Origin: Tricharina praecox
Lineage: Eukaryota
DNA: 64,000 nt
Direction of reading: 5' to 3'
Assembly: GCF_024521635.1 (NCBI RefSeq)
Contig: NW_026250403.1
Location: 930,001 to 994,000, forward strand
The translations under genes and the position numbers were made by a program. The notes beneath the pieces were generated by a model that was given only the letters and a program-made list of their open reading frames with translations, made no database searches and was not told where the DNA came from. The stretch's first letter is position 1; every line of letters starts with the position of its first letter. This document shows, piece after piece, positions 1 through 64,000 of the stretch.

Positions 1-3000
1 CGGTTCCCAGACGCTTTTGATCGGAAAAGAGACGTGGCAGATCGGAATTCAGACGTAGACGTGTCGGGACGGGGGGATTTGTTCTGCCAGTCATGTGCTT
101 ACGTCTGGCGTTGCTTCCGACGTTGAGTACGCTCCATACTGTAGCGTCGCCAAACCCAAATCTTCTGCACCCGTCCCCACAATAGACATCTCTGGAAGCC
201 TCGGTGGAGGTGTAATAGCGTACCGGGTCTGAAAATACACTGTGGTCCCGGACGGACATCGACGAAGTGTTGAGGTCCATGCATTCTGGCGATAATAATC
301 GATGAAGGCGAATCATGGCAGGCTAACAGTCTTATCCGTGCATCCGTCCAACTTCTTGCCCAACGAGCGGCCTGCAAGCCGACGAGTGTACAGGTTGAGG
401 GTCGTGAACCAGCGGAAGGTTGGTGGGCGGGTTTTCGACGCTCTGGTAGGTAGGACCTCAGAAATGCCGCCCGGTGGACAGACCATTCTCCAGACTCCGT
501 TCAATCATCGTTACGCACTTGGTTCGGTAGCACCTCTATTATTGCAGTTAGACACTATACGGTACTGCGTGGAGACGTAAAACTGCAAACAAATTTGAAT
601 AGATTCGTGAATGCCAAAGGACAGAAGGGCCAACGTACATACCTTCGAACCTCCATGAGAGACCAGCCGAAATCGGTCAATATCTGGCTTGTAACCATGG
701 TGGATTATCATCCGGTACATAGCAGAATGGACTGGGGGTTTTTCTGGAATGTGTACTTACTATGTGGAGGGAGATACGGCCTCGCGGTTGAAGAATCATC
801 CGATTAGGTGCCCAACCTCGCGGCCCCCAAGGCAAAAGACTGGCAGCCTAAGGCCGGTGCTCGTATTCAGGTTGGAATGACCCCATCGTGAGTTCCACAG
901 ATTCAGATTTCAAAATTCGGGGGGGTTGGTTAGCCAGTGCTGATCAGTCCGGGCAAATAGTAATCATCGAAGAGCTACATACAAGTCAACTTCAAACGAC
1001 ACCAACACCACCCACCTGATAGGCGTTCCGCAAGACGGAACCCACAGTGTCTCTCCAACTTTCGACACTTGCCCTGAAACCCCCAGTTATTCAGCCTCTA
1101 ACCCAACCTACAGCAAATCAACGGGAATAGACACCCCCTCGGCAGAAATACCATCGAGGTCCAATAGGTAGGTAGAGCAAAGTTGGGGCAGTGCAGCCTC
1201 CATACACATACGGGGGCGATCCGAAGCGTGGCATCCATACCTACATACATCCTATGTACCTACATACTACATGTAATGTGCGATAACTGCAGGCACTGAA
1301 ATCCCGCCGCTTCCGCATGCAATCTTAAGGTACCTAGACTTGTAGGTATTATACGAACTGAACTGGCCTCGCATGGATATCTGAGGAATATTGTAAACTC
1401 ACAACAGGATTGCGAACTTGAATCCCTCTCCCCCGCCGCCCCTCGAGAACCGAGGGAAAGCTTTCATGAATGATGACGGATCGGGTGTTTTTTTTACTGT
1501 GGTCCCTGCAAGGACCAGCAGGCATTAACCAGAGTAGGAACCGCTAGGACATCGGCGTCTCCCTCGCACTCCCACCGTCCCACGCGCCTAATCATACCAC
1601 ATCGAAACGCGGCCGGGCCGCAACGTTTCCAACCCGCCCCCGTGGAGAGCGGCAACGCCGATTAATTCCTTCCAGATCTGCCATTTCCCCTTCTCCTCTT
1701 CTCGTATCCCAACATACGGGGAAGAGGGGAGGGGTGTTATCTTTCCAGTCCCAGGGGCTCTTTTCTCTAACCCGTGATTGTACATAGATTTGTTTGGGGT
1801 TGGTTGGCTCATGCATACTTGTGCATAAGGCGGATCGCCAGGCGAACCGCTTGTTGACAACTCCACCCCAACCCTCCGCACCGGTACCGCAACCGGATGT
1901 GTCCGCCTAATCTTCAATACACACTGCGTATTTTCTATGAGCGATTGGTATGTACCTGTGTATGTACATAGGCGGGCGGGCTGCCCATTCGAAAAACAAC
2001 ACCGAGGGAAAATCTGTGCTCGACAGACAGACAATCTCGATTCTCGACCGACTGGAAGACGGTCATATGGAGGCTCTAGCACATCATCTGCGGGGCGTTT
2101 GATGAACTGGCTGTAGAGTACTCTACTCTACTCTACTAACTATAGGTACCGTAGTCGTCATGTGGTCCGGTAAGATCGACGACCCTCGGACAGGACATGC
2201 TGTCAAAACGGCTGTGCGGTTTGGTCTGCCTGACCCTATTACCCCAAGGGGGACCTCCCGCCTCTACCCCTCTGCCACGGTCCGTTTGTTGTCATCGAAA
2301 GGAGGATAGTTGGTACACTAGGTACCTACCGTAGACTGCGAGTGCGCTGTTGCGGAAAAGGGGGGGCGGGGGCCGCTGGGGAATTTGCAATTCTGCATGT
2401 GGAAAGAATTGCAACTGGCGAGACTACCGTATGTACGGTACGGTGCGGAGGTATTCCCGTGTTATGTGTATGATATCATGTAGTATAGGTAGTAGATGTG
2501 CAGAGCTAACTATCACGCCCCAGAAAGTCGGTAAGATTCGCTAGTTAGTAGGTACAAGCGGAGAAAGACTCACCCCCGCACCGGTCACTGAATAAGCTGG
2601 CCGAGAGGGACGTATACCTATATGATGTGCATAGGTAGAGACGTAAGATAAGTATCGAAGGATCCATCGAATGATGCTTATCGAAGACGAGCTGATGAAT
2701 TCGTAAGGTAAGCTAAGCAGTATCGGCTTGGGCTGAGAAAAAAGTGGCCCAAATAAATCTATAACTAGCATTTGTGGCCGGATATCGGACTAGTTCGGAC
2801 ATCCTGAACGTAAGTCATGAGAGTATGCGGATGAGATGGTGCAATTTTCTCCATGGTGAATTGGTAGCGCAATCCCTCATAGTTACCGCCCATAATCGAA
2901 AGTTTGACTCAACTGATTCCACGAGATGGACACTAAAGGAAAAACTCGGTCCTTGAGCTCGATTTGTAAAAACACAGATAGTAATAGTATATTTAATCCA

Positions 3001-3290
3001 TCCTTATTATCCCGTATGTACAAGAATACTACTAGCTACTTAGAATACTGACGAGTGTAAAGAAACAATAAAACAATAAAATCCCAACCAGGGAGCCAAA
3101 CCAGGCCCCCTTTCTCTATGATACCCCAATAACTCCAGAATAAAATCAAACAAATAACAAACCGCCCAAATACCACAATAATGGACACATACACGGTACA
3201 CATATATACAAACTGCGAGATGCGCCACCATAGGCGTACATCTGCTGGTATTATTTACAGGTTCGAAGCAATGGCGTCCGAGAATGCCGA

Positions 3291-4138
3291 TCAATACTCC
3301 GAAGGATGATATGGGAGGTAGTCCGAAGGAGCAGAGAACAATCTTCCGCCCCCAATGTTGTCCAAATTGTCCGCCGATCTAGCGGGCCGCAGAGATGGCC
3401 GCCTTCCTACCGGGGCATGCTGATTCGGTGCATGCGAGATTCGAAGCTCGGGGACCTCGTGCGGTTCGCACTGACCGCTTGATGGGGCATAGAAGGATGG
3501 ATGGTACCATGGTTCGTTCTGGGAGTAGTGGGATGGTGGAGGAAATGCCGTCGGGGTGAAGTACTCCATGAGTGGAGACGTTGGTGTCGAGTGAGAATGA
3601 CGGTGTCGAATAGGAGGGCCGTACAATCGAGCCGAGATTTGCTCCGATGTCTGGTCTAGTCGCTCGAGTGACGGGAAGAGGTCCAGATGAGGACAACTCG
3701 AGGCTGCAATGTGTGGTGAGCGATCAACCATACCGAGGGTATTGCGATGGTGTAATCGACCTGTAGATGGCATGAGCTAATTTTCTCGTGGTGTTGGGGG
3801 AATCAGTGAACACTTACGGTCTATGAACTTCTGATACTCCTTCTGGGCGTCCTGTTTCATCCGAGTCACCAAGACCGCCTTCATGTCGTACTGCAGAGGG
3901 CTTTGTATTTCGAATCCCTCGTCTCCCTGTGCACGTAGTGAGCATTCATCCTATCGAGCGGTGATTTCCTTGGTGGAGGTCTTACGGTTTTCATATCCGT
4001 GCCTTCGAGCCACATAACGTCCTCGCCAAAGTACTTTCTGAAGTGCTGAGCGAAGAACCGCTTCTCGAAGCCTTGAGTCTTGACGAAGAACCTCGGTGGT
4101 TGCTTCTGCGAGTATCTCCGAGTCGAAAAGTCGAACAT
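3291..4138 (-). CDS. Hypothetical protein, 3 exons (4138-3986, 3926-3818, 3760-3291)
   Basis: Two GTAAG...CAG introns (3985-3927, 3817-3761) join MFDFSTRRY...GTDMKT, GDEGFEIQSPLQYDMKAVLVTRMKQDAQKEYQKFID and the 3291-3773 ORF into one frame. Family not recognised; start codon is a best guess. Confidence 0.65.
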
Positions 4139-7100
4139 GATGGCTTTGAGCAGTGATGTGAAACAATTTTGCGAGTTGCGGGCTGGTGACAACGATGTAT
4201 TTGAGGTAGTCCCGTGGATCAATAGTGGCAGCATTCGGCTTGCGGGGAATAAAGTCTTATATGGCACTCTCTCAGGCGGGCAGTTGGGAGGGTGGCTCGC
4301 ACTATGCCGTGTTGGTTGCGAGGGAATGTCGGTGGCGCTTTGACGTAACTAGTGCAGATTCTCTGAGGCTGGAAGGAAGAAGTTGTATGTGTTGCCGCTC
4401 GAATAGAAGAATCCGGGGCATATGAACTTAAGTATGCATGATCAAGGGACGATTGTGGCAATTTAATTCATACAACAGGTTGTCTCGCTTTCAGAATGGC
4501 AATGGCTGGCTCGAAGTCAGTGGACGAAGACACAGTGCACACTGCACACCGTACATATTTCCAGGTATACGTAGAGTAGGTATGTCGCGCCGCCCTGCTT
4601 GCGTGAGGCAACTCCGCCTCGCAAGGGGGGTGCGGGGGGGCGATTTCAGACCTCTGTAAACCAGAGCAGACAGATTGAACATCCCAGTGTTGAGGGGGCA
4701 GAGGCGCAGCAGCCCACGGCCCGAGATCTAGGGTTAGCTCAGCTCACGTTACACGGCGGTGCAAACCTCACGTCGGTATATTTTCTTTTGCCGTGAGTTA
4801 TTGTTAACTGGCACTAGCCTGTCATGTAGAAACCAACAATACACGAGTAAATATTTTACGTGGCTTCGGGAAGCGTGTGAGCAGTCAGCTTAGGGTGGGC
4901 TTTGAAGTCATGATCTGGCCGAGTGATAGTTGTGCATATTAGTAGACCTAAGACCCCCGGCGGTAGTCGGACAGGTGAAACAGAGAAGCTAGCAGGCTTC
5001 AACCACATACAAGGCTACCTCCTGGCCCGGCCACCCGCGGTGAAGCGAGGCCATCTGCCAACTACTAGTACTGGCCCTAGGTACGCCATCCAAAGGGATG
5101 AAACATCGAAGCTTTAGAAGCTGAAAGTGTGAAGGATCCGGTTGGACCTAGGTACATATCATCTGAAGTTATCGCAATTTGCGGAGCATACGTACAAACA
5201 GCTCAAACCCCGCTGCCGCTCATACGGTACCTGGTTACTCGTCCATTCCAGATCTCTCCTACGACAACACTTCCAAGAGCATCTCCTTTTGCTCACATGG
5301 CACTCTTCCACGCTGTTTCAAACTAGGCTTTTCCGTTCAAGGTTTCCCATGTTCATTGTTTCCAGCACCAGCAATTCCCGCACTTCTGCCCACTAGCACT
5401 GCGGGTCTGTCCACACCATCTTCAGAGAATATTCTTCCATCGGATGTACTCCCGGGCAGTTCAAACACCGTTACATATGGCTAGCAGCCTTGTGAAGGCA
5501 CCGATACTATATTCCTCAGTGCCTTCAGCACGTCATAGCGGCGTGGAGCCCTCCGAAATTCCGGATTCCGCCAGGTTGCAAATACCACCTCAAAATGCCC
5601 TACATTCGGAAGTGTAGCCCTTCCAGCTCGTGACTCGTGAGGCCACAAGGCTTCGCCGGCGTAGTTACCCCCAGATGAGGTCGCCGAAGAGATCGCACGT
5701 GAGTCTAGGTGTGTACCCAGTCTCGCGAGCCGTACTCACGCCTCGAGACGGGGTGACCGGGTAAATCAGGTGATGGCGATTGAATTTCAGTGGGATTTAT
5801 CAGGCATGGCTCATGGTTATGCCGAGCCTCACTGTCCCCCTCGCAAGTGTTCATGTTTTGGACACCGTGGTGGAGCTGGTCCATGTTGATGGCCGCACCG
5901 AAAGGTCGGGCCCGTTCGGGGAGCGACATTCGGCACACGGTAACCACCCTGTGCTACCTCGTAATATGCCCATGGTGTCCTTCATATTTGTTACCAATTT
6001 GGAGTGGGTATCACTTTATCGCAAGGATGGTAATCGAAGGTACTGATGGGACTACATCGGTAACGGATACCTCTTCCACTAGAAGCGGGAATTTGTGGAA
6101 CAGTGGTGGAATACTTACTATATAGTAGTTGCGGTGACCTTTCATGAAGTTGCATCTTTGTTCGCCCCAATGCGACGCTGCGACGGCGGCGGCGTCTACT
6201 CATCCCTCGCGGCAAACACAACACACGACACATGACATCATCGTCTCGGCGCATTCCAAAAATCTAGTAACCCGTGCCCGTAGCCCGATAACTTACCTCC
6301 AAGCCCCACTCGAGCTTTGCCCCGAGGCTCGAGCTGAGTCTCAGGCTTCAGCTGCGGCATCGCGACGAGAAAAAACGGTTTTATTCTCGGCCTCCATACG
6401 CCGTATATACGCCCGGGGCGATGCTGTCGCTTTGGTTAGTTACCGGTATGCATGTCTACCGTATATGTAGGCCTAGCGGGCGTGTATGTTTAGCAGGTAA
6501 TCCGGCCTGGCTAGTGCTGAGTGGAGTCGTGGACATGGACAACTGGTGGCCCGTGGGAGGGTGAGCAGCACCGCCTCGCCGCCTCACCCACCCGCCGGCG
6601 ACATGTGGCGCATGCTTTCCCTCCGCCGCCATGACTGTGGATTCAGCTAAGCATTTAAACGAGTATGTACCATACATGCGGTATGTATAATTCAAGGCTG
6701 TCGGCGTTTCCTGTTGAACGGATGCCGGCGATGACGTCTCGGAGCATTAAAACTACATTCGGTATGTGCATACGTATTTTGACCTTTTGACCGTGTTGAC
6801 TTCGAATAGAGTACCTAGTACCCGTACAGAACAAGCGAGGGTGAAATCTACTGTAGCGCTACTACTCTATACAGCGTTGACGATAGGCGCATAGTTTACT
6901 GCCCGGTTTCCGTAGTGACGCACTGTGAATACATTACCAACTCAACCAAGACGCGCGTTCACGGTGTATGTATATAGCAACAATGCATCCGGCGCGGATA
7001 CTATACTATAGCACTATCTAGTAGCTTTTACCTCCCCCTTGTATTGTACTATAATACTTGGAACCCAGGTAAATACAGAAATATCCAACTCGCTTATCGA

Positions 7101-7340
7101 AGTCTTCCAAGATGTAGAATCGCGATAACCTCCCAAACCGAGTGTTTCATCATGATCCAAAACCGCTTTTCGACGATCCTAATTACCATCCACATATGAT
7201 GCTCTACATACATACGCTCACACAATAAACCGAAGCTAAAATTAAATAGACTAGAAAACACCTAGTCGACAATCTGCAAGAAATCCTCCTCCTCACTGCT
7301 TCCTAAGCCCGCGCTCCCCCACCTCAAGCATGCGATGTCC

Positions 7341-10300
7341 TCATCCTCGATCCAAATAACCAGCCCTGCGTATTTTCGGGACGAAAGCTTGTGGCGGCGC
7401 ACTGTAGGGACCTGGCGGCGCAGCGTAAGGGCTTGGAGCAGACTGGGCAGTCACCACGGGCTCGTACATATTTTGGCTGTAGGGGTAGTAGGGAGAGTGG
7501 TAAGGAGGATCTGTGTGAGCCCCATCGCTTTCAGCAAAGCTTACAGACTGTCTCCGCCGTAAGGCACTCTGCTGGGCCATGCGAGATGGGAGATAGTCGT
7601 GATAGCTGCTGCTGTCCCCTTCCGCTTCGGCTTGCGTACGATCTTTCAGTATCGATCGCCCTGGGCGGGAGCTGCGGCCGCCGAAATGAACGGGACTAGG
7701 CGAGAATGATGCCCCGCCTCCGTAACGATCATTAAACGAAATTTCGTTGTTGTTTGAAACATTCGCTGCCGGGGCGTTTGTTGTATTGTTTACTGGTGTA
7801 ACTTGGAGTGGAGCTTGGTAATCGTGTGGTGTGTGTGATGAATAGGGCCGATGCTCATACATGGCAGGATACGGAGAGTGATACTCGGGATACCTAGATG
7901 ACCCCGCGGGAGGGGGCGCAGAGATAGCTTGGGGCACACGCTCATACCCAGATGACGTCCTTCTGGACGGGCGAGGTGGTAGTGATCCATGAAACGTTGC
8001 GTGATGGTCGAGAGCCGGCGGTCTGTGCTCTGATTCATAGCCCTGGCCTACGAAAGCTGAATATGGTACGGTAGCTGGGTATGGTAAAGTTATGGGGAAT
8101 GGTACGGAAGCTGGATATGGTGCGGGAACGGGGTATGCTGAGTGCACTCTAGCTATACGACCCACGCGTTCCCTCGCGTCGAGGTTCGGTTGGGGAGCTA
8201 TTTGCCCAGCATATGGGGACTTGGGAGGTATCAAGATGGGACGGCCAGGGGAGGGCGTATCGGGGGCTTGCTGCTGTTGTCCTGTTGTTCCTGCCGCTAT
8301 GCTGCTACTGCTGCTGCCGCTCAGCTTCATCGTTGCGGGTTGTGGCTGCTGTTGATCCATGTAATGCGTGGAATGCGTGGAAGGTAGTTGATGTTGATAT
8401 TCAGATGGTATTGGTTGAGGCATTGGTGACTGCTGATATTGATACTGCGTGGATATGCGCTCCGGCATAGTCGGTTGTGGTTGTAATTCCGTGGGTGCTA
8501 GCATCACGTGTTGCGATGACTTCTTCCTGCGGCCACAGACAATTCCAAACAACCCCCGAACCACAGCCACGAACCACTGGAGTATCCCGTCGAAATGCAT
8601 CTTCGAATTTTTCATCTGATCCGTGTTTGGGATATCCGTGTTTGGGGTAGTTGGCTTGAAGCGTTGCCAGAACAATATGTTGAGACGTTGTAATTCTGAT
8701 ATGTAACGGAAGCCATACAGCAGGCAGAAGGATACCACTGATAGAGGTACCGAGACCACGAAGTACAGCCACAAAGGAGGCGATGATGTGGCCGGACTAT
8801 TCATTCCGAAGATTGTCTGAATACTCGAGATTAGGAACCTAGTATGCGTATAGAGAGTCTTGAGATACCGCAATGAACGTGGCAGGCAGGAAGAACACCG
8901 TGAGATATGTCAATCGTCTCATACTTTCGGCCTTGAAATTTTTAGCAGGCATTAAAGCTAGGGGCTTAGGTAGTAACCTGTTCATAGACCAGCACGCCCT
9001 CTTTTAACGTCTGGATGCTCTGGTCGACCTGCACTGCGCTGAAAATCTATAGGCAAGTCAATCCAGGTCTCTATATATGAGGTTCAGAACTTACCATGTC
9101 AATTGTAGTAGCCAGTTCCTCTTTCAACTGCTTGACGAAGAGTATATTCTGCTTCAGGCCTGACCCAACACTTCGAAATTCCGCAATGATCTCGTCGTTC
9201 TCAGCATATTCCGACAAGTCCGGTCCTGGCACAGCCGCAATCGACAAATCGACTTGCAGCGCGTTGACGAAGTTCAAGTTGGATTCCAAAGCAAGCTGGC
9301 AATCCTGCAAGACTCTGAGCTCTTGGTGAAGGACCTTGATAGCATCGGTCGTTGGGTGCGTCAGCAATGATTTTTCCGGAGACCCCCATTCTGCGATGTA
9401 CCCACCATCGATGCGCGCTGCAACATTACTTCACACTAGTTCCAAGTCAATTACTGAACAACTATGGTTATAACAAAGGATTATTACCGTGTTCGTGACT
9501 TTGACCCGCAGCTCTTCATCCAAGTTTCTCCAGGAAAGCATTGTGCGAACAATTTCCAACACCAGCCGCCTCGGATCGTGCACGGCAAGCTGCGTCCAAA
9601 GTGTTCCAGCATTGAGATTTCCCATAAGAGTGTTGAATCCGTCAAAATAGGAGCTAATACCGAATGGAGAGATTATATCCAAGCTCCAGCGTGGGTTGGC
9701 CCCAGACCCGGCAGTCCTCCGAAGGCAAACGCAAACCCTTTCCACTACCCCTATACGTTCGTGATCGAGTGCGATGACAGGCTTCCCTCGCGGCGTGCGA
9801 ATAGGGGTGTGTCTCTCCCAAAGATAACTCAACTTCAGTCCGTCAAGGCAGAACTCCACGACAATGTCACCTAACATCGAGCACCTCAATTTTAGCTCTG
9901 GAAATTCGAAATAATCGGGTGTGATCCTAGTTACCGGTCTTGGTATCTGTACGGCGAGCAGAATAGTTGGTGAATGACCATCCAGTGGAGGAAATTTCGA
10001 GCTGACTGCTGGCCAAGTCCCCTAGTTTAGGACCCCACATCTCATCGTTCCAAAACCTAATTTCACCGTTAGAAGGATTAACTTGATGGACGCACACACT
10101 TACTGGACCTTGAGTTCTGGACACAACTACATAATTGTTTAGCTCTATGTACACAAAGCTTAGTAGTTCTGGTGGCTTACCCCATCGAGTATAGAATACG
10201 GTAATGTGGAATCGTCTGTGACCTCAAGCTCAAGAAATCGCTCCTTCGGAACTGTATAGTACAGTACCTCCGTTTCCGCAGCATCTACATAGACGTCTCA

Positions 10301-10647
10301 TCAATCGTCCGTTTGAACACCCACCGCAAGCCAAACTAACCATGAGTGTTAAGGTCCCGCTGAACCCGTCGCATGACAATGTTATCATCCGTTTGAACTC
10401 CAGTACGTATAAGATATGGCGCATAGAAGTCGGTCCCGGGTGGTAGGTTTGGGAGCTGGGAACCAGCAGCATGCGCGCTCACGTCCCCGTCCGAGTCGTC
10501 CGGAGTGGGGTCGGTAGACGCTGACTTCTTTCCCGGGTCCGGCCTAAAGGGGGGTATCGGTGTCGGCGGTGGGATTGGAGGTGAGGGAGGCCCTCGGCTG
10601 ATGGGCGGCCTTCCCCCCGGAATCCACGTAGTGATGATAGAGTCCAT
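7341..10647 (-). CDS. Multi-exon CorA-like (GMN motif) membrane protein with long Pro/Ser/Gln/Tyr-rich C-terminal tail
   Basis: Roughly 9-10 exons linked by GT-AG introns. Splicing intron 8868-8817 gives SMRRLTYLTVFFLPATFIA|TIFGMN followed by a second TM helix (LWLYFVVSVPLSVVSFCLLY), the typical fungal CorA-like TM pair. A helical segment (IKVLHQELRVLQDCQLALESNL) precedes it. Confidence 0.7.
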
Positions 10648-11568
10648 GTTAGAGCGATGTCAGTGTCGTGAGGGTGAATGTAGATATGTGTTAAGAGTTC
10701 TCAGCCCCGAACTCGTCGCAAAGGAGACCCCTTAGTTATGTAACACAAGGCATTATACACTGCAGAAACCCCCTCGTCCGATACGAAGACGCTCTATCAT
10801 CTACTTGGTCGGACATGGCCGTCGCAATCGGATCGTTTTAGTACCAGATAGCTGGAACTTCTCACGACGAAAACACACCTCAGGGCGTTCAAATCGACTT
10901 TCTCACAAACCCTTCCCCGCAGCCTCGGATAATCCTGGCCGATCCGATTTCCATGACAATATCCGAGTACTCTGCCTGTACTCGTAAATCCGCAACGAAG
11001 CATTAGCTACCCGGTCTTGGCACCATGGGCCTCCATGTCGCACAACTCAATTAAATCACCAGCAAAACCACTTGACTCTTCGTCGACAACAACCTATGAG
11101 CAGGCGTGCTCAATCACGAATTCGATAGGCATTATCCAGCAGGCGCTAGATTTCTACACATGTACCTAAACTAGATCTAGGTACCTATCATACATAATTT
11201 CCTACCCAGAACACAGAACGAAAGCCACAACTATTCCACGGTGGTTTGAGGTTTCTTTGGTATTTAGGTTTAGACTAACGTTTATATATACGAGGATTCT
11301 CGCTGACCAAGAAGCTCCTGTATCTTCTTTGCCTCATAGTCGAAGCCACTACGATTGAAAATGTCCACAACCCACAACCGCCCCTACTCGTACTTGGGCC
11401 TAGCAAAGAGTCGGACGACGCAATATGATCGAGTGCTATCGCATGATATACGCTAGTTGGCCCGTCGCCGGGTAAAACTAACAACGTGAAGAGACACGAA
11501 AGCGCGTCGACCGGCGGCCGACTCCTGCCTTGATTATTGCACCAAGGTCAATTATACACACCACAACC

Positions 11569-12929
11569 ATGAGCGACGACCTCGACGAAAACCCGCGCGC
11601 CTTTCTCGATGTGTGCATTGGCGACGACGGGCCCACTCGGCGCATAACAATCCGGTTATTCCACGAGGACACGCCCAAAGCCGTCGACAAGTCCGTTTCC
11701 CTCCTCTTCTTCCCGGCAGCAGCAGCAGCAGTGTTTTCCGGCGTCGCAAACTGACAGCAAACCAACCGATATGTAGCTTCCTCATGATCTGTCGCGGCGA
11801 CGCCGGATCAATAAACCTCACAAATCCCAATCGCCTAATCAGACTCTGCTACTCGGGCTGCACCTTCCACCGTGTGGTCGACGGGTTCATGATCCAGAGC
11901 GGCGACATAACGCTGAACGACGGCAGGGGCGGAATGAGCGTGCTCGATCAGATCCGCGACGAAGAATTCGTCGGCGATCCGGCGGAGGAGAAAACGTTCG
12001 AGGACGAGAACCTGGGCTGGAAATCGATGAACGAGGCCGGGCTGGTTTGTATGGCCAACCGCGGTCCCGACACGAACACGTCGCAGTTCTTCATCACGCT
12101 CGACGATTGCTCGTTTTTGGATGGGAAACATACGGTGTTTGGAAAGGTCGAAACAGGACTGGATGTCGTCAGGGATATCGGAAAGGTCAAGGTGGGAGAG
12201 AATAATAAACCGGTCGAGGATGTGGTGATTGTCGACTGTGGCCAGTATTTTCCCGAAAGCCCGCAGCTAAGTAACGACGGCGATGATGAAGACTGCGCCG
12301 TCGATGGAGATGGAGACAAACCGGAAGAAGGGGAGGAAGACGAGGAAATGAATGATCGGGAAGAACAGGACACGCCTAAGCATGGCGGCAAGACTGGTTC
12401 AACTACCGGTGGAAACGGAGCAGGAAGTGTTTTCGGAGGAGGTGGAGGTGGAGGCGGCGGCGGCGGCGGCGGTGGTGGTGGTGGTTCGAACAGCGCGCGA
12501 CCAATCGACGCTGACGACCGCGGCAGCTCCCCCAAACCTACCCGATCACCAGAATCCCATCACCAGCCTCCTCCTCCTCGTCGTCCTCGCTCGAGATCCC
12601 CCTCTCAGCGAAGACACCGCCGTCACCGCGACCATCACCACCGCCGCCGTTCGCGATCGCCCCGTCGCCACCACTCCCGCTCCCGCAGTCCCCGTCGCCA
12701 CAAGCGTCACCGGGACGACGACGAGGAGGAGTACACGCGTGACGATCCGGATGCGGAGGAGCGCATACTCCGCGAGGAGCGCGAGCGCGAGGGTCGTCGC
12801 TGGGACAACATGCCATCCAACTCCGCCGCCGACGAGCCTGAGGTGAAATTCAAGGGCCGTGGAACAATGCGGTATCGGGAGAGGAAGCGGTGGGGAGGTG
12901 CCGGCGACAGCTATGGCAGACTTAATTAA
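11569..12929 (+). CDS. Cyclophilin-type peptidyl-prolyl isomerase with acidic, poly-Gly and RS/RH-rich C-terminal extension
   Basis: Intron 11691-11776. Motifs FHRVVDGFMIQSGD, MANRGPDTNTSQFFITL, LDGKHTVFGKV; tail with RSRSP repeats ending VKFKGRGTMRYRE. Confidence 0.93.
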
Positions 12930-14854
12930 GGGTCGGACGGACGGCGTGCGATTGATTTCCCATTTTACGTCACGGTTTTCTGGGGGGTTTGTTGGGCGGG
13001 CGGGCGGGCGCATTTGTGGCGTTTTGTTTTTATCTGCGCTTCCATGGATGGGAATCTGTTTGTAGCATCATAGTCCGGTTTATGCGATATCTCCTCGGTA
13101 CATACAGTTTGTATCTAGTGCGTTTATATGTGAGGGAAGGGCTGCGATAGAATGGCTTCGCTCGGGGCGGTCTCAAGAGGAAACTCGTCCACAACCTCAT
13201 TAGCTAGCACTCGCAATCAATCGGCAAAGGCCCGGAGGTACCATGATGCCGGGCTGCCTATCTTCAATGATGTCCCGTGACTTCTACCGCTTCTGCCTGT
13301 TGTACCGAATCAATTGGCGCCGTGGCTTGTATGTAGGAGGGTCATCGCTTCCGACAGGATGGGGATGCAATGAGAACGCTGCTCTATCATGCGTGGAATG
13401 CTTGGATTGAGTCTTTTATGTCTCGAAGACGGCGATGAAGCGATGCGAATGGTCACTTCGGATCCCCCACCACCCACTTTTCTCTGGCTATGTAGATATG
13501 AGATGAGTGGGATCTTCCGGATAAGTGCGTACCATCCAGCAAACCGAGTTGTGGCCCGATGCAGCACCGGGAGGTCAGGTGTGAATATCTGGTCAGGGGA
13601 TATGGATGCGTCCGGATCGTGTCTCCTTCTCTTTTATTCGGGATAAATTCTTTTCGGCAGTCATTTTTTTATTTTTTTGCTTGTCCCTCTCCCGGATTCT
13701 CGTACCAAGAGGCGGCTGGAGTGGATGTGATGAGTTAGAGGATTGGGGATTGGACTGAAGGAGGGAGCGCTGAGCGGGAGTGGCTTCTCCGGGTGTGGGG
13801 TTGGGTTGGGTTGGGTTGGTTTTAAGCAGCCACTGGATATCAGCCGAGTTGGTGGTTATCTCGGAGTTATTGCTGTTGGTACTTGGTGTTGTTGGCGAGA
13901 CTGGGAGTCGGATTTCCCTTCTCTCGATAAGCACTTCTGGCACAAGGGATTTCCTCACGCACCTGATGATGGAGACACCGATGGCCATGTCTGTCAATCA
14001 AATCCCGATGCCTTGAACATCACGGCCGGCTCTCGTTTAATGTACTGCACATAACGCCCGCGTGCCTGGCTGTTCACCATCCTCCGCGGGTCTAGCTGCC
14101 TTGTCCAGAGTAAAGTGGAGAGGATAGAGTGCGAGAGTTGCTCTGCTCGCAGCCAACCACTGCCTTACCCCTCCTCCGCATCAAACCGATAGCTGCTACA
14201 TACATCCATAACACCCACTGCGAACTGCTGGGTAGAGTATCTACCGTACTCTAGAGCGACGAGGACTCACAGTTGTTTTTCTTCCTGCCGCCTTCCTCCT
14301 TCTTCAGCCCCCTCCCCCGAAGAAATCATTCAAGCAATCCAAACCACCCCATTTCTCCCCTGCAGCTGTTCCAAACTTCGCATCGTTTCATAGTTGCCTT
14401 ACACCCTCCCGACTGCAGCCTCCATCAGACTTTCGCTCTCTTCCAACCCCCACTCATCGAAAGGCCACGCACGCACTCACACAGCAAGCTCGGCCGACAA
14501 TACATACTCAAAGGCAACACTCTCTACCCCTCCGTACACCCATACATACAACATACAGCACACCCGGACGTGCAACAGCAGTCTCTCTGTCGTTTCTCCT
14601 TCTTTGGCTTCGTCGGGTGGTGGGGTTTAGGTTACGTAGAATCAACCTCCACAGCCTCATCTGCAACGTCAAAACGGTTGGGCTGGGCAATAAACCACCA
14701 CTCACCACCACCACTACCACCTCCACCACCTCCACCGCCACCGCACCTTCTACCTTCACTTTCCTCAGCAACGCTACGAGTATCATCACCGTCGAAAAGC
14801 GAAGCCCTCTTGTATTCCCGCACATTATAGCTCGACAGCTAGCTGCACGCCGCT

Positions 14855-17800
14855 ATGCAGCAATCACCGACCATTAGTTGTCCGCTCAAGGTACGTACGT
14901 CATCGCGGGCCGAGCAGTCGGCCGCGACAGCGGTGTCTTGACTTTTCCCGACTACCCTCAAATTCCATCCGCACATGCATTCATCTCTCTCCCTTGCTAC
15001 CTCCGTACTCCACTTTCCAGGCGGGGGCGACGGGAAGTGCCCTATGCGAGGCCGTGCGCGGTGTCGGAGTTTGAGCTTTCCGAATGCGGCTGACATGTGG
15101 TGGGGTAGACAACTACGGAGATCGACTGGGTGGCACCGCTCAAAACCTACATCGCGAAGACCTACGGCGATCCCGAGAAGTACAATGAGGAGTGCAACAC
15201 GTTGAACCGGTTACGGCAGGATATGAGGGGCGCGGGAAAGGATTCATCGGCCGGGAGAGACCTGCTGTATCGCTACTATGGGCAGCTGGAGCTGCTGGAT
15301 CTGAGGTTTCCGGTCGAGGAGAGGGGCGTTAGAGTCAGTTTTACATGGTGCGTGGATATCTTGGTTCCGGTTTGGCGGAGCGGAGGAATGGCCTGCTACT
15401 GTTCCGGTCTGCTGCGCGGATGTCAGTCGCAAGGGTGGAAGGTGTTAACGTTTTGGGCCGCCCGTTTAGGTACGATGCCTTCACACACAAACAGACCTCA
15501 CAGTACTCCCTCGCCTTCGAAAAGGCGTCCATCATCTTCAACATCTCCGCCGTCCACTCATGTCATGCCGCAAACCAGAATCGTGCGGAGGAGCTCGGCG
15601 TGAGAACGGCGTACCACTCGTTCCAGGCCGCCGCGGGAATGTTCACGTATATAAACGAAAATTTCCTTCACGCACCGTCAACAGACCTTAGTAGAGAAAC
15701 CGTAAAAACACTCATTAATATTAATCTGGCCCAGGCTCAGGAGGTGTTCTTGGAGAAGCAGATTGCGGATGGGAAGAAGAGCGCCATGCTGGCAAAGCTG
15801 GCTGCTCAGGCGGCGTTGCTTTATTCCCAGGCGGTCGAGGGCTTGCAGGAGACTTCGCTGAAGGGTGTGTTTGACAAGTCTTGGATGACGATGTGCTTGG
15901 TACGGTCGTTGCCGGTGTTTCGTGTGGGGGGTTTTGTTGCTAAGATTGTGACTACAGGCCAAGCAAGATTATATGGAATCCCTGGCGCACTTCCTGCAGG
16001 CGATAGCCGACTGTGATCATTCGAACTACGGATTAGCGATTTCTCGTCTCCAGCTCGCTGATGCACTCGGCAGAGAAGCGGTTCGCCAAGCGCAGATGTT
16101 CCCCGGAAACCCATCAGCCAACGCCAACCTCTCCCCCGAGACGGGCCCGGCATTGATCCAGATCACCAAGCGTCACCTCGGACTCGTCCACGAGAGGCTC
16201 GACGAATTGGTCAAAGACAATGACTTCATCTACCACCAGAACATCCCTTCGGAATCTGCCATCCCAAACATTCCCAAAATGCCGGCTGCCAAAGCGATCC
16301 CCGTGCAGGAGCTCTACCAGGGTCAGGATATCAGCCGGATCATTGGCCCGGATATCTTCCAGAAGATTGTGCCCATGAGCGTGACGGAGAGTGCTTCGCT
16401 GTACGATGAGGAAAAAGCGAAGCTCGTGCGCGCAGAGACGGAAAAGGTGGACCTGGCCAATGCGGAGATGGTTGCAGCGCTGGATTACCTCAAACTACCA
16501 GGCTCGTTGAAGCTCCTCAAGAACGGATTTGCGGATACCGTCGATGTGCCCGACGAGTTCAAGGACTGGTGTGCTGACATGGCAAGCAAGCCGGAGGGCC
16601 TGGAGCTGCGGTTCACGAATTTGAAAGCGAGTAAACGTAAGATCAAGGATATCCTAGAGGCATCATCAAAGAGCCTTGATCATGAAGAGAGCGTGTGCGA
16701 GAGGATGCGTGCAAAGTTCCAGGACGAGTGGACACAGCAACCATCCAGTCGACTCACTCAAACGCTCAGAGGTGACATCAGGAGCTACGGAGAAGCCATT
16801 GATGCGGCTGTGCAGAGCGATAACCAACTGTGGACACAATACAAGCTGGTCCAGAATGATATCATCGAAATGATCATTGCCGGCCAGAGCCCGGACGGTA
16901 TGGCGGTGGAACAGCTGTGGGATAGCCGAGTGGCAAGGGCGAACCTTGATGCGGGCGGTAGCACTAGTGGGAATAATGGTCCTAGCTCAGAGTCACTGCT
17001 CGACGTGGATGATGGCGAAGGTGGTCCAAGTGTGATGGAGCAGATTGTACGGGTGGAGGATCTACTCAAGAAACTGAACTTGATCAAGAGGGAGCGTGCG
17101 CAGGTGCTGAAGGATTTAAAGGATATTGTGGGTGCATCTGATTCTTTCTTTGGAATGCTAGGACTGATTCACGTAGGTCCACAACGACGACATCTCCAAC
17201 GTCCTAATCCTGAACAAAAAAGCTGTTCAGAACCATGAAAATGCGCTGTTCGCCAATGAGCTCGAAAAGTTCCGACCGCACCAGAACCGGCTGCTCCAGG
17301 CGGCCCACAAGCAGTCAGCGCTGATGAAGGACTTGACCGGTGCGTACGGGGACCTTCTCCAAGACAAGCGGATCCGGTCGGAACAGTCGAGATACGAGGC
17401 GCTCTCCCGCTCACGCAACGCGATACTATCGAAGTTCAAAAAGTCGTACCAAGCGTACCTCGATATCTGCAAAGGCCTTGATAAGGCACGGCAATTTTAC
17501 TCCGAGATGACGGAGACCACCCAGAGTTTGGAAAAGAACGTGGAAACGTTCGTCAGCAATCGGCGCAGCGAGGGAGCCATGCTGTTGTCTCAAATCGAGA
17601 ACCAAAAGGGCACGGACGCTGAATTACAGCAGAGGAGAATCAAGGATATGATGGAGAGAATGACGTTTGGGGGTGGAGGAAACTCTCCTGATCCGAATAG
17701 GCCGCCTGCCAATCACCATTCTGCCTTGCCCACACCGCACACCATGAGTCCTCCTACAACACCGCGATATCCTCCTCAACACCAGCAGTACCCAGTCCTC

Positions 17801-18262
17801 CACAACGCGCCGACGCCACCACCCCCGCCCCCGAGCAACCCTCCTGCATCCGCCGGCTTCGCCCCTGCTGGATTCGGCCAGTACCAGGTGCACCCCTCGC
17901 ACAACACTGGCCGGCGAGAGTCTCATGGCCAACTTCCGGGTCTTGGCCAGCGCTCCGGATCCTATGCGACCCACCAATCAGCACTCCCATCCCCGGGCTT
18001 CGCGCCCCCCAACTCACAATACTACCAGGGCCACTACCAGCAACCCAATGCCTACTCCGCTCCGCCAACTGCATACCAAGCCCAACCTTACAACCCGAGC
18101 ACATATGTCCCGCCGCCGCCGCCGCCGGGCCCACCGCCAGCTCGACAGACCTACGGTGCGCCGCTGCCGCAGACTACGTATCAGCCCACGCAGATGCCGC
18201 CGCCGCCGCCTGGTCAGCCAGGCACCGGTGATCCGTTCGCGGGTCTGTCGGGGTGGAAGTGA
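14855..18262 (+). CDS. BRO1: Vacuolar protein-sorting protein BRO1 (ALIX family)
   Basis: Exon 1 MQQSPTISCPLK, intron 14891-15108, then TTTEIDWVAPLK...YYGQLELLDLRF; SLAFEKASIIFN, KDNDFIYH, ASLYDEEKAKLVR (V domain) and a Pro-rich tail; further introns near 15348, 15900 and 17128. Confidence 0.95.
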
Positions 18263-18698
18263 TATTTTTTTCTTTCTTTCGGTTTTTGGTTTCTTGTCTT
18301 GTCTTGGGGGGGGGAAGGGGGGGGGGGGTAGAACGGATTGTACGTAGCAAGCTCGGAAAGTAAACATGGTTGGAAATGAGGGAAAGGGACCAAAGGGACG
18401 AAAGGGACGAAAGGATAGGATGGTTGAATGGAATGAATGGGACGGGATTGATTCCAACTGTGTGTTCCGTATTCTGCGGTTTGTGACGAGTGAGTGATGC
18501 TCGGCCGGAAGTGATATCGTGTTTTTTTGTCTCTCGGGTTAATGATTCGGTATGTATGATGTACGGTAGTTTCAGATGGGGCTGCGCACGCCAGGGATTA
18601 GGTAGCCCGACAGGCACCTGGATGCGCAGTGCACTTTGTATTATGTACACACTGAAGGCTACGAAGAGTTGTGTATTTTCGCCGACCATAAGCACAGA

Positions 18699-20009
18699 TT
18701 CCAAGCCCTGGTTGTCTCTCCAGGGGTTATTGGTTGCCGGTAGAAGTCTGAGCTGTCATTCACATGATATCTACTCCCCGTAAATTTTCCAAGCCTACCT
18801 CCCAGATGTCATTAGTTGTCGCTACTCGTGCCAAGGTGATTAACACCCCCCCGGGTCGCTCGCAAGCTCGCAACCCAGGGCACTCCTACGGAGTGCCTGA
18901 CATGTCAAGCAGGTATGACACGTGTACCATTTCTTCCCTCGTCCGCCGCAATCAACCCCCCTTTCACCACCACAACCACAACTAAATAATGCCACCAAAG
19001 CGGGAACTTGAAGTAGAGATCTATGAGTCTATTGAAACTCGGATTTAAGAGGCTATCGACGTTGTGGAGGCAAAAATAATCAATTATTTACACGAGCCTG
19101 CTCGAGAGCACCCCGCTCTCCCTTTTCACCACCACAACCACAATTAAATAATGCTACCAAAGCGGAAACTTGAAGTAGAGCTTCATGAGTCTATTAAGAC
19201 TCGGATTCAAAAGGCTATCGACGTTGTGGAGGCAAAAACAATCAATTATTTACACGAGCCCTCCCGCGAGCAGCGCGCACACCAGCACCAGCAGGCTTCT
19301 TCGTTTGCGCTTAGTCATTCGCACGCGCGAGGATCGAATTCGCACAGCTCGTAACCATCTTCTTGCGAGCACACTTCCTAATCGTATCCAAGAGATCTAG
19401 ATAGAGGCAAATTGTAAGTTCCTGATCTCCTGAAAGCTTTTTATTACTTCCTGTTCGGTCACTCTTCGATTGTTGACCGTTCCATCTCGCTCGTAGTCTT
19501 TGTGGTGGAAGTTCGAACTCCCGAGCAGCAGCAGCAGCAGGAGGTTTTGTTTTTCTTCCCCTTTCTCCTCCACAACGTCGATAGCTTCTTGAATCTGAGT
19601 CCTAATAGACTCACAGAGCTCTAATTCAAATTCCTGCTTTGATAGAATTAAACAATTGTGGTTGTGGTAGTGAAAAGGGGGAGCGGGGTGCTCTTGAGCG
19701 GGGTGCTCTCGAGCAGGCTTGTGTAAATAATTGATTGTTTTTGCCTCCACAACGTCCATAGCCTTTTGAATCCGAGTCTCAATAAACTCATAGATCTCTA
19801 CTTCCAGCTCCCGCTTTGGTGGCATTGTTTAGTTGTGGTTGTGGTGGTGAAAGGGGTAGTGTTAACCACCTTGGCACAAGTAGAAGTCTGAGCTATCATT
19901 CACATCATACTCCCAGTCAGTTTTCCAAGCCTACCTCCCAGAGGTCATTGATTGTCGCCAGAAGTGCGAGCTATCATTCCCATGATACTCCCATTCAGTT
20001 TTCCAAGCC
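18699..20009. repeat. Degenerate ~79-bp tandem array interrupted by a transposon
   Basis: Unit TAGAAGTCTGAGCTRTCATTCACAT...TTTTCCAAGCCTACCTCCCAGA.GTCATT..TTGTCGC at 18741-18822 and 19881-19958, partial at 19959-20009, decayed remnant at 18699-18740. Confidence 0.8.
18825..19880. mobile_element. Non-autonomous Tc1/mariner-type (MITE/fold-back-like) DNA element
   Basis: TIRs CTCGTGCCAAGGTGATTAACAC and reverse complement of the right end CTTGTGCCAAGGTGGTTAACAC (20/22 identical). TA at 18823-24 and 19881-82. Inverted internal ~162-bp units; no transposase ORF. Confidence 0.8.
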
Positions 20010-21270
20010 ACCAAGTCGAGGACTACGCTTGACCTAGGTATGGCCATTCATGTTCATCGCCGCGATGTTAACACAAGCCATCCACCTCTATCGAGGGCGG
20101 CGAAAGTTCCCCGTTTGCAAGTTGTAAGATGTAGGCCGAGTGAGCCCGGCGGTCTACCTTACACTTTACGGTACATACGAGAGATATGGCATCGACACGA
20201 ACAATGCAGCTGCTGTACTACTACCGGTACTGGTACCGGTATCGATACCGATGCTGTGCACTGCAACTTGGAACGAACATCCGGTCCCATAGATGGTAAA
20301 GATGGTGATAATGAAAGCACTGTATGCATACATGCATATAGCAGAGTACTCGTACATACTTGAGCAACACAACCAAGCCTCCGCCAACCGGAGCGACGAC
20401 ATCCTTGCGGACGATCACGAGGCTATGCCTTCCTTCATTCGCCCTCTATTCTTCCAGAACGCCTCGCCCTAAACCTTGGCGTACACACACGAGATCGACG
20501 CTGTGGTTGTGGGCCAAAATTTCTGGGTCGGCCTTACGCTAACTGCAGGTAACTATCCGCCGTATACATTGCAAGGGGTGGGGGGACGGGGGGATGTGCA
20601 TGCCGGTGTTGCTTGTTTTTCTTTTTTTGCCTGTGCCCGGGCGGATTCGCTGGATTCGGTCAATATCTTCGTCGTCGAAGACGGGATAGAGATAGAGATA
20701 TTGATGGGGTGCTGGAGGGATGGATGGACGAGGCTCCGTGATGGGTCGGGGTTACGTAAATCCGCAGCAGAAGCAACGGCAACGGCTCCATGCTAGATAG
20801 TCAAGTGCACCTCCGGAATTCTCAGCACGTTGAGCCTCGAGGCAGACCGCATACCATACATACCTCCTACCTGGTATTCAGGTAGTCGACTGCGCTCGTG
20901 CGAGACCAGGGTTGCACTACCTACGCATTATTCCTTTCTGGCTGTACCACCATGAGTCCTACGCACGTACGCACGGTATACGAGACCAGTACCTAACTAT
21001 GTTTCGTTTCGTGGAGATCTCGGGGCTCGGAAGTAGCAGTGGGAGTTTGAGGCCGTGTTGGAAGGCGTACTCCAGCCTCAGGGCGGAAGTATCTACATGG
21101 TGGGGAGGTGGGCGGGTGATAAATATCCATCCTCCCCCTCCTCCTCAGCACCCAGTACTTCCCCTCGGCATCAGTCACAACAGCAGCAATATCAATCATC
21201 ACTAGCTCTTACCCTTCCCCATACATACACACAACCCCCCAATCCACACCAACAAGCAAGCAAGCAAAGC

Positions 21271-21542
21271 ATGTGTTTCGGCTCCCGCTCCCGCCCGCCC
21301 GCCTCACCCAGCAGCGAGCCCTTACCGCGGCAGCAGCCGACCAAGCCGCCGAAGCCTCCCAAGGTGAAAACCGCAAAGGCGTACCCATCCTCGTAAGCAC
21401 TACACTTCCCTTCCCCTTCTTCTTCTTCCATTACTGACATGCGTGAAGACGTACTAGTGGCACCAGGGCTTGGGGCGGCGGCGGTGGTGGAGGAGGTGGT
21501 GGAGGGTGCGGTGGTGGTGGCGGCGGTGGCGGTGGGTGTTGA
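21271..21542 (+). CDS. Small MC-start, Pro/Lys-rich protein with poly-Gly/Cys tail (family member A, ~68 aa)
   Basis: Exon 1 21271-21392 MCFGSRSRPP...KAYPS; phase-2 intron GTAAGC..CTGAC..TAG 21393-21457; exon 2 GTRAW-G11-C-G9-C-stop. Confidence 0.75.
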
Positions 21543-21830
21543 GATTCAAGGAGTACAAATTGGTGGTGGTGGAGGGAGGAGAAATGGGAGCTGGTGAAGG
21601 CGGTCTGGAGGGAACGCGCGGTAATCGGGTGTTTGTGTGAAGCGTATGTGGTGCATTTGTTGCTGCGGAGCGGGGGTGTGGGGAGTGGGGGGTTGTGATC
21701 GTTATATATTCTGAAGTTACAACGGCTGTTGGCTTGCAACGACTGGTTCGTGATGTGATATCGCTGTAGACAGTATGGACACTCAAGCTGATATGTAGCC
21801 ATGATCCAAACCTACGAAAATCTGGATATC

Positions 21831-21863
21831 GGGGGGGGGGGGGGGGGGGGGGGGGGCGGGGGG
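21831..21863 (+). repeat. Poly-G homopolymer (G26-C-G6)
   Basis: Read directly from the sequence. Confidence 0.95.
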
Positions 21864-22792
21864 AAGTGGCATCCTTCATTCCCTCTTGGAATCCCGATTC
21901 ACCACTCATCTCCAATCCTGACCCTTATCTTCGCCTTAGCAATCATCATTGCCACTAGTTATCGCTATTGTCGTTCGCCAACACTCGTCCCCACTCTCCT
22001 AAGAACGTAGTACTCGTCCCCAACCTGTCATCCAGCCAACGAACAATTCACTTCTTCTTGTCCCTCTTCTTATCCCCCATTCCATCTTTCTCTTCTTGCC
22101 GACTGGAGCGGTAGCAACGGGTGGCGGACGAGGCTTGCGATTGAAACATGCTTTTGTTTTTTCCTTGAGATTGAATAGCACTGTCATAATCTCACGAACT
22201 TCCGTGTACCGCGTCACCTCCGCGGACCAGGTCATGAACGATCACTCGCTATGTCGAGACACTTCCGTTATCCGTTCTCACACGGAGGTGCCGAGCGGCG
22301 GCGTGGGGCCTCTATCCGAGGCATCCCCGAGCCTTCCTGTATATATACCTTTCCTTCTGCCGTGTCTGATACTCAATACACTATCTCGCGATACCACTTT
22401 TCTTGACAAGCACTTCCAGCTCGAACCGAGTGATGTCCGTGATTCGGAGCGCCAAGCCGGGTCGGGACCTGGTAGAGGTTGGCTCGTGCTTGGAACCGCA
22501 ACTTCGGGTGTCCCGCAAACGAAACAACTACTTGCGCGAGCTATTCATCAACATTGACGCGTCATACGCCGCCAACAGAGGGCATTCTCTTGTCTATGAT
22601 ACCCTCGGTGCGGAACTGGCGAGGGTGAACGTGAACATGCATCAGATCCCAGCAGCGGTACCCACGACATCCAAGATGCCGAGGTCCTGGTACGGCTGCT
22701 GAGACATCCGCCTGCTATGTATAAGGCGACACCCGACTCGCTATATGGGCTCGCTTCATTCCCCCGCAAAAACGCATATCGATCTGGAAACT

Positions 22793-23852
22793 ATGGCCGA
22801 AGCAGCTGGATTCACATACCCTCCCACGCCTGTCGCCTGGCTCACGCGCGACCTGTTGGTGTTCGCCAACAGCATCGGCATCGAGAAGGACGAGCTCCAG
22901 TTCCTCTATGTACCGTGCCTCTCTCGCTCCTTCGCGCCCATCTTCGCACACGCTGAGGCTAATACTCTGTGCAGGAGCTGCATCCTGACTTCGCCGCCTT
23001 CCCCACGTATCCGATCATCCTCCCGTTCAAGCGCACGGACCAGGAGGTCATCGACTTCTACAAGTGGAGCGCGGGCGGGCCGGCAATCCCCGGAGTGCCG
23101 AAGCTGGATCCCCGCAGGATCGTCGACGGCCAGCGACATATCACCATCCTAAAGAATATCCCGCCGACATCTGCCGGAAAGGAGTTCGAGCTCCGTGCGA
23201 AGGTCGTCGGTGTGTACGACAAAGGCAAGGCCGGAACCGTGACCGAGGTCGAGAGCGAGCTGGTCGAGAAGAGCTCCGGAGAGGTGTACACACGCATCGT
23301 GAGCTCGTCTTTCGCTGTTGGCCAGGGCGGCTGGGGCGGTCCTAAAGGTTCGTTGAGCTTGCACTTGCACGTTATCCCGGCGTTGGACCGAGCTGACTGC
23401 GAGCAGGACCAAAGACGGTGAATTATCCTCCCCCCGAGGGAAAGAGACCGGACGCAAGCTTTTCGCAAGCCACCAGCCCCTCACAAGCCCTGCTATACCG
23501 TATCAATGGTGACTACAATCCGCTTCATGCCGATCCTACCATCGGCACAAAGATGGGATTCCCGGGCGCCATCTTGCACGGCCTGTGCACATGGAACATC
23601 GCCGCGCATGCGGTGCTAAAAACCTTCGGTGCCTCTGAAGCAGGCCGCCTGAAGTCGTTCCAGGCACGCTTTGCGTCGCCGGTAATGCCCGGCGACAAGC
23701 TGATCGTCGATATGTGGATCACCGGCAACAAGGAGGCGGATGGAAGTGAAGAGGTGATCTTTGTGACACGAGTGGACGGTGGGAAGGTGGTATTGTCGAA
23801 CGGACGAGCGCTGCTGTCCAAGGTTGAAAAGTCTGTTGGAAGCAAGTTGTGA
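22793..23852 (+). CDS. MaoC-like (hot-dog fold) peroxisomal enoyl-CoA hydratase 2 / dehydratase
   Basis: Introns 22910-22974 and 23348-23406. Hydratase-2 motif YRINGDYNPLHADP...ILHGLCT; C-terminal SKL (PTS1). Confidence 0.92.
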
Positions 23853-24839
23853 GTTTTTTGCACGAAGCGACCGCGTGAATACATTACCTGTATGTACTCT
23901 ACTTGATATGCCGAAGATTGCCGGAGGAGGGGAGGGAAGAACCTCAACGGAATCATCAGGAATTCGAGTGCTTTTTTTCCTTTGAGTCTTTTTTTCATGA
24001 AAAGTACTCTTGCTGTTCCTCCGGCACGCAACAACCGTGTGCACCGTGATTCGCTTGGTTCGTCTGATTGGCGATAAGCTATTTGTTTACTCTGCTTCTA
24101 CATATCACGGAACGGGGCGAGCAGGCCCGGTTGTGCTTGCTTATATGCTTAATCTCCATTCGTCTAGACTGCGGACATGGCCTAGAAGTGGTGCGGTCCC
24201 GTAGAGTGCTCTAGCATAGAGTAGCATCTAAAGCATCGCGAGCTTCCGGCGCCTTCGCACAGCTTCTAAGGACCTCCGAATCCATTCGACGTGTCCATTC
24301 CCTCATGTACGGCAATCAACCGTCAAGGCGATAAAGCGATGGCACCACTGGGAAAAGAAAACGCCGCAGATGATTTTCTCGTTTCTTCTTTTCTTTTCGA
24401 TGGTTCTTGATGGGATGGACAAACAAACCATGACAGCTGCAGGCATTTTTGTTCCTGCCCCTCGTTTGGCCCCCCGCCAAGATGAGAGCCATCCCCCTCC
24501 CCACCCGCGTCATTATTATCGAAACAACTCACAGCTTCAATTTGCACTCGCGCACCAAGCGGGCAAAGCTGGCAGACTATCATCATGCTACGTACCGGCA
24601 ATATCGTAATGAGCTACCCCTCACTAGCAGCACCCACTGCCACCTCCCCACGGGCCTCCTCTTGGTCCCCCTTCCCCTCTCCTGCTTGTAAAAGATAGCT
24701 AGGGAAAGAAGTACTATATAGATATACCTTCTTCTTCTCCATCATCCGTTCCCATCAAACCATCCCCTATCATCTCTGCTCTCATCGAACCGAGTTCTCT
24801 GATACCCCACAGCGTCGTTGAATTTGACTTGATTCCGTC

Positions 24840-26935
<2,096 letters not shown>

Positions 26936-27430
26936 ATAGCTAGTGGTCTTTTTTCTTGGTTTTTTTTTCTGCTTGAGGGGGAGTTTGTTTCATTATCATT
27001 TTTCATTTTGTGTATCAGAACCTGATGGCGGGGGCACTGTTTTTTTTTTACTACCTATCTGCGTGGCACAAAAGCCATTGGTTGAAGAAGGTGGGAATGC
27101 CGTAGTAGCGGAGGAGGATCTTGCTATCAGAAACCAAAATCAAGATTTCCAACCGACCGTTTCACTTACACGAAGAGTAGATTCGTTCGTCGTAAAGTAG
27201 GTCATAGTTCGAAGTCTATTCTAAGGTCTTTTCCAAAGGTCTACCCCACATCGGCATCGGTATCGACAACCCATGAGCCGTGTCGACGGCCGGGGCCGCC
27301 GACTTCCACCACCACTACCACCTCCGAGCGTGCGGCAGCAGCAGCAGATCTCAGACTTGCTCGTGATAAACTATCAGAGCTACCGCGCAAACTGGCCGGC
27401 CAGCTGCAGCCCCAGCCCCACGACCGCTAT

Positions 27431-27844
27431 GTGACAGCTCCGGAGGGGGAGGCCCTTCCAACAACCAGCCCGGAGGTTGGTGAGAACCAGACTCCTCCAG
27501 AAGAAGACTCTGGTGGTGGTGGTGGTGGTGGTGGTGGAGCCGCCCACCACCAGTCGGCCCCACTCCCTCCCGCCGCCGCCGCGCCCAGTGGGGGTAATAC
27601 TGCGCCTCGACCCGCAGCCACCGCGAGATCCGAAGACGGGCGCCGATATTCACTGGACGAGGTTCTGGAGCGGCTAGAACGAATGGGCTTCCTGGCAGAA
27701 TATCGGCCCAGACAGGCGGTCCTTCGCGCTTTCGACGAGAGCGTGCTGTGCGGCGGTGACTCGCGAGGAACGTTTGGAGCTGGCTATGGATCCCAATATA
27801 TGTCTGCGGGAAAGTTAGGGAATGTTGGGGAACGCAGCGCTTAG
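27431..27844 (+). CDS. Possible hypothetical protein (true start not found)
   Basis: Open frame reads protein-like (RRYSLDEVLERLERMGFLAEY) and stays open upstream, but no in-frame ATG was located. Confidence 0.25.
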   Translation: MTAPEGEALPTTSPEVGENQTPPEEDSGGGGGGGGGAAHHQSAPLPPAAAAPSGGNTAPRPAATARSEDGRRYSLDEVLERLERMGFLAEYRPRQAVLRAFDESVLCGGDSRGTFGAGYGSQYMSAGKLGNVGERSA

Positions 27845-28473
27845 GAAGAGGAAGGGGTTTCGCTCGTAGTGAAAAGGGAGGCCCTCCGGCCCCGGATATG
27901 TGTACTGGTAGAAGCGTTTGGCGATGGAAACGATGGATGGGACTGCACGACCGGCTGTGTTATTTTCCTTCCCGCTGCTTTGGGGGAATACCTGGTTTAT
28001 GATATTGTACCATATCGTGATGTCACCGTGTCTTGCCTTCTTGTTTTCTTTTGTTTACGTACTACCTACAAGGTTGCGGCAGCGGTGTCTCACTAGAGTT
28101 AGATACTCTCCATAGCTTCGCTGGAACGTATGGCCGTCCGTAAGCGGCTTCTGGTCTGTCCTTGGCTTGGCTTCTCTCAACCGACTTTCATTTCCCAAGT
28201 ACGATAAGTCAGATAAGTTGCTTGCTTGCTTGCGCCATCCCACCTACCATCCCGGATACAGCCATAGACAGACAGACCACCTTACAAGTTCCGTTCAGTT
28301 CACCATTACATACCATCTCTTTCAAGCTATCGCAACGAAAACACAAACAAACTCTACTCCTCGATCCCATACATACACGATTGTGCACGCCCCACCCCGC
28401 CCCGTACAAACACAGAAACATTTCACACGCACACCCACGCACACACCTCACACACCACACGCACGAAACGACA

Positions 28474-30267
28474 ATGAGCAGCAGCAAGGACAACAGCAAG
28501 GAGGAGGGCGCCGGTGTTCCCCCCGCGGCCAAGAGTTCGTGGGGACCGTTCTTGAAGGTATTACCATTGCCGAGTTTCAGCGCCGAGGGAAAGGAAGGAG
28601 GGGTGGTGGTGGTGGGAACAGCATTTGGGGATGGCGGGCGGGGAGAGAGACATTGGAAGAGCTCTGCTAAAGTCACGGTATTGCGAATAGTCGATTGCGA
28701 GCTTCACGGGCGATTTGGCGAGTTTGACGGCTCCGGTATGAACTCTCCCCCTGGACATGGCGAGGTGTGGATGGCATGGCGGGGGGGCTGACGATGCGGG
28801 TGGGGGTGGTGCGTGTGCAGCCGTTTATTCTGAGCTCTACTAGCTTGACGGAGTATTCTAGCTACTGGGTACGTTTTTCTTCTACTCCTTGAGGACGATA
28901 TGGGGGGTGGGTGCTCGTAGGGAATGGTGGGTGTGTGTGGCGGGGGAAGGCGGCTGACGATGGTGCGGGGTCGGAATAGGCGGAACACCCGGAGCTCTTC
29001 GTTGCGCCGGCGCAGGAGAAGGATGCGCAGAAGCGTGCTCTATTGGTGTTGAAGTGGTTCTTGTCCACGCTGAAGCAGCAATACAGCTCCAGGAATGAAA
29101 AGCTGTAAGAGGTTCTCGATGGATACGCGGGGGAGGGTGGTGTTGACCTTTGTGCGCTAGGGGCTCCGAGAAGAAGCCGTTGAACCCATTTCTAGGAGAG
29201 CTGTTTTTGGGAACTTGGAAGGATGAGACCGACACCATTGGGGAAACGAAATTGATTTCGGAGCAAGTCAGGTATGTATGGATGATGGTCTGAGGGATTT
29301 TGGGGGAGGGGGTTGCTGATGTTTGTGCGTGTAGCCACCACCCTCCCGTCACCGCGTATGCTATCATCAACGAGAAGCACGGAGTCAAGCTTGAGGGTTA
29401 CAATGGACAGAAGGCGTCGTTCTCTCGGGGCGCGATAAACGTGAAGCAGGTCGGACATGCTGTCTACCATCTCAAGGGGTTTGACGAGCACTGTGGGTTA
29501 CCAGGAGGCGCGTCGATGCCTCGCTTGTGCTGACCAAGTATCAGATCTCATCACTCTTCCTTCGCTCCATATCGAAGGTATCGTCTACGGCTCGCCTTAC
29601 GTCGAGCTCAACAAGAGTTCAACCATCACGTCGTCCACAGGATACGTCTCTACCATTGACTACAGCGGCAAGGGATGGATCTCGGGAAAGAAGAACAGCT
29701 TCACCGCGACCATGACGAAAGAAGGCAGCAAGGAGGTGCTATACACTGTCGATGGGCAGTGGACGGATAAATTCTCCGTCAAGGAGGGCAAGACCAAGAA
29801 CGAGGTAGATATTCTGTTTGAGAACCGATAACAAGCGCGGTTGAACAGCAAGCTGACCTGCGGCGTAGCTCGATTCGTACAACGCCAAAATCACAAAGAC
29901 TACCCCTCTATACGTCGCACCCCTCGACCAACAAGATCCGCTCGAGTCCCGCCGGGCATGGGCGAAGGTGCAGGAGGCGATCGGCAAGGGCGACCTTGAG
30001 ACTACCGGCGCGGAGAAGAGCAAGATTGAGAACGAGCAGAGAGAGTTGCGCAAGAAGGAGAAGGAGGAGAACCGGGAGTGGGAGCGACGATTCTTCACAA
30101 GGGTTGACGAGAACCCCATCTTCACCAAGCTCGCCGAGAAGCGCGAAATCACCGCCGAGGCTGACAAGACCAACGGTATCTGGGTGTTTGACGAGGCTAA
30201 GTACGCGAAGGCGCATGCTCCCGTGGAGACGGTGGTTCCGGCGGTGGTTCCTGCGGCCGAGTTGTAG
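28474..30267 (+). CDS. KES1: Oxysterol-binding protein, Kes1/Osh4 type
   Basis: Many short exons giving [26 protein letters not shown], the OSBP signature [18 protein letters not shown] and [13 protein letters not shown]. Confidence 0.92.
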
Positions 30268-30846
30268 GATGGTGTTTGTGGGAGGCGCCTACTGTCTATA
30301 GAGCCGAGTAGATGATGAAATATGGGTATTTGTAGTGGCCTGACGTTTGCCGCAATCGATCCGTGGGTGTGCGTAGAATTAATGTCGTACTGCCTTTGCG
30401 TGCTTCTTCGTTCTATTTTTTTTTCCGAAGGATTTTCCAATTTCATGACCGGTCCACTTATTTCGGTTTTCGTGGGGAATTTTTCTTTTTCGAAATGGTT
30501 ATCCGGAAACGGAGAAATCTGCTCATCGGCAGGATGCGAGAACCCCACGGAGCGGCGAGGGCAGCGGACAATCTCGTAATGAAACAAAAGGCTCAGTTCG
30601 CCGAAGTTCGCCTCGGTTGGTCTTGGCTATCGCACATCATTCGAATCGGCGTGGTTTCTTAGAGCGGGGTGTGGTTGCTAGGTGGGGTGGTGAGGGAAGC
30701 GGAGTTTCATTTAACACAACGACCCTTCCTTCCCTTTCTCTTCTTCACTTTCGCCGAACGCAAAACAATAATAAATCACAAGCAACCGAATTCTTTACCG
30801 ACCACTACCCGCACCCATCCATACCCGTATATACTCTACAGCAGCA

Positions 30847-31855
30847 ATGGTAAGCTCATCTGCGTCTGTTTCCTTCCTTCGTTCCATTTCATTGCGTGAA
30901 AAGAAACGGGACAATGGCAGAAACAGCGAGACGACGAGTACAGCAGCAGCTAACCATTCTCGCGGGCGGGATCAAGGTCGCCCCTCGCAAGTTCTTCGTC
31001 GGTGGTAACTTCAAGAGCAACGGTACTCTCGAAAGCATCAAGGCTATCGTCGAGAACCTCAACAAGGCTGAATTGAAGGGTGACGTCGGTCAGTCCCCAT
31101 TCCCTTCGGTGCGGCAAGGTACATAACGTAGCAACTTCTAACGACAACAACAAAAAAAAACAGAGATCGTTGTCGCTCCTCCTGCGCTGTACCTCCTCCT
31201 CGCCAGCTCCCTCATCCGCCCCGAGATCAAGGTCGCCGCCCAGAACCTCTACGACAAGGGCAACGGCGCGTACACCGGCGAGATCAGTGCGCAGCAGCTG
31301 CACGACGCCTCGATCGAGTGGGTGATCCTCGGGCACTCGGAGCGCCGCTCCATCTTCGGCGAGAGCGACGAGTTCGTCGCCTCCAAGACCAAGGCTGCGC
31401 TCGACGCCGGCCTGTCGGTCGTTCTCTGCTGCGGAGAGAGCCTCGAGGAGCGCGAGAAGGGCATCACCACCGAGGTTGTCACCAGACAGTTGGGCGCCGT
31501 TGCTAAGGTCGTCAAGGACTGGAGCAAGATCGTCGTGGCCTACGAGCCCGTCTGGGCTATTGGTACCGGAAAGGTCGCTACTACTGCCCAGGCCCAGGAG
31601 ACCCACAAGGACATCCGTGAGTGGATGGCCAAGACCGTGTCCCAGGAGGCCGCCGAGAAGACCAGGATCCTGTACGGTGGTTCCGTGACCGAGAAGAACT
31701 CGGCCGAGCTGAGCAAGCAGCCCGATGTTGATGGGTTCTTGGTCGGTGGTGCTTCCTTGAAGCCTGCTTGTAAGTTGGCCCGTTTGTGTGAAATGACGAG
31801 GGATGAATGCTAATGGATGCCTGCAGTCGTTGACATCATTAACTCTTCCGCGTAA
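30847..31855 (+). CDS. TPI1: Triosephosphate isomerase
   Basis: ATG-only first coding exon (intron 30850-30976); [37 protein letters not shown]. Confidence 0.98.
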
Positions 31856-32121
31856 ATAAACATGGTAGTCTGTCGGGAGGGGCTATTGCGAAGAATGAAG
31901 GAAATAAACGGATGCCGTGAATGCGGCTTCTTCGGTATCATTTCGTCATCAGTGTGAATGGCGCAATGAGCCCTTGCGGATCCGTGATCTTCCGAATCGT
32001 CTACGGTGATGGCGTAGCCCATTTCACGAGTGATAACACATGATTGCTCTAGCATCCCAAACAATTGCTCCGCCGACAAAAGAAATGGTACCGTAAAAAG
32101 AAAGAATGTTACCCCAAAAGC

Positions 32122-33026
32122 CTAGCTAATCAAGCACAAACACACGAGCGCGAAGTAAAATATCGCAAGCGGGAAGACAGCCAACGCAACGCGGTTCCGG
32201 ACCACACCGCTGCCGCCCAGTATACTCACTCCCGCGGCCAAACTCCACAGGAAGCAGACAGTATACACCGGGACCCGGATGACGGCGTACACACGGAATG
32301 CGCTCAGCAGTGCACATATCACTATCGGGAAGAGCGTGTAACCGATAACACTGACGGCCTGAAAGAACGAGCTGTTCCGGGTCAGCCGTGTTAGCCCTGC
32401 ACCTCTCTCATCCGGGGGAACGGCGGAACGTACATATTCCCACCCAACAGCCTGATCTGCGCCGTAACCACCGCCTCGCCAACCCACACCATGGTGAACA
32501 CCCCCGCAAACACATCTGTCTTCTGCTTCTCATTGGCGCACATGCTCAGCAGCGTCGACAAGGCGAGACAGAACAGCAGCGGGCCCCAGAGATCCCATTC
32601 GCGCAGCTCCAAGCCGCCGCGCTCGCCATGCGACAGCACGTCGTTCGCGTCCGGCCACTTGCGGAATGTAAACTTCGGGTAGAGCACGGCCTTCATCTTC
32701 GTCCAGACGGCGAGGATGTCGCGCGAGAGGGTGTCCCACACGGATTCATCGAGGGTGTTGGTCGGTGCGCGGCGGTCTTCGCCGGGGATCGCCGAGGTCA
32801 GCGATGACGGGTTGAGCGGTGCGCTTGCCGAGGTGTTGGCGGCGTCGTCGAGCGGGTCGTCGGCGGAGTTGATGGAGACTGTACGCCGGTGGTGGGGTTA
32901 GCTGCGGACTGTGCTGTAACTATGCCTGCGCCGGGGTGGGGTACACGCACGCGTGTCAGGGTCGATGATGTCCTGTTCGATCCGCGAGCTGTCATAGGTG
33001 TTTTCGTAAGGGTTTGCGGACGCCAT
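32122..33026 (-). CDS. Yip1-domain Golgi membrane protein (Yip4/YIPF6-like)
   Basis: MASANPYENTYD start; NTLDESVWDTLSRD, LREWDLWGPLLFCL, SFFQAVSVIGYTLFP, LAVFPL; two introns. Confidence 0.88.
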
Positions 33027-33709
33027 AGCGGTGGTGGTACTGGTGGTGGTCGAGCGTTCGGTTGGCGGAGACGAAGGTGGTGGATGCGGTGCGGTGACAG
33101 TTGACTCGTGGTGTTTCGTTTCGAGCTGCGGCTAAGGTTGAGGCTGACGTATCCCCCCCTTAGCTCTGGTTACACCCATTCAACTCAACTTGTCTCACGA
33201 GTCCCGAGTCAACGGCTCAACTTCACGACTCTAACATCACCGTTTCAGATCGGGTGAGATGCCATTTCAACTCTTCAGTATAACTACGCTTAGAATTGGA
33301 ATGAATGAAAATTATACTTGGAGCCGTACACGAGATCGAAGGGCCACTGTAGAACTTCCGGCTGGCACGGCGAAGTTTGAACACCTACAAGGACCTATTC
33401 ACAGGCATTGAAGTGTACTTTTCCGACATCTTTCAAGTTTCTACAAAATACCTCTTTCTGCTGCTCTCAATGACTCGGATGTCTGGACGGATATCTCGGG
33501 TGTTGCAATTGAGCTCGATCATGAGCTCCGGTTCCGTTCTACCGGACACACCCACTCGGCAACCTTGTACTAACAAGCTTCGATCTACCGCACCTAGTGA
33601 AACTTCAACGCCTGCCGTCGCTTGTACAACCCCACTTCACCCCACCAGTGACCACCCGCAATATCCGTCTTCACCACCACCACCATAACACACATCACCA
33701 ACCAACGCA

Positions 33710-34246
33710 ATGCTCGCCCTCCGCCGCGCCCTCCCGCGTCTCGCCCTCAGTGTCCGGGCCAACAGCACCGCGGCGACCGCGCCGCCGCCGCTGCTGACGA
33801 CGCTACGCACCGACCTCAAGACGGCGATGCGGGCCAAGAACCAGATCCAACTGTCGGTGCTGCGCAGCCTGTTGGCCGACATCACGAACGCGCAGAAGAC
33901 AGCGACGCCGCCGAACGACGACCTGGCGATCCTGCAGATCATCAACAAGACGCGGCAGAAGAGTGCGGTGTCGATCGACGAGGCTCGCAGCGTTGGCCGC
34001 GAGGACCTGGTCGAGAAGGAGCAGGCGCAGCTCTCCGTGCTCGACGAGTACGCAAAGCTAGTGGATACCGTGGATAAGGAGGAGGTCGTGAGCGTCGTCG
34101 AGACTGTGCTCGCGAAGCTGAAGAGCGAGGGCGCCAAGACCGCGATGGGCGATGTCATCAAGGCCGTTGCTAAGGAGCTGGAGGGACGTCCGGTCGTCAG
34201 GTCGCTGGTGGCCGAGGCTGTAAAGGAGGCGCTGGCAAAGAAATAG
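33710..34246 (+). CDS. AIM41: Mitochondrial Aim41-like protein (YqeY/GatB domain)
   Basis: Arg-rich presequence MLALRRALPRL; DLKTAMRAKN...VLRSLL, GREDLVEKEQAQLSVLDEY, MGDVIK. Confidence 0.85.
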   Translation: MLALRRALPRLALSVRANSTAATAPPPLLTTLRTDLKTAMRAKNQIQLSVLRSLLADITNAQKTATPPNDDLAILQIINKTRQKSAVSIDEARSVGREDLVEKEQAQLSVLDEYAKLVDTVDKEEVVSVVETVLAKLKSEGAKTAMGDVIKAVAKELEGRPVVRSLVAEAVKEALAKK

Positions 34247-34611
34247 ATGCGCTCCCCCTCCCCCACGAAGAGAAGAAGATGGTTGTATGATATGATGGAA
34301 GGTGGTGGGAAAAGCACTGTACATTATGGGTTACCTGGTCACTGCTGAAGCAAATTGTACTTGTAGAATCCATTGGGAGCTTATGCTCCTCTCTATAAAA
34401 CTTAAAACAAACAGACCGAGCCGCCCATACCAAACAAAGGAAACCCATTACAAACTAGTAGCCGTAATTAACCAATCCCTAATACTCATCTATATATCTA
34501 ACCAACGCTCAATACCCCCACAGCACCGGATCCACTGCAATCCACGGCCACGGTAGAAACGATTGCTACTTCTTCACCATTAGTCAGTACCATGTATGCA
34601 CTTCCCCCAAA

Positions 34612-35433
34612 CTAATATATACTCACATATCCAACAGTAATCCCATCCTTCTGACACTTCCCCCTCCCCTCCTCCAGCACGCTCAACAGATACGTACTCC
34701 GGACCATGATCTCCTCATACCTCACATCATACTCGCACGGGCCCTGCCCGCCATCCTCCACGCACGCACCAGGCGCATCGACCCAGGGCCTGCGCTCGAT
34801 CAGGGTCGGCTTAACGCGCAGGGCGATATTTGCATGCTGATCGAGCCACAGGACCTGGCTCTCCTGGGTATTGAGCTCGTGCCTTCTCAGGCGGAAGACG
34901 GTCTCGCCGCTGACCCGCGCCAGCGCCGAGAACAGCGAGCCGCTCGGCCCGAACTTGACAAGGATGTTGTTTGCACACAGCTGGATGAAGCCCTGTCCCT
35001 CGTCGAGCGTGCAGTGCGTGCTCATCGAGAAGTCGGTTGTCACCGAGGGGTCGTCGCTGCGTACCCGTGGCGAAAAACGGCTGTAGATGTCGCTGGGCTT
35101 GCGCGTGTCCCGTGTGGGTGGCGCGCTGTACCCTACGCGGTGGCATTGTTGGTACGAAGTCAGGCTCTGGGTTATGGTTAGCTGTGTGAGAGGCGAGCTA
35201 TTGGGGATGGGGGAGCGTACTCGTCGTGCGGGGGTCGAACAGCCAAAAACGAAGGTGTAGCCTCCCAGCTCCTGCGACTTCCGGAGTCGCTGGATAAGGA
35301 CGGATCGGATCGTTTCATTGATCCTGTGGGAGATGGTGTTGATTTTCAGCAGCTCTTTGGTGGGAATGTTCTGGAGGATGTCGTAGAGGAGCTCCTCAGG
35401 GAGGGTAGATAGTTGTGATGATGAGAAAGTCAT
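34612..35433 (-). CDS. F-box domain protein
   Basis: N-terminal LSTLPEELLYDILQNIPTKELLKINTISHRI F-box motif; probable in-frame 54-nt intron 35220-35167. Confidence 0.75.
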   Translation of the reverse strand: MTFSSSQLSTLPEELLYDILQNIPTKELLKINTISHRINETIRSVLIQRLRKSQELGGYTFVFGCSTPARRVRSPIPNSSPLTQLTITQSLTSYQQCHRVGYSAPPTRDTRKPSDIYSRFSPRVRSDDPSVTTDFSMSTHCTLDEGQGFIQLCANNILVKFGPSGSLFSALARVSGETVFRLRRHELNTQESQVLWLDQHANIALRVKPTLIERRPWVDAPGACVEDGGQGPCEYDVRYEEIMVRSTYLLSVLEEGRGKCQKDGITVGYVSIY

Positions 35434-36719
35434 TGTTTCTGCGTGTGTGTTTGGTGCGGACGATTTTCTTCTATGATACTTGATTTGCTTTGAGCTGGAC
35501 AATACCGGAATGAGGAACTCGAATGGAGCGGAGAACATTGTAGGTTTTATAGAATTTTCAGCAGGAGGGTTGGCCCGGCACGGCGAAGTGTAACCATCGA
35601 CAATCGAAGGGATATATCGGGTGGTCACATAACAGCAGGTATGTAGGAATTTGCACATTCAGCTCCCGGTTACCTCATATCTATGAGACCTTGAGCTCGA
35701 CGTGGTGTGGTCGGTGGTTCGACCGCCTAGAAATGGGCATCCCTATGCGATCCGAGTCCGAATACTGGGATGCCGGGTTGATCGGTTGTCGGACGAGGGA
35801 AAAAAATAAAAATAAAAAAGGACGGGTGGCAGGCAGGAGATCATCATGCACGTATAGATTGCTAGTAACTGTTCGCTTGATGGGATTGGATTACAGTGTG
35901 ATTCCCGAGGAGGTGGTGTACGGGGTGCGCCAATGATCAAATGGTGAAGGCATTGAACAACGGCGGTGTGGACTGGATTGGACGGGCTGTGGGGTCCGCG
36001 CGGACCAGAAGGAAAGGGCTTCCTGAATGACGATGGTAAAAAAAAGACCCTTTTGTGGGTATCATACATACTCTACATGATGCCCGTTATGTCACGGTCA
36101 AGATAAGCACCGTTCAAAACAGTACCCGGGCGGCATGGCATCATGCATGGCAAGTATGATACATATTGTTGGATACACCCTTTTTTCCCTCGAAACGGCT
36201 TCGGAAGTGACATGGACTTACGTCCCCGTCCGGAAAAACTACACACGCAAAAGTATCGCCACCTACGGAGAAACTGGCCAGATGCTCTACACGGCACATC
36301 ACTCGACGGGTGAGTGAGCTGACCTCACGCGGTCGGTCGGCTGCACGTCCCTATGCGACGGAGCTAGCCTTACCGATAGTCAGGGTGAGCTATAATGCGC
36401 TGTCGCCGAGCCGAATTATCCTCAGTTGGCCAGTCCGGCTTCTAAGCTTCCGATAGGTACCAATCCCTTTTTTGTTTGTTGTCGATGGCTTGATTCCCTT
36501 ACGATCTACCCGCGGTGCCCTGCTCTACGTATTACTTCTAACGGTTGTTCGAGAGCATGCTTTCGCTGACCACCCATAGTCTTCAAAATGCGTTCTCTAC
36601 TAGATACCTAGTACCTTGAACGCATCAAATCTCCGGATAAACATCCCTACGCCAACCCAACGGTCAAGTTAGCCCAACCCCTTGTAGTATGCATGCACGT
36701 GAATGAACCGGAAAACAAC

Positions 36720-37547
36720 TCACACTCTCCTTCGGAGGACACACTCCCGCCCGATCCTCCTTCCGACCTCCAAGTCCACCTCCGCAAAACACAGCTCCTC
36801 GTCGCCCGCCCCCTCTCCCTCGCTGCACCTAGCCACAACCGTCCCCCACGGATCGATCACACACGCGCCGCCCCAACTCGAGCGCTTCTCACTATGCGCG
36901 CCCGCCTGTGCCGGCGCAACGACCCAACACTGGGCCTCGACCGCCCTTGCTCTCAGCAGCAGCTCCCAATGGGCGCGGCCAGTCGGCACCATGAACGCAC
37001 TCGGATAGGTGAGGAGCTCTGCACCCCTATTTGCCAGCCACCGCGCGGCCTCCGGAAACCGCACGTCGAAGCAGATCTGTAGGCCGAGCAACCCGGCGGG
37101 CGTGGCGAACGGCGCACAGAACTTGTTGCCGGCCACGGTCGTGGCGGACTCGGTTAGTGTCGCGCCCGGGATCGCGACGTCAAATAGGTGCAGTTTCTGG
37201 TAGCTGTGCGATATACCCCCCGAGGCCGAGATGTAGATGCAGCTGTTGTGCACTTTCCCGGCGTCCCCCGAGGGCGTGTGGATGCCCACGACGATAGGCA
37301 GCGAGTGCGTCTTTGCGCTCTCCTGCAGTCCTAAGACGAATGGTGAAGTCTCAACCGCCGTGCATAACTCAAGTGTTTCGGCCGGTGTCCGAGAGATGTA
37401 GTCGCTTGCTTCGGGGAGGAAGAGGATCTTTGCGCCGTGGGAGACCGCGCGCTGTAGCAGACGCTGGCAGGCGGCGAGATTCGCCGAAATGTTGTGTGTG
37501 GCGCAGAATTGGCCGCAGGCTATCAGCGTTGGCATTGACGTTGCCAT
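36720..37547 (-). CDS. Carbon-nitrogen hydrolase, Nit2(yeast)/NIT1-type deaminated-glutathione amidase-like
   Basis: Glu-Lys-Cys triad motifs FLPEASD, YQKLHLFDV, ICFDVRFPE; TGRAHWELLLRARAVE. Confidence 0.92.
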   Translation of the reverse strand: MATSMPTLIACGQFCATHNISANLAACQRLLQRAVSHGAKILFLPEASDYISRTPAETLELCTAVETSPFVLGLQESAKTHSLPIVVGIHTPSGDAGKVHNSCIYISASGGISHSYQKLHLFDVAIPGATLTESATTVAGNKFCAPFATPAGLLGLQICFDVRFPEAARWLANRGAELLTYPSAFMVPTGRAHWELLLRARAVEAQCWVVAPAQAGAHSEKRSSWGGACVIDPWGTVVARCSEGEGAGDEELCFAEVDLEVGRRIGRECVLRRRV

Positions 37548-38256
37548 TGGTGGTGGCGGTGGTTTGTGGGGTGGTGTGATGGGCGGTGGTGTGGTTGTTT
37601 CGGAGCTTCGAGTGCGTCAAGTAGAGTATCGATAAGATGTCCCTGCTGGGATGAGGGGAGCTATGGCCAGTGCTGCCATCGTGTGTCACTCGCTGATCAG
37701 TGATCGACGGCCAAGTGATATGTGTGTCGTTTGTTCTTCGAAGCAGATCACCGCTTACCTACCAGTCCAGCCTGACGTGCCGGAATATCCTACAAGATGT
37801 CTACATGAATGTACTCCACATACGCGTGAACATCGAAACACGTCTCCGGCCGCGTGAAGGCTGGGGATTTCCGCCGCACTCATGATATCAATACCGCTGT
37901 ATAACGTACTACGGCAGGCATTGTATAAAATACCAATTGAGTACTTGTACGATGGGCTTGGAATATCTCGCTATGTATTGCACTCGTACGATAGACTCGG
38001 AACAGGCCTCCCGCTCTGTATGGCACTCGCAGAGTTCCGCTTTCCTTGAGTTACCTATATCGTGTATCACCGTTGAATGCAGCCATCTCACTCGGGCCAA
38101 AACCGCCAACACCTTGCCCATCTCTCGCATTCCCTCGCTCCCTGCCTCCCTTTCTCCCTGCCTCCCTTTCTCCCTGCCTCCCTTTCTCCCTCCCTCTTCC
38201 ACCGTACCGCAACCTCTAACAACGAACACTCTCCAACAACAACACAACGACAAGTC

Positions 38257-38589
38257 ATGTGCTTCGGCCGCAAACCTTCCCCCGCCTCGGCCGACCCGGC
38301 TTCTCCTGCCGCCGCCGTCCCTGCCGCTACCCCCGCCGGCAACGTCGTCCAGCCGGAAACTAAGAAGAAGAAGAAGGGCTTCGGTCTGTGGCCGGACTTC
38401 TCGGGCTCAGGGTAAACTCTCTGCTCTCACCGTGGATGGGGATTCAGTCGGTTCTGACAGAAGCGATATAGTGATGGTGGTGGTGGAGGCGGTAGTGGTG
38501 GTGGTGGTGATGGTGGTGGTGGCGGCGGCGGCGGTGGTGGTGGAGGGAATGGAGGCGGCGGAGGCGGAGGAAATGGCGGCGGAGGTTAA
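38257..38589 (+). CDS. Small MC-start Pro/Ala/Lys-rich protein with poly-Gly tail (family member B, ~90 aa)
   Basis: Exon 1 38257-38411 MCFGRKPSP...KKKKKGFGLWPDFSGS; phase-2 intron GTAAAC..CTGAC..TAG 38412-38471; exon 2 is Gly runs punctuated by D/S/N, then TAA. Confidence 0.75.
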
Positions 38590-40210
38590 TTGACGAAGGA
38601 AGCAACTGTTCAGCTGAGAAGCGGTGTATTTGCATGATGAAATGAAATTCAATGATCACCGTCACCGTACTGGATGTTGCATACCGTGAACTGGTTGTGT
38701 AGCCCGACAGCAACCGCAGGACCGCAATATCCGTTTGTTCAGGATCAACTCTTCTCACAACACGACAAGCCATCTTGGAAACCACCATCTCTTCGCATCT
38801 TCACCCCGCCTAGCCCCAATTCTTCGCAATCACTAGAACCACATGTGCAGTTTCTAATAGATCAAGACTTCGGGTCTCCTTTCTGTATTCTCACGGTTTC
38901 CTTCAAGGGCAGGCCTCGTGGGAGGAGGTTACGAGAGGTGTGAAGAAGACGGACAACGAGAGGGGAAATCCTTAGTACCTATGTAGCAGTATGCCGTCGA
39001 ATAGTCGCGCAGTAGAGACGACCTCAATCCCCCGAAGCCTGATGCCGCAACCTTACTATCATTCTGTTCTGCTGATGCGCCGATCTCTTGATAGTCCGAT
39101 TGGCCTTTTCGGAAGCTTTGGGGATACCGTAGGCCTTTGTATCGCCTTCAAGTATCGCCAGGTTGCCCCCGAATTCCATTCGATTGACCCCCGTTGCATG
39201 CATTCCCCAGCCCATGAACGTCGAACATTTGCCCTGCCAACCGGAAGCCATTGGCGTACCTATCATACCTATCATACTGCCACCTATGACGTGTGTGCAG
39301 GAGCCCTGCCCGTCCAATAAGATACTTGTCCAGACTCCAGAGTTTCCCAGCCGCACACGGGTACCTAAGTCTGTCCTCCCTGCGTGATGATAGGTATTCT
39401 GCCTTCCCACCAGCGCGGTCGGTTGTCGCTCTTATACATGTGTATAAGAGCGTAATTAGACCTAACGGGCTCCCCAATCCAAGGGGGCTGGGGGTGGACG
39501 TGTTGACAGCAGGTTTGAGGCTTGCCTTCAAAAAGCGCGAGATGGAACGGAGGGGGTCGCGAGAGGGGTGGGCGTCCCTTCCAACAGGGAGACGGTGGTG
39601 GGGCGGGAGTATCTACTCGCTCAGAGCACGCTCATTGGCTGTGGGGGCAGCACATACATACCGTACCCCGAGGCGAAGATATCGCGGGATATGTATGTCG
39701 ATAGGCCAACCGAGGGCTGAGAATTTGAGATGAAAGCTTTAGTTAGTGGAAAGCGATTCGTTGTGTTGTGCCGTCGTAGGCCAAATCAAGTTACCAGTAT
39801 GTATGTAAAGGAACCAACGGAGCAATTCTAACATGTACGGTACATACGCAAGTGATATCTGATGGAACTGGCTTCATGCGCTTCTCCTAGGTACCTGGTT
39901 AGCCCACGAACATGGCCACCAAGGCAGATGGACACTGTAGTTGGCAGTAGCTAAACGAGACGATTGTGGATATCAGTGTAATAATAGAGGATATGGTAGA
40001 TCCGGTATGTGCTGCGCATGGTTATCTGCTGATACGAGGTGAGAGTCGGTGATCGTGGACTAACTGCAAGGCTCATTACTTAAGGCAATCACTAGTAGCG
40101 TAACTACGCGAGCCGCTCCTCCCCATGTAGTTACACGTTAGGGCTGTATCCAACAAACAGATCCCCATCGAGAATCGCCGTATCGTCAGATAAGCATTAC
40201 TAAAATTTGC

Positions 40211-40293
40211 AGGTTCCAGTAGGAGGTTCCAGTAGGAGGTTCCAGTAGGAGGTTCCAGTAGGAGGTTCCAGTAGGAGGTTCCAGTAGGAGGTT
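40211..40293. repeat. Perfect 13-bp minisatellite (AGGTTCCAGTAGG)x6.4
   Basis: Six identical units plus AGGTT read directly; no spacers. Confidence 0.95.
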
Positions 40294-40763
40294 GCCCGTG
40301 TGGCTGTGCACTGTGCAGTTGTGTCTTGTTAGCTGAGTGACCAGGGTTCGTAGTAATACTCATTCATGGTTAGCCGGATGCGCAGCGCGCAGCGCGCAGT
40401 CTCCATTCACGCCCGTCGCTAACTAACCGCTACCATCTACACACTGGAAATTTCCCCTGGCTGTCGGCTGTTTTATTCCAGTCATGCAATTTATGACTGA
40501 GTGATGCTGAGCCTGCCTCGCTCGCTTCCATATGGTGTCACGATGCCAACTTCTCCGACGACGAGTGCGCCTACTGGCGCTATGGAATCATGGAAACCAA
40601 TCTCAACTGTGCGTTCGGTAGACACAGACATAGCCTTGCGTTCATGGCTATGGTCTATGGAGGTATACCGATGAGTCCTCCTAGGTACTAGGCAATGTAG
40701 ACATCTCCACTCTGAAGGCTGAATATTGGATGCTGCGTCTATCTAGAGCTCCGGGTGGGTACA

Positions 40764-40769
40764 TATAAA
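40764..40769 (+). promoter_or_regulatory. Putative TATA box of family member C
   Basis: TATAAA about 130 nt upstream of ATG 40896, followed by a CA-rich leader. Confidence 0.5.
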
Positions 40770-40895
40770 GCTTCATCCATCACCTCTCTCTAGCTACTTC
40801 TCATCATCAGCAACATCAACAATATCAGCAACATCAGCCAGCAAACCAACAGCATCGAACAGTCCAGACCACCCAACAGTCCAGTCCATCACACA

Positions 40896-41355
40896 ATGTG
40901 TACCGGCCTCTTCTCCCGCTTCCGCCGCAAGCAGCCGGCACCCGCATCGGCACCTACCCCCGTGTCCCAGCTGGCTCGCCCAGCTGTCTCCCTGCCGGCA
41001 GCAACACCAGCGCCGGTCCGGGCCGCTACCGCCCCGGTCCAAGCTCCTCCCGCTCCGGCCTGGGCTATTCCCGCCGCGGCACCCCCGCGCCCGCCGCCGG
41101 CACCCGCACCAGCACTAGCATCAACGCCGGCACCATACCGCGCTCCTCCGGCTCCGGCCCCGGCGCCCGCTCCGGCGCCCGCTCGCCCCGCGCAAACTAG
41201 CCATTACGGAAGTAGCAAGTATGCCCCCCCCCCTTTCCACACACACACGCATATGGAGAGATTAGTGGCTGACCGTTTGTAGTGATCATTCTTCTAGCGG
41301 AGGCGGTGGCGGTGGTGGCTGCGGCGGTGGAGGCGGTGGATGTGGCGGTGGTTAA
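40896..41355 (+). CDS. Small MC-start Pro/Ala-rich protein with poly-Gly/Cys tail (family member C, ~131 aa)
   Basis: Exon 1 40896-41218 MCTGLFSRFRRKQPAP...HYGSS; phase-2 intron GTATGC..GCTGAC..TAG 41219-41282; exon 2 DHSSS-G7-C-G6-C-G3-stop. Confidence 0.78.
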
Positions 41356-42343
41356 TATGTTGAAAGCCTTTCATGTGTGTTGCGACTTCAATGGGATGTA
41401 TACGATCCAGGGGCACGTGGCTGGGCTGTATATTCTAGACATTGCGGAGTGGGTAGATAGGAAGCTTTGAGTAGTTAATATGATCGATTATAACCATAAT
41501 ATGGTGGAGGAGGAAATTTCTGATACCTTTGCCCATCTTAGCAATGCCGGTGAATTTCTTCGTGAGGACCACTGCGGATGTGCTTTGCTTACCATCATGA
41601 GTACCACCCTGTCGGTGCTATACTTGCGGTGTCGGCAGACCATGAATAGCAGCTCGGCGGGGAATGTAAGTGGGTAGTCGACATCATTCTTGCTCTAGCC
41701 CACACCGAGTGATATCTGTTTGGAACTGGCGTGTAGAGTGAGAGCGAGAGACGGTACATATTAACAGCCGTCCGCTGCGGACTCGGCTTTGAGAGGTTTG
41801 GGGAGGGTATTGTTGTTATCATTTGCGTACTCGGTCAGTTGATTTCGTGTTTGGTGAGGAGGAATCTTGGTGTGGAGACATAAGGGAGCTTCGCAACTTG
41901 GAATCCGAGAGGTAGTTTTGGCGCGATACCAAGCAATACATACCAAATTAGGAAATCATCAAGATTCTTCGGAATTGATTGATCCATCCGACTTTTAAGG
42001 CGTAAACCTCTTGGCGAATTAAATGAGCTGCGATCTTCACCTTCCGCCAGTCGCAGCTTCGGGCCGGTGATTGCAGAGGAATAGTGTTTTTGACCCTAGA
42101 GACAATATCATGTTCGGTGCTGATTCAGTCCCTTCTTCTGAACGCTGTGTGTCTTTGAATGACACTGCATGGAACATGAATGGGTCTACTGAGAAGCCAT
42201 GCCTCAGGGTTGCGTTCCCGCGCATCCCCGTTAGCTACCATTAGCTCGTAGCGGCTTAACCGACGTCACCTCCACCCCACCTCCGAGCTTCCCCCCGCAA
42301 CCTCAACCAACACCACAGTTTCTACCGTCCTCCACATAGCGTC

Positions 42344-42818
42344 ATGGTATGTCTCCCACCCCTTCCCCATCCCACCCGCTAACCTTCACTCCCAGGCCTC
42401 CGAAGCGCGCCTCTACCAATTTTCCCCCGAAACGACTGCGCGCCTCCGGAAATTCCGGCTCACCACATCGCGCGCCAAAACGCCGCAGGCAATCATCCTC
42501 AGCATCGACAAGAAGACTTACGAAGTCGTGCCGGCAGCGGACGTCCTGGTGAGCCTGGAGGATGTGGTCGATGAGCTCCCCGAGCATGCGCCGCGATTTG
42601 TGCTGCTGAGCTACCCCATCACTCTGAAGGACGGCAGGAGTGCCGTGCCCTATGTCATGCTCAGCTGGATGCCCGTGACGGTCGGCAGCGAGCTGAGGAT
42701 GATGTATGCGGGCGCGAAGGAGCTGGTGAGGAATACGGCGGAGGTCGGGAAGGTCATCGATGTGGCGGAGGAGGAGGAGGTGTTGGCTGTGCCCGAGGTG
42801 CTGAAGGAGCATCAATAG
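42344..42818 (+). CDS. AIM7: Glia maturation factor / ADF-H family actin regulator
   Basis: ATG-only exon, intron 42347-42395; MASEARLYQFS...LRKFRL, ELPEHAPRFVLLSYP, RMMYAGAKEL. Confidence 0.9.
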
Positions 42819-43398
42819 TTAGACGTGCGGGGGATATCCGGTGGGCCTTGCTTTGCTTTGCGCATGAGGAGGGGGAGGAGTATTCAATGACAATTACGTG
42901 CTTGATGGCTCTACTTTTGCTTGTTCTTCCACGGCCTCGCTAGATGCCTGTTGTCCTTGGTGTTGTCATCCGCGAGCAAGTCTCGTCCTCGGTCAACGGT
43001 GAGAAGCTCCCCCTCATTCCCAGCGTCATAACTGGACTAATAATCCCTAGAGACCATGTAAACTACAAAAACAAGCAATTCACCTCTCCGCTAGCCCGTA
43101 CTCATACCCGGAAGTAACGATCCATGGCCACTATATCCCTTCCCGGATTTACTTCGGCCGTAACTTCCCCGAAATATACTCCGGATAAAGAGTCCTACCA
43201 TACTACAACCCACAAAAATACAGCAAAGAACATGCCTAGGCATCACCAATTCAGGCACCGTCTAATCTAGGTCTTGATGTAAACAAGCTTTGCGATCCAT
43301 ATCCTCGGCATCCAACATCCGGGGTAATAACGTGAGCGTAGATCCGGGGGATGTGGGGTATGTGGGGGAGGAGTAGGAGTAGGAGTAGGAAGTAGGAG

Positions 43399-43406
43399 TA
43401 TAAATA
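43399..43406 (+). promoter_or_regulatory. Putative TATA box of the CE12 esterase gene
   Basis: TATAAATA about 70 nt upstream of ATG 43471, preceded by a (GAGTAG)n tract. Confidence 0.5.
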
Positions 43407-43470
43407 CCTACGCCGCCCACCCACTTCTTCCCGCTGCCCCAGTGCAGTCTCGGTAGCCACAATCGTTATC

Positions 43471-44417
43471 ATGCAGGCCTCAATCCGTCTCCTCCTCGCC
43501 GGCCTCGTGCTGCAATTGGCCTCCGCCGTACCAACACGGACCACGCCCACCGTCTTCCTGTGCTCCGATAGTACGGCTGCCAACTACAATCCCGCGACGA
43601 CACCTATCCAAGGGTACCCCTCCCCCCGCCAAATCCACCCTCCATATTACTTTCCCAAATCCTAACGCCCCAGCAGCTTCGGCTACTACCTAGGCTCGTA
43701 CCTCTCCGCGAACTTCACGAACCTGGCACGGGGCGGGCGCTCGACGCGGTCCTTCCAGAACCAAGGTCTGTGGGCGCAGCTGCTGTCCTACATCGTGCCA
43801 GGGGACTTCGTAATAATCGAGATGGGGCACAACGACAACGGGACGCCAGGGAGCGGGAGCGACCTGACGAAGGACCGAGCGGTGCTACCGGGTATCGGCG
43901 AGGAGATCATCGTCGTGCAGAACACCACCGGCGGCACGGGCAACGAGACAGTCTACACCTTTGGCAAGTACCTGCGCGGCATGATCAAGGATGTGCGCGG
44001 CAAGGGCGGGATTCCCGTGCTCAGTGGCATGGTCCCCACCATGGGCTGGACGAATGGTACTCTGCAGACGGACTGGCCGTTCACGGGCTGGGCGGAGGAG
44101 ACTGCCGATAGCCAGCACGCCGGTTGGGTCGATCATACGAAATACAGCGTTGCGAGGTTTCAGGCGCTGGGTGAGACCGCCGCTAGGGCGATGTTTCCGC
44201 TGGATAATACGCACACGGATGCGGATGGCGCGATTTGTGAGTTTCTTTCCTGACGAGCGGTGGTGTGCCGAGGGATGGAGGTTAACAGGGTTGGATGTGC
44301 TCTACAGTGAATGCGGAGACTTTTATACAGGGAGTCAAGTGTGCACACACCAAGGAGGCCAAGGAGTTGGGGAAGTGGCTGAGTCCTAAGGGGAAGGCGA
44401 TTAAGGGGAAGTGTTGA
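43471..44417 (+). CDS. Secreted SGNH-hydrolase, rhamnogalacturonan acetylesterase (CE12)-like
   Basis: Signal peptide; block I CSDST, NLARGGRSTRSF, IEMGHND, DNTHT (D-x-x-H); introns at 43614-43676 and about 44237-44307. Confidence 0.9.
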
Positions 44418-44761
44418 TACCCTTGTAAATATGAGTGTCCGCCGCGGCACAGAAATACATTCGGAATTGGCTTCATGATTTATCACACGAAACTTCGTTG
44501 TGCATGATTAATTCAACATTTTACCTGCTCCTAGGCAAGCACATTCCCTTAACTTGAAGGGACAGCTCTTGCGATATTATTCTAATCTAATGAAATGCTG
44601 TATGGAAGAAGTTCAACAAAACACCGGGCTACCGTAGCAAATGAGACCTTCATGTGGCCAACTCAGGGTCAGGACATACCTTAATCAGCTGTGCGAATAC
44701 TCCGTGCGAAAAGGGTGCCAACGAAATTCCAAAGAAGTGCCTAAAATATGATTCATTCATT

Positions 44762-47149
44762 CTAGGACATAACGTCATCATCCTCATGCTTTATTTGTAG
44801 AGACATCTCTGCTTCAGCCATTGCAGACATGAAATCAGATGTGTCCCCTCCACCTCCAGCGTTAAGACCTAATAGTTGGGGATCAATAGTGTTCCCCCAG
44901 CTCTGCTCTTGTGTGAGGTGGTCCGCTTCCGGAACAAAGTCGAAAATCTGCGGGGATTGGTAGCTGAGGGGTGAAGTGTTGTGGTGGGGCTGCAGCTGCG
45001 CTATCGGGAATTCCGTTACCATGGGGCTCTTGATCGGTGGGTAATGCAGCTGCTGGCTTGAGGATGAAAGAAAGGGTACGGGAGGGTAGTAGAGTTGTGG
45101 GGTTGAGAAGTCCATGAACTGCGAGTGCGGGCTTAGGAAGTCCATTTGCGCGGTGGGTTGTTCGAGTGATGCAGTATTGAGTGACGCACTATTGAGTGAT
45201 AGTCGTTTTGTGCCCGAGGAAATTGGTCGCTTGAGTGTTAATGCTGTACCGTCTGAGGCGTAAAAATGAGTCGAACCATCGGCCAGTGTGAGGTCGCTGT
45301 CGTTCCTAAAGCCTTTGTAAAGGTCTAGAGTGAATGGGCGCTTGCGGCGGGATGATGGTTTAGCAATGGGCTTTGAGATTCCTGCCGGCGATTGTGTCGA
45401 TTTCTTGCTCGATGTCGACTTCTTTCGTGGTTGGAGCTTCGTCGGTAATGGGGCTGGCGAGGTCTCGAGAGTGTCCGCCTGGTAAAGCTCCGGATTCGCT
45501 ATCGGAATGTAACAGTCCTTCAACCAGCACTCGCCGTTCTCAAAGGCAGAATCCGGAATATTCTCTTCGATCTCATACATTATCTTTTCGGCCGTTTTTA
45601 CTGCCCTTTCTGAGTTACGGCCAGTGCCCGGACCGACCAGCTCACCCCTCTTTCCGGCAGCCTCGGCCTTCTTGACGGTTTTCATCGCGAGGCCAGGACG
45701 GCGTCCGCCTCCCCAGTTGGGATCCACGGGTCTCCTCTTTAGTAACTCTATTGCGTCCTCTTTTCTCATATCTGACGGTGCATCATATATGGTCATCTTC
45801 CCCTTCTTCTGCACGCTCAGCCAAACGTAAGTCTGCAGCCGGTCCGCCAGGTTATGAAGGTATCCATCCCACTGCAACTGCAAGACTCGCTTGCAGAATT
45901 CCTCAAAGCAGGTGACCAGCTTTGCGGGAGGGCAAATTACCTGGGGCTCCGTCTTACTGGTATTAGGCTCCTTCGGATGAAACTCCCTGGGCTTGGGCCT
46001 CAGCATTCCGGCACGAATGAGCTGACCTATATCCATGAGGTTCTCCAGGCAGTCGATATGGAGGTAACCAGCGCAAAAGTAAGGATTATTATCGAACCGA
46101 TCTCCACGCGGGAGTCTCCCCAGAACCTCCTCGATCGCGACACGGATGGTGCCGTCGTGGAATCCTCGGGGGCCCTTCTCTTTGCTTCTACAATCCCGGG
46201 CACGACAAAGATTGTAGGTTGAGTGATCGCACGTGAAGATTCCAAAGCCCTTGCAGTTTGCTGGATATTTCTCAAGACGGAACCACAAGTTCTTACCCAG
46301 AGGGTGGTGTTTGACGAAACGGGCGAAGTTGTCCCGATCGAAGAGGACGCCCGGTGCTAGGCGACCACGGGTGTCGTATACGAAGCCTTGTCGGTGCAGG
46401 AACTGTGGGAATACCTCTGGTATCGTGGTGTAGACTTTATAGATGACTTTCTTCCCCTGGGTGTTTATCGCGGCTTGATGGCCTTTAACAGCCGCAGCGG
46501 GACCAGTGTATGGTTTTGGGCGGAACTCTGGGATTAGGTCGGGAAGGGGGCGCTGGTTTGGAAAGAAGCAGCCACCATTGAGAGGACCTCGTTTGTGGCC
46601 TGAAGCAGTAGTAATCAATGGCCCAACTTTCCTCTCTGGCGTGACGAGGTCCGTATTCTTCCTCTGCTTCGACTCGTAATCGCTCTCAGTGTCAGAGTCA
46701 TCTTCTACATCGGGATCGGAATCATCAGCTTCTGCCGGGCCTGGATGTTGCTGTGTTGTGTCCGTTGTGTCCGTTGTGTCCGTTGTGTCCGTGGTTGGTG
46801 CGTTTAACGCACCGCCCATAATTAAATCTTCGACGCCAAAGTAATTACTGTTCTGGGGCAGATGAAGGAGTTGGGAAGTGGGTACATGCGGCGGAGCAGT
46901 AACTTCAAGAGAATGGATACTGTGCTCAAACATGCCACCGCTGTCGCAGAGGTAGTGCTGATGATCTTCACTGACCTGCTGCATAGTCGTTGTCGTCATG
47001 GGCGAAACTTGGACATCCGAACCACCAACAGTATTGTCAGTGCCATGCTCCAAATCAAGCAGGTCCAGAAAGCTGTCGATGTCGAAATCTTCTTCAGTTG
47101 TGTTGTGGGTGTTGCTGTTGGCAGTATTTTGATCGGGGAAGGCCGCCAT
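44762..47149 (-). CDS. Uncharacterised ~795-aa protein with a putative PARP-type-like Zn-finger core and disordered flanks
   Basis: Long intronless ORF; first ATG MAAFPDQ at 47149; CRARDC...GTIRVAI...GYLHIDCL; basic SSRRKRP segment. Confidence 0.75.
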   Translation of the reverse strand: MAAFPDQNTANSNTHNTTEEDFDIDSFLDLLDLEHGTDNTVGGSDVQVSPMTTTTMQQVSEDHQHYLCDSGGMFEHSIHSLEVTAPPHVPTSQLLHLPQNSNYFGVEDLIMGGALNAPTTDTTDTTDTTDTTQQHPGPAEADDSDPDVEDDSDTESDYESKQRKNTDLVTPERKVGPLITTASGHKRGPLNGGCFFPNQRPLPDLIPEFRPKPYTGPAAAVKGHQAAINTQGKKVIYKVYTTIPEVFPQFLHRQGFVYDTRGRLAPGVLFDRDNFARFVKHHPLGKNLWFRLEKYPANCKGFGIFTCDHSTYNLCRARDCRSKEKGPRGFHDGTIRVAIEEVLGRLPRGDRFDNNPYFCAGYLHIDCLENLMDIGQLIRAGMLRPKPREFHPKEPNTSKTEPQVICPPAKLVTCFEEFCKRVLQLQWDGYLHNLADRLQTYVWLSVQKKGKMTIYDAPSDMRKEDAIELLKRRPVDPNWGGGRRPGLAMKTVKKAEAAGKRGELVGPGTGRNSERAVKTAEKIMYEIEENIPDSAFENGECWLKDCYIPIANPELYQADTLETSPAPLPTKLQPRKKSTSSKKSTQSPAGISKPIAKPSSRRKRPFTLDLYKGFRNDSDLTLADGSTHFYASDGTALTLKRPISSGTKRLSLNSASLNTASLEQPTAQMDFLSPHSQFMDFSTPQLYYPPVPFLSSSSQQLHYPPIKSPMVTEFPIAQLQPHHNTSPLSYQSPQIFDFVPEADHLTQEQSWGNTIDPQLLGLNAGGGGDTSDFMSAMAEAEMSLQIKHEDDDVMS

Positions 47150-48271
47150 GGGAGCCGCAGGTGTGATATATCTGATGTGCGGGTATAATTTGCGTAGCAC
47201 TTCCAGAGGCTAGCTTCAAAGGAAGTGATGGAATAAGGATAAGCAAGAAATGGGGGTAATAAAATACCTGGGGAAAAAAGGCAGTACAAAGAAGACAAAA
47301 GAATAGAAAAATTAGGGGATTATGCGGAGGGCGGAGATCAACTCCCAACGGAAAGCACAAGTGAAGAAGATTGATAGACGGTGACGAAAACCAAGGAGCA
47401 AGCTCAACGCCAGCAACATGGAAACGCTTATGTTCTTATATCGCCTATATTGAACGAGGAGCTGTCAGTTCATCTTGACACATGAGAAGCCCAACCTCTG
47501 TTTTACTACAGAAGAGTATGCCCTGTCGTTTGTCTGGTTTGACAGCTGGCAGTCAGCAGAATAGCCTAACTTTCCAGTGGTCACTGGTGCTCTATGGCCC
47601 ACTGTGGACATGGCGGTCATGTGGCCGAACAAAGAACCCGCCCAGAAGATTATCAGATTTGTTCCACAGGGGAAGCCCTGAAACCTTGACATCAACCATT
47701 AAAGAAGCTGTCATATAAGGAAGCTGTATCTGCTCCGGAACATGCGGCGTTGAGGCCAATATTGCACAGTGAGTTGCAGGATCTTAACCTCAACTCGAGT
47801 CTTTTAGAAGCTTCAGCAACTTACTAAACCCCCATAACCCATTTAGTTGCACGCCCGCAATAACCACGCATGAACGGAATGGCTTCGAGATAGGCCAGGT
47901 CAGTATTTTATCGGGTGGTACGAGACATTAGCATCCAAGACCGTCCAAAAGCCCATAGTTGAAACAAATAAGGTACCTGTTACATGACAGGGCTGATGTC
48001 ACATACGTCCGTGCGTTGCGTCACGACGGGTTGTCGCCGAGGGTAGCATGAGTAAGTGAGGTGGTTCAGCGAGCGTGTGATTAGTGGCGCCCAGGACACT
48101 CAAGCCACCGGCGTCAGGAGTTAGAACTCACCGATTAAATCACTGGAGGAGTACAGTGATGGCCAGACATATATCAAAGCGAGTACCATTCTGATATCTA
48201 ATTGGAATCTGAAAGAAGACATTCGACTGAAGGAAAGCGGTACAGATTTGTGATGCCAAAAATCCACTATC

Positions 48272-51200
48272 CTACTCATCTTCCATCTCCTCATCGCTGT
48301 CATCATCAGGAAGCTTGATGAAATCCTCGTCCGCACCTCCATCTAACCCGCCTCCTCCATCTCGCCTGGCGTCCATCAGGTCCTCCACCAAATCCTCCAA
48401 TTCCGTAACATCATGAGTTCTAAGCTCCTTTTCCTCACTCATGATGGATAACAATTTCCGGGATTCCTCCAACTCCAACGTGCACTGTAACTTCGTAAAT
48501 GCCATCATTACGAGTTCTATCCTCGCCGTTAGCCGTATCCTAGCAAAGTGGGAGGGAAAGACAAACCTTTTGACCATGGGCAATGCTTAATTCCCCGTGA
48601 GAGTATATCTTTGGCTCGGCGGTATTCTTTGTGTCTGATCTCAAACTCGACGAACATCATCCACAACTGAACGCTATGTCGAGTTCTATTGCACTCCACC
48701 GCACGCTCAAAGAGGTGCCTGACGGCATGGACATTGTAGTGCTGTGCCATCCGCATCTCCGCCCACACGGCAAAGAGCCAGCCTGCGACGGTCTCGTTGC
48801 CATCTTTGAGGACGCGATCTCTGATAACAGTTCGCAATCGGTTTTCGATTTTCGTTCTACTCTCATTCCAAGCGTAGAGAGACAAAAATGCCATGTTGTG
48901 GGGAAATATCTCGAGTGCAGCTTCGAGATGGGATCTCAGCGTTGCCGGCTTGAAAGGCCTCGCGGTCGTAGAGTGCATATAAACCAAGCGTACTTTGCGG
49001 AGTAGGCAGAGCTCGCAAAAGTGGGACGTTGGCCCAGTCAATGAACGTCGGCCCAGCTCGGAGGTGAACCCATCGTACACAGCAATAGCAGCATCAAGGT
49101 TGTTACCACCAGCTAGGTACTCGAGCAGCGCTCTCAAGTCATTATACATCCCCGCATGTTCGTTGAGCTTGATAGACAGCATGGTATGCTGCTGGTATTC
49201 GAGGTACTGGCCGCCATATCGTTAGTAATTTCCAGCACAAGGGGCATTACACTAACCTTTCTGCACTTAAGAAGCAACAATTTCGACACATTGCCTGGCC
49301 CAGGACCATTCTCATCATTCTCATCACTCCCGAGCAGTTCCCCGCTCTCAATTGAAAGCAATAGGCGAATAGCTCTTTGAGCGTTTCCAATGAAGAGTTC
49401 CTCCCATATGCATGCATGCCACATGAAAATCTTATTCGGATCTGTGCTTTTCGACGACTCTTTACTGGATGTTGAGAAGATGGATCTTCCTTCCTCGTGC
49501 GTCGAGTCGTGCCACCTTATCTGAGTTACCGCGCCCCATACTCGAATGGTCTTGGAACATAGCGACACGGCTTTGCCAATCCTGCTTGACGGTCAGAGTC
49601 TGTATGAGAAACGATGACAGAGAGACATACCTTTTGGGATCATTTTTCCATATCCACTCAAGATAGTAGAAGCTCCAGGAATCGTCACTAAGCCTCTCCA
49701 CCAGCTTTTCCAGAGTATTTCGAATTAACTGAACCTCATTTGGCGGTAGCGATTTGGCAGAAGAAATCCCATTGAACCAGCCAGTAGACCTGTTGAAAAG
49801 ACTCTCGGAACCAACAGGAAAGTTTCGAAGCTTGAATCCAAACGGATCGTCGCCCATCACTGCCTTTTTCTCCGGTTCCATCCCTTCCCAAGTTATTGGC
49901 AGGGCGTCCCATTTGCTCTGCTCCTTGGGCCAGAACCACAATTCAGACGAATCAAACTTCATTCCTGGTGAGAGGAACACGTCCGCCTCGACCTCACTAT
50001 TTGAACAGTACGGCCCGACCAGAGGCATGCCCCTGAGCATAAGGAAGGCCTCGGCCAGCCGCTTGCGAGAGGTCTCGCTAGAAAAGCTAAACAGGAAAGG
50101 TCTGATGTCTGAGAATAGAATCACTCTGTACGGATCATCGTCGTCAATCTCGTCAATTGTTCTGGCCGGCATACCGGTCTTTCTCGACCATTCAAGCTCC
50201 GCATCCGTCCAAGAGCCGAAAGGATCTCTGGGTTCCAATGGGGGAAGCTGAAGGTCATCTTTGGATGCCTTTGGAGATGTGCCAGTCTCCGCCGCATCTA
50301 CAAACGAAGCCCAACCAAGCGCCTTTTTCTCCCCTATTCTCGGAACCTCACTATCCCAGAATCTTTCAAACACCTCTAGAATCATTTCAAACTCAAGTTG
50401 AGATGTGGGAGGCGTCAGGTTAGTGGGATGAAATAGATTGAGTTCCAGCATTGCTTGGAGAGCTGCGATGGCGCTCTCTCGGTATCCGGATTCAGACATG
50501 AATAGTATAGTGCGAGTGAAGACGTAGACAATAACCTCATCAAGTGCTTGCCTATCCAAGCTTCCGACACCCGCCCTGAAAGCTGCAGTTCTCAAAACCG
50601 CAAGGCATTCCTCATAGCACTTCAGGCACTTAGGATAAGAGAACGAAAGAAAATCAGTCTGTCGAAAGTCGATGAACTTCCTCCACAGATTGATCTGCGA
50701 TGGATTTTCCTTGAGGATTTCGTTCCACTTTGAGAGCAGCTTTTGTGGAGGCAATATTTCCTGAGCAACGTCCATATATTTGGAGAGCAAGGCTTCATGG
50801 CCAGGGTTCTTGTTCAGTGCCTTCTGCAGGATGTCCAACTGGACTTCCGCTGTGCTTCGCTTCTCTGCAGCTGTCTTGCGCCTCCCTGCGCCACTTATGA
50901 TCGTGTCGTGATGACCAACATACGCCAGCCACGCTTCGGCATTCCTGGGCTCTGCCTCGACCTTCCGCGCAAACTCAACCATTGACTTCCGATCACCCCA
51001 GTCCCCGCCAGTCGAAATGTAATCAGCCTCCGATGCAGAGTCTGATGCATACTCTAAATCCATATCGTCTGGGCGAGTAGAGGGTTTCTTCAGGCCCTCG
51101 ATGCTTCGGTAATGATCCCATTCTTTATCCGAGTCGTCGGATCCCACGTCTTCGCCGCGGTTCTTCCTCTTTTTGGTTTCGATTGTCAAGGGCACAAAGT

Positions 51201-52148
51201 CCATATTTCTCGAGAACGCTTCATCCAAGCCCGTCTCGTCCTTCTTAATCCGTAGTCTCCTGGATTCTTTGTTTGCTAACTTTGAGAATGCTTGGCGCAT
51301 AGCTCTCACGGATGAATCTTCTCCTCCGGCGCCGCCGCCGCCGCGGGTGCTGAGTACCATGACCTTTCCATCTCCCTTAGCCCTGTCGATTCTAAGATTC
51401 GGCGAGAGCCCCACGATGCGGCCACTGCCACCGCGATGGTAGTCTGGTATAGAGTATCGGTGCATGGTGCCATAGACTAGATTGAATTCATCGCCCTTCG
51501 TATCCACAAAATATTGCTTCTGAGGGGCATCTCGGGGTTCCTCTTTTCCCTCTTCTGGATAATATGCGGTGTCCCTTGGTATCAGTGAGGTAGTTGTTGT
51601 CCCCGCCTCTCGTGACCTGGACCTCCGACGCCGCCGCGCTGTGTCGTCTTTCTCACGATCATGGCCGCGCCGCGAGTGGGATGTCCTCTCTTTGGAATCG
51701 CCGTGGCGGTGTCGTCGTTTGCGTTGCTCGTCGTCGGTCCTGTCATTGTCCTTGTCCCGTTCGTGGTGCACTCTCTTGTGCTTGTGCTCGCGGCTCTGCG
51801 ATCGGTGACTTCGATAACCACGCCTACCCTCGTCCTTCTCCTTGCCCCGAGAGGGTCCCTCCCTCTTCTCCCTCTTCTTCTCCCTCTCTCTGATAGTTTC
51901 GTCTGGAGTCTCTTTTGTAGCGAGAGTTGGAGTTGCTGTGGTCGGTCGCGGCTGCAGAGCTTTGAAGCTCGAAAACTTCGGGATTGTGCGAGTCGACGAC
52001 TGCGGCGACACCCCTTCTAGTTAGTTAGGTGCTCATACATGCCCCCAGGAGGAATATAGGTGCCGGAAGACGTGAATACCTCTGTGGCCGCCTCTTTTCG
52101 ATTCTCTGCCTTCCCCTCCTCTCTTGCAGCATTAGGTGATGTAGACAT
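48272..52148 (-). CDS. NRDE2: NRDE-2 family protein (nuclear RNAi/splicing/MTR4-associated)
   Basis: DTKGDEFNLVYG...IPDYHR, FWDSEVPRIGE, DDPYRVILFSDI, HAT-like repeats, CPWSK; inferred exon 1 MSTSPNAAREEG spliced onto SSTRTIPKFSSF. Confidence 0.9.
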
Positions 52149-53103
52149 GATGTGACGTTTTCCGTTGGAGGTTTTGGTGTAACGAAGAGAGGCTGATCAA
52201 CGATGCCCCTTAAACGTACGCACAATATTGATTCTATTCAGCGGAGTCGGATATTGGGACGAAAACTGAGACTAGGGCTCCTCTACATCTTTTCTCTATC
52301 CGTATGTCTTTCTATGCATTATCTAATAATACTGAGTGACTAGCTATGATCCCACTGAACGCGTTGTTGGTACTTTACTAGTAGAAGGGATTTTCCATCT
52401 AGATTTCTTGCTCCCTCGCTTGCCCTGCCCCCTCCTCTTCTTTAAGTACAGCCCAGACGACTCACCACCACCCACCCACCTACCCACCTGATCTTCACCA
52501 ACAACTGACGTGAACATCACCAAACTCTCGCATCTTTCTTTGAATCCCCTTCTCCTTCCTCCTGCTCGGCGCTTAACCCTAACTCACTTTGCTGTCTCGC
52601 AAACTTGCCCTCATCTGTGCGACACCATCGCGTTTCTTGACATCGTCCGGCTTCTTCCCTTCGTCCCCGCCGCCTCTCTGGACCTCGCAAGGTACAACTC
52701 AAAACAACGAAACAACCACCCACAACACCTTCTTACACCAAATCCTTCCCATCCGCAGCGAAACGAACTCAACCACCGACAATCACCAAACTCCGCCCCC
52801 AAAACATCGACACGACAACCTACAGTACTAACCCCTAGCTAGCTCTCGAAAGAAACGCAAAAGGAATTTACCTGCCATCCAAGTTCAACGCGTCGTTAAG
52901 GTCGACCTACCAGCTCTGGCCTGTTGTTGCTGCAGCCTCACAGTGCCCGAATATCACCTTTTCACACCCGCTCATTCATGTCACTGGTGGTCCCGACATC
53001 TCGAGCTTCTATTCTTCGTCCGTTGAACGAGTCGGTAGACTTTGACGAAAATCCAGACACCCCAGGAACAACATACTCCTTCCAAGACCAGAGCTCGAAA
53101 CCC

Positions 53104-55919
53104 ATGAACATGCAAACAGGAACGGTTCCCCATCTTTCTGTGGCAATGATGGACGCCAGCATGCTCATCTCAACCGATGACGAAATGCTAGATTCGGATA
53201 GTGATCAGAGGAGAGATGAAGATTACGATATCGATGTAGATGCAGAGGTTTACTCTGTAAATGGTGGCGACCTGGAAGTCACCATGACGATGGAGGAAGA
53301 CATAGTCGCTTATGGTCGCTTGGAACAAGATGACAACGACGACGATATCATGCTCGACGACGACCCAACGGACTACGGCGACGGTTACGACGTACATCAT
53401 GGCGGCCATAATATAATAGCTACTCAGACTGATACGCAACTCGACGTCAACAGTTCCATGGCACCAACGATGTCGCAGCAGGAGACGTCCTTCTTCCAGC
53501 AACTCTCACCACACCAGTCGAATTTCAATCGTCAAGATCCGGAAGCCTCTTCTTCCCAGCCGGTCCTGACTCAGTCCGACATAGGAGCCGCTATGACGGA
53601 AACACAAACTACACAGCCCGACAACGGTGGTAACCGCGGTGACGGCGAGCCTGTTGATGTAGATCCGCAGCAGGAACAGGAGCAAGTGCCGCAGCAACAG
53701 CCTTCGCCAGTATCGCACCAAGATATTCCGTCTCAGTCCAATATTTTGCTCGAGGAGGAGGAAAATGACGGTACACAAAGCTCGACTGCCACTCTTGCCC
53801 ACGAGGTTGTCAGGAATGACGAACAAACTGCTGAGGAGAACAATGACAATACGCCTGTGCCAAAATATCAATCCCAGCAAGAGCTCGAATCCAGCGATGC
53901 TGACGCCGGTCCTGTCGGAACCGAGGATCCGTTTGACTCTTTGTACCAGCATCCCGTGATAGTTCAATACGAGCAAAACCAGCTCACCTTGTTTCCTTCT
54001 ATGGCTGATTGGTCGAACGACCCTGTTCTGGCCAACGTGTATAGCGACGTTCCCTCCGATTATCTTTTGCCGGACGTGGGTGTGTGTGAGAAGACGTTGA
54101 GCGATCTCTTCATGCATCTTCGAGATGTCTTGGGGCCTGCCGTTGGACTCGGATCTGAGTTGGTTGTGGAAATTGAACTGCTTGGCCTGAAGATGGGAGA
54201 GGTAAGTCCCCCACACGCTCCAATAGTGGCATGGATCATGCTTACCCGATTACTTAGGATAATGCGGCTTGTAAGTCTGTCAGTTTGCGACGAATTCTTG
54301 ATCTGCACAATCAACTGCAGGAAAATGATGGTTACGAGATCCCGATGCCTGTCACTATGTCCTTGTACACGGTCCCCAAATTTCTTAGTCGCCTGCAGGA
54401 AATCACCGACGTGGTGCAAGAAAGGAAGGGTCTCCAGGAATGCCTGAGTCGTCTGGGATTGCCGTCCGTCGATGAATATTCAAACGAGGAGGACGTGGCC
54501 AGTCATCACGAGGCCGACGCAGCTGACTACAGCGAAAAGCAAACTGTGCCTAATTCGCTCCAGAATCCCACCACTGAGTCTCGCGAGGACAAGAGCCCAA
54601 GTCCCACCCTGCAGCAGTCAGAGGATGTTGCTGAGGTTGCGCAAATCCACGAGGATGCCATCGCTGTTAGCCCGGAGACCGAACACACGGATGTCGTTCA
54701 ACCTGAGGCTGAAACCCAAGGCTCTACCCAGAAGGAGTTAGAAGTCTCACATACCCATGTGATTATCCAACAGCCAACTTCTGGACTTCTTAGCCATTCG
54801 GGATCCACAATCGTTGATGATGAAGAGTTGTTGGATGAATTTGAGGATGGTGAAGGCATCATCGAGGAGGCCGATACTGTGCTGCAGTCAGATCTTGCGG
54901 AACTTCACGAGAATGAGCCTGTGGCCCAGAATGGAGCCGACGAACTGCCCGGTGCTGTTGACGGTATGTTCACTCGTTCTCATACTCAGGCTGTGCAGAC
55001 ACATGCTAACATACACTCAGACGTCCAGTCCCTTCTGGAGAGTGATGTTGCGCCCGTCGAGCCGTCGACCGCTGAGCTCGAAGTGACAGAAGCAGAACAT
55101 CCACCTTCTACCGTCGGCGATAGTGACGAACACGACACCCCACCTAACTTAGATGACAACAGCAACAAACCCTCCCCAATCCCAGTTTTTAATGGAGATG
55201 ATGAAGATCAAGGCGAGTATGACGGATCAGAGCAATCTTTTGAGGAGCGCGGATACGGACAGGGGGAGAGTCATCACCGGTATCAGGAAGAGGGGCAACA
55301 AGGTACCGAACACATTGATGAAGAAGAGCAAACCCACGACGAGGGCGAGGAAGAAGTCCACGATGTGGATGCAGAGGGTTACGCAGATGTGCATTTCCAA
55401 GACGATGCCGTTGCAACAGAGGGTCGTCCGCATGCGGAGAGTGTTCACCAAGAAGAAGAAGATGGGGAGTATGATGCGCCCGGTGATTACTATGATGAGG
55501 GCGAAGGTGAATACAATCAGCAGGACGAAAGTGTTTACATTCAGACGGAGGCGATCGAAGAGTACGAAGTGGAGGAGTATGACGACTCCCCCTACAAGAG
55601 CTCGGAAAACCAGTCGCCCCCAGATGAAGTTGAGGTGATCGACCCATCGACCACGGATGCTATTGACATCACCACGATTGGTTCCCCTGCAGCGAGCACT
55701 GCCGACGACGAGGAGGATCTCATTGACTATGAGGATGAAGAGGAGCCGGTGCTACTGCCCCAATCTCCCACATCTTTGAAGCGAGTGCGCGACGATTCTG
55801 ATGCCGAGGGTGATGACGAGGTTGATGCGGATCAAGGTTGGTCATGGCGCCCTGGTGGATTTTGGACGCTTTATAATAATCATCTGCATCCAGCCGCGAA
55901 ACGCTCTCGTGCCGAGTAG
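53104..55919 (+). CDS. Very acidic, largely disordered protein with a central folded island (possibly DUF2420/Rmr1-like)
   Basis: Overlapping ORFs 52924-54447 and 54285-55919 are joined by an intron near 54202-54258. Core HPVIVQYEQNQLTLFP...LVVEIELLGLKMGE; C-terminal KR..AKRSR NLS-like. Family assignment is from memory and the start codon is uncertain. Confidence 0.65.
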
Positions 55920-58881
55920 AACTTTCGACTTGATCCCATCCTGCTGCGTGGTCACCCGAACACATCGGGAAGTCGACACGAGCACATGGATTCATCAACT
56001 TTGGTTCCTTTTCATGGCGGCATTACTTCCATTCGGCCTTCGGATGTTCGGTTCATCTTGCGATTATCGGTGCGGCGTTTCGGTGTCTTGGAGTTTATTA
56101 GCCGGTCGAGCATGTCTTTGTGACATATCGAACAGGCCTTGTGGGTTGCGAGGAAAACTATTCTTAGGGGCACGTTGCGAACCATGGACCAACCCATGGC
56201 TACCCGGTTTTACGACGGCCAGAGTAAGTTGATACTATTACTAACATTCCCTAATTTCCCCTTCCTGTCGTTGTTTTCTCCTGAGTTCAATTCACGATCT
56301 ACGATTTTGAATTACCCCAGCATTTATCCTGCGGATGATTGGGTTGGACCCAGTAATTTTGCTTTGCCTTGCTTTGTTGCTTTGCTTTGCCTTGCTGCGG
56401 TGCGTTGCTTTCCCCCCCTTCCTTTTTTGCCTTTTCTTTTCCCCCTTCTTTTTGCCCCTTCCTTTTGCCCCTTCCGTTTGCCCCTTATTCCTTGCCTGTC
56501 TTGTTGTTTTGTGTTCCTATCCCCTTTGCGTGCGCTGTATAGTATAATTTCTTAGAATCCTGGCTTTCGGGCTGTCCGATGGGTCTTCAATGCTTTGCCT
56601 GGTTTCGTGGTATGCAATGGTGTGGCTTTTTCGGCTGGTGAGGGGGCGATGGATATGCGTACGATTTCTTTGGTGGACATGTTGAATGATATCTCTTCGG
56701 CCTAGATGGCAAGAGAGATGGAGGAAGAAGAGGCGGAGGAAGAGGTGGAGGAAGAAGAGGTGGAGGAAGAATAGATAGAGGAAGAAGAAGAGATGTGTGA
56801 GTGGAGGAGGGTGGTTATCTGTTTGAATTCTAGTTTTAGCGTATAGGAGAGAATACAGAGCGAGTGAATATTTGGATTCGTAAACGATGGAGTGAGACTG
56901 CGTGCCTATCGTATTCCACCGATTGACTTCTGGAGAAACACCGGGAACAATGAATTCTAATAGATAGAGGTTGTGAGCTTTCTTCTCAGGATTCGGAGTG
57001 GTTTTAGTACGGGGGGGTGGACTCATTACGCCATCTCGCTGGGAGAGAAAGGAATGCTCGCTAATCGGAGGTCCAACCACCACACGCGCGTGAGGTTGCG
57101 TGTGTGCCGAGGTGGCTCCGGGAGGAGATCTTGATCCCCGGAAATCCAAACGGAAACCTGGTCTATTGCGCCAAGCGGTCACAAAAGGGTCCCAACAATC
57201 CGGAGAGCGACGAGCTCTGGGGGGGCTGTGGGATTCGATTGAGCCTCCGTTCGCATTCGCACAAGTTTGTGTTTCTTTGTCCTGTGTCTGATCCACTGTC
57301 AATTCTGCCGCCAGGGACCGGCGGTGGGCCTGTGGCCATGCGAGTCTGAGGTGAGCACTGCACTGAGCTGAGAGGTGAGCACTGAGAGCTATGCGGCTGC
57401 CAAAAATAGCGTAGGGGTGTATGGCCTTGCAGACTGGCGGTTTGATGTGCGGCGCAGCCGTGTTTGGGGGTGAAGGCACAACATAAGAAGCATGTAGATA
57501 GTAAGTACTATACCGCAATATAGTGTACAATGTACATCACGCATCTTGTAACTCGGTATGCATTGGCCATTCGTCGGTACTTCGCCGCATAGAGTGCTCG
57601 TCCTGACCGGAGTGAACACATCTGCCGTCGGCTGTCTGGCGAGGCCGCGGATGTCCAAATCCCAATATCCCTATTCCTCACAACCCAGCTGTACCGAAGA
57701 CTTGGCCCAGCGAGTTCCTGGAGTGTCTGCTTGTGCCGTGATGCGGCCAGCCATGCGTTCCAACAATGTCCCCACCACCACAATCACCACTACCGCCGCC
57801 GCCGCCGCCGCAGCCGCCCCTCTTCTCCATCTCCTCCATCGCAGCTGCACAATACTAACTAGTTCTGTTGCGACCCATCACCGTCTGCCCAGAAAAAGCC
57901 CCACTCACACCCAAGACGAGACATTCTGCCCTTTGCCTACTCGAGAACCTCTTCATCGGAAGCGACATTGAAACAACCCTGCCCCTAGAGTACACGCTGC
58001 TGCAGTGGACCTGACGACGACGGCCACCGACCACCGGCCACCGACTACCGACCGAACGAACCCCCCCAAGAATCCAGAAGTCTCCCCCCAAGCCGCGTGG
58101 CCTTGCCCCCCTCCACCTCCTCGTTCCCCCGGGAAGGCCGTAGTGTGATACTCGACGGGCATCCTTCCGTTTGCGCTTCTAGATACTGCTTCTTCCTCAT
58201 CTACTTCGGTTCTTCTCCGTTTCGTTCTTGCGCTTCGTGTTCCCAATCTGACCTTCTAGTAGTCGGGAACTTTATCGTTTTCTTTTTTCGTTTCTCCCTC
58301 TCTTTCAACTTTGCCGATAAACTGCTCTCTTTGCCACTATTCCCACTGCTACTACTGCTATCACTGCGACTGCGACTGCGGCTGCGACTACCACTGCGAC
58401 TATTGTCTCCACTGTCTGATTGTCTCCCCATCGTCTCGGCGTCATAGAAGCGGATTGTGCATGGTACATTTATTGCAACAAACTCAGTGCAATTCTTCCC
58501 CCAACACACTTATTCTTTGCATCGGCATACCCGGTCACACACCCCGTCGTCAACTTTAATCTTCTTCTTCTTCTTTCTTCCTCTTCTTCTCCTCCTCCTT
58601 CTGTTTCTTCCTCTTCTTCTCCACATTCGTTTTGAACACAGTTTTCTCTTGCGCGCCACCAACCGCTACCACTCCATACAACCACCGGACGAACCAGTGA
58701 ACCTTCTGTCACGACCACCCGCCTACCATCCCACCCACCTAACCCGAACCTCGCTTTCCCCGTTTCCCCACTCCCGGAACCATCATCGGAATTTGGCATC
58801 GATAGAACGGAGTTAGACAACCCCAACGGCGACACAAGGCGATTACGTACGGTTGGAACTTGGGGGGAAGACGCCGGCATC

Positions 58882-60660
58882 ATGGTGGTGGAGGACAAGT
58901 GCGCTCGCCGAACCTTCCTACCCACCCACCCCAGGAACGAGGAATTGGATGAGAGATGTGCTGACGTGCGCGCGCGGGGTTTGCGAAGATATATTGGCCT
59001 GGCGCTCGCCATAACATCCAGCATAGCTATAGGTTAGTTGACGTCTTCCCCTCCCCCCCACCGTCCGCCGCGCACCGCGCATCATCGCCCCCTCTCTTTT
59101 CCCCGCCCGGAGGCTAATACCGATGTGATGCAGGCACCAGTTTTATCTTGACGAAACGAGTACGTTCACCACGACCACAACTCCCCCCAAACCCGGCTCG
59201 ATCTCGGCAATGCTATGAAGAGGTTGGGGACTGACGGGATCGCTCGTCTGCGGCTTTCGCCAATTTAGGGTCTCATACAAACAGCAGATCGAACGGGCTT
59301 CGAGGGCGATGGGTACACGTATCTGAAGAATCCGATCTGGTGGGCGGGGATGATCACCAGTATGTCACCTCCGTGCTGTTCCCACAGTGCTCCGATTGGT
59401 TATTACGTCGGGGGAGAAAGAACGGAATGGCTAATCCCGCGGAAATGATAGTGGTTTTGGGAGAAATTTCGAATTTTGCGGCATACGCTTTTGCGCCGGC
59501 GATCCTGGTGACGCCGTTGGGAGCTCTGAGTGTGTTGGTTGGGTATGCATCTTGCTCCTCCGTCCGTGCGGGAAAAATCCGGGGGTGTATGTACTCTGCA
59601 TCATGTGCTGACCAAGGGGGGCGTGCGCGTGTGCAGAGCGGTGTTGGGAACATATTTCCTCAAGGAGGAATTGGGAACTCTGGGGAAGCTGGGGTGTGCG
59701 ATTTGCTTAATAGGCAGTGTCATCATCGTGTTGCATGCGCCGCCGGACGAGGAGATTGACCGGATCGATGAGATACTTCACTATGCCATCCAGCCTGGTT
59801 CGGCAACACCCTCCCGACGTCCCACGTCCACCGGCGCAGTGAGGCTGACTTTGTGTGTTCATAGGTTTCCTCTTTTACATCGTACTCGTCATCACCTTCT
59901 CGCTGGTCATGATCTACAAGATAGCACCGAAATACGGAAAGAGGAACCCACTCATCTACATCTCGATCTGCAGCACCGTTGGCTCGTTGACGGTCCTGAG
60001 CTGCAAGGCGTTCGGAATCGCGGTCAAGTTGACCTTCGCCGGGATGAACCAGTTTGTGTATCCCAGCACATACGTCTTCATTATTGTCACGGGAGTCTGC
60101 ATTCTCACGCAGATGAACTACTTCAACAAGGCGCTGAGCCAGTTCTCGAGTTCCATGTACCTTTCTCCCCCAGCTCCGATGGTGACAGGTGGAAGGCTAA
60201 CACGGGCAGTGTCAATCCCATCTACTACGTCACTTTCACCACCTTTACACTGGTCGCCTCGTTTGTTCTGTTCCGCGGCTTCAATACCAACGATCCTGTC
60301 AACACGATTTCACTGCTCTGCGGGTTCCTGATCATCTTTACGGGTGTATACCTACTCAACTTGTCGCGCACCGATCCACATGGAAAGCACAATGGCGCAA
60401 ACGGAAGTGCGCTGCCGTTCGACGATGGAATCCCGACGGACGGAATATCGGGAATGCATAGCAGACACAGCATGCAGATGCGTCGAAGCGATACGTTCAC
60501 TAATGCTAGTGTCACGGGGCGGAGAAGTAGTGCTGGACAGAGATTACTGGGACGCGAACATGACGAAGAGGCTGCGGTGGGATTGAGGGGTCTCACGGAG
60601 GACAGTGACGAGAGCGAGTCTGAAATGGATAGTCCAAGCCGTGGACACACACGGCGGTGA
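58882..60660 (+). CDS. NIPA-family (DUF803) magnesium transporter
   Basis: Multi-exon: MVVEDKYIGLALAI, YLKNPIWWAG, GEISNFAAYAFAPAILVTPLGALSV, QMNYFNKAL, VNPIYYVTFTT. Confidence 0.93.
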
Positions 60661-61180
60661 TCACGATTGGGTGTAGAAGGGAATGTAGATCGTGTATTGT
60701 TTTGTGTCCATCTTCTTTCCGGATTTTTATTTGTTTTGCCGTCTTTTCTCTGGTTATGGGTTTGGCTTTGGGTCGGGCTGTCTGTTCTTGTTTGTCTCCT
60801 GTGTATGTTTTTTCCTGTTCTTTTGTCTGTGGCTTTGTGGGGTTCATTTCTTATCTTATTTGGGAGGGGGATCACGATTTTTCTTTTGTTTTCTTTCCTT
60901 CCTCCACTCGAGTCCCAGACTCACTGCCTGGTGGCGGATGGGAGGGTTGGCGCGCGGGGAGTACTCTAGCTTTTAAGTAGGATCTGAAATAAGTAGAGTA
61001 TGTAGGTAGACTGTGTATAGGGCGAGGGAACCGGATCTGAGCTTCCCCAGTGGGGCAGCGGGAAAGCAAAGCAATTGCAAGTCAAGTCAATTCAAGTCGC
61101 GAGTGATGATGGAGGCTAGTGATATCTTCGCGCAGAACGGTTCTTCTACCCGCCACGTTCGTGTTCCTCCATAACTCAAC

Positions 61181-61723
61181 TCATAACACCTCCTGCTGCT
61201 CCAAGAACGGGTTCTCGATCCGCTCGCTGCCGTCAACAGGTGAGATCAATGTCAACATCGGTCCCCTCGCTACCACCAGTCCAAGCTCGCGCGTGTGCTC
61301 GTTTCCCTCGTCATCTGCGTCCACGTATCAGCTATCGTATGGCCCCTTTGCAAAATCGAAGTGCAAGGAAACATACCTCGCAGCGTCTCCTTAACCTCAT
61401 CGAGGACGAGATTCATAAGCTGGTCGAAGCCCTTCAGAATACCGACGACTATCCCCCATCAGCCTTGTGCTCCTCCCCTTACCCTCTCCTCTCGTAGATC
61501 ACATACCCTCGCGACCACCGTTAAACTTGACGGTAATAGCCTTATCCCGGAACTTTGCCAGGTCCAAGATGGCCTCACGAGGCTTGCGTTCCTGTTGAGC
61601 ACCGCCGGGGCCGCCGCCGCGTCCTCCGCCACGTCCTCCGCCGCCACGTCCTCCGCCTCCGCCTCTGTCGCCGCTGTTGTTGCCGCGGAAGGGGCCGCGG
61701 AATGGGCCGCGGTGATTGTCCAT
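61181..61723 (-). CDS. LSM7: U6 snRNA-associated Sm-like protein Lsm7
   Basis: RGG-rich N-terminus, REAILDLAKF.DKAITVKFNGGRE, GILKGFDQLMNLVLDEV, RELGLVVARG, ISPVDGSERIENPF; two introns. Confidence 0.93.
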
Positions 61724-62112
61724 TGTGTTTGTAGGTGGTGTTGCTGTGGTGGTGGTTATAGTGGTGACTACTGGGCGAAAGGTGCGTGGTGGGGTGGGGT
61801 GGAGGGTGGAGGGGTTGCTTCGTTGCTTGCTTGCGGTTGGTCGCGCGCGCTAGCAAGCGAGAGAGGCGCTGGCCGCTGGCGACGGGATAGCAAAGCTGGA
61901 TAGGAGCTTGCATCGTCGCAACCTCACTCCTGACACTCCCCATTCACACTCACGACACATCATCGCAACACGCTACGATACCCATTTAGCTTCATCGTGG
62001 GTCTTGAGAGTTATTTCGTTCGAATCCCTGAATACCAGCTGACATTGGCCGAAGATATCCCTATCACCACAGCTTATCTAGATCCACAAACGCGTAGCTA
62101 CAGCTATCAGCC

Positions 62113-63700
62113 ATGGCGGTTATCTCCAGCAGCTCCGAAGCCTCACCAGCTCCTCCCACCCTCTACCGCGGCACCGAGAGCATGCATATACGCTTGACCC
62201 TCCCTGCGCTCTCCCCGCCGGAGGAATTCCCCGAATGTACCACGGCAACTGCAAAGTATCCTGCCAAAACGCACGCGCGCTCGGTGGCCTCACGGCTCCC
62301 GACAAAATACGGGTTGATCTACCTCGAGGGAATGCCGTCACAGACTTTTGAGGATTCCGATATGTCGCCGAAGTTCAGGCAGAGACGCGGGTTCCTGTAT
62401 ATGTCCGGTGTCGTGGATATTCCCGATTGTAAGCTGGTGTATAACATCGAGACGGATCACTTGACGCTGTATATTCCGCCCCTGGATCCGAACACGGTGC
62501 TGTGGACGGGGATGCCGTTGGGGCTCGAGGAGTGTCTGAAGAAGTGAGTGAGACCTAAAGGGCAAAGAGGGTATAGGAGCTGATGGTTTTGGCGGTAGAT
62601 ATGATATCGATGCATGCTCCCTCACCACATCCCTCACCCACGACCTCCTCCATTACCACCTCTCCCACCCTCTCTCACCGGTCTACCACCTCCCCACGCA
62701 CACCCCGCACCCCGCCGGTATCCCCTCCACCCTCGTCCTCACAACCCACCACCTCTCCGCGGCCCTTTCCACCAGCCGCGTCTACAAAACGCCCTTCGAG
62801 ATCTCCCTGATCCGGCACGCGAACGCGATCACCTCCGCCGCGCACCGTGCTGTCCTGTCCACACTCCGCTCGGGCTACGCCACGAACGAGACGCATCTCG
62901 AAGCGGCCTTCCTCAGCGCGTGCACCGCGCGCTTCGCCAAAACGCAAGCGTACGACCCGATCATCGGGGCGGGGCGCAACGCCGCCACGCTGCACTACAC
63001 GCTCAACTCCGCGCCGCTGAAGGGCCGGCAGCTCCTCCTCGTCGACGCCGCCGCCGAGTGGCAGGGCTATGCCGCAGACGTCACCCGCACCTACCCCATC
63101 CCCGGCAGCAAGATCTCGGACGAGGCTAGGGCTACATACCGCCTCGTCGAGCATATGCAGGCAGAGTGCATACACCGCTGCGTGGCCGGCGCGGACTTCC
63201 TCGAGCTGCATAGGCTAGCCCACAGACTGGCCGTCAGGGGACTATTGAAAATGGGCATCCTCCGCGGCCGCGAAGAGGAGATCCTGCTGGCCGGCACGAG
63301 CCGCGCGTTCTTTCCGCATGGCCTGGGCCACATGCTGGGGCTGGACGTGCACGATGTCGACCTGCCGCCCATTCCCTCCTCCTCCTGCTCCTCCTCTCCT
63401 ACCACCCCCACCACTGCCCACGTAGTCGACGAAGTGCTCCCGCTGCACCGCGGGGAAAAAGCGCGGATCATGGCCCCCAGACTGCTCGAGGAGAACATGG
63501 TCGTCACGATCGAGCCCGGGATCTACTTCTGCGAGTGGATTGTCACGCCGTACCTCCGCGACCCAGTGCACGCGAGGTTCATCTGCGAGAAGGTCCTCGA
63601 TAGGTTCTGGGATGTGGGCGGCGTCAGGATCGAGGACGATATTCTCATACTGGCAACGGGGAGGGGGAATGATAATTTGACGGGTGCGCCGAAGTGGTAG
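62113..63700 (+). CDS. Xaa-Pro aminopeptidase/prolidase (M24B)
   Basis: KYPAKTHAR, FRQRRGFLYMSG; metal ligands VDAAAE..YAADVTRT, HGLGHMLGLDVHDV, TIEPGIYF, GGVRIEDD; one intron at about 62545-62598. Confidence 0.93.
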
Positions 63701-64000
63701 GTACTGGGGAGTGCTGGGGGGGTAGTTGGGGTTTGTATAGGTTGGGGGTTGGGATTGTAGGTATATAGGGCGTTTTCTTGGGTCGTTTTCTTAGTCGTTT
63801 GCGGAGATGTTATACCATTGTCAGCTATGTAGAAGAGGGTAGAGGAGGCTTTTGACGTCATGCATGGACTCGTATCTCTTCTGTCTTGTGTTCGAAAACC
63901 CAGAATCTATAGTCAGTACCTAGCCACACTAGCAATTACGTATACCCCCGGCCTTCTTCCCTCGCCCCTCTCCCCACCCCGTCTCCTCCCAAAAACACAA

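Follow-up and report, generated by a model that had tools for sequence, protein, structure and literature searches.

Three related loci with a Met-Cys head and a poly-glycine second exon resemble unannotated small genes

Within a 64-kb stretch of DNA (the window), three loci on the + strand, L1, L2, and L3, are related to one another and have the appearance of genuine small genes that lack annotation and whose intron position is conserved. On balance, we favor the interpretation that they are three paralogous two-exon genes belonging to a fast-evolving family of basic, disordered small proteins, a family that is probably restricted to one lineage. Judged from the sequences, what is kept in this family is the head, the position and phase of the intron, and a terminal poly-Gly tract that reaches right up to the stop codon. 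Evolution would be free in the Pro/Ala spacer and in the tail, whose length and impurities would vary through slippage of GGN repeats.

The first-pass annotation had proposed these three + strand loci, and we found them with the coordinates, sequences, and translations that it gave (Table 1). Reading the translations directly confirmed that all three open with MC[FT]G and continue through a basic patch into a Pro/Ala-rich spacer, and that the second exon is nearly pure Gly with the stop codon directly after the GGN tract. The single phase-2 intron described for each locus is likewise present as an intron-like element of 60-65 nt with CTGAC and TAG, a prediction based on these signals. The predicted products of 68 (L1), 90 (L2), and 131 aa (L3) are basic (pI 9.0-11.2) and of low complexity, with 3, 1, and 3 Cys per whole product, respectively. 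Their best 19-residue Kyte-Doolittle means (-0.09, 0.52, and 0.84 for L1, L2, and L3) revealed neither a signal peptide nor a membrane span.

Table 1. Positions of the exons, predicted introns, and upstream elements of the three loci
Feature	Position	Strand	Description
L1 TATA-like element	21119..21125	+	ATAAATA, 152 nt before ATG
L1 exon 1	21271-21392	+	MCFGSRSR head, basic patch, Pro/Lys-rich spacer; 40 codons + 2 nt
L1 intron (predicted)	21393-21457	+	65 nt, phase 2, GTAAGC...CTGAC...TAG
L1 exon 2	21458-21542	+	Short linker, G11-C-G9-C, TGA
CT-rich repeat, L2 leader/promoter	38138..38196	+	16-nt unit, 3.7 copies, from repeat scan
L2 exon 1	38257-38411	+	MCFGRK head, Pro/Ala spacer, K5, GFGLWPDFSGS; 51 codons + 2 nt
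L2 intron (predicted)	38412-38471	+	60 nt, phase 2, GTAAAC...CTGAC...TAG
L2 exon 2	38472-38589	+	Gly at 33 of 38 residues, plus D, S, N; 0 Cys; TAA
L3 TATA element	40764..40769	+	TATAAA, 132 nt before ATG
L3 exon 1	40896-41218	+	MCTGLFSRFRRK head, long Pro/Ala spacer; 107 codons + 2 nt
L3 intron (predicted)	41219-41282	+	64 nt, phase 2, GTATGC...CTGAC...TAG
L3 exon 2	41283-41355	+	DHSSS, G7-C-G6-C-G3, TAA

The three loci are dispersed among housekeeping genes, and the interval from 37.6 to 42.3 kb contains nothing gene-like apart from L2 and L3. When 30 ORF translations from the window were scanned, they matched only the ordinary cellular families BRO1/ALIX, MaoC, phosphoglucomutase, F-box, CN_hydrolase, cyclophilin, NRDE-2, PRP39, NIPA, M24, GDSL, and DUF2420. 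An Rfam scan over 19-43 kb gave no match. Words of the segment 38000-41600 were found in five sequencing runs, none of them listed as RNA; X1, a run of presumed kind, shares 0.47 of the words.

The co-occurrence of heads, introns, and Gly frames at L1-L3 is not chance, since MC[FT]G is encoded at just 5 of the 2055 ATGs on both strands of the window, three of them being the starts of L1-L3, and an intron-like element links a Gly tract in frame to an upstream ATG-initiated ORF in just 3 of 15 tract/frame rows, which are exactly these loci. The + strand of the window holds ∼43 distinct intron-like 5′ sites. The remaining two MC[FT]G sites begin ORFs of 34 and 18 codons without the L1-L3 architecture. 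The more general pattern ATG-TGY-NNN-GGN occurs at eight sites in the window and opens an ORF of at least 40 codons at five of them; the two such ORFs beyond L1-L3 start with MCSG, and neither opens with a basic, Pro/Ala-rich stretch. One of the MCSG ORFs lies antisense to a BRO1/ALIX-type ORF.

A common head, MC[FT]G followed by 0-7 residues and R-(K)-x-P-x-P-A-S, emerged when the codons were aligned by hand. The P-A-S codons in this alignment are CCC GCC TCA (L1), CCC GCC TCG (L2), and CCC GCA TCG (L3), and Cys2 is encoded by TGT, TGC, and TGT, respectively. Across the eight aligned codons of L2 and L3 (RK.P.PASA), seven residues are shared, four of them through synonymous third-base differences, and one is replaced. 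Judged by its codons, the protein sequence of the head is conserved. The first-pass annotation had described the middles as not obviously alignable and the architecture, rather than the sequence, as conserved; the middles are indeed unalignable, and the shared head is longer than first noticed, with mostly synonymous differences. In all three heads, MCFGSRSR, MCFGRK, and MCTGLFSRFRRK, the N-terminal Cys is flanked by hydrophobic and basic residues.

The intron-like elements follow an aromatic-x-x-Ser stretch in every locus and contain CTGAC once, at 20 (L1), 14 (L2), and 10 nt (L3) from the 3′ end; exon 2 opens with TG in all three. Their lengths match those of the elements at ORF junctions of two neighboring genes, BRO1 and phosphoglucomutase (58-65 nt). 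The introns of the window are short and have CTRAY branch sites, a combination associated with filamentous fungi. When introns and upstream regions were compared with MAFFT, their likeness was compositional only. Left unspliced, the L1 and L2 frames stop at once at the 5′ splice site (TCG TAA and GGG TAA), giving peptides of 41 and 52 aa, and the L3 frame continues to the acceptor TAG as a 128-aa ORF. We infer that L1-L3 are transcribed, spliced, and translated.

Codon usage lends uneven support to the first exons. With coding windows at 0.17 ± 0.11 per codon and the gene-free gap at -0.26 ± 0.17 as references, L2 exon 1 scored 0.31, with both other frames negative. L1 exon 1 scored 0.16 with a second frame nearly equal (5.5 versus 6.5), and L3 exon 1 scored only 0.03 with another frame equal, so that its frame is poorly distinguished; the CA/CT-rich DNA at these loci is open in many frames. 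Upstream, all three loci have an ATG-free leader of 166-180 nt that is poor in G (11-20 G in 150 nt), and a purine at -3. In-frame upstream ATGs lie at 21097 (L1) and 38077 (L2). Since the TATA-like element of L1 is downstream of the ATG at 21097, MCFG would contain the first AUG of that mRNA; the TATA-like element of L2, at -333, is upstream of an in-frame upstream ATG. Between the TATA region and the start codon, L1 and L3 can be aligned collinearly at 61% over 202 nt, a weak similarity, and no word of at least 8 nt is common to all three upstream regions.

The Gly tails are built from repeats. Imperfect period-3 repeats account for those of L1 (76% matches) and L2 (84% matches), and that of L3 contains 2.4 copies of a 21-nt unit. 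Cys had been put forward as a tail feature of the family, a claim that does not hold: the L2 tail lacks Cys altogether, and the Cys of L3 is carried inside the duplicated unit. The third positions of the tails are GGT-rich, as in a microsatellite. Tracts of GGN are common in the window, including its non-coding DNA, a G33 run is present, and mixed-codon poly-Gly also occurs within a long ORF carrying a cyclophilin domain. Two antisense ORFs that run through the tails, a poly-Pro ORF at 21431-21802 (L1) and a poly-His ORF at 38444-38788 (L2), were rejected as genes, their non-repeat parts scoring -0.02 and -0.11 per codon, respectively.

L1-L3 have no detectable relatives in our searches, in which the protein homology queries were first exons only, short and of low complexity, and thus had little power. 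In a word-indexed protein collection, L1 exon 1 gave no candidate, and none of the candidates for the 52 aa of L2 (3) or for residues 1-40 of L3 (20) reached E ≤ 10. A phmmer search with the 52 aa of L2 against 1.84 billion representatives returned nothing at E ≤ 0.001, hmmscan of the six exon translations against Pfam-A found no family at E ≤ 10, PDB sequences had no match to L2 or L1, and the ESM Atlas had no usable match to exon 1 of L2 or L3. Exact look-up of the three unspliced and three neighboring ORFs retrieved none of the six, the source proteome apparently being absent from the collection or differing in its gene models. As a route to syntenic loci, the neighboring CN_hydrolase was searched against metagenome contigs and gave one locus (40% identity, 1.7-kb contig), which was rejected as not a relative. 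At the level of titles and abstracts, the papers that our searches retrieved describe no such family or architecture, and the head peptides as text strings retrieved unrelated acronyms only. The Pfam, PDB, protein-collection, and literature searches matched no characterized family, low-powered as the first-exon queries were.

Could the loci be young, essentially neutral proto-genes that arose by local duplication of a small ORF, with every copy running into a GGN microsatellite? Such copies would be transcribed and perhaps translated, and the similarity of their heads would be a remnant of duplication with no selected function. The unalignable middles, the tails made of imperfect microsatellites with higher-order units, the tail Cys that is not conserved, and the lack of any relative in the word-indexed collection or among the 1.84 billion representatives are consistent with this origin, and excerpts of a study in Neurospora describe many lineage-specific genes (PMC10684091). 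However, neutral remnants with unalignable middles are not expected to keep their head residues while third positions differ, and 3 of 3 loci retain the intron at one position and in one phase, with a stop immediately behind the tract; we regard the proto-gene origin as possible but unlikely. That the loci are not genes at all, with ORFs, splice-like signals, and GGN tracts brought together by chance or by composition (a C-rich leader and a G-rich trailer), would fit the frequency of GGN tracts and the G33 run in the window, the many open frames of CA/CT-rich DNA, and the lack of homologs in first-exon searches. It is nevertheless quite improbable, as the rare head, same-phase intron signals, in-frame Gly tract, and immediate stop occur together three times on one strand, and L2 and L1 have coding-like codon usage. 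An improbable alternative is that the introns are unused or often retained and that the real products are peptides of 41, 52, and 128 aa that lack the tail, the Gly tract then lying in the 3′ UTR or being added conditionally as a splice-gated tail. The conserved sequence information is in exon 1, the 5′ splice site itself creates the stop in L1 and L2, and the L3 frame ends at the acceptor TAG. Any phase-2 GTAA donor yields such a stop, though, so the stop is no signal in itself, and the in-frame join to Gly with a stop right after the tract in 3 of 3 loci would be left unexplained.

Two further alternatives concern the fate of the products. The first-pass annotation had raised an N-terminal Cys degron, and all three products begin with Met-Cys on an N-terminus that is likely unstructured, as substrates of the oxygen- and NO-sensitive Cys/Arg N-degron pathway would; plant ERF-VII and animal RGS4/5/16 are examples. 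However, the introns of the window point, by the general association given above, to a filamentous fungus. Excerpts of one review state that, outside Chytridiomycota, fungal phyla lack the PCO/ADO N-terminal cysteine oxidases almost entirely (PMC11773813), which makes this proposal very doubtful. It is hardly credible that the tails are cores of ribosomal heterocycle-modified peptides resembling the microcin B17 precursor: L1 and L3 do have long Gly runs with spaced Cys, but L2 has no Cys, no cyclodehydratase or dehydrogenase family was recognized among the 30 scanned ORFs, and the loci are dispersed among housekeeping genes.

Returning to the paralogous two-exon genes, we tentatively suggest a mechanism, on its own rather unlikely, in which the head is their working module. 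After removal of Met, S-acylation of Cys2, which adjoins a hydrophobic residue and the basic cluster, would keep the protein attached to a membrane, and the spacer and Gly tail would form a flexible, structure-free projection. A membrane-tether role of Cys2 and the basic patch is a plausible fit to the conserved head. In L1 and L2, Pro directly follows the head and leaves little room for a helix, which counts against the tether. More speculatively still, L1-L3 could be an undescribed family of fungal microproteins whose Met-Cys head is anchored by a lipid and whose tail depends on splicing, so that the cell could switch between tailed and tail-less membrane-bound forms; this we consider a long shot. 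Splicing would add the pure poly-Gly terminus, and with the intron retained, translation would end no more than 21 codons beyond the donor site, or at that site itself.

Gene callers easily overlook small genes that contain introns and encode low-complexity proteins. If expressed, L1-L3 would offer a compact, testable case of microprotein family evolution, in which a short head and an intron position stay fixed but the spacer and the tail, encoded by a microsatellite, drift, and the head would provide a simple experimental handle. If not expressed, they would warn that a gene family can be mimicked by repeats and splice-like signals.

Among known systems, GAP-43 and RGS4/RGS16 exemplify N-terminally S-acylated peripheral proteins with a Cys, hydrophobic, and basic head. 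L1-L3 resemble these in having Cys2 next to Phe or Leu/Phe, with Arg/Lys within 1-8 residues. They differ in that we detected no sequence relationship, their acylation is only hypothetical, and the rest of each product is a Pro/Ala spacer and Gly tail with no folded domain. The CYSTM family features a C-terminal Cys-rich transmembrane segment; L1-L3 differ from these tail-anchored proteins in having no hydrophobic segment or Pfam match and 0-2 tail Cys in poly-Gly. Fungal copper metallothioneins have many Cys in C-x-C and C-x-x-C arrays, unlike the 3, 1, and 3 Cys of the L1, L2, and L3 products. The microcin B17 precursor McbA has a long C-terminal Gly run with interspersed Cys resembling the L1 and L3 tails, whereas L1-L3 are eukaryotic and predicted to be spliced, have no modifying enzymes recognized among the scanned ORFs of the window, and include a member without Cys in its tail. 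For membrane binding by one lipid and a polybasic stretch, excerpts of a report on K-Ras4b provide a precedent (PMC10940682). A glycine-rich C-terminal region is shared with plant GRDP1/2 (DUF1399) and glycine-rich proteins (GRPs), yet the GRDP/DUF1399 link suggested earlier could not be upheld: L1-L3 are far smaller, none of their six exon translations contains DUF1399 or another Pfam domain, and the GRDP literature, in the excerpts available, is on plant proteins. Secreted plant GRPs differ further, as L1-L3 have no stretch hydrophobic enough for a signal peptide and their heads are Cys-containing and basic. Fungal microproteins are, according to excerpts of one article, under-studied and hard to separate from incidental ORFs (PMC11413187), and lineage-specific genes of Neurospora are described in excerpts as clustered (PMC10684091). 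L1-L3 are like such orphan genes and microproteins in being small, unannotated, without detectable relatives, and present in several copies close together, but they are set apart by what all three share, namely a defined head, an intron in the same phase, and a terminal exon of poly-Gly.

Inspection of the sequence and its translation placed the three small, two-exon candidate loci L1 to L3 where the first-pass annotation had reported them, and the exon translations match the products that it described (see the table). In each locus, a head (an MC[FT]G start with a basic patch) and a Pro/Ala-rich spacer make up exon 1, and a Gly run, the tail, lies in exon 2 with the stop codon directly after it (3/3). 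The predicted introns leave two codon bases in exon 1, and TG starts exon 2 in all three. In unspliced form, the L1 and L2 frames end immediately at the TAA of their donor sites, and the L3 frame is closed by the TAG of its acceptor. This accounts for the truncation in plain ORF lists that had been pointed out previously, where the loci appear as frames of 99, 112, and 128 aa.

Features of the three loci and of other elements in the window (window coordinates)
Feature	Position	Strand	Description
L1	21271-21542	+	Exon 1: MCFGSRSR, then Pro/Lys-rich, 40 codons; exon 2: GTRAW, then G11-C-G9-C
L1 predicted intron	21393-21457	+	65 nt; 5′ GTAAGC; one CTGAC 20 nt from 3′ end; TAG end
L2	38257-38589	+	Exon 1: MCFGRK, Pro/Ala stretch, five Lys, exon end GFGLWPDFSGS; exon 2: Gly at 33/38 residues, others D, S, N, Cys absent
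L2 predicted intron	38412-38471	+	60 nt; 5′ GTAAAC; one CTGAC 14 nt from 3′ end; TAG end
L3	40896-41355	+	Exon 1: MCTGLFSRFRRK, then ~90 residues Pro/Ala; exon 2: DHSSS, then G7-C-G6-C-G3
L3 predicted intron	41219-41282	+	64 nt; 5′ GTATGC; one CTGAC 10 nt from 3′ end; TAG end
Cyclophilin-type isomerase domain ORF	11490-12929	+	Acidic stretch, 17 internal Gly (12435-12485), Ser/Arg/Pro-rich end
G homopolymer	21831-21863		~33 nt, 93% matches; 290 nt downstream of L1 stop
(TGG)9 microsatellite	27511-27537		Perfect
Sparse stretch	37600-42300		~4.7 kb; no convincing ORF besides L2 and L3
CT-rich repeat	38138-38196		16-nt unit, 3.7 copies, 97% matches; just upstream of L2
Tandem repeat	40211-40293		Perfect 13-nt unit AGGTTCCAGTAGG, 6.4 copies, 100% matches; gene-free stretch between L2 and L3
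Arg-Gly-Gly-type tract	61601-61663	-	G5-R-G4-R-G3-R-G3

After script-based joining of the exon coordinates, the predicted spliced products of L1, L2, and L3 were 68, 90, and 131 aa long, with predicted pI values of 10.3, 9.0, and 11.2 and 3, 1, and 3 Cys residues, respectively. Since no 19-residue hydropathy mean exceeds 0.84, a signal peptide and a membrane span are ruled out for these products. The DNA of the tails forms imperfect period-3 repeats (76, 84, and ~70% matches) with higher-order units. The L3 tail holds 2.4 copies of a 21-nt unit consisting of six Gly codons and one Cys codon; spaced Cys residues therefore arise through unit duplication. The tails use the same mix of Gly codons as the poly-Gly run in the cyclophilin ORF, and this run shows that, in this genome, a long ORF with Pfam support can contain mixed-codon poly-Gly.

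The main alternatives to a set of functional spliced genes are that L1 to L3 are no genes at all, that they are young neutral genes, or that the intron is retained and the products lack tails. GGN tracts are common in the window, where our scan returned 13-15 tract/frame rows in 64 kb, including one in the cyclophilin-domain ORF, the G33 homopolymer, and the perfect (TGG)9, so a Gly tract by itself is little evidence for a gene. The homopolymer would translate to poly-Gly in any of the three frames, yet it is no GGN repeat, and the Arg-Gly-Gly-type tract may represent the RGG box of a nucleolar protein or one that binds RNA. For the architecture as a whole, three counts argue against chance. 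In only 3 of the 15 tract/frame rows, namely L1 to L3, does an intron-like element (a donor, CTRAY 8-30 nt before YAG, and a length of 45-99 nt) give an in-frame link between an ATG ORF upstream and the Gly frame. Across the + strand of the window, such elements have ~43 distinct donors, or ~1 per 1.5 kb with real introns counted too. C-[FT]-G codons follow only 5 of 2055 ATGs on both strands; three of these are L1 to L3, and the remaining two start ORFs, 34 and 18 codons long, that lack the other features. Intron-like elements at the ORF junctions of the BRO1/ALIX-type and phosphoglucomutase neighbors are 58-65 nt long and carry signals of the same kind.

Codon scores, from a table built on nine ORFs (8/9 with Pfam matches), are 0.17 ± 0.11 per codon in coding windows and -0.26 ± 0.17 across all frames of the gene-free gap at 38650-40850 (95th percentile -0.01). 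Exon 1 of L2 scores 0.31, with the proposed frame clearly on top. L1 scores 0.16 with a second frame close behind (5.5 vs 6.5 in total score), and the 0.03 of L3 does not single out the proposed frame. Extensions to the in-frame upstream ATGs score -0.11 (L1) and -0.06 (L2); antisense ORFs through the tails, at -0.02 and -0.11, were rejected. The leaders are G-poor and free of ATG for 166-180 nt, position -3 is A, G, and A in L1, L2, and L3, and the TATA-like elements are located at -152, -333, and -132. That of L1 is downstream of the in-frame upstream ATG; that of L2 is not, hence there may be a longer L2 product with the upstream start. The CT-rich repeat before L2 resembles the pyrimidine-rich boxes of fungal promoters with strong expression. 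L1 to L3 are probably real, spliced, and translated genes for small, basic, disordered cytosolic proteins.

The three loci are paralogous: the head is conserved, as are the position and phase of the predicted intron, and each locus ends in a Gly run. Their middles had been described as hard to align, and MAFFT of the first exons indeed recovered little beyond the start; direct codon reading, however, yielded a longer shared head, MC[FT]G followed after 0-7 residues by R-(K)-x-P-x-P-A-S. P-A-S is encoded by CCC GCC TCA, CCC GCC TCG, and CCC GCA TCG, and Cys2 by TGT, TGC, and TGT, in L1, L2, and L3. Over eight hand-aligned codons (RK.P.PASA), L2 and L3 agree at 7/8 residues with one replacement, and 4/7 identical residues differ in the third codon base. 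This pattern, small in numbers, is what protein-level constraint would be expected to produce. A similar short stretch precedes each predicted intron (AYPSS, DFSGSG, and HYGSSN). By pairwise blastn the tails match, and L1 and L3 also align, weakly and collinearly, between the TATA region and the first codons (61% over 202 nt); no word of at least 8 nt is common to all three upstream regions.

The neighbors are ordinary eukaryotic genes (BRO1/ALIX, MaoC, phosphoglucomutase with the vertebrate/fungal C-terminal domain, F-box, cyclophilin, NRDE-2, PRP39, NIPA, and M24 peptidase). Taken with the short introns, they suggest a filamentous fungus. Between the end of the CN_hydrolase gene at 37547 and ~42.3 kb, no gene-like feature other than L2 and L3 is present, so that this stretch is sparse relative to the remainder of the window, and Rfam gave no match within 19-43 kb. 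No match to the first exons was found in word-indexed protein searches, PDB sequences, or the ESM Atlas, nor to the 52-aa L2 frame in a full phmmer search of 1.84 billion representatives. These blanks are weak evidence that relatives are lacking, because the queries were short, low-complexity first exons and exact look-up in the protein collection found 0/6 ORFs, three of them neighboring ORFs. A synteny search through the neighboring CN_hydrolase in metagenome contigs gave one match, 40% and unrelated. Literature titles and abstracts yielded no description of a family of this type. Pfam at E ≤ 10 assigned no family to the exon translations, and membership in the GRDP/DUF1399 type, which the first-pass annotation had mentioned for larger proteins with similar Gly/Cys tails, is contradicted by the absence of that domain.

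The same annotation had proposed a Cys N-degron. This idea is weakened for L1 to L3 because, according to PMC11773813, fungi other than chytrids almost entirely lack N-terminal cysteine oxidases. The head could serve as a membrane-targeting module, with a Cys2 that adjoins Phe (or Leu/Phe) and a cluster of basic residues, and the spacer and tail would then form a flexible projection whose exact sequence is of no importance. Such targeting is a tentative part of our reading, at low confidence. Proteins that are S-acylated at the N-terminus, among them GAP-43 and RGS16, have a Cys, hydrophobic, and basic arrangement, and the heads of L1 to L3 are similar in placing Cys beside a hydrophobic residue together with a basic cluster. 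The putative targeting would also fit the lipid-plus-polybasic principle that is stated for K-Ras4b in PMC10940682.
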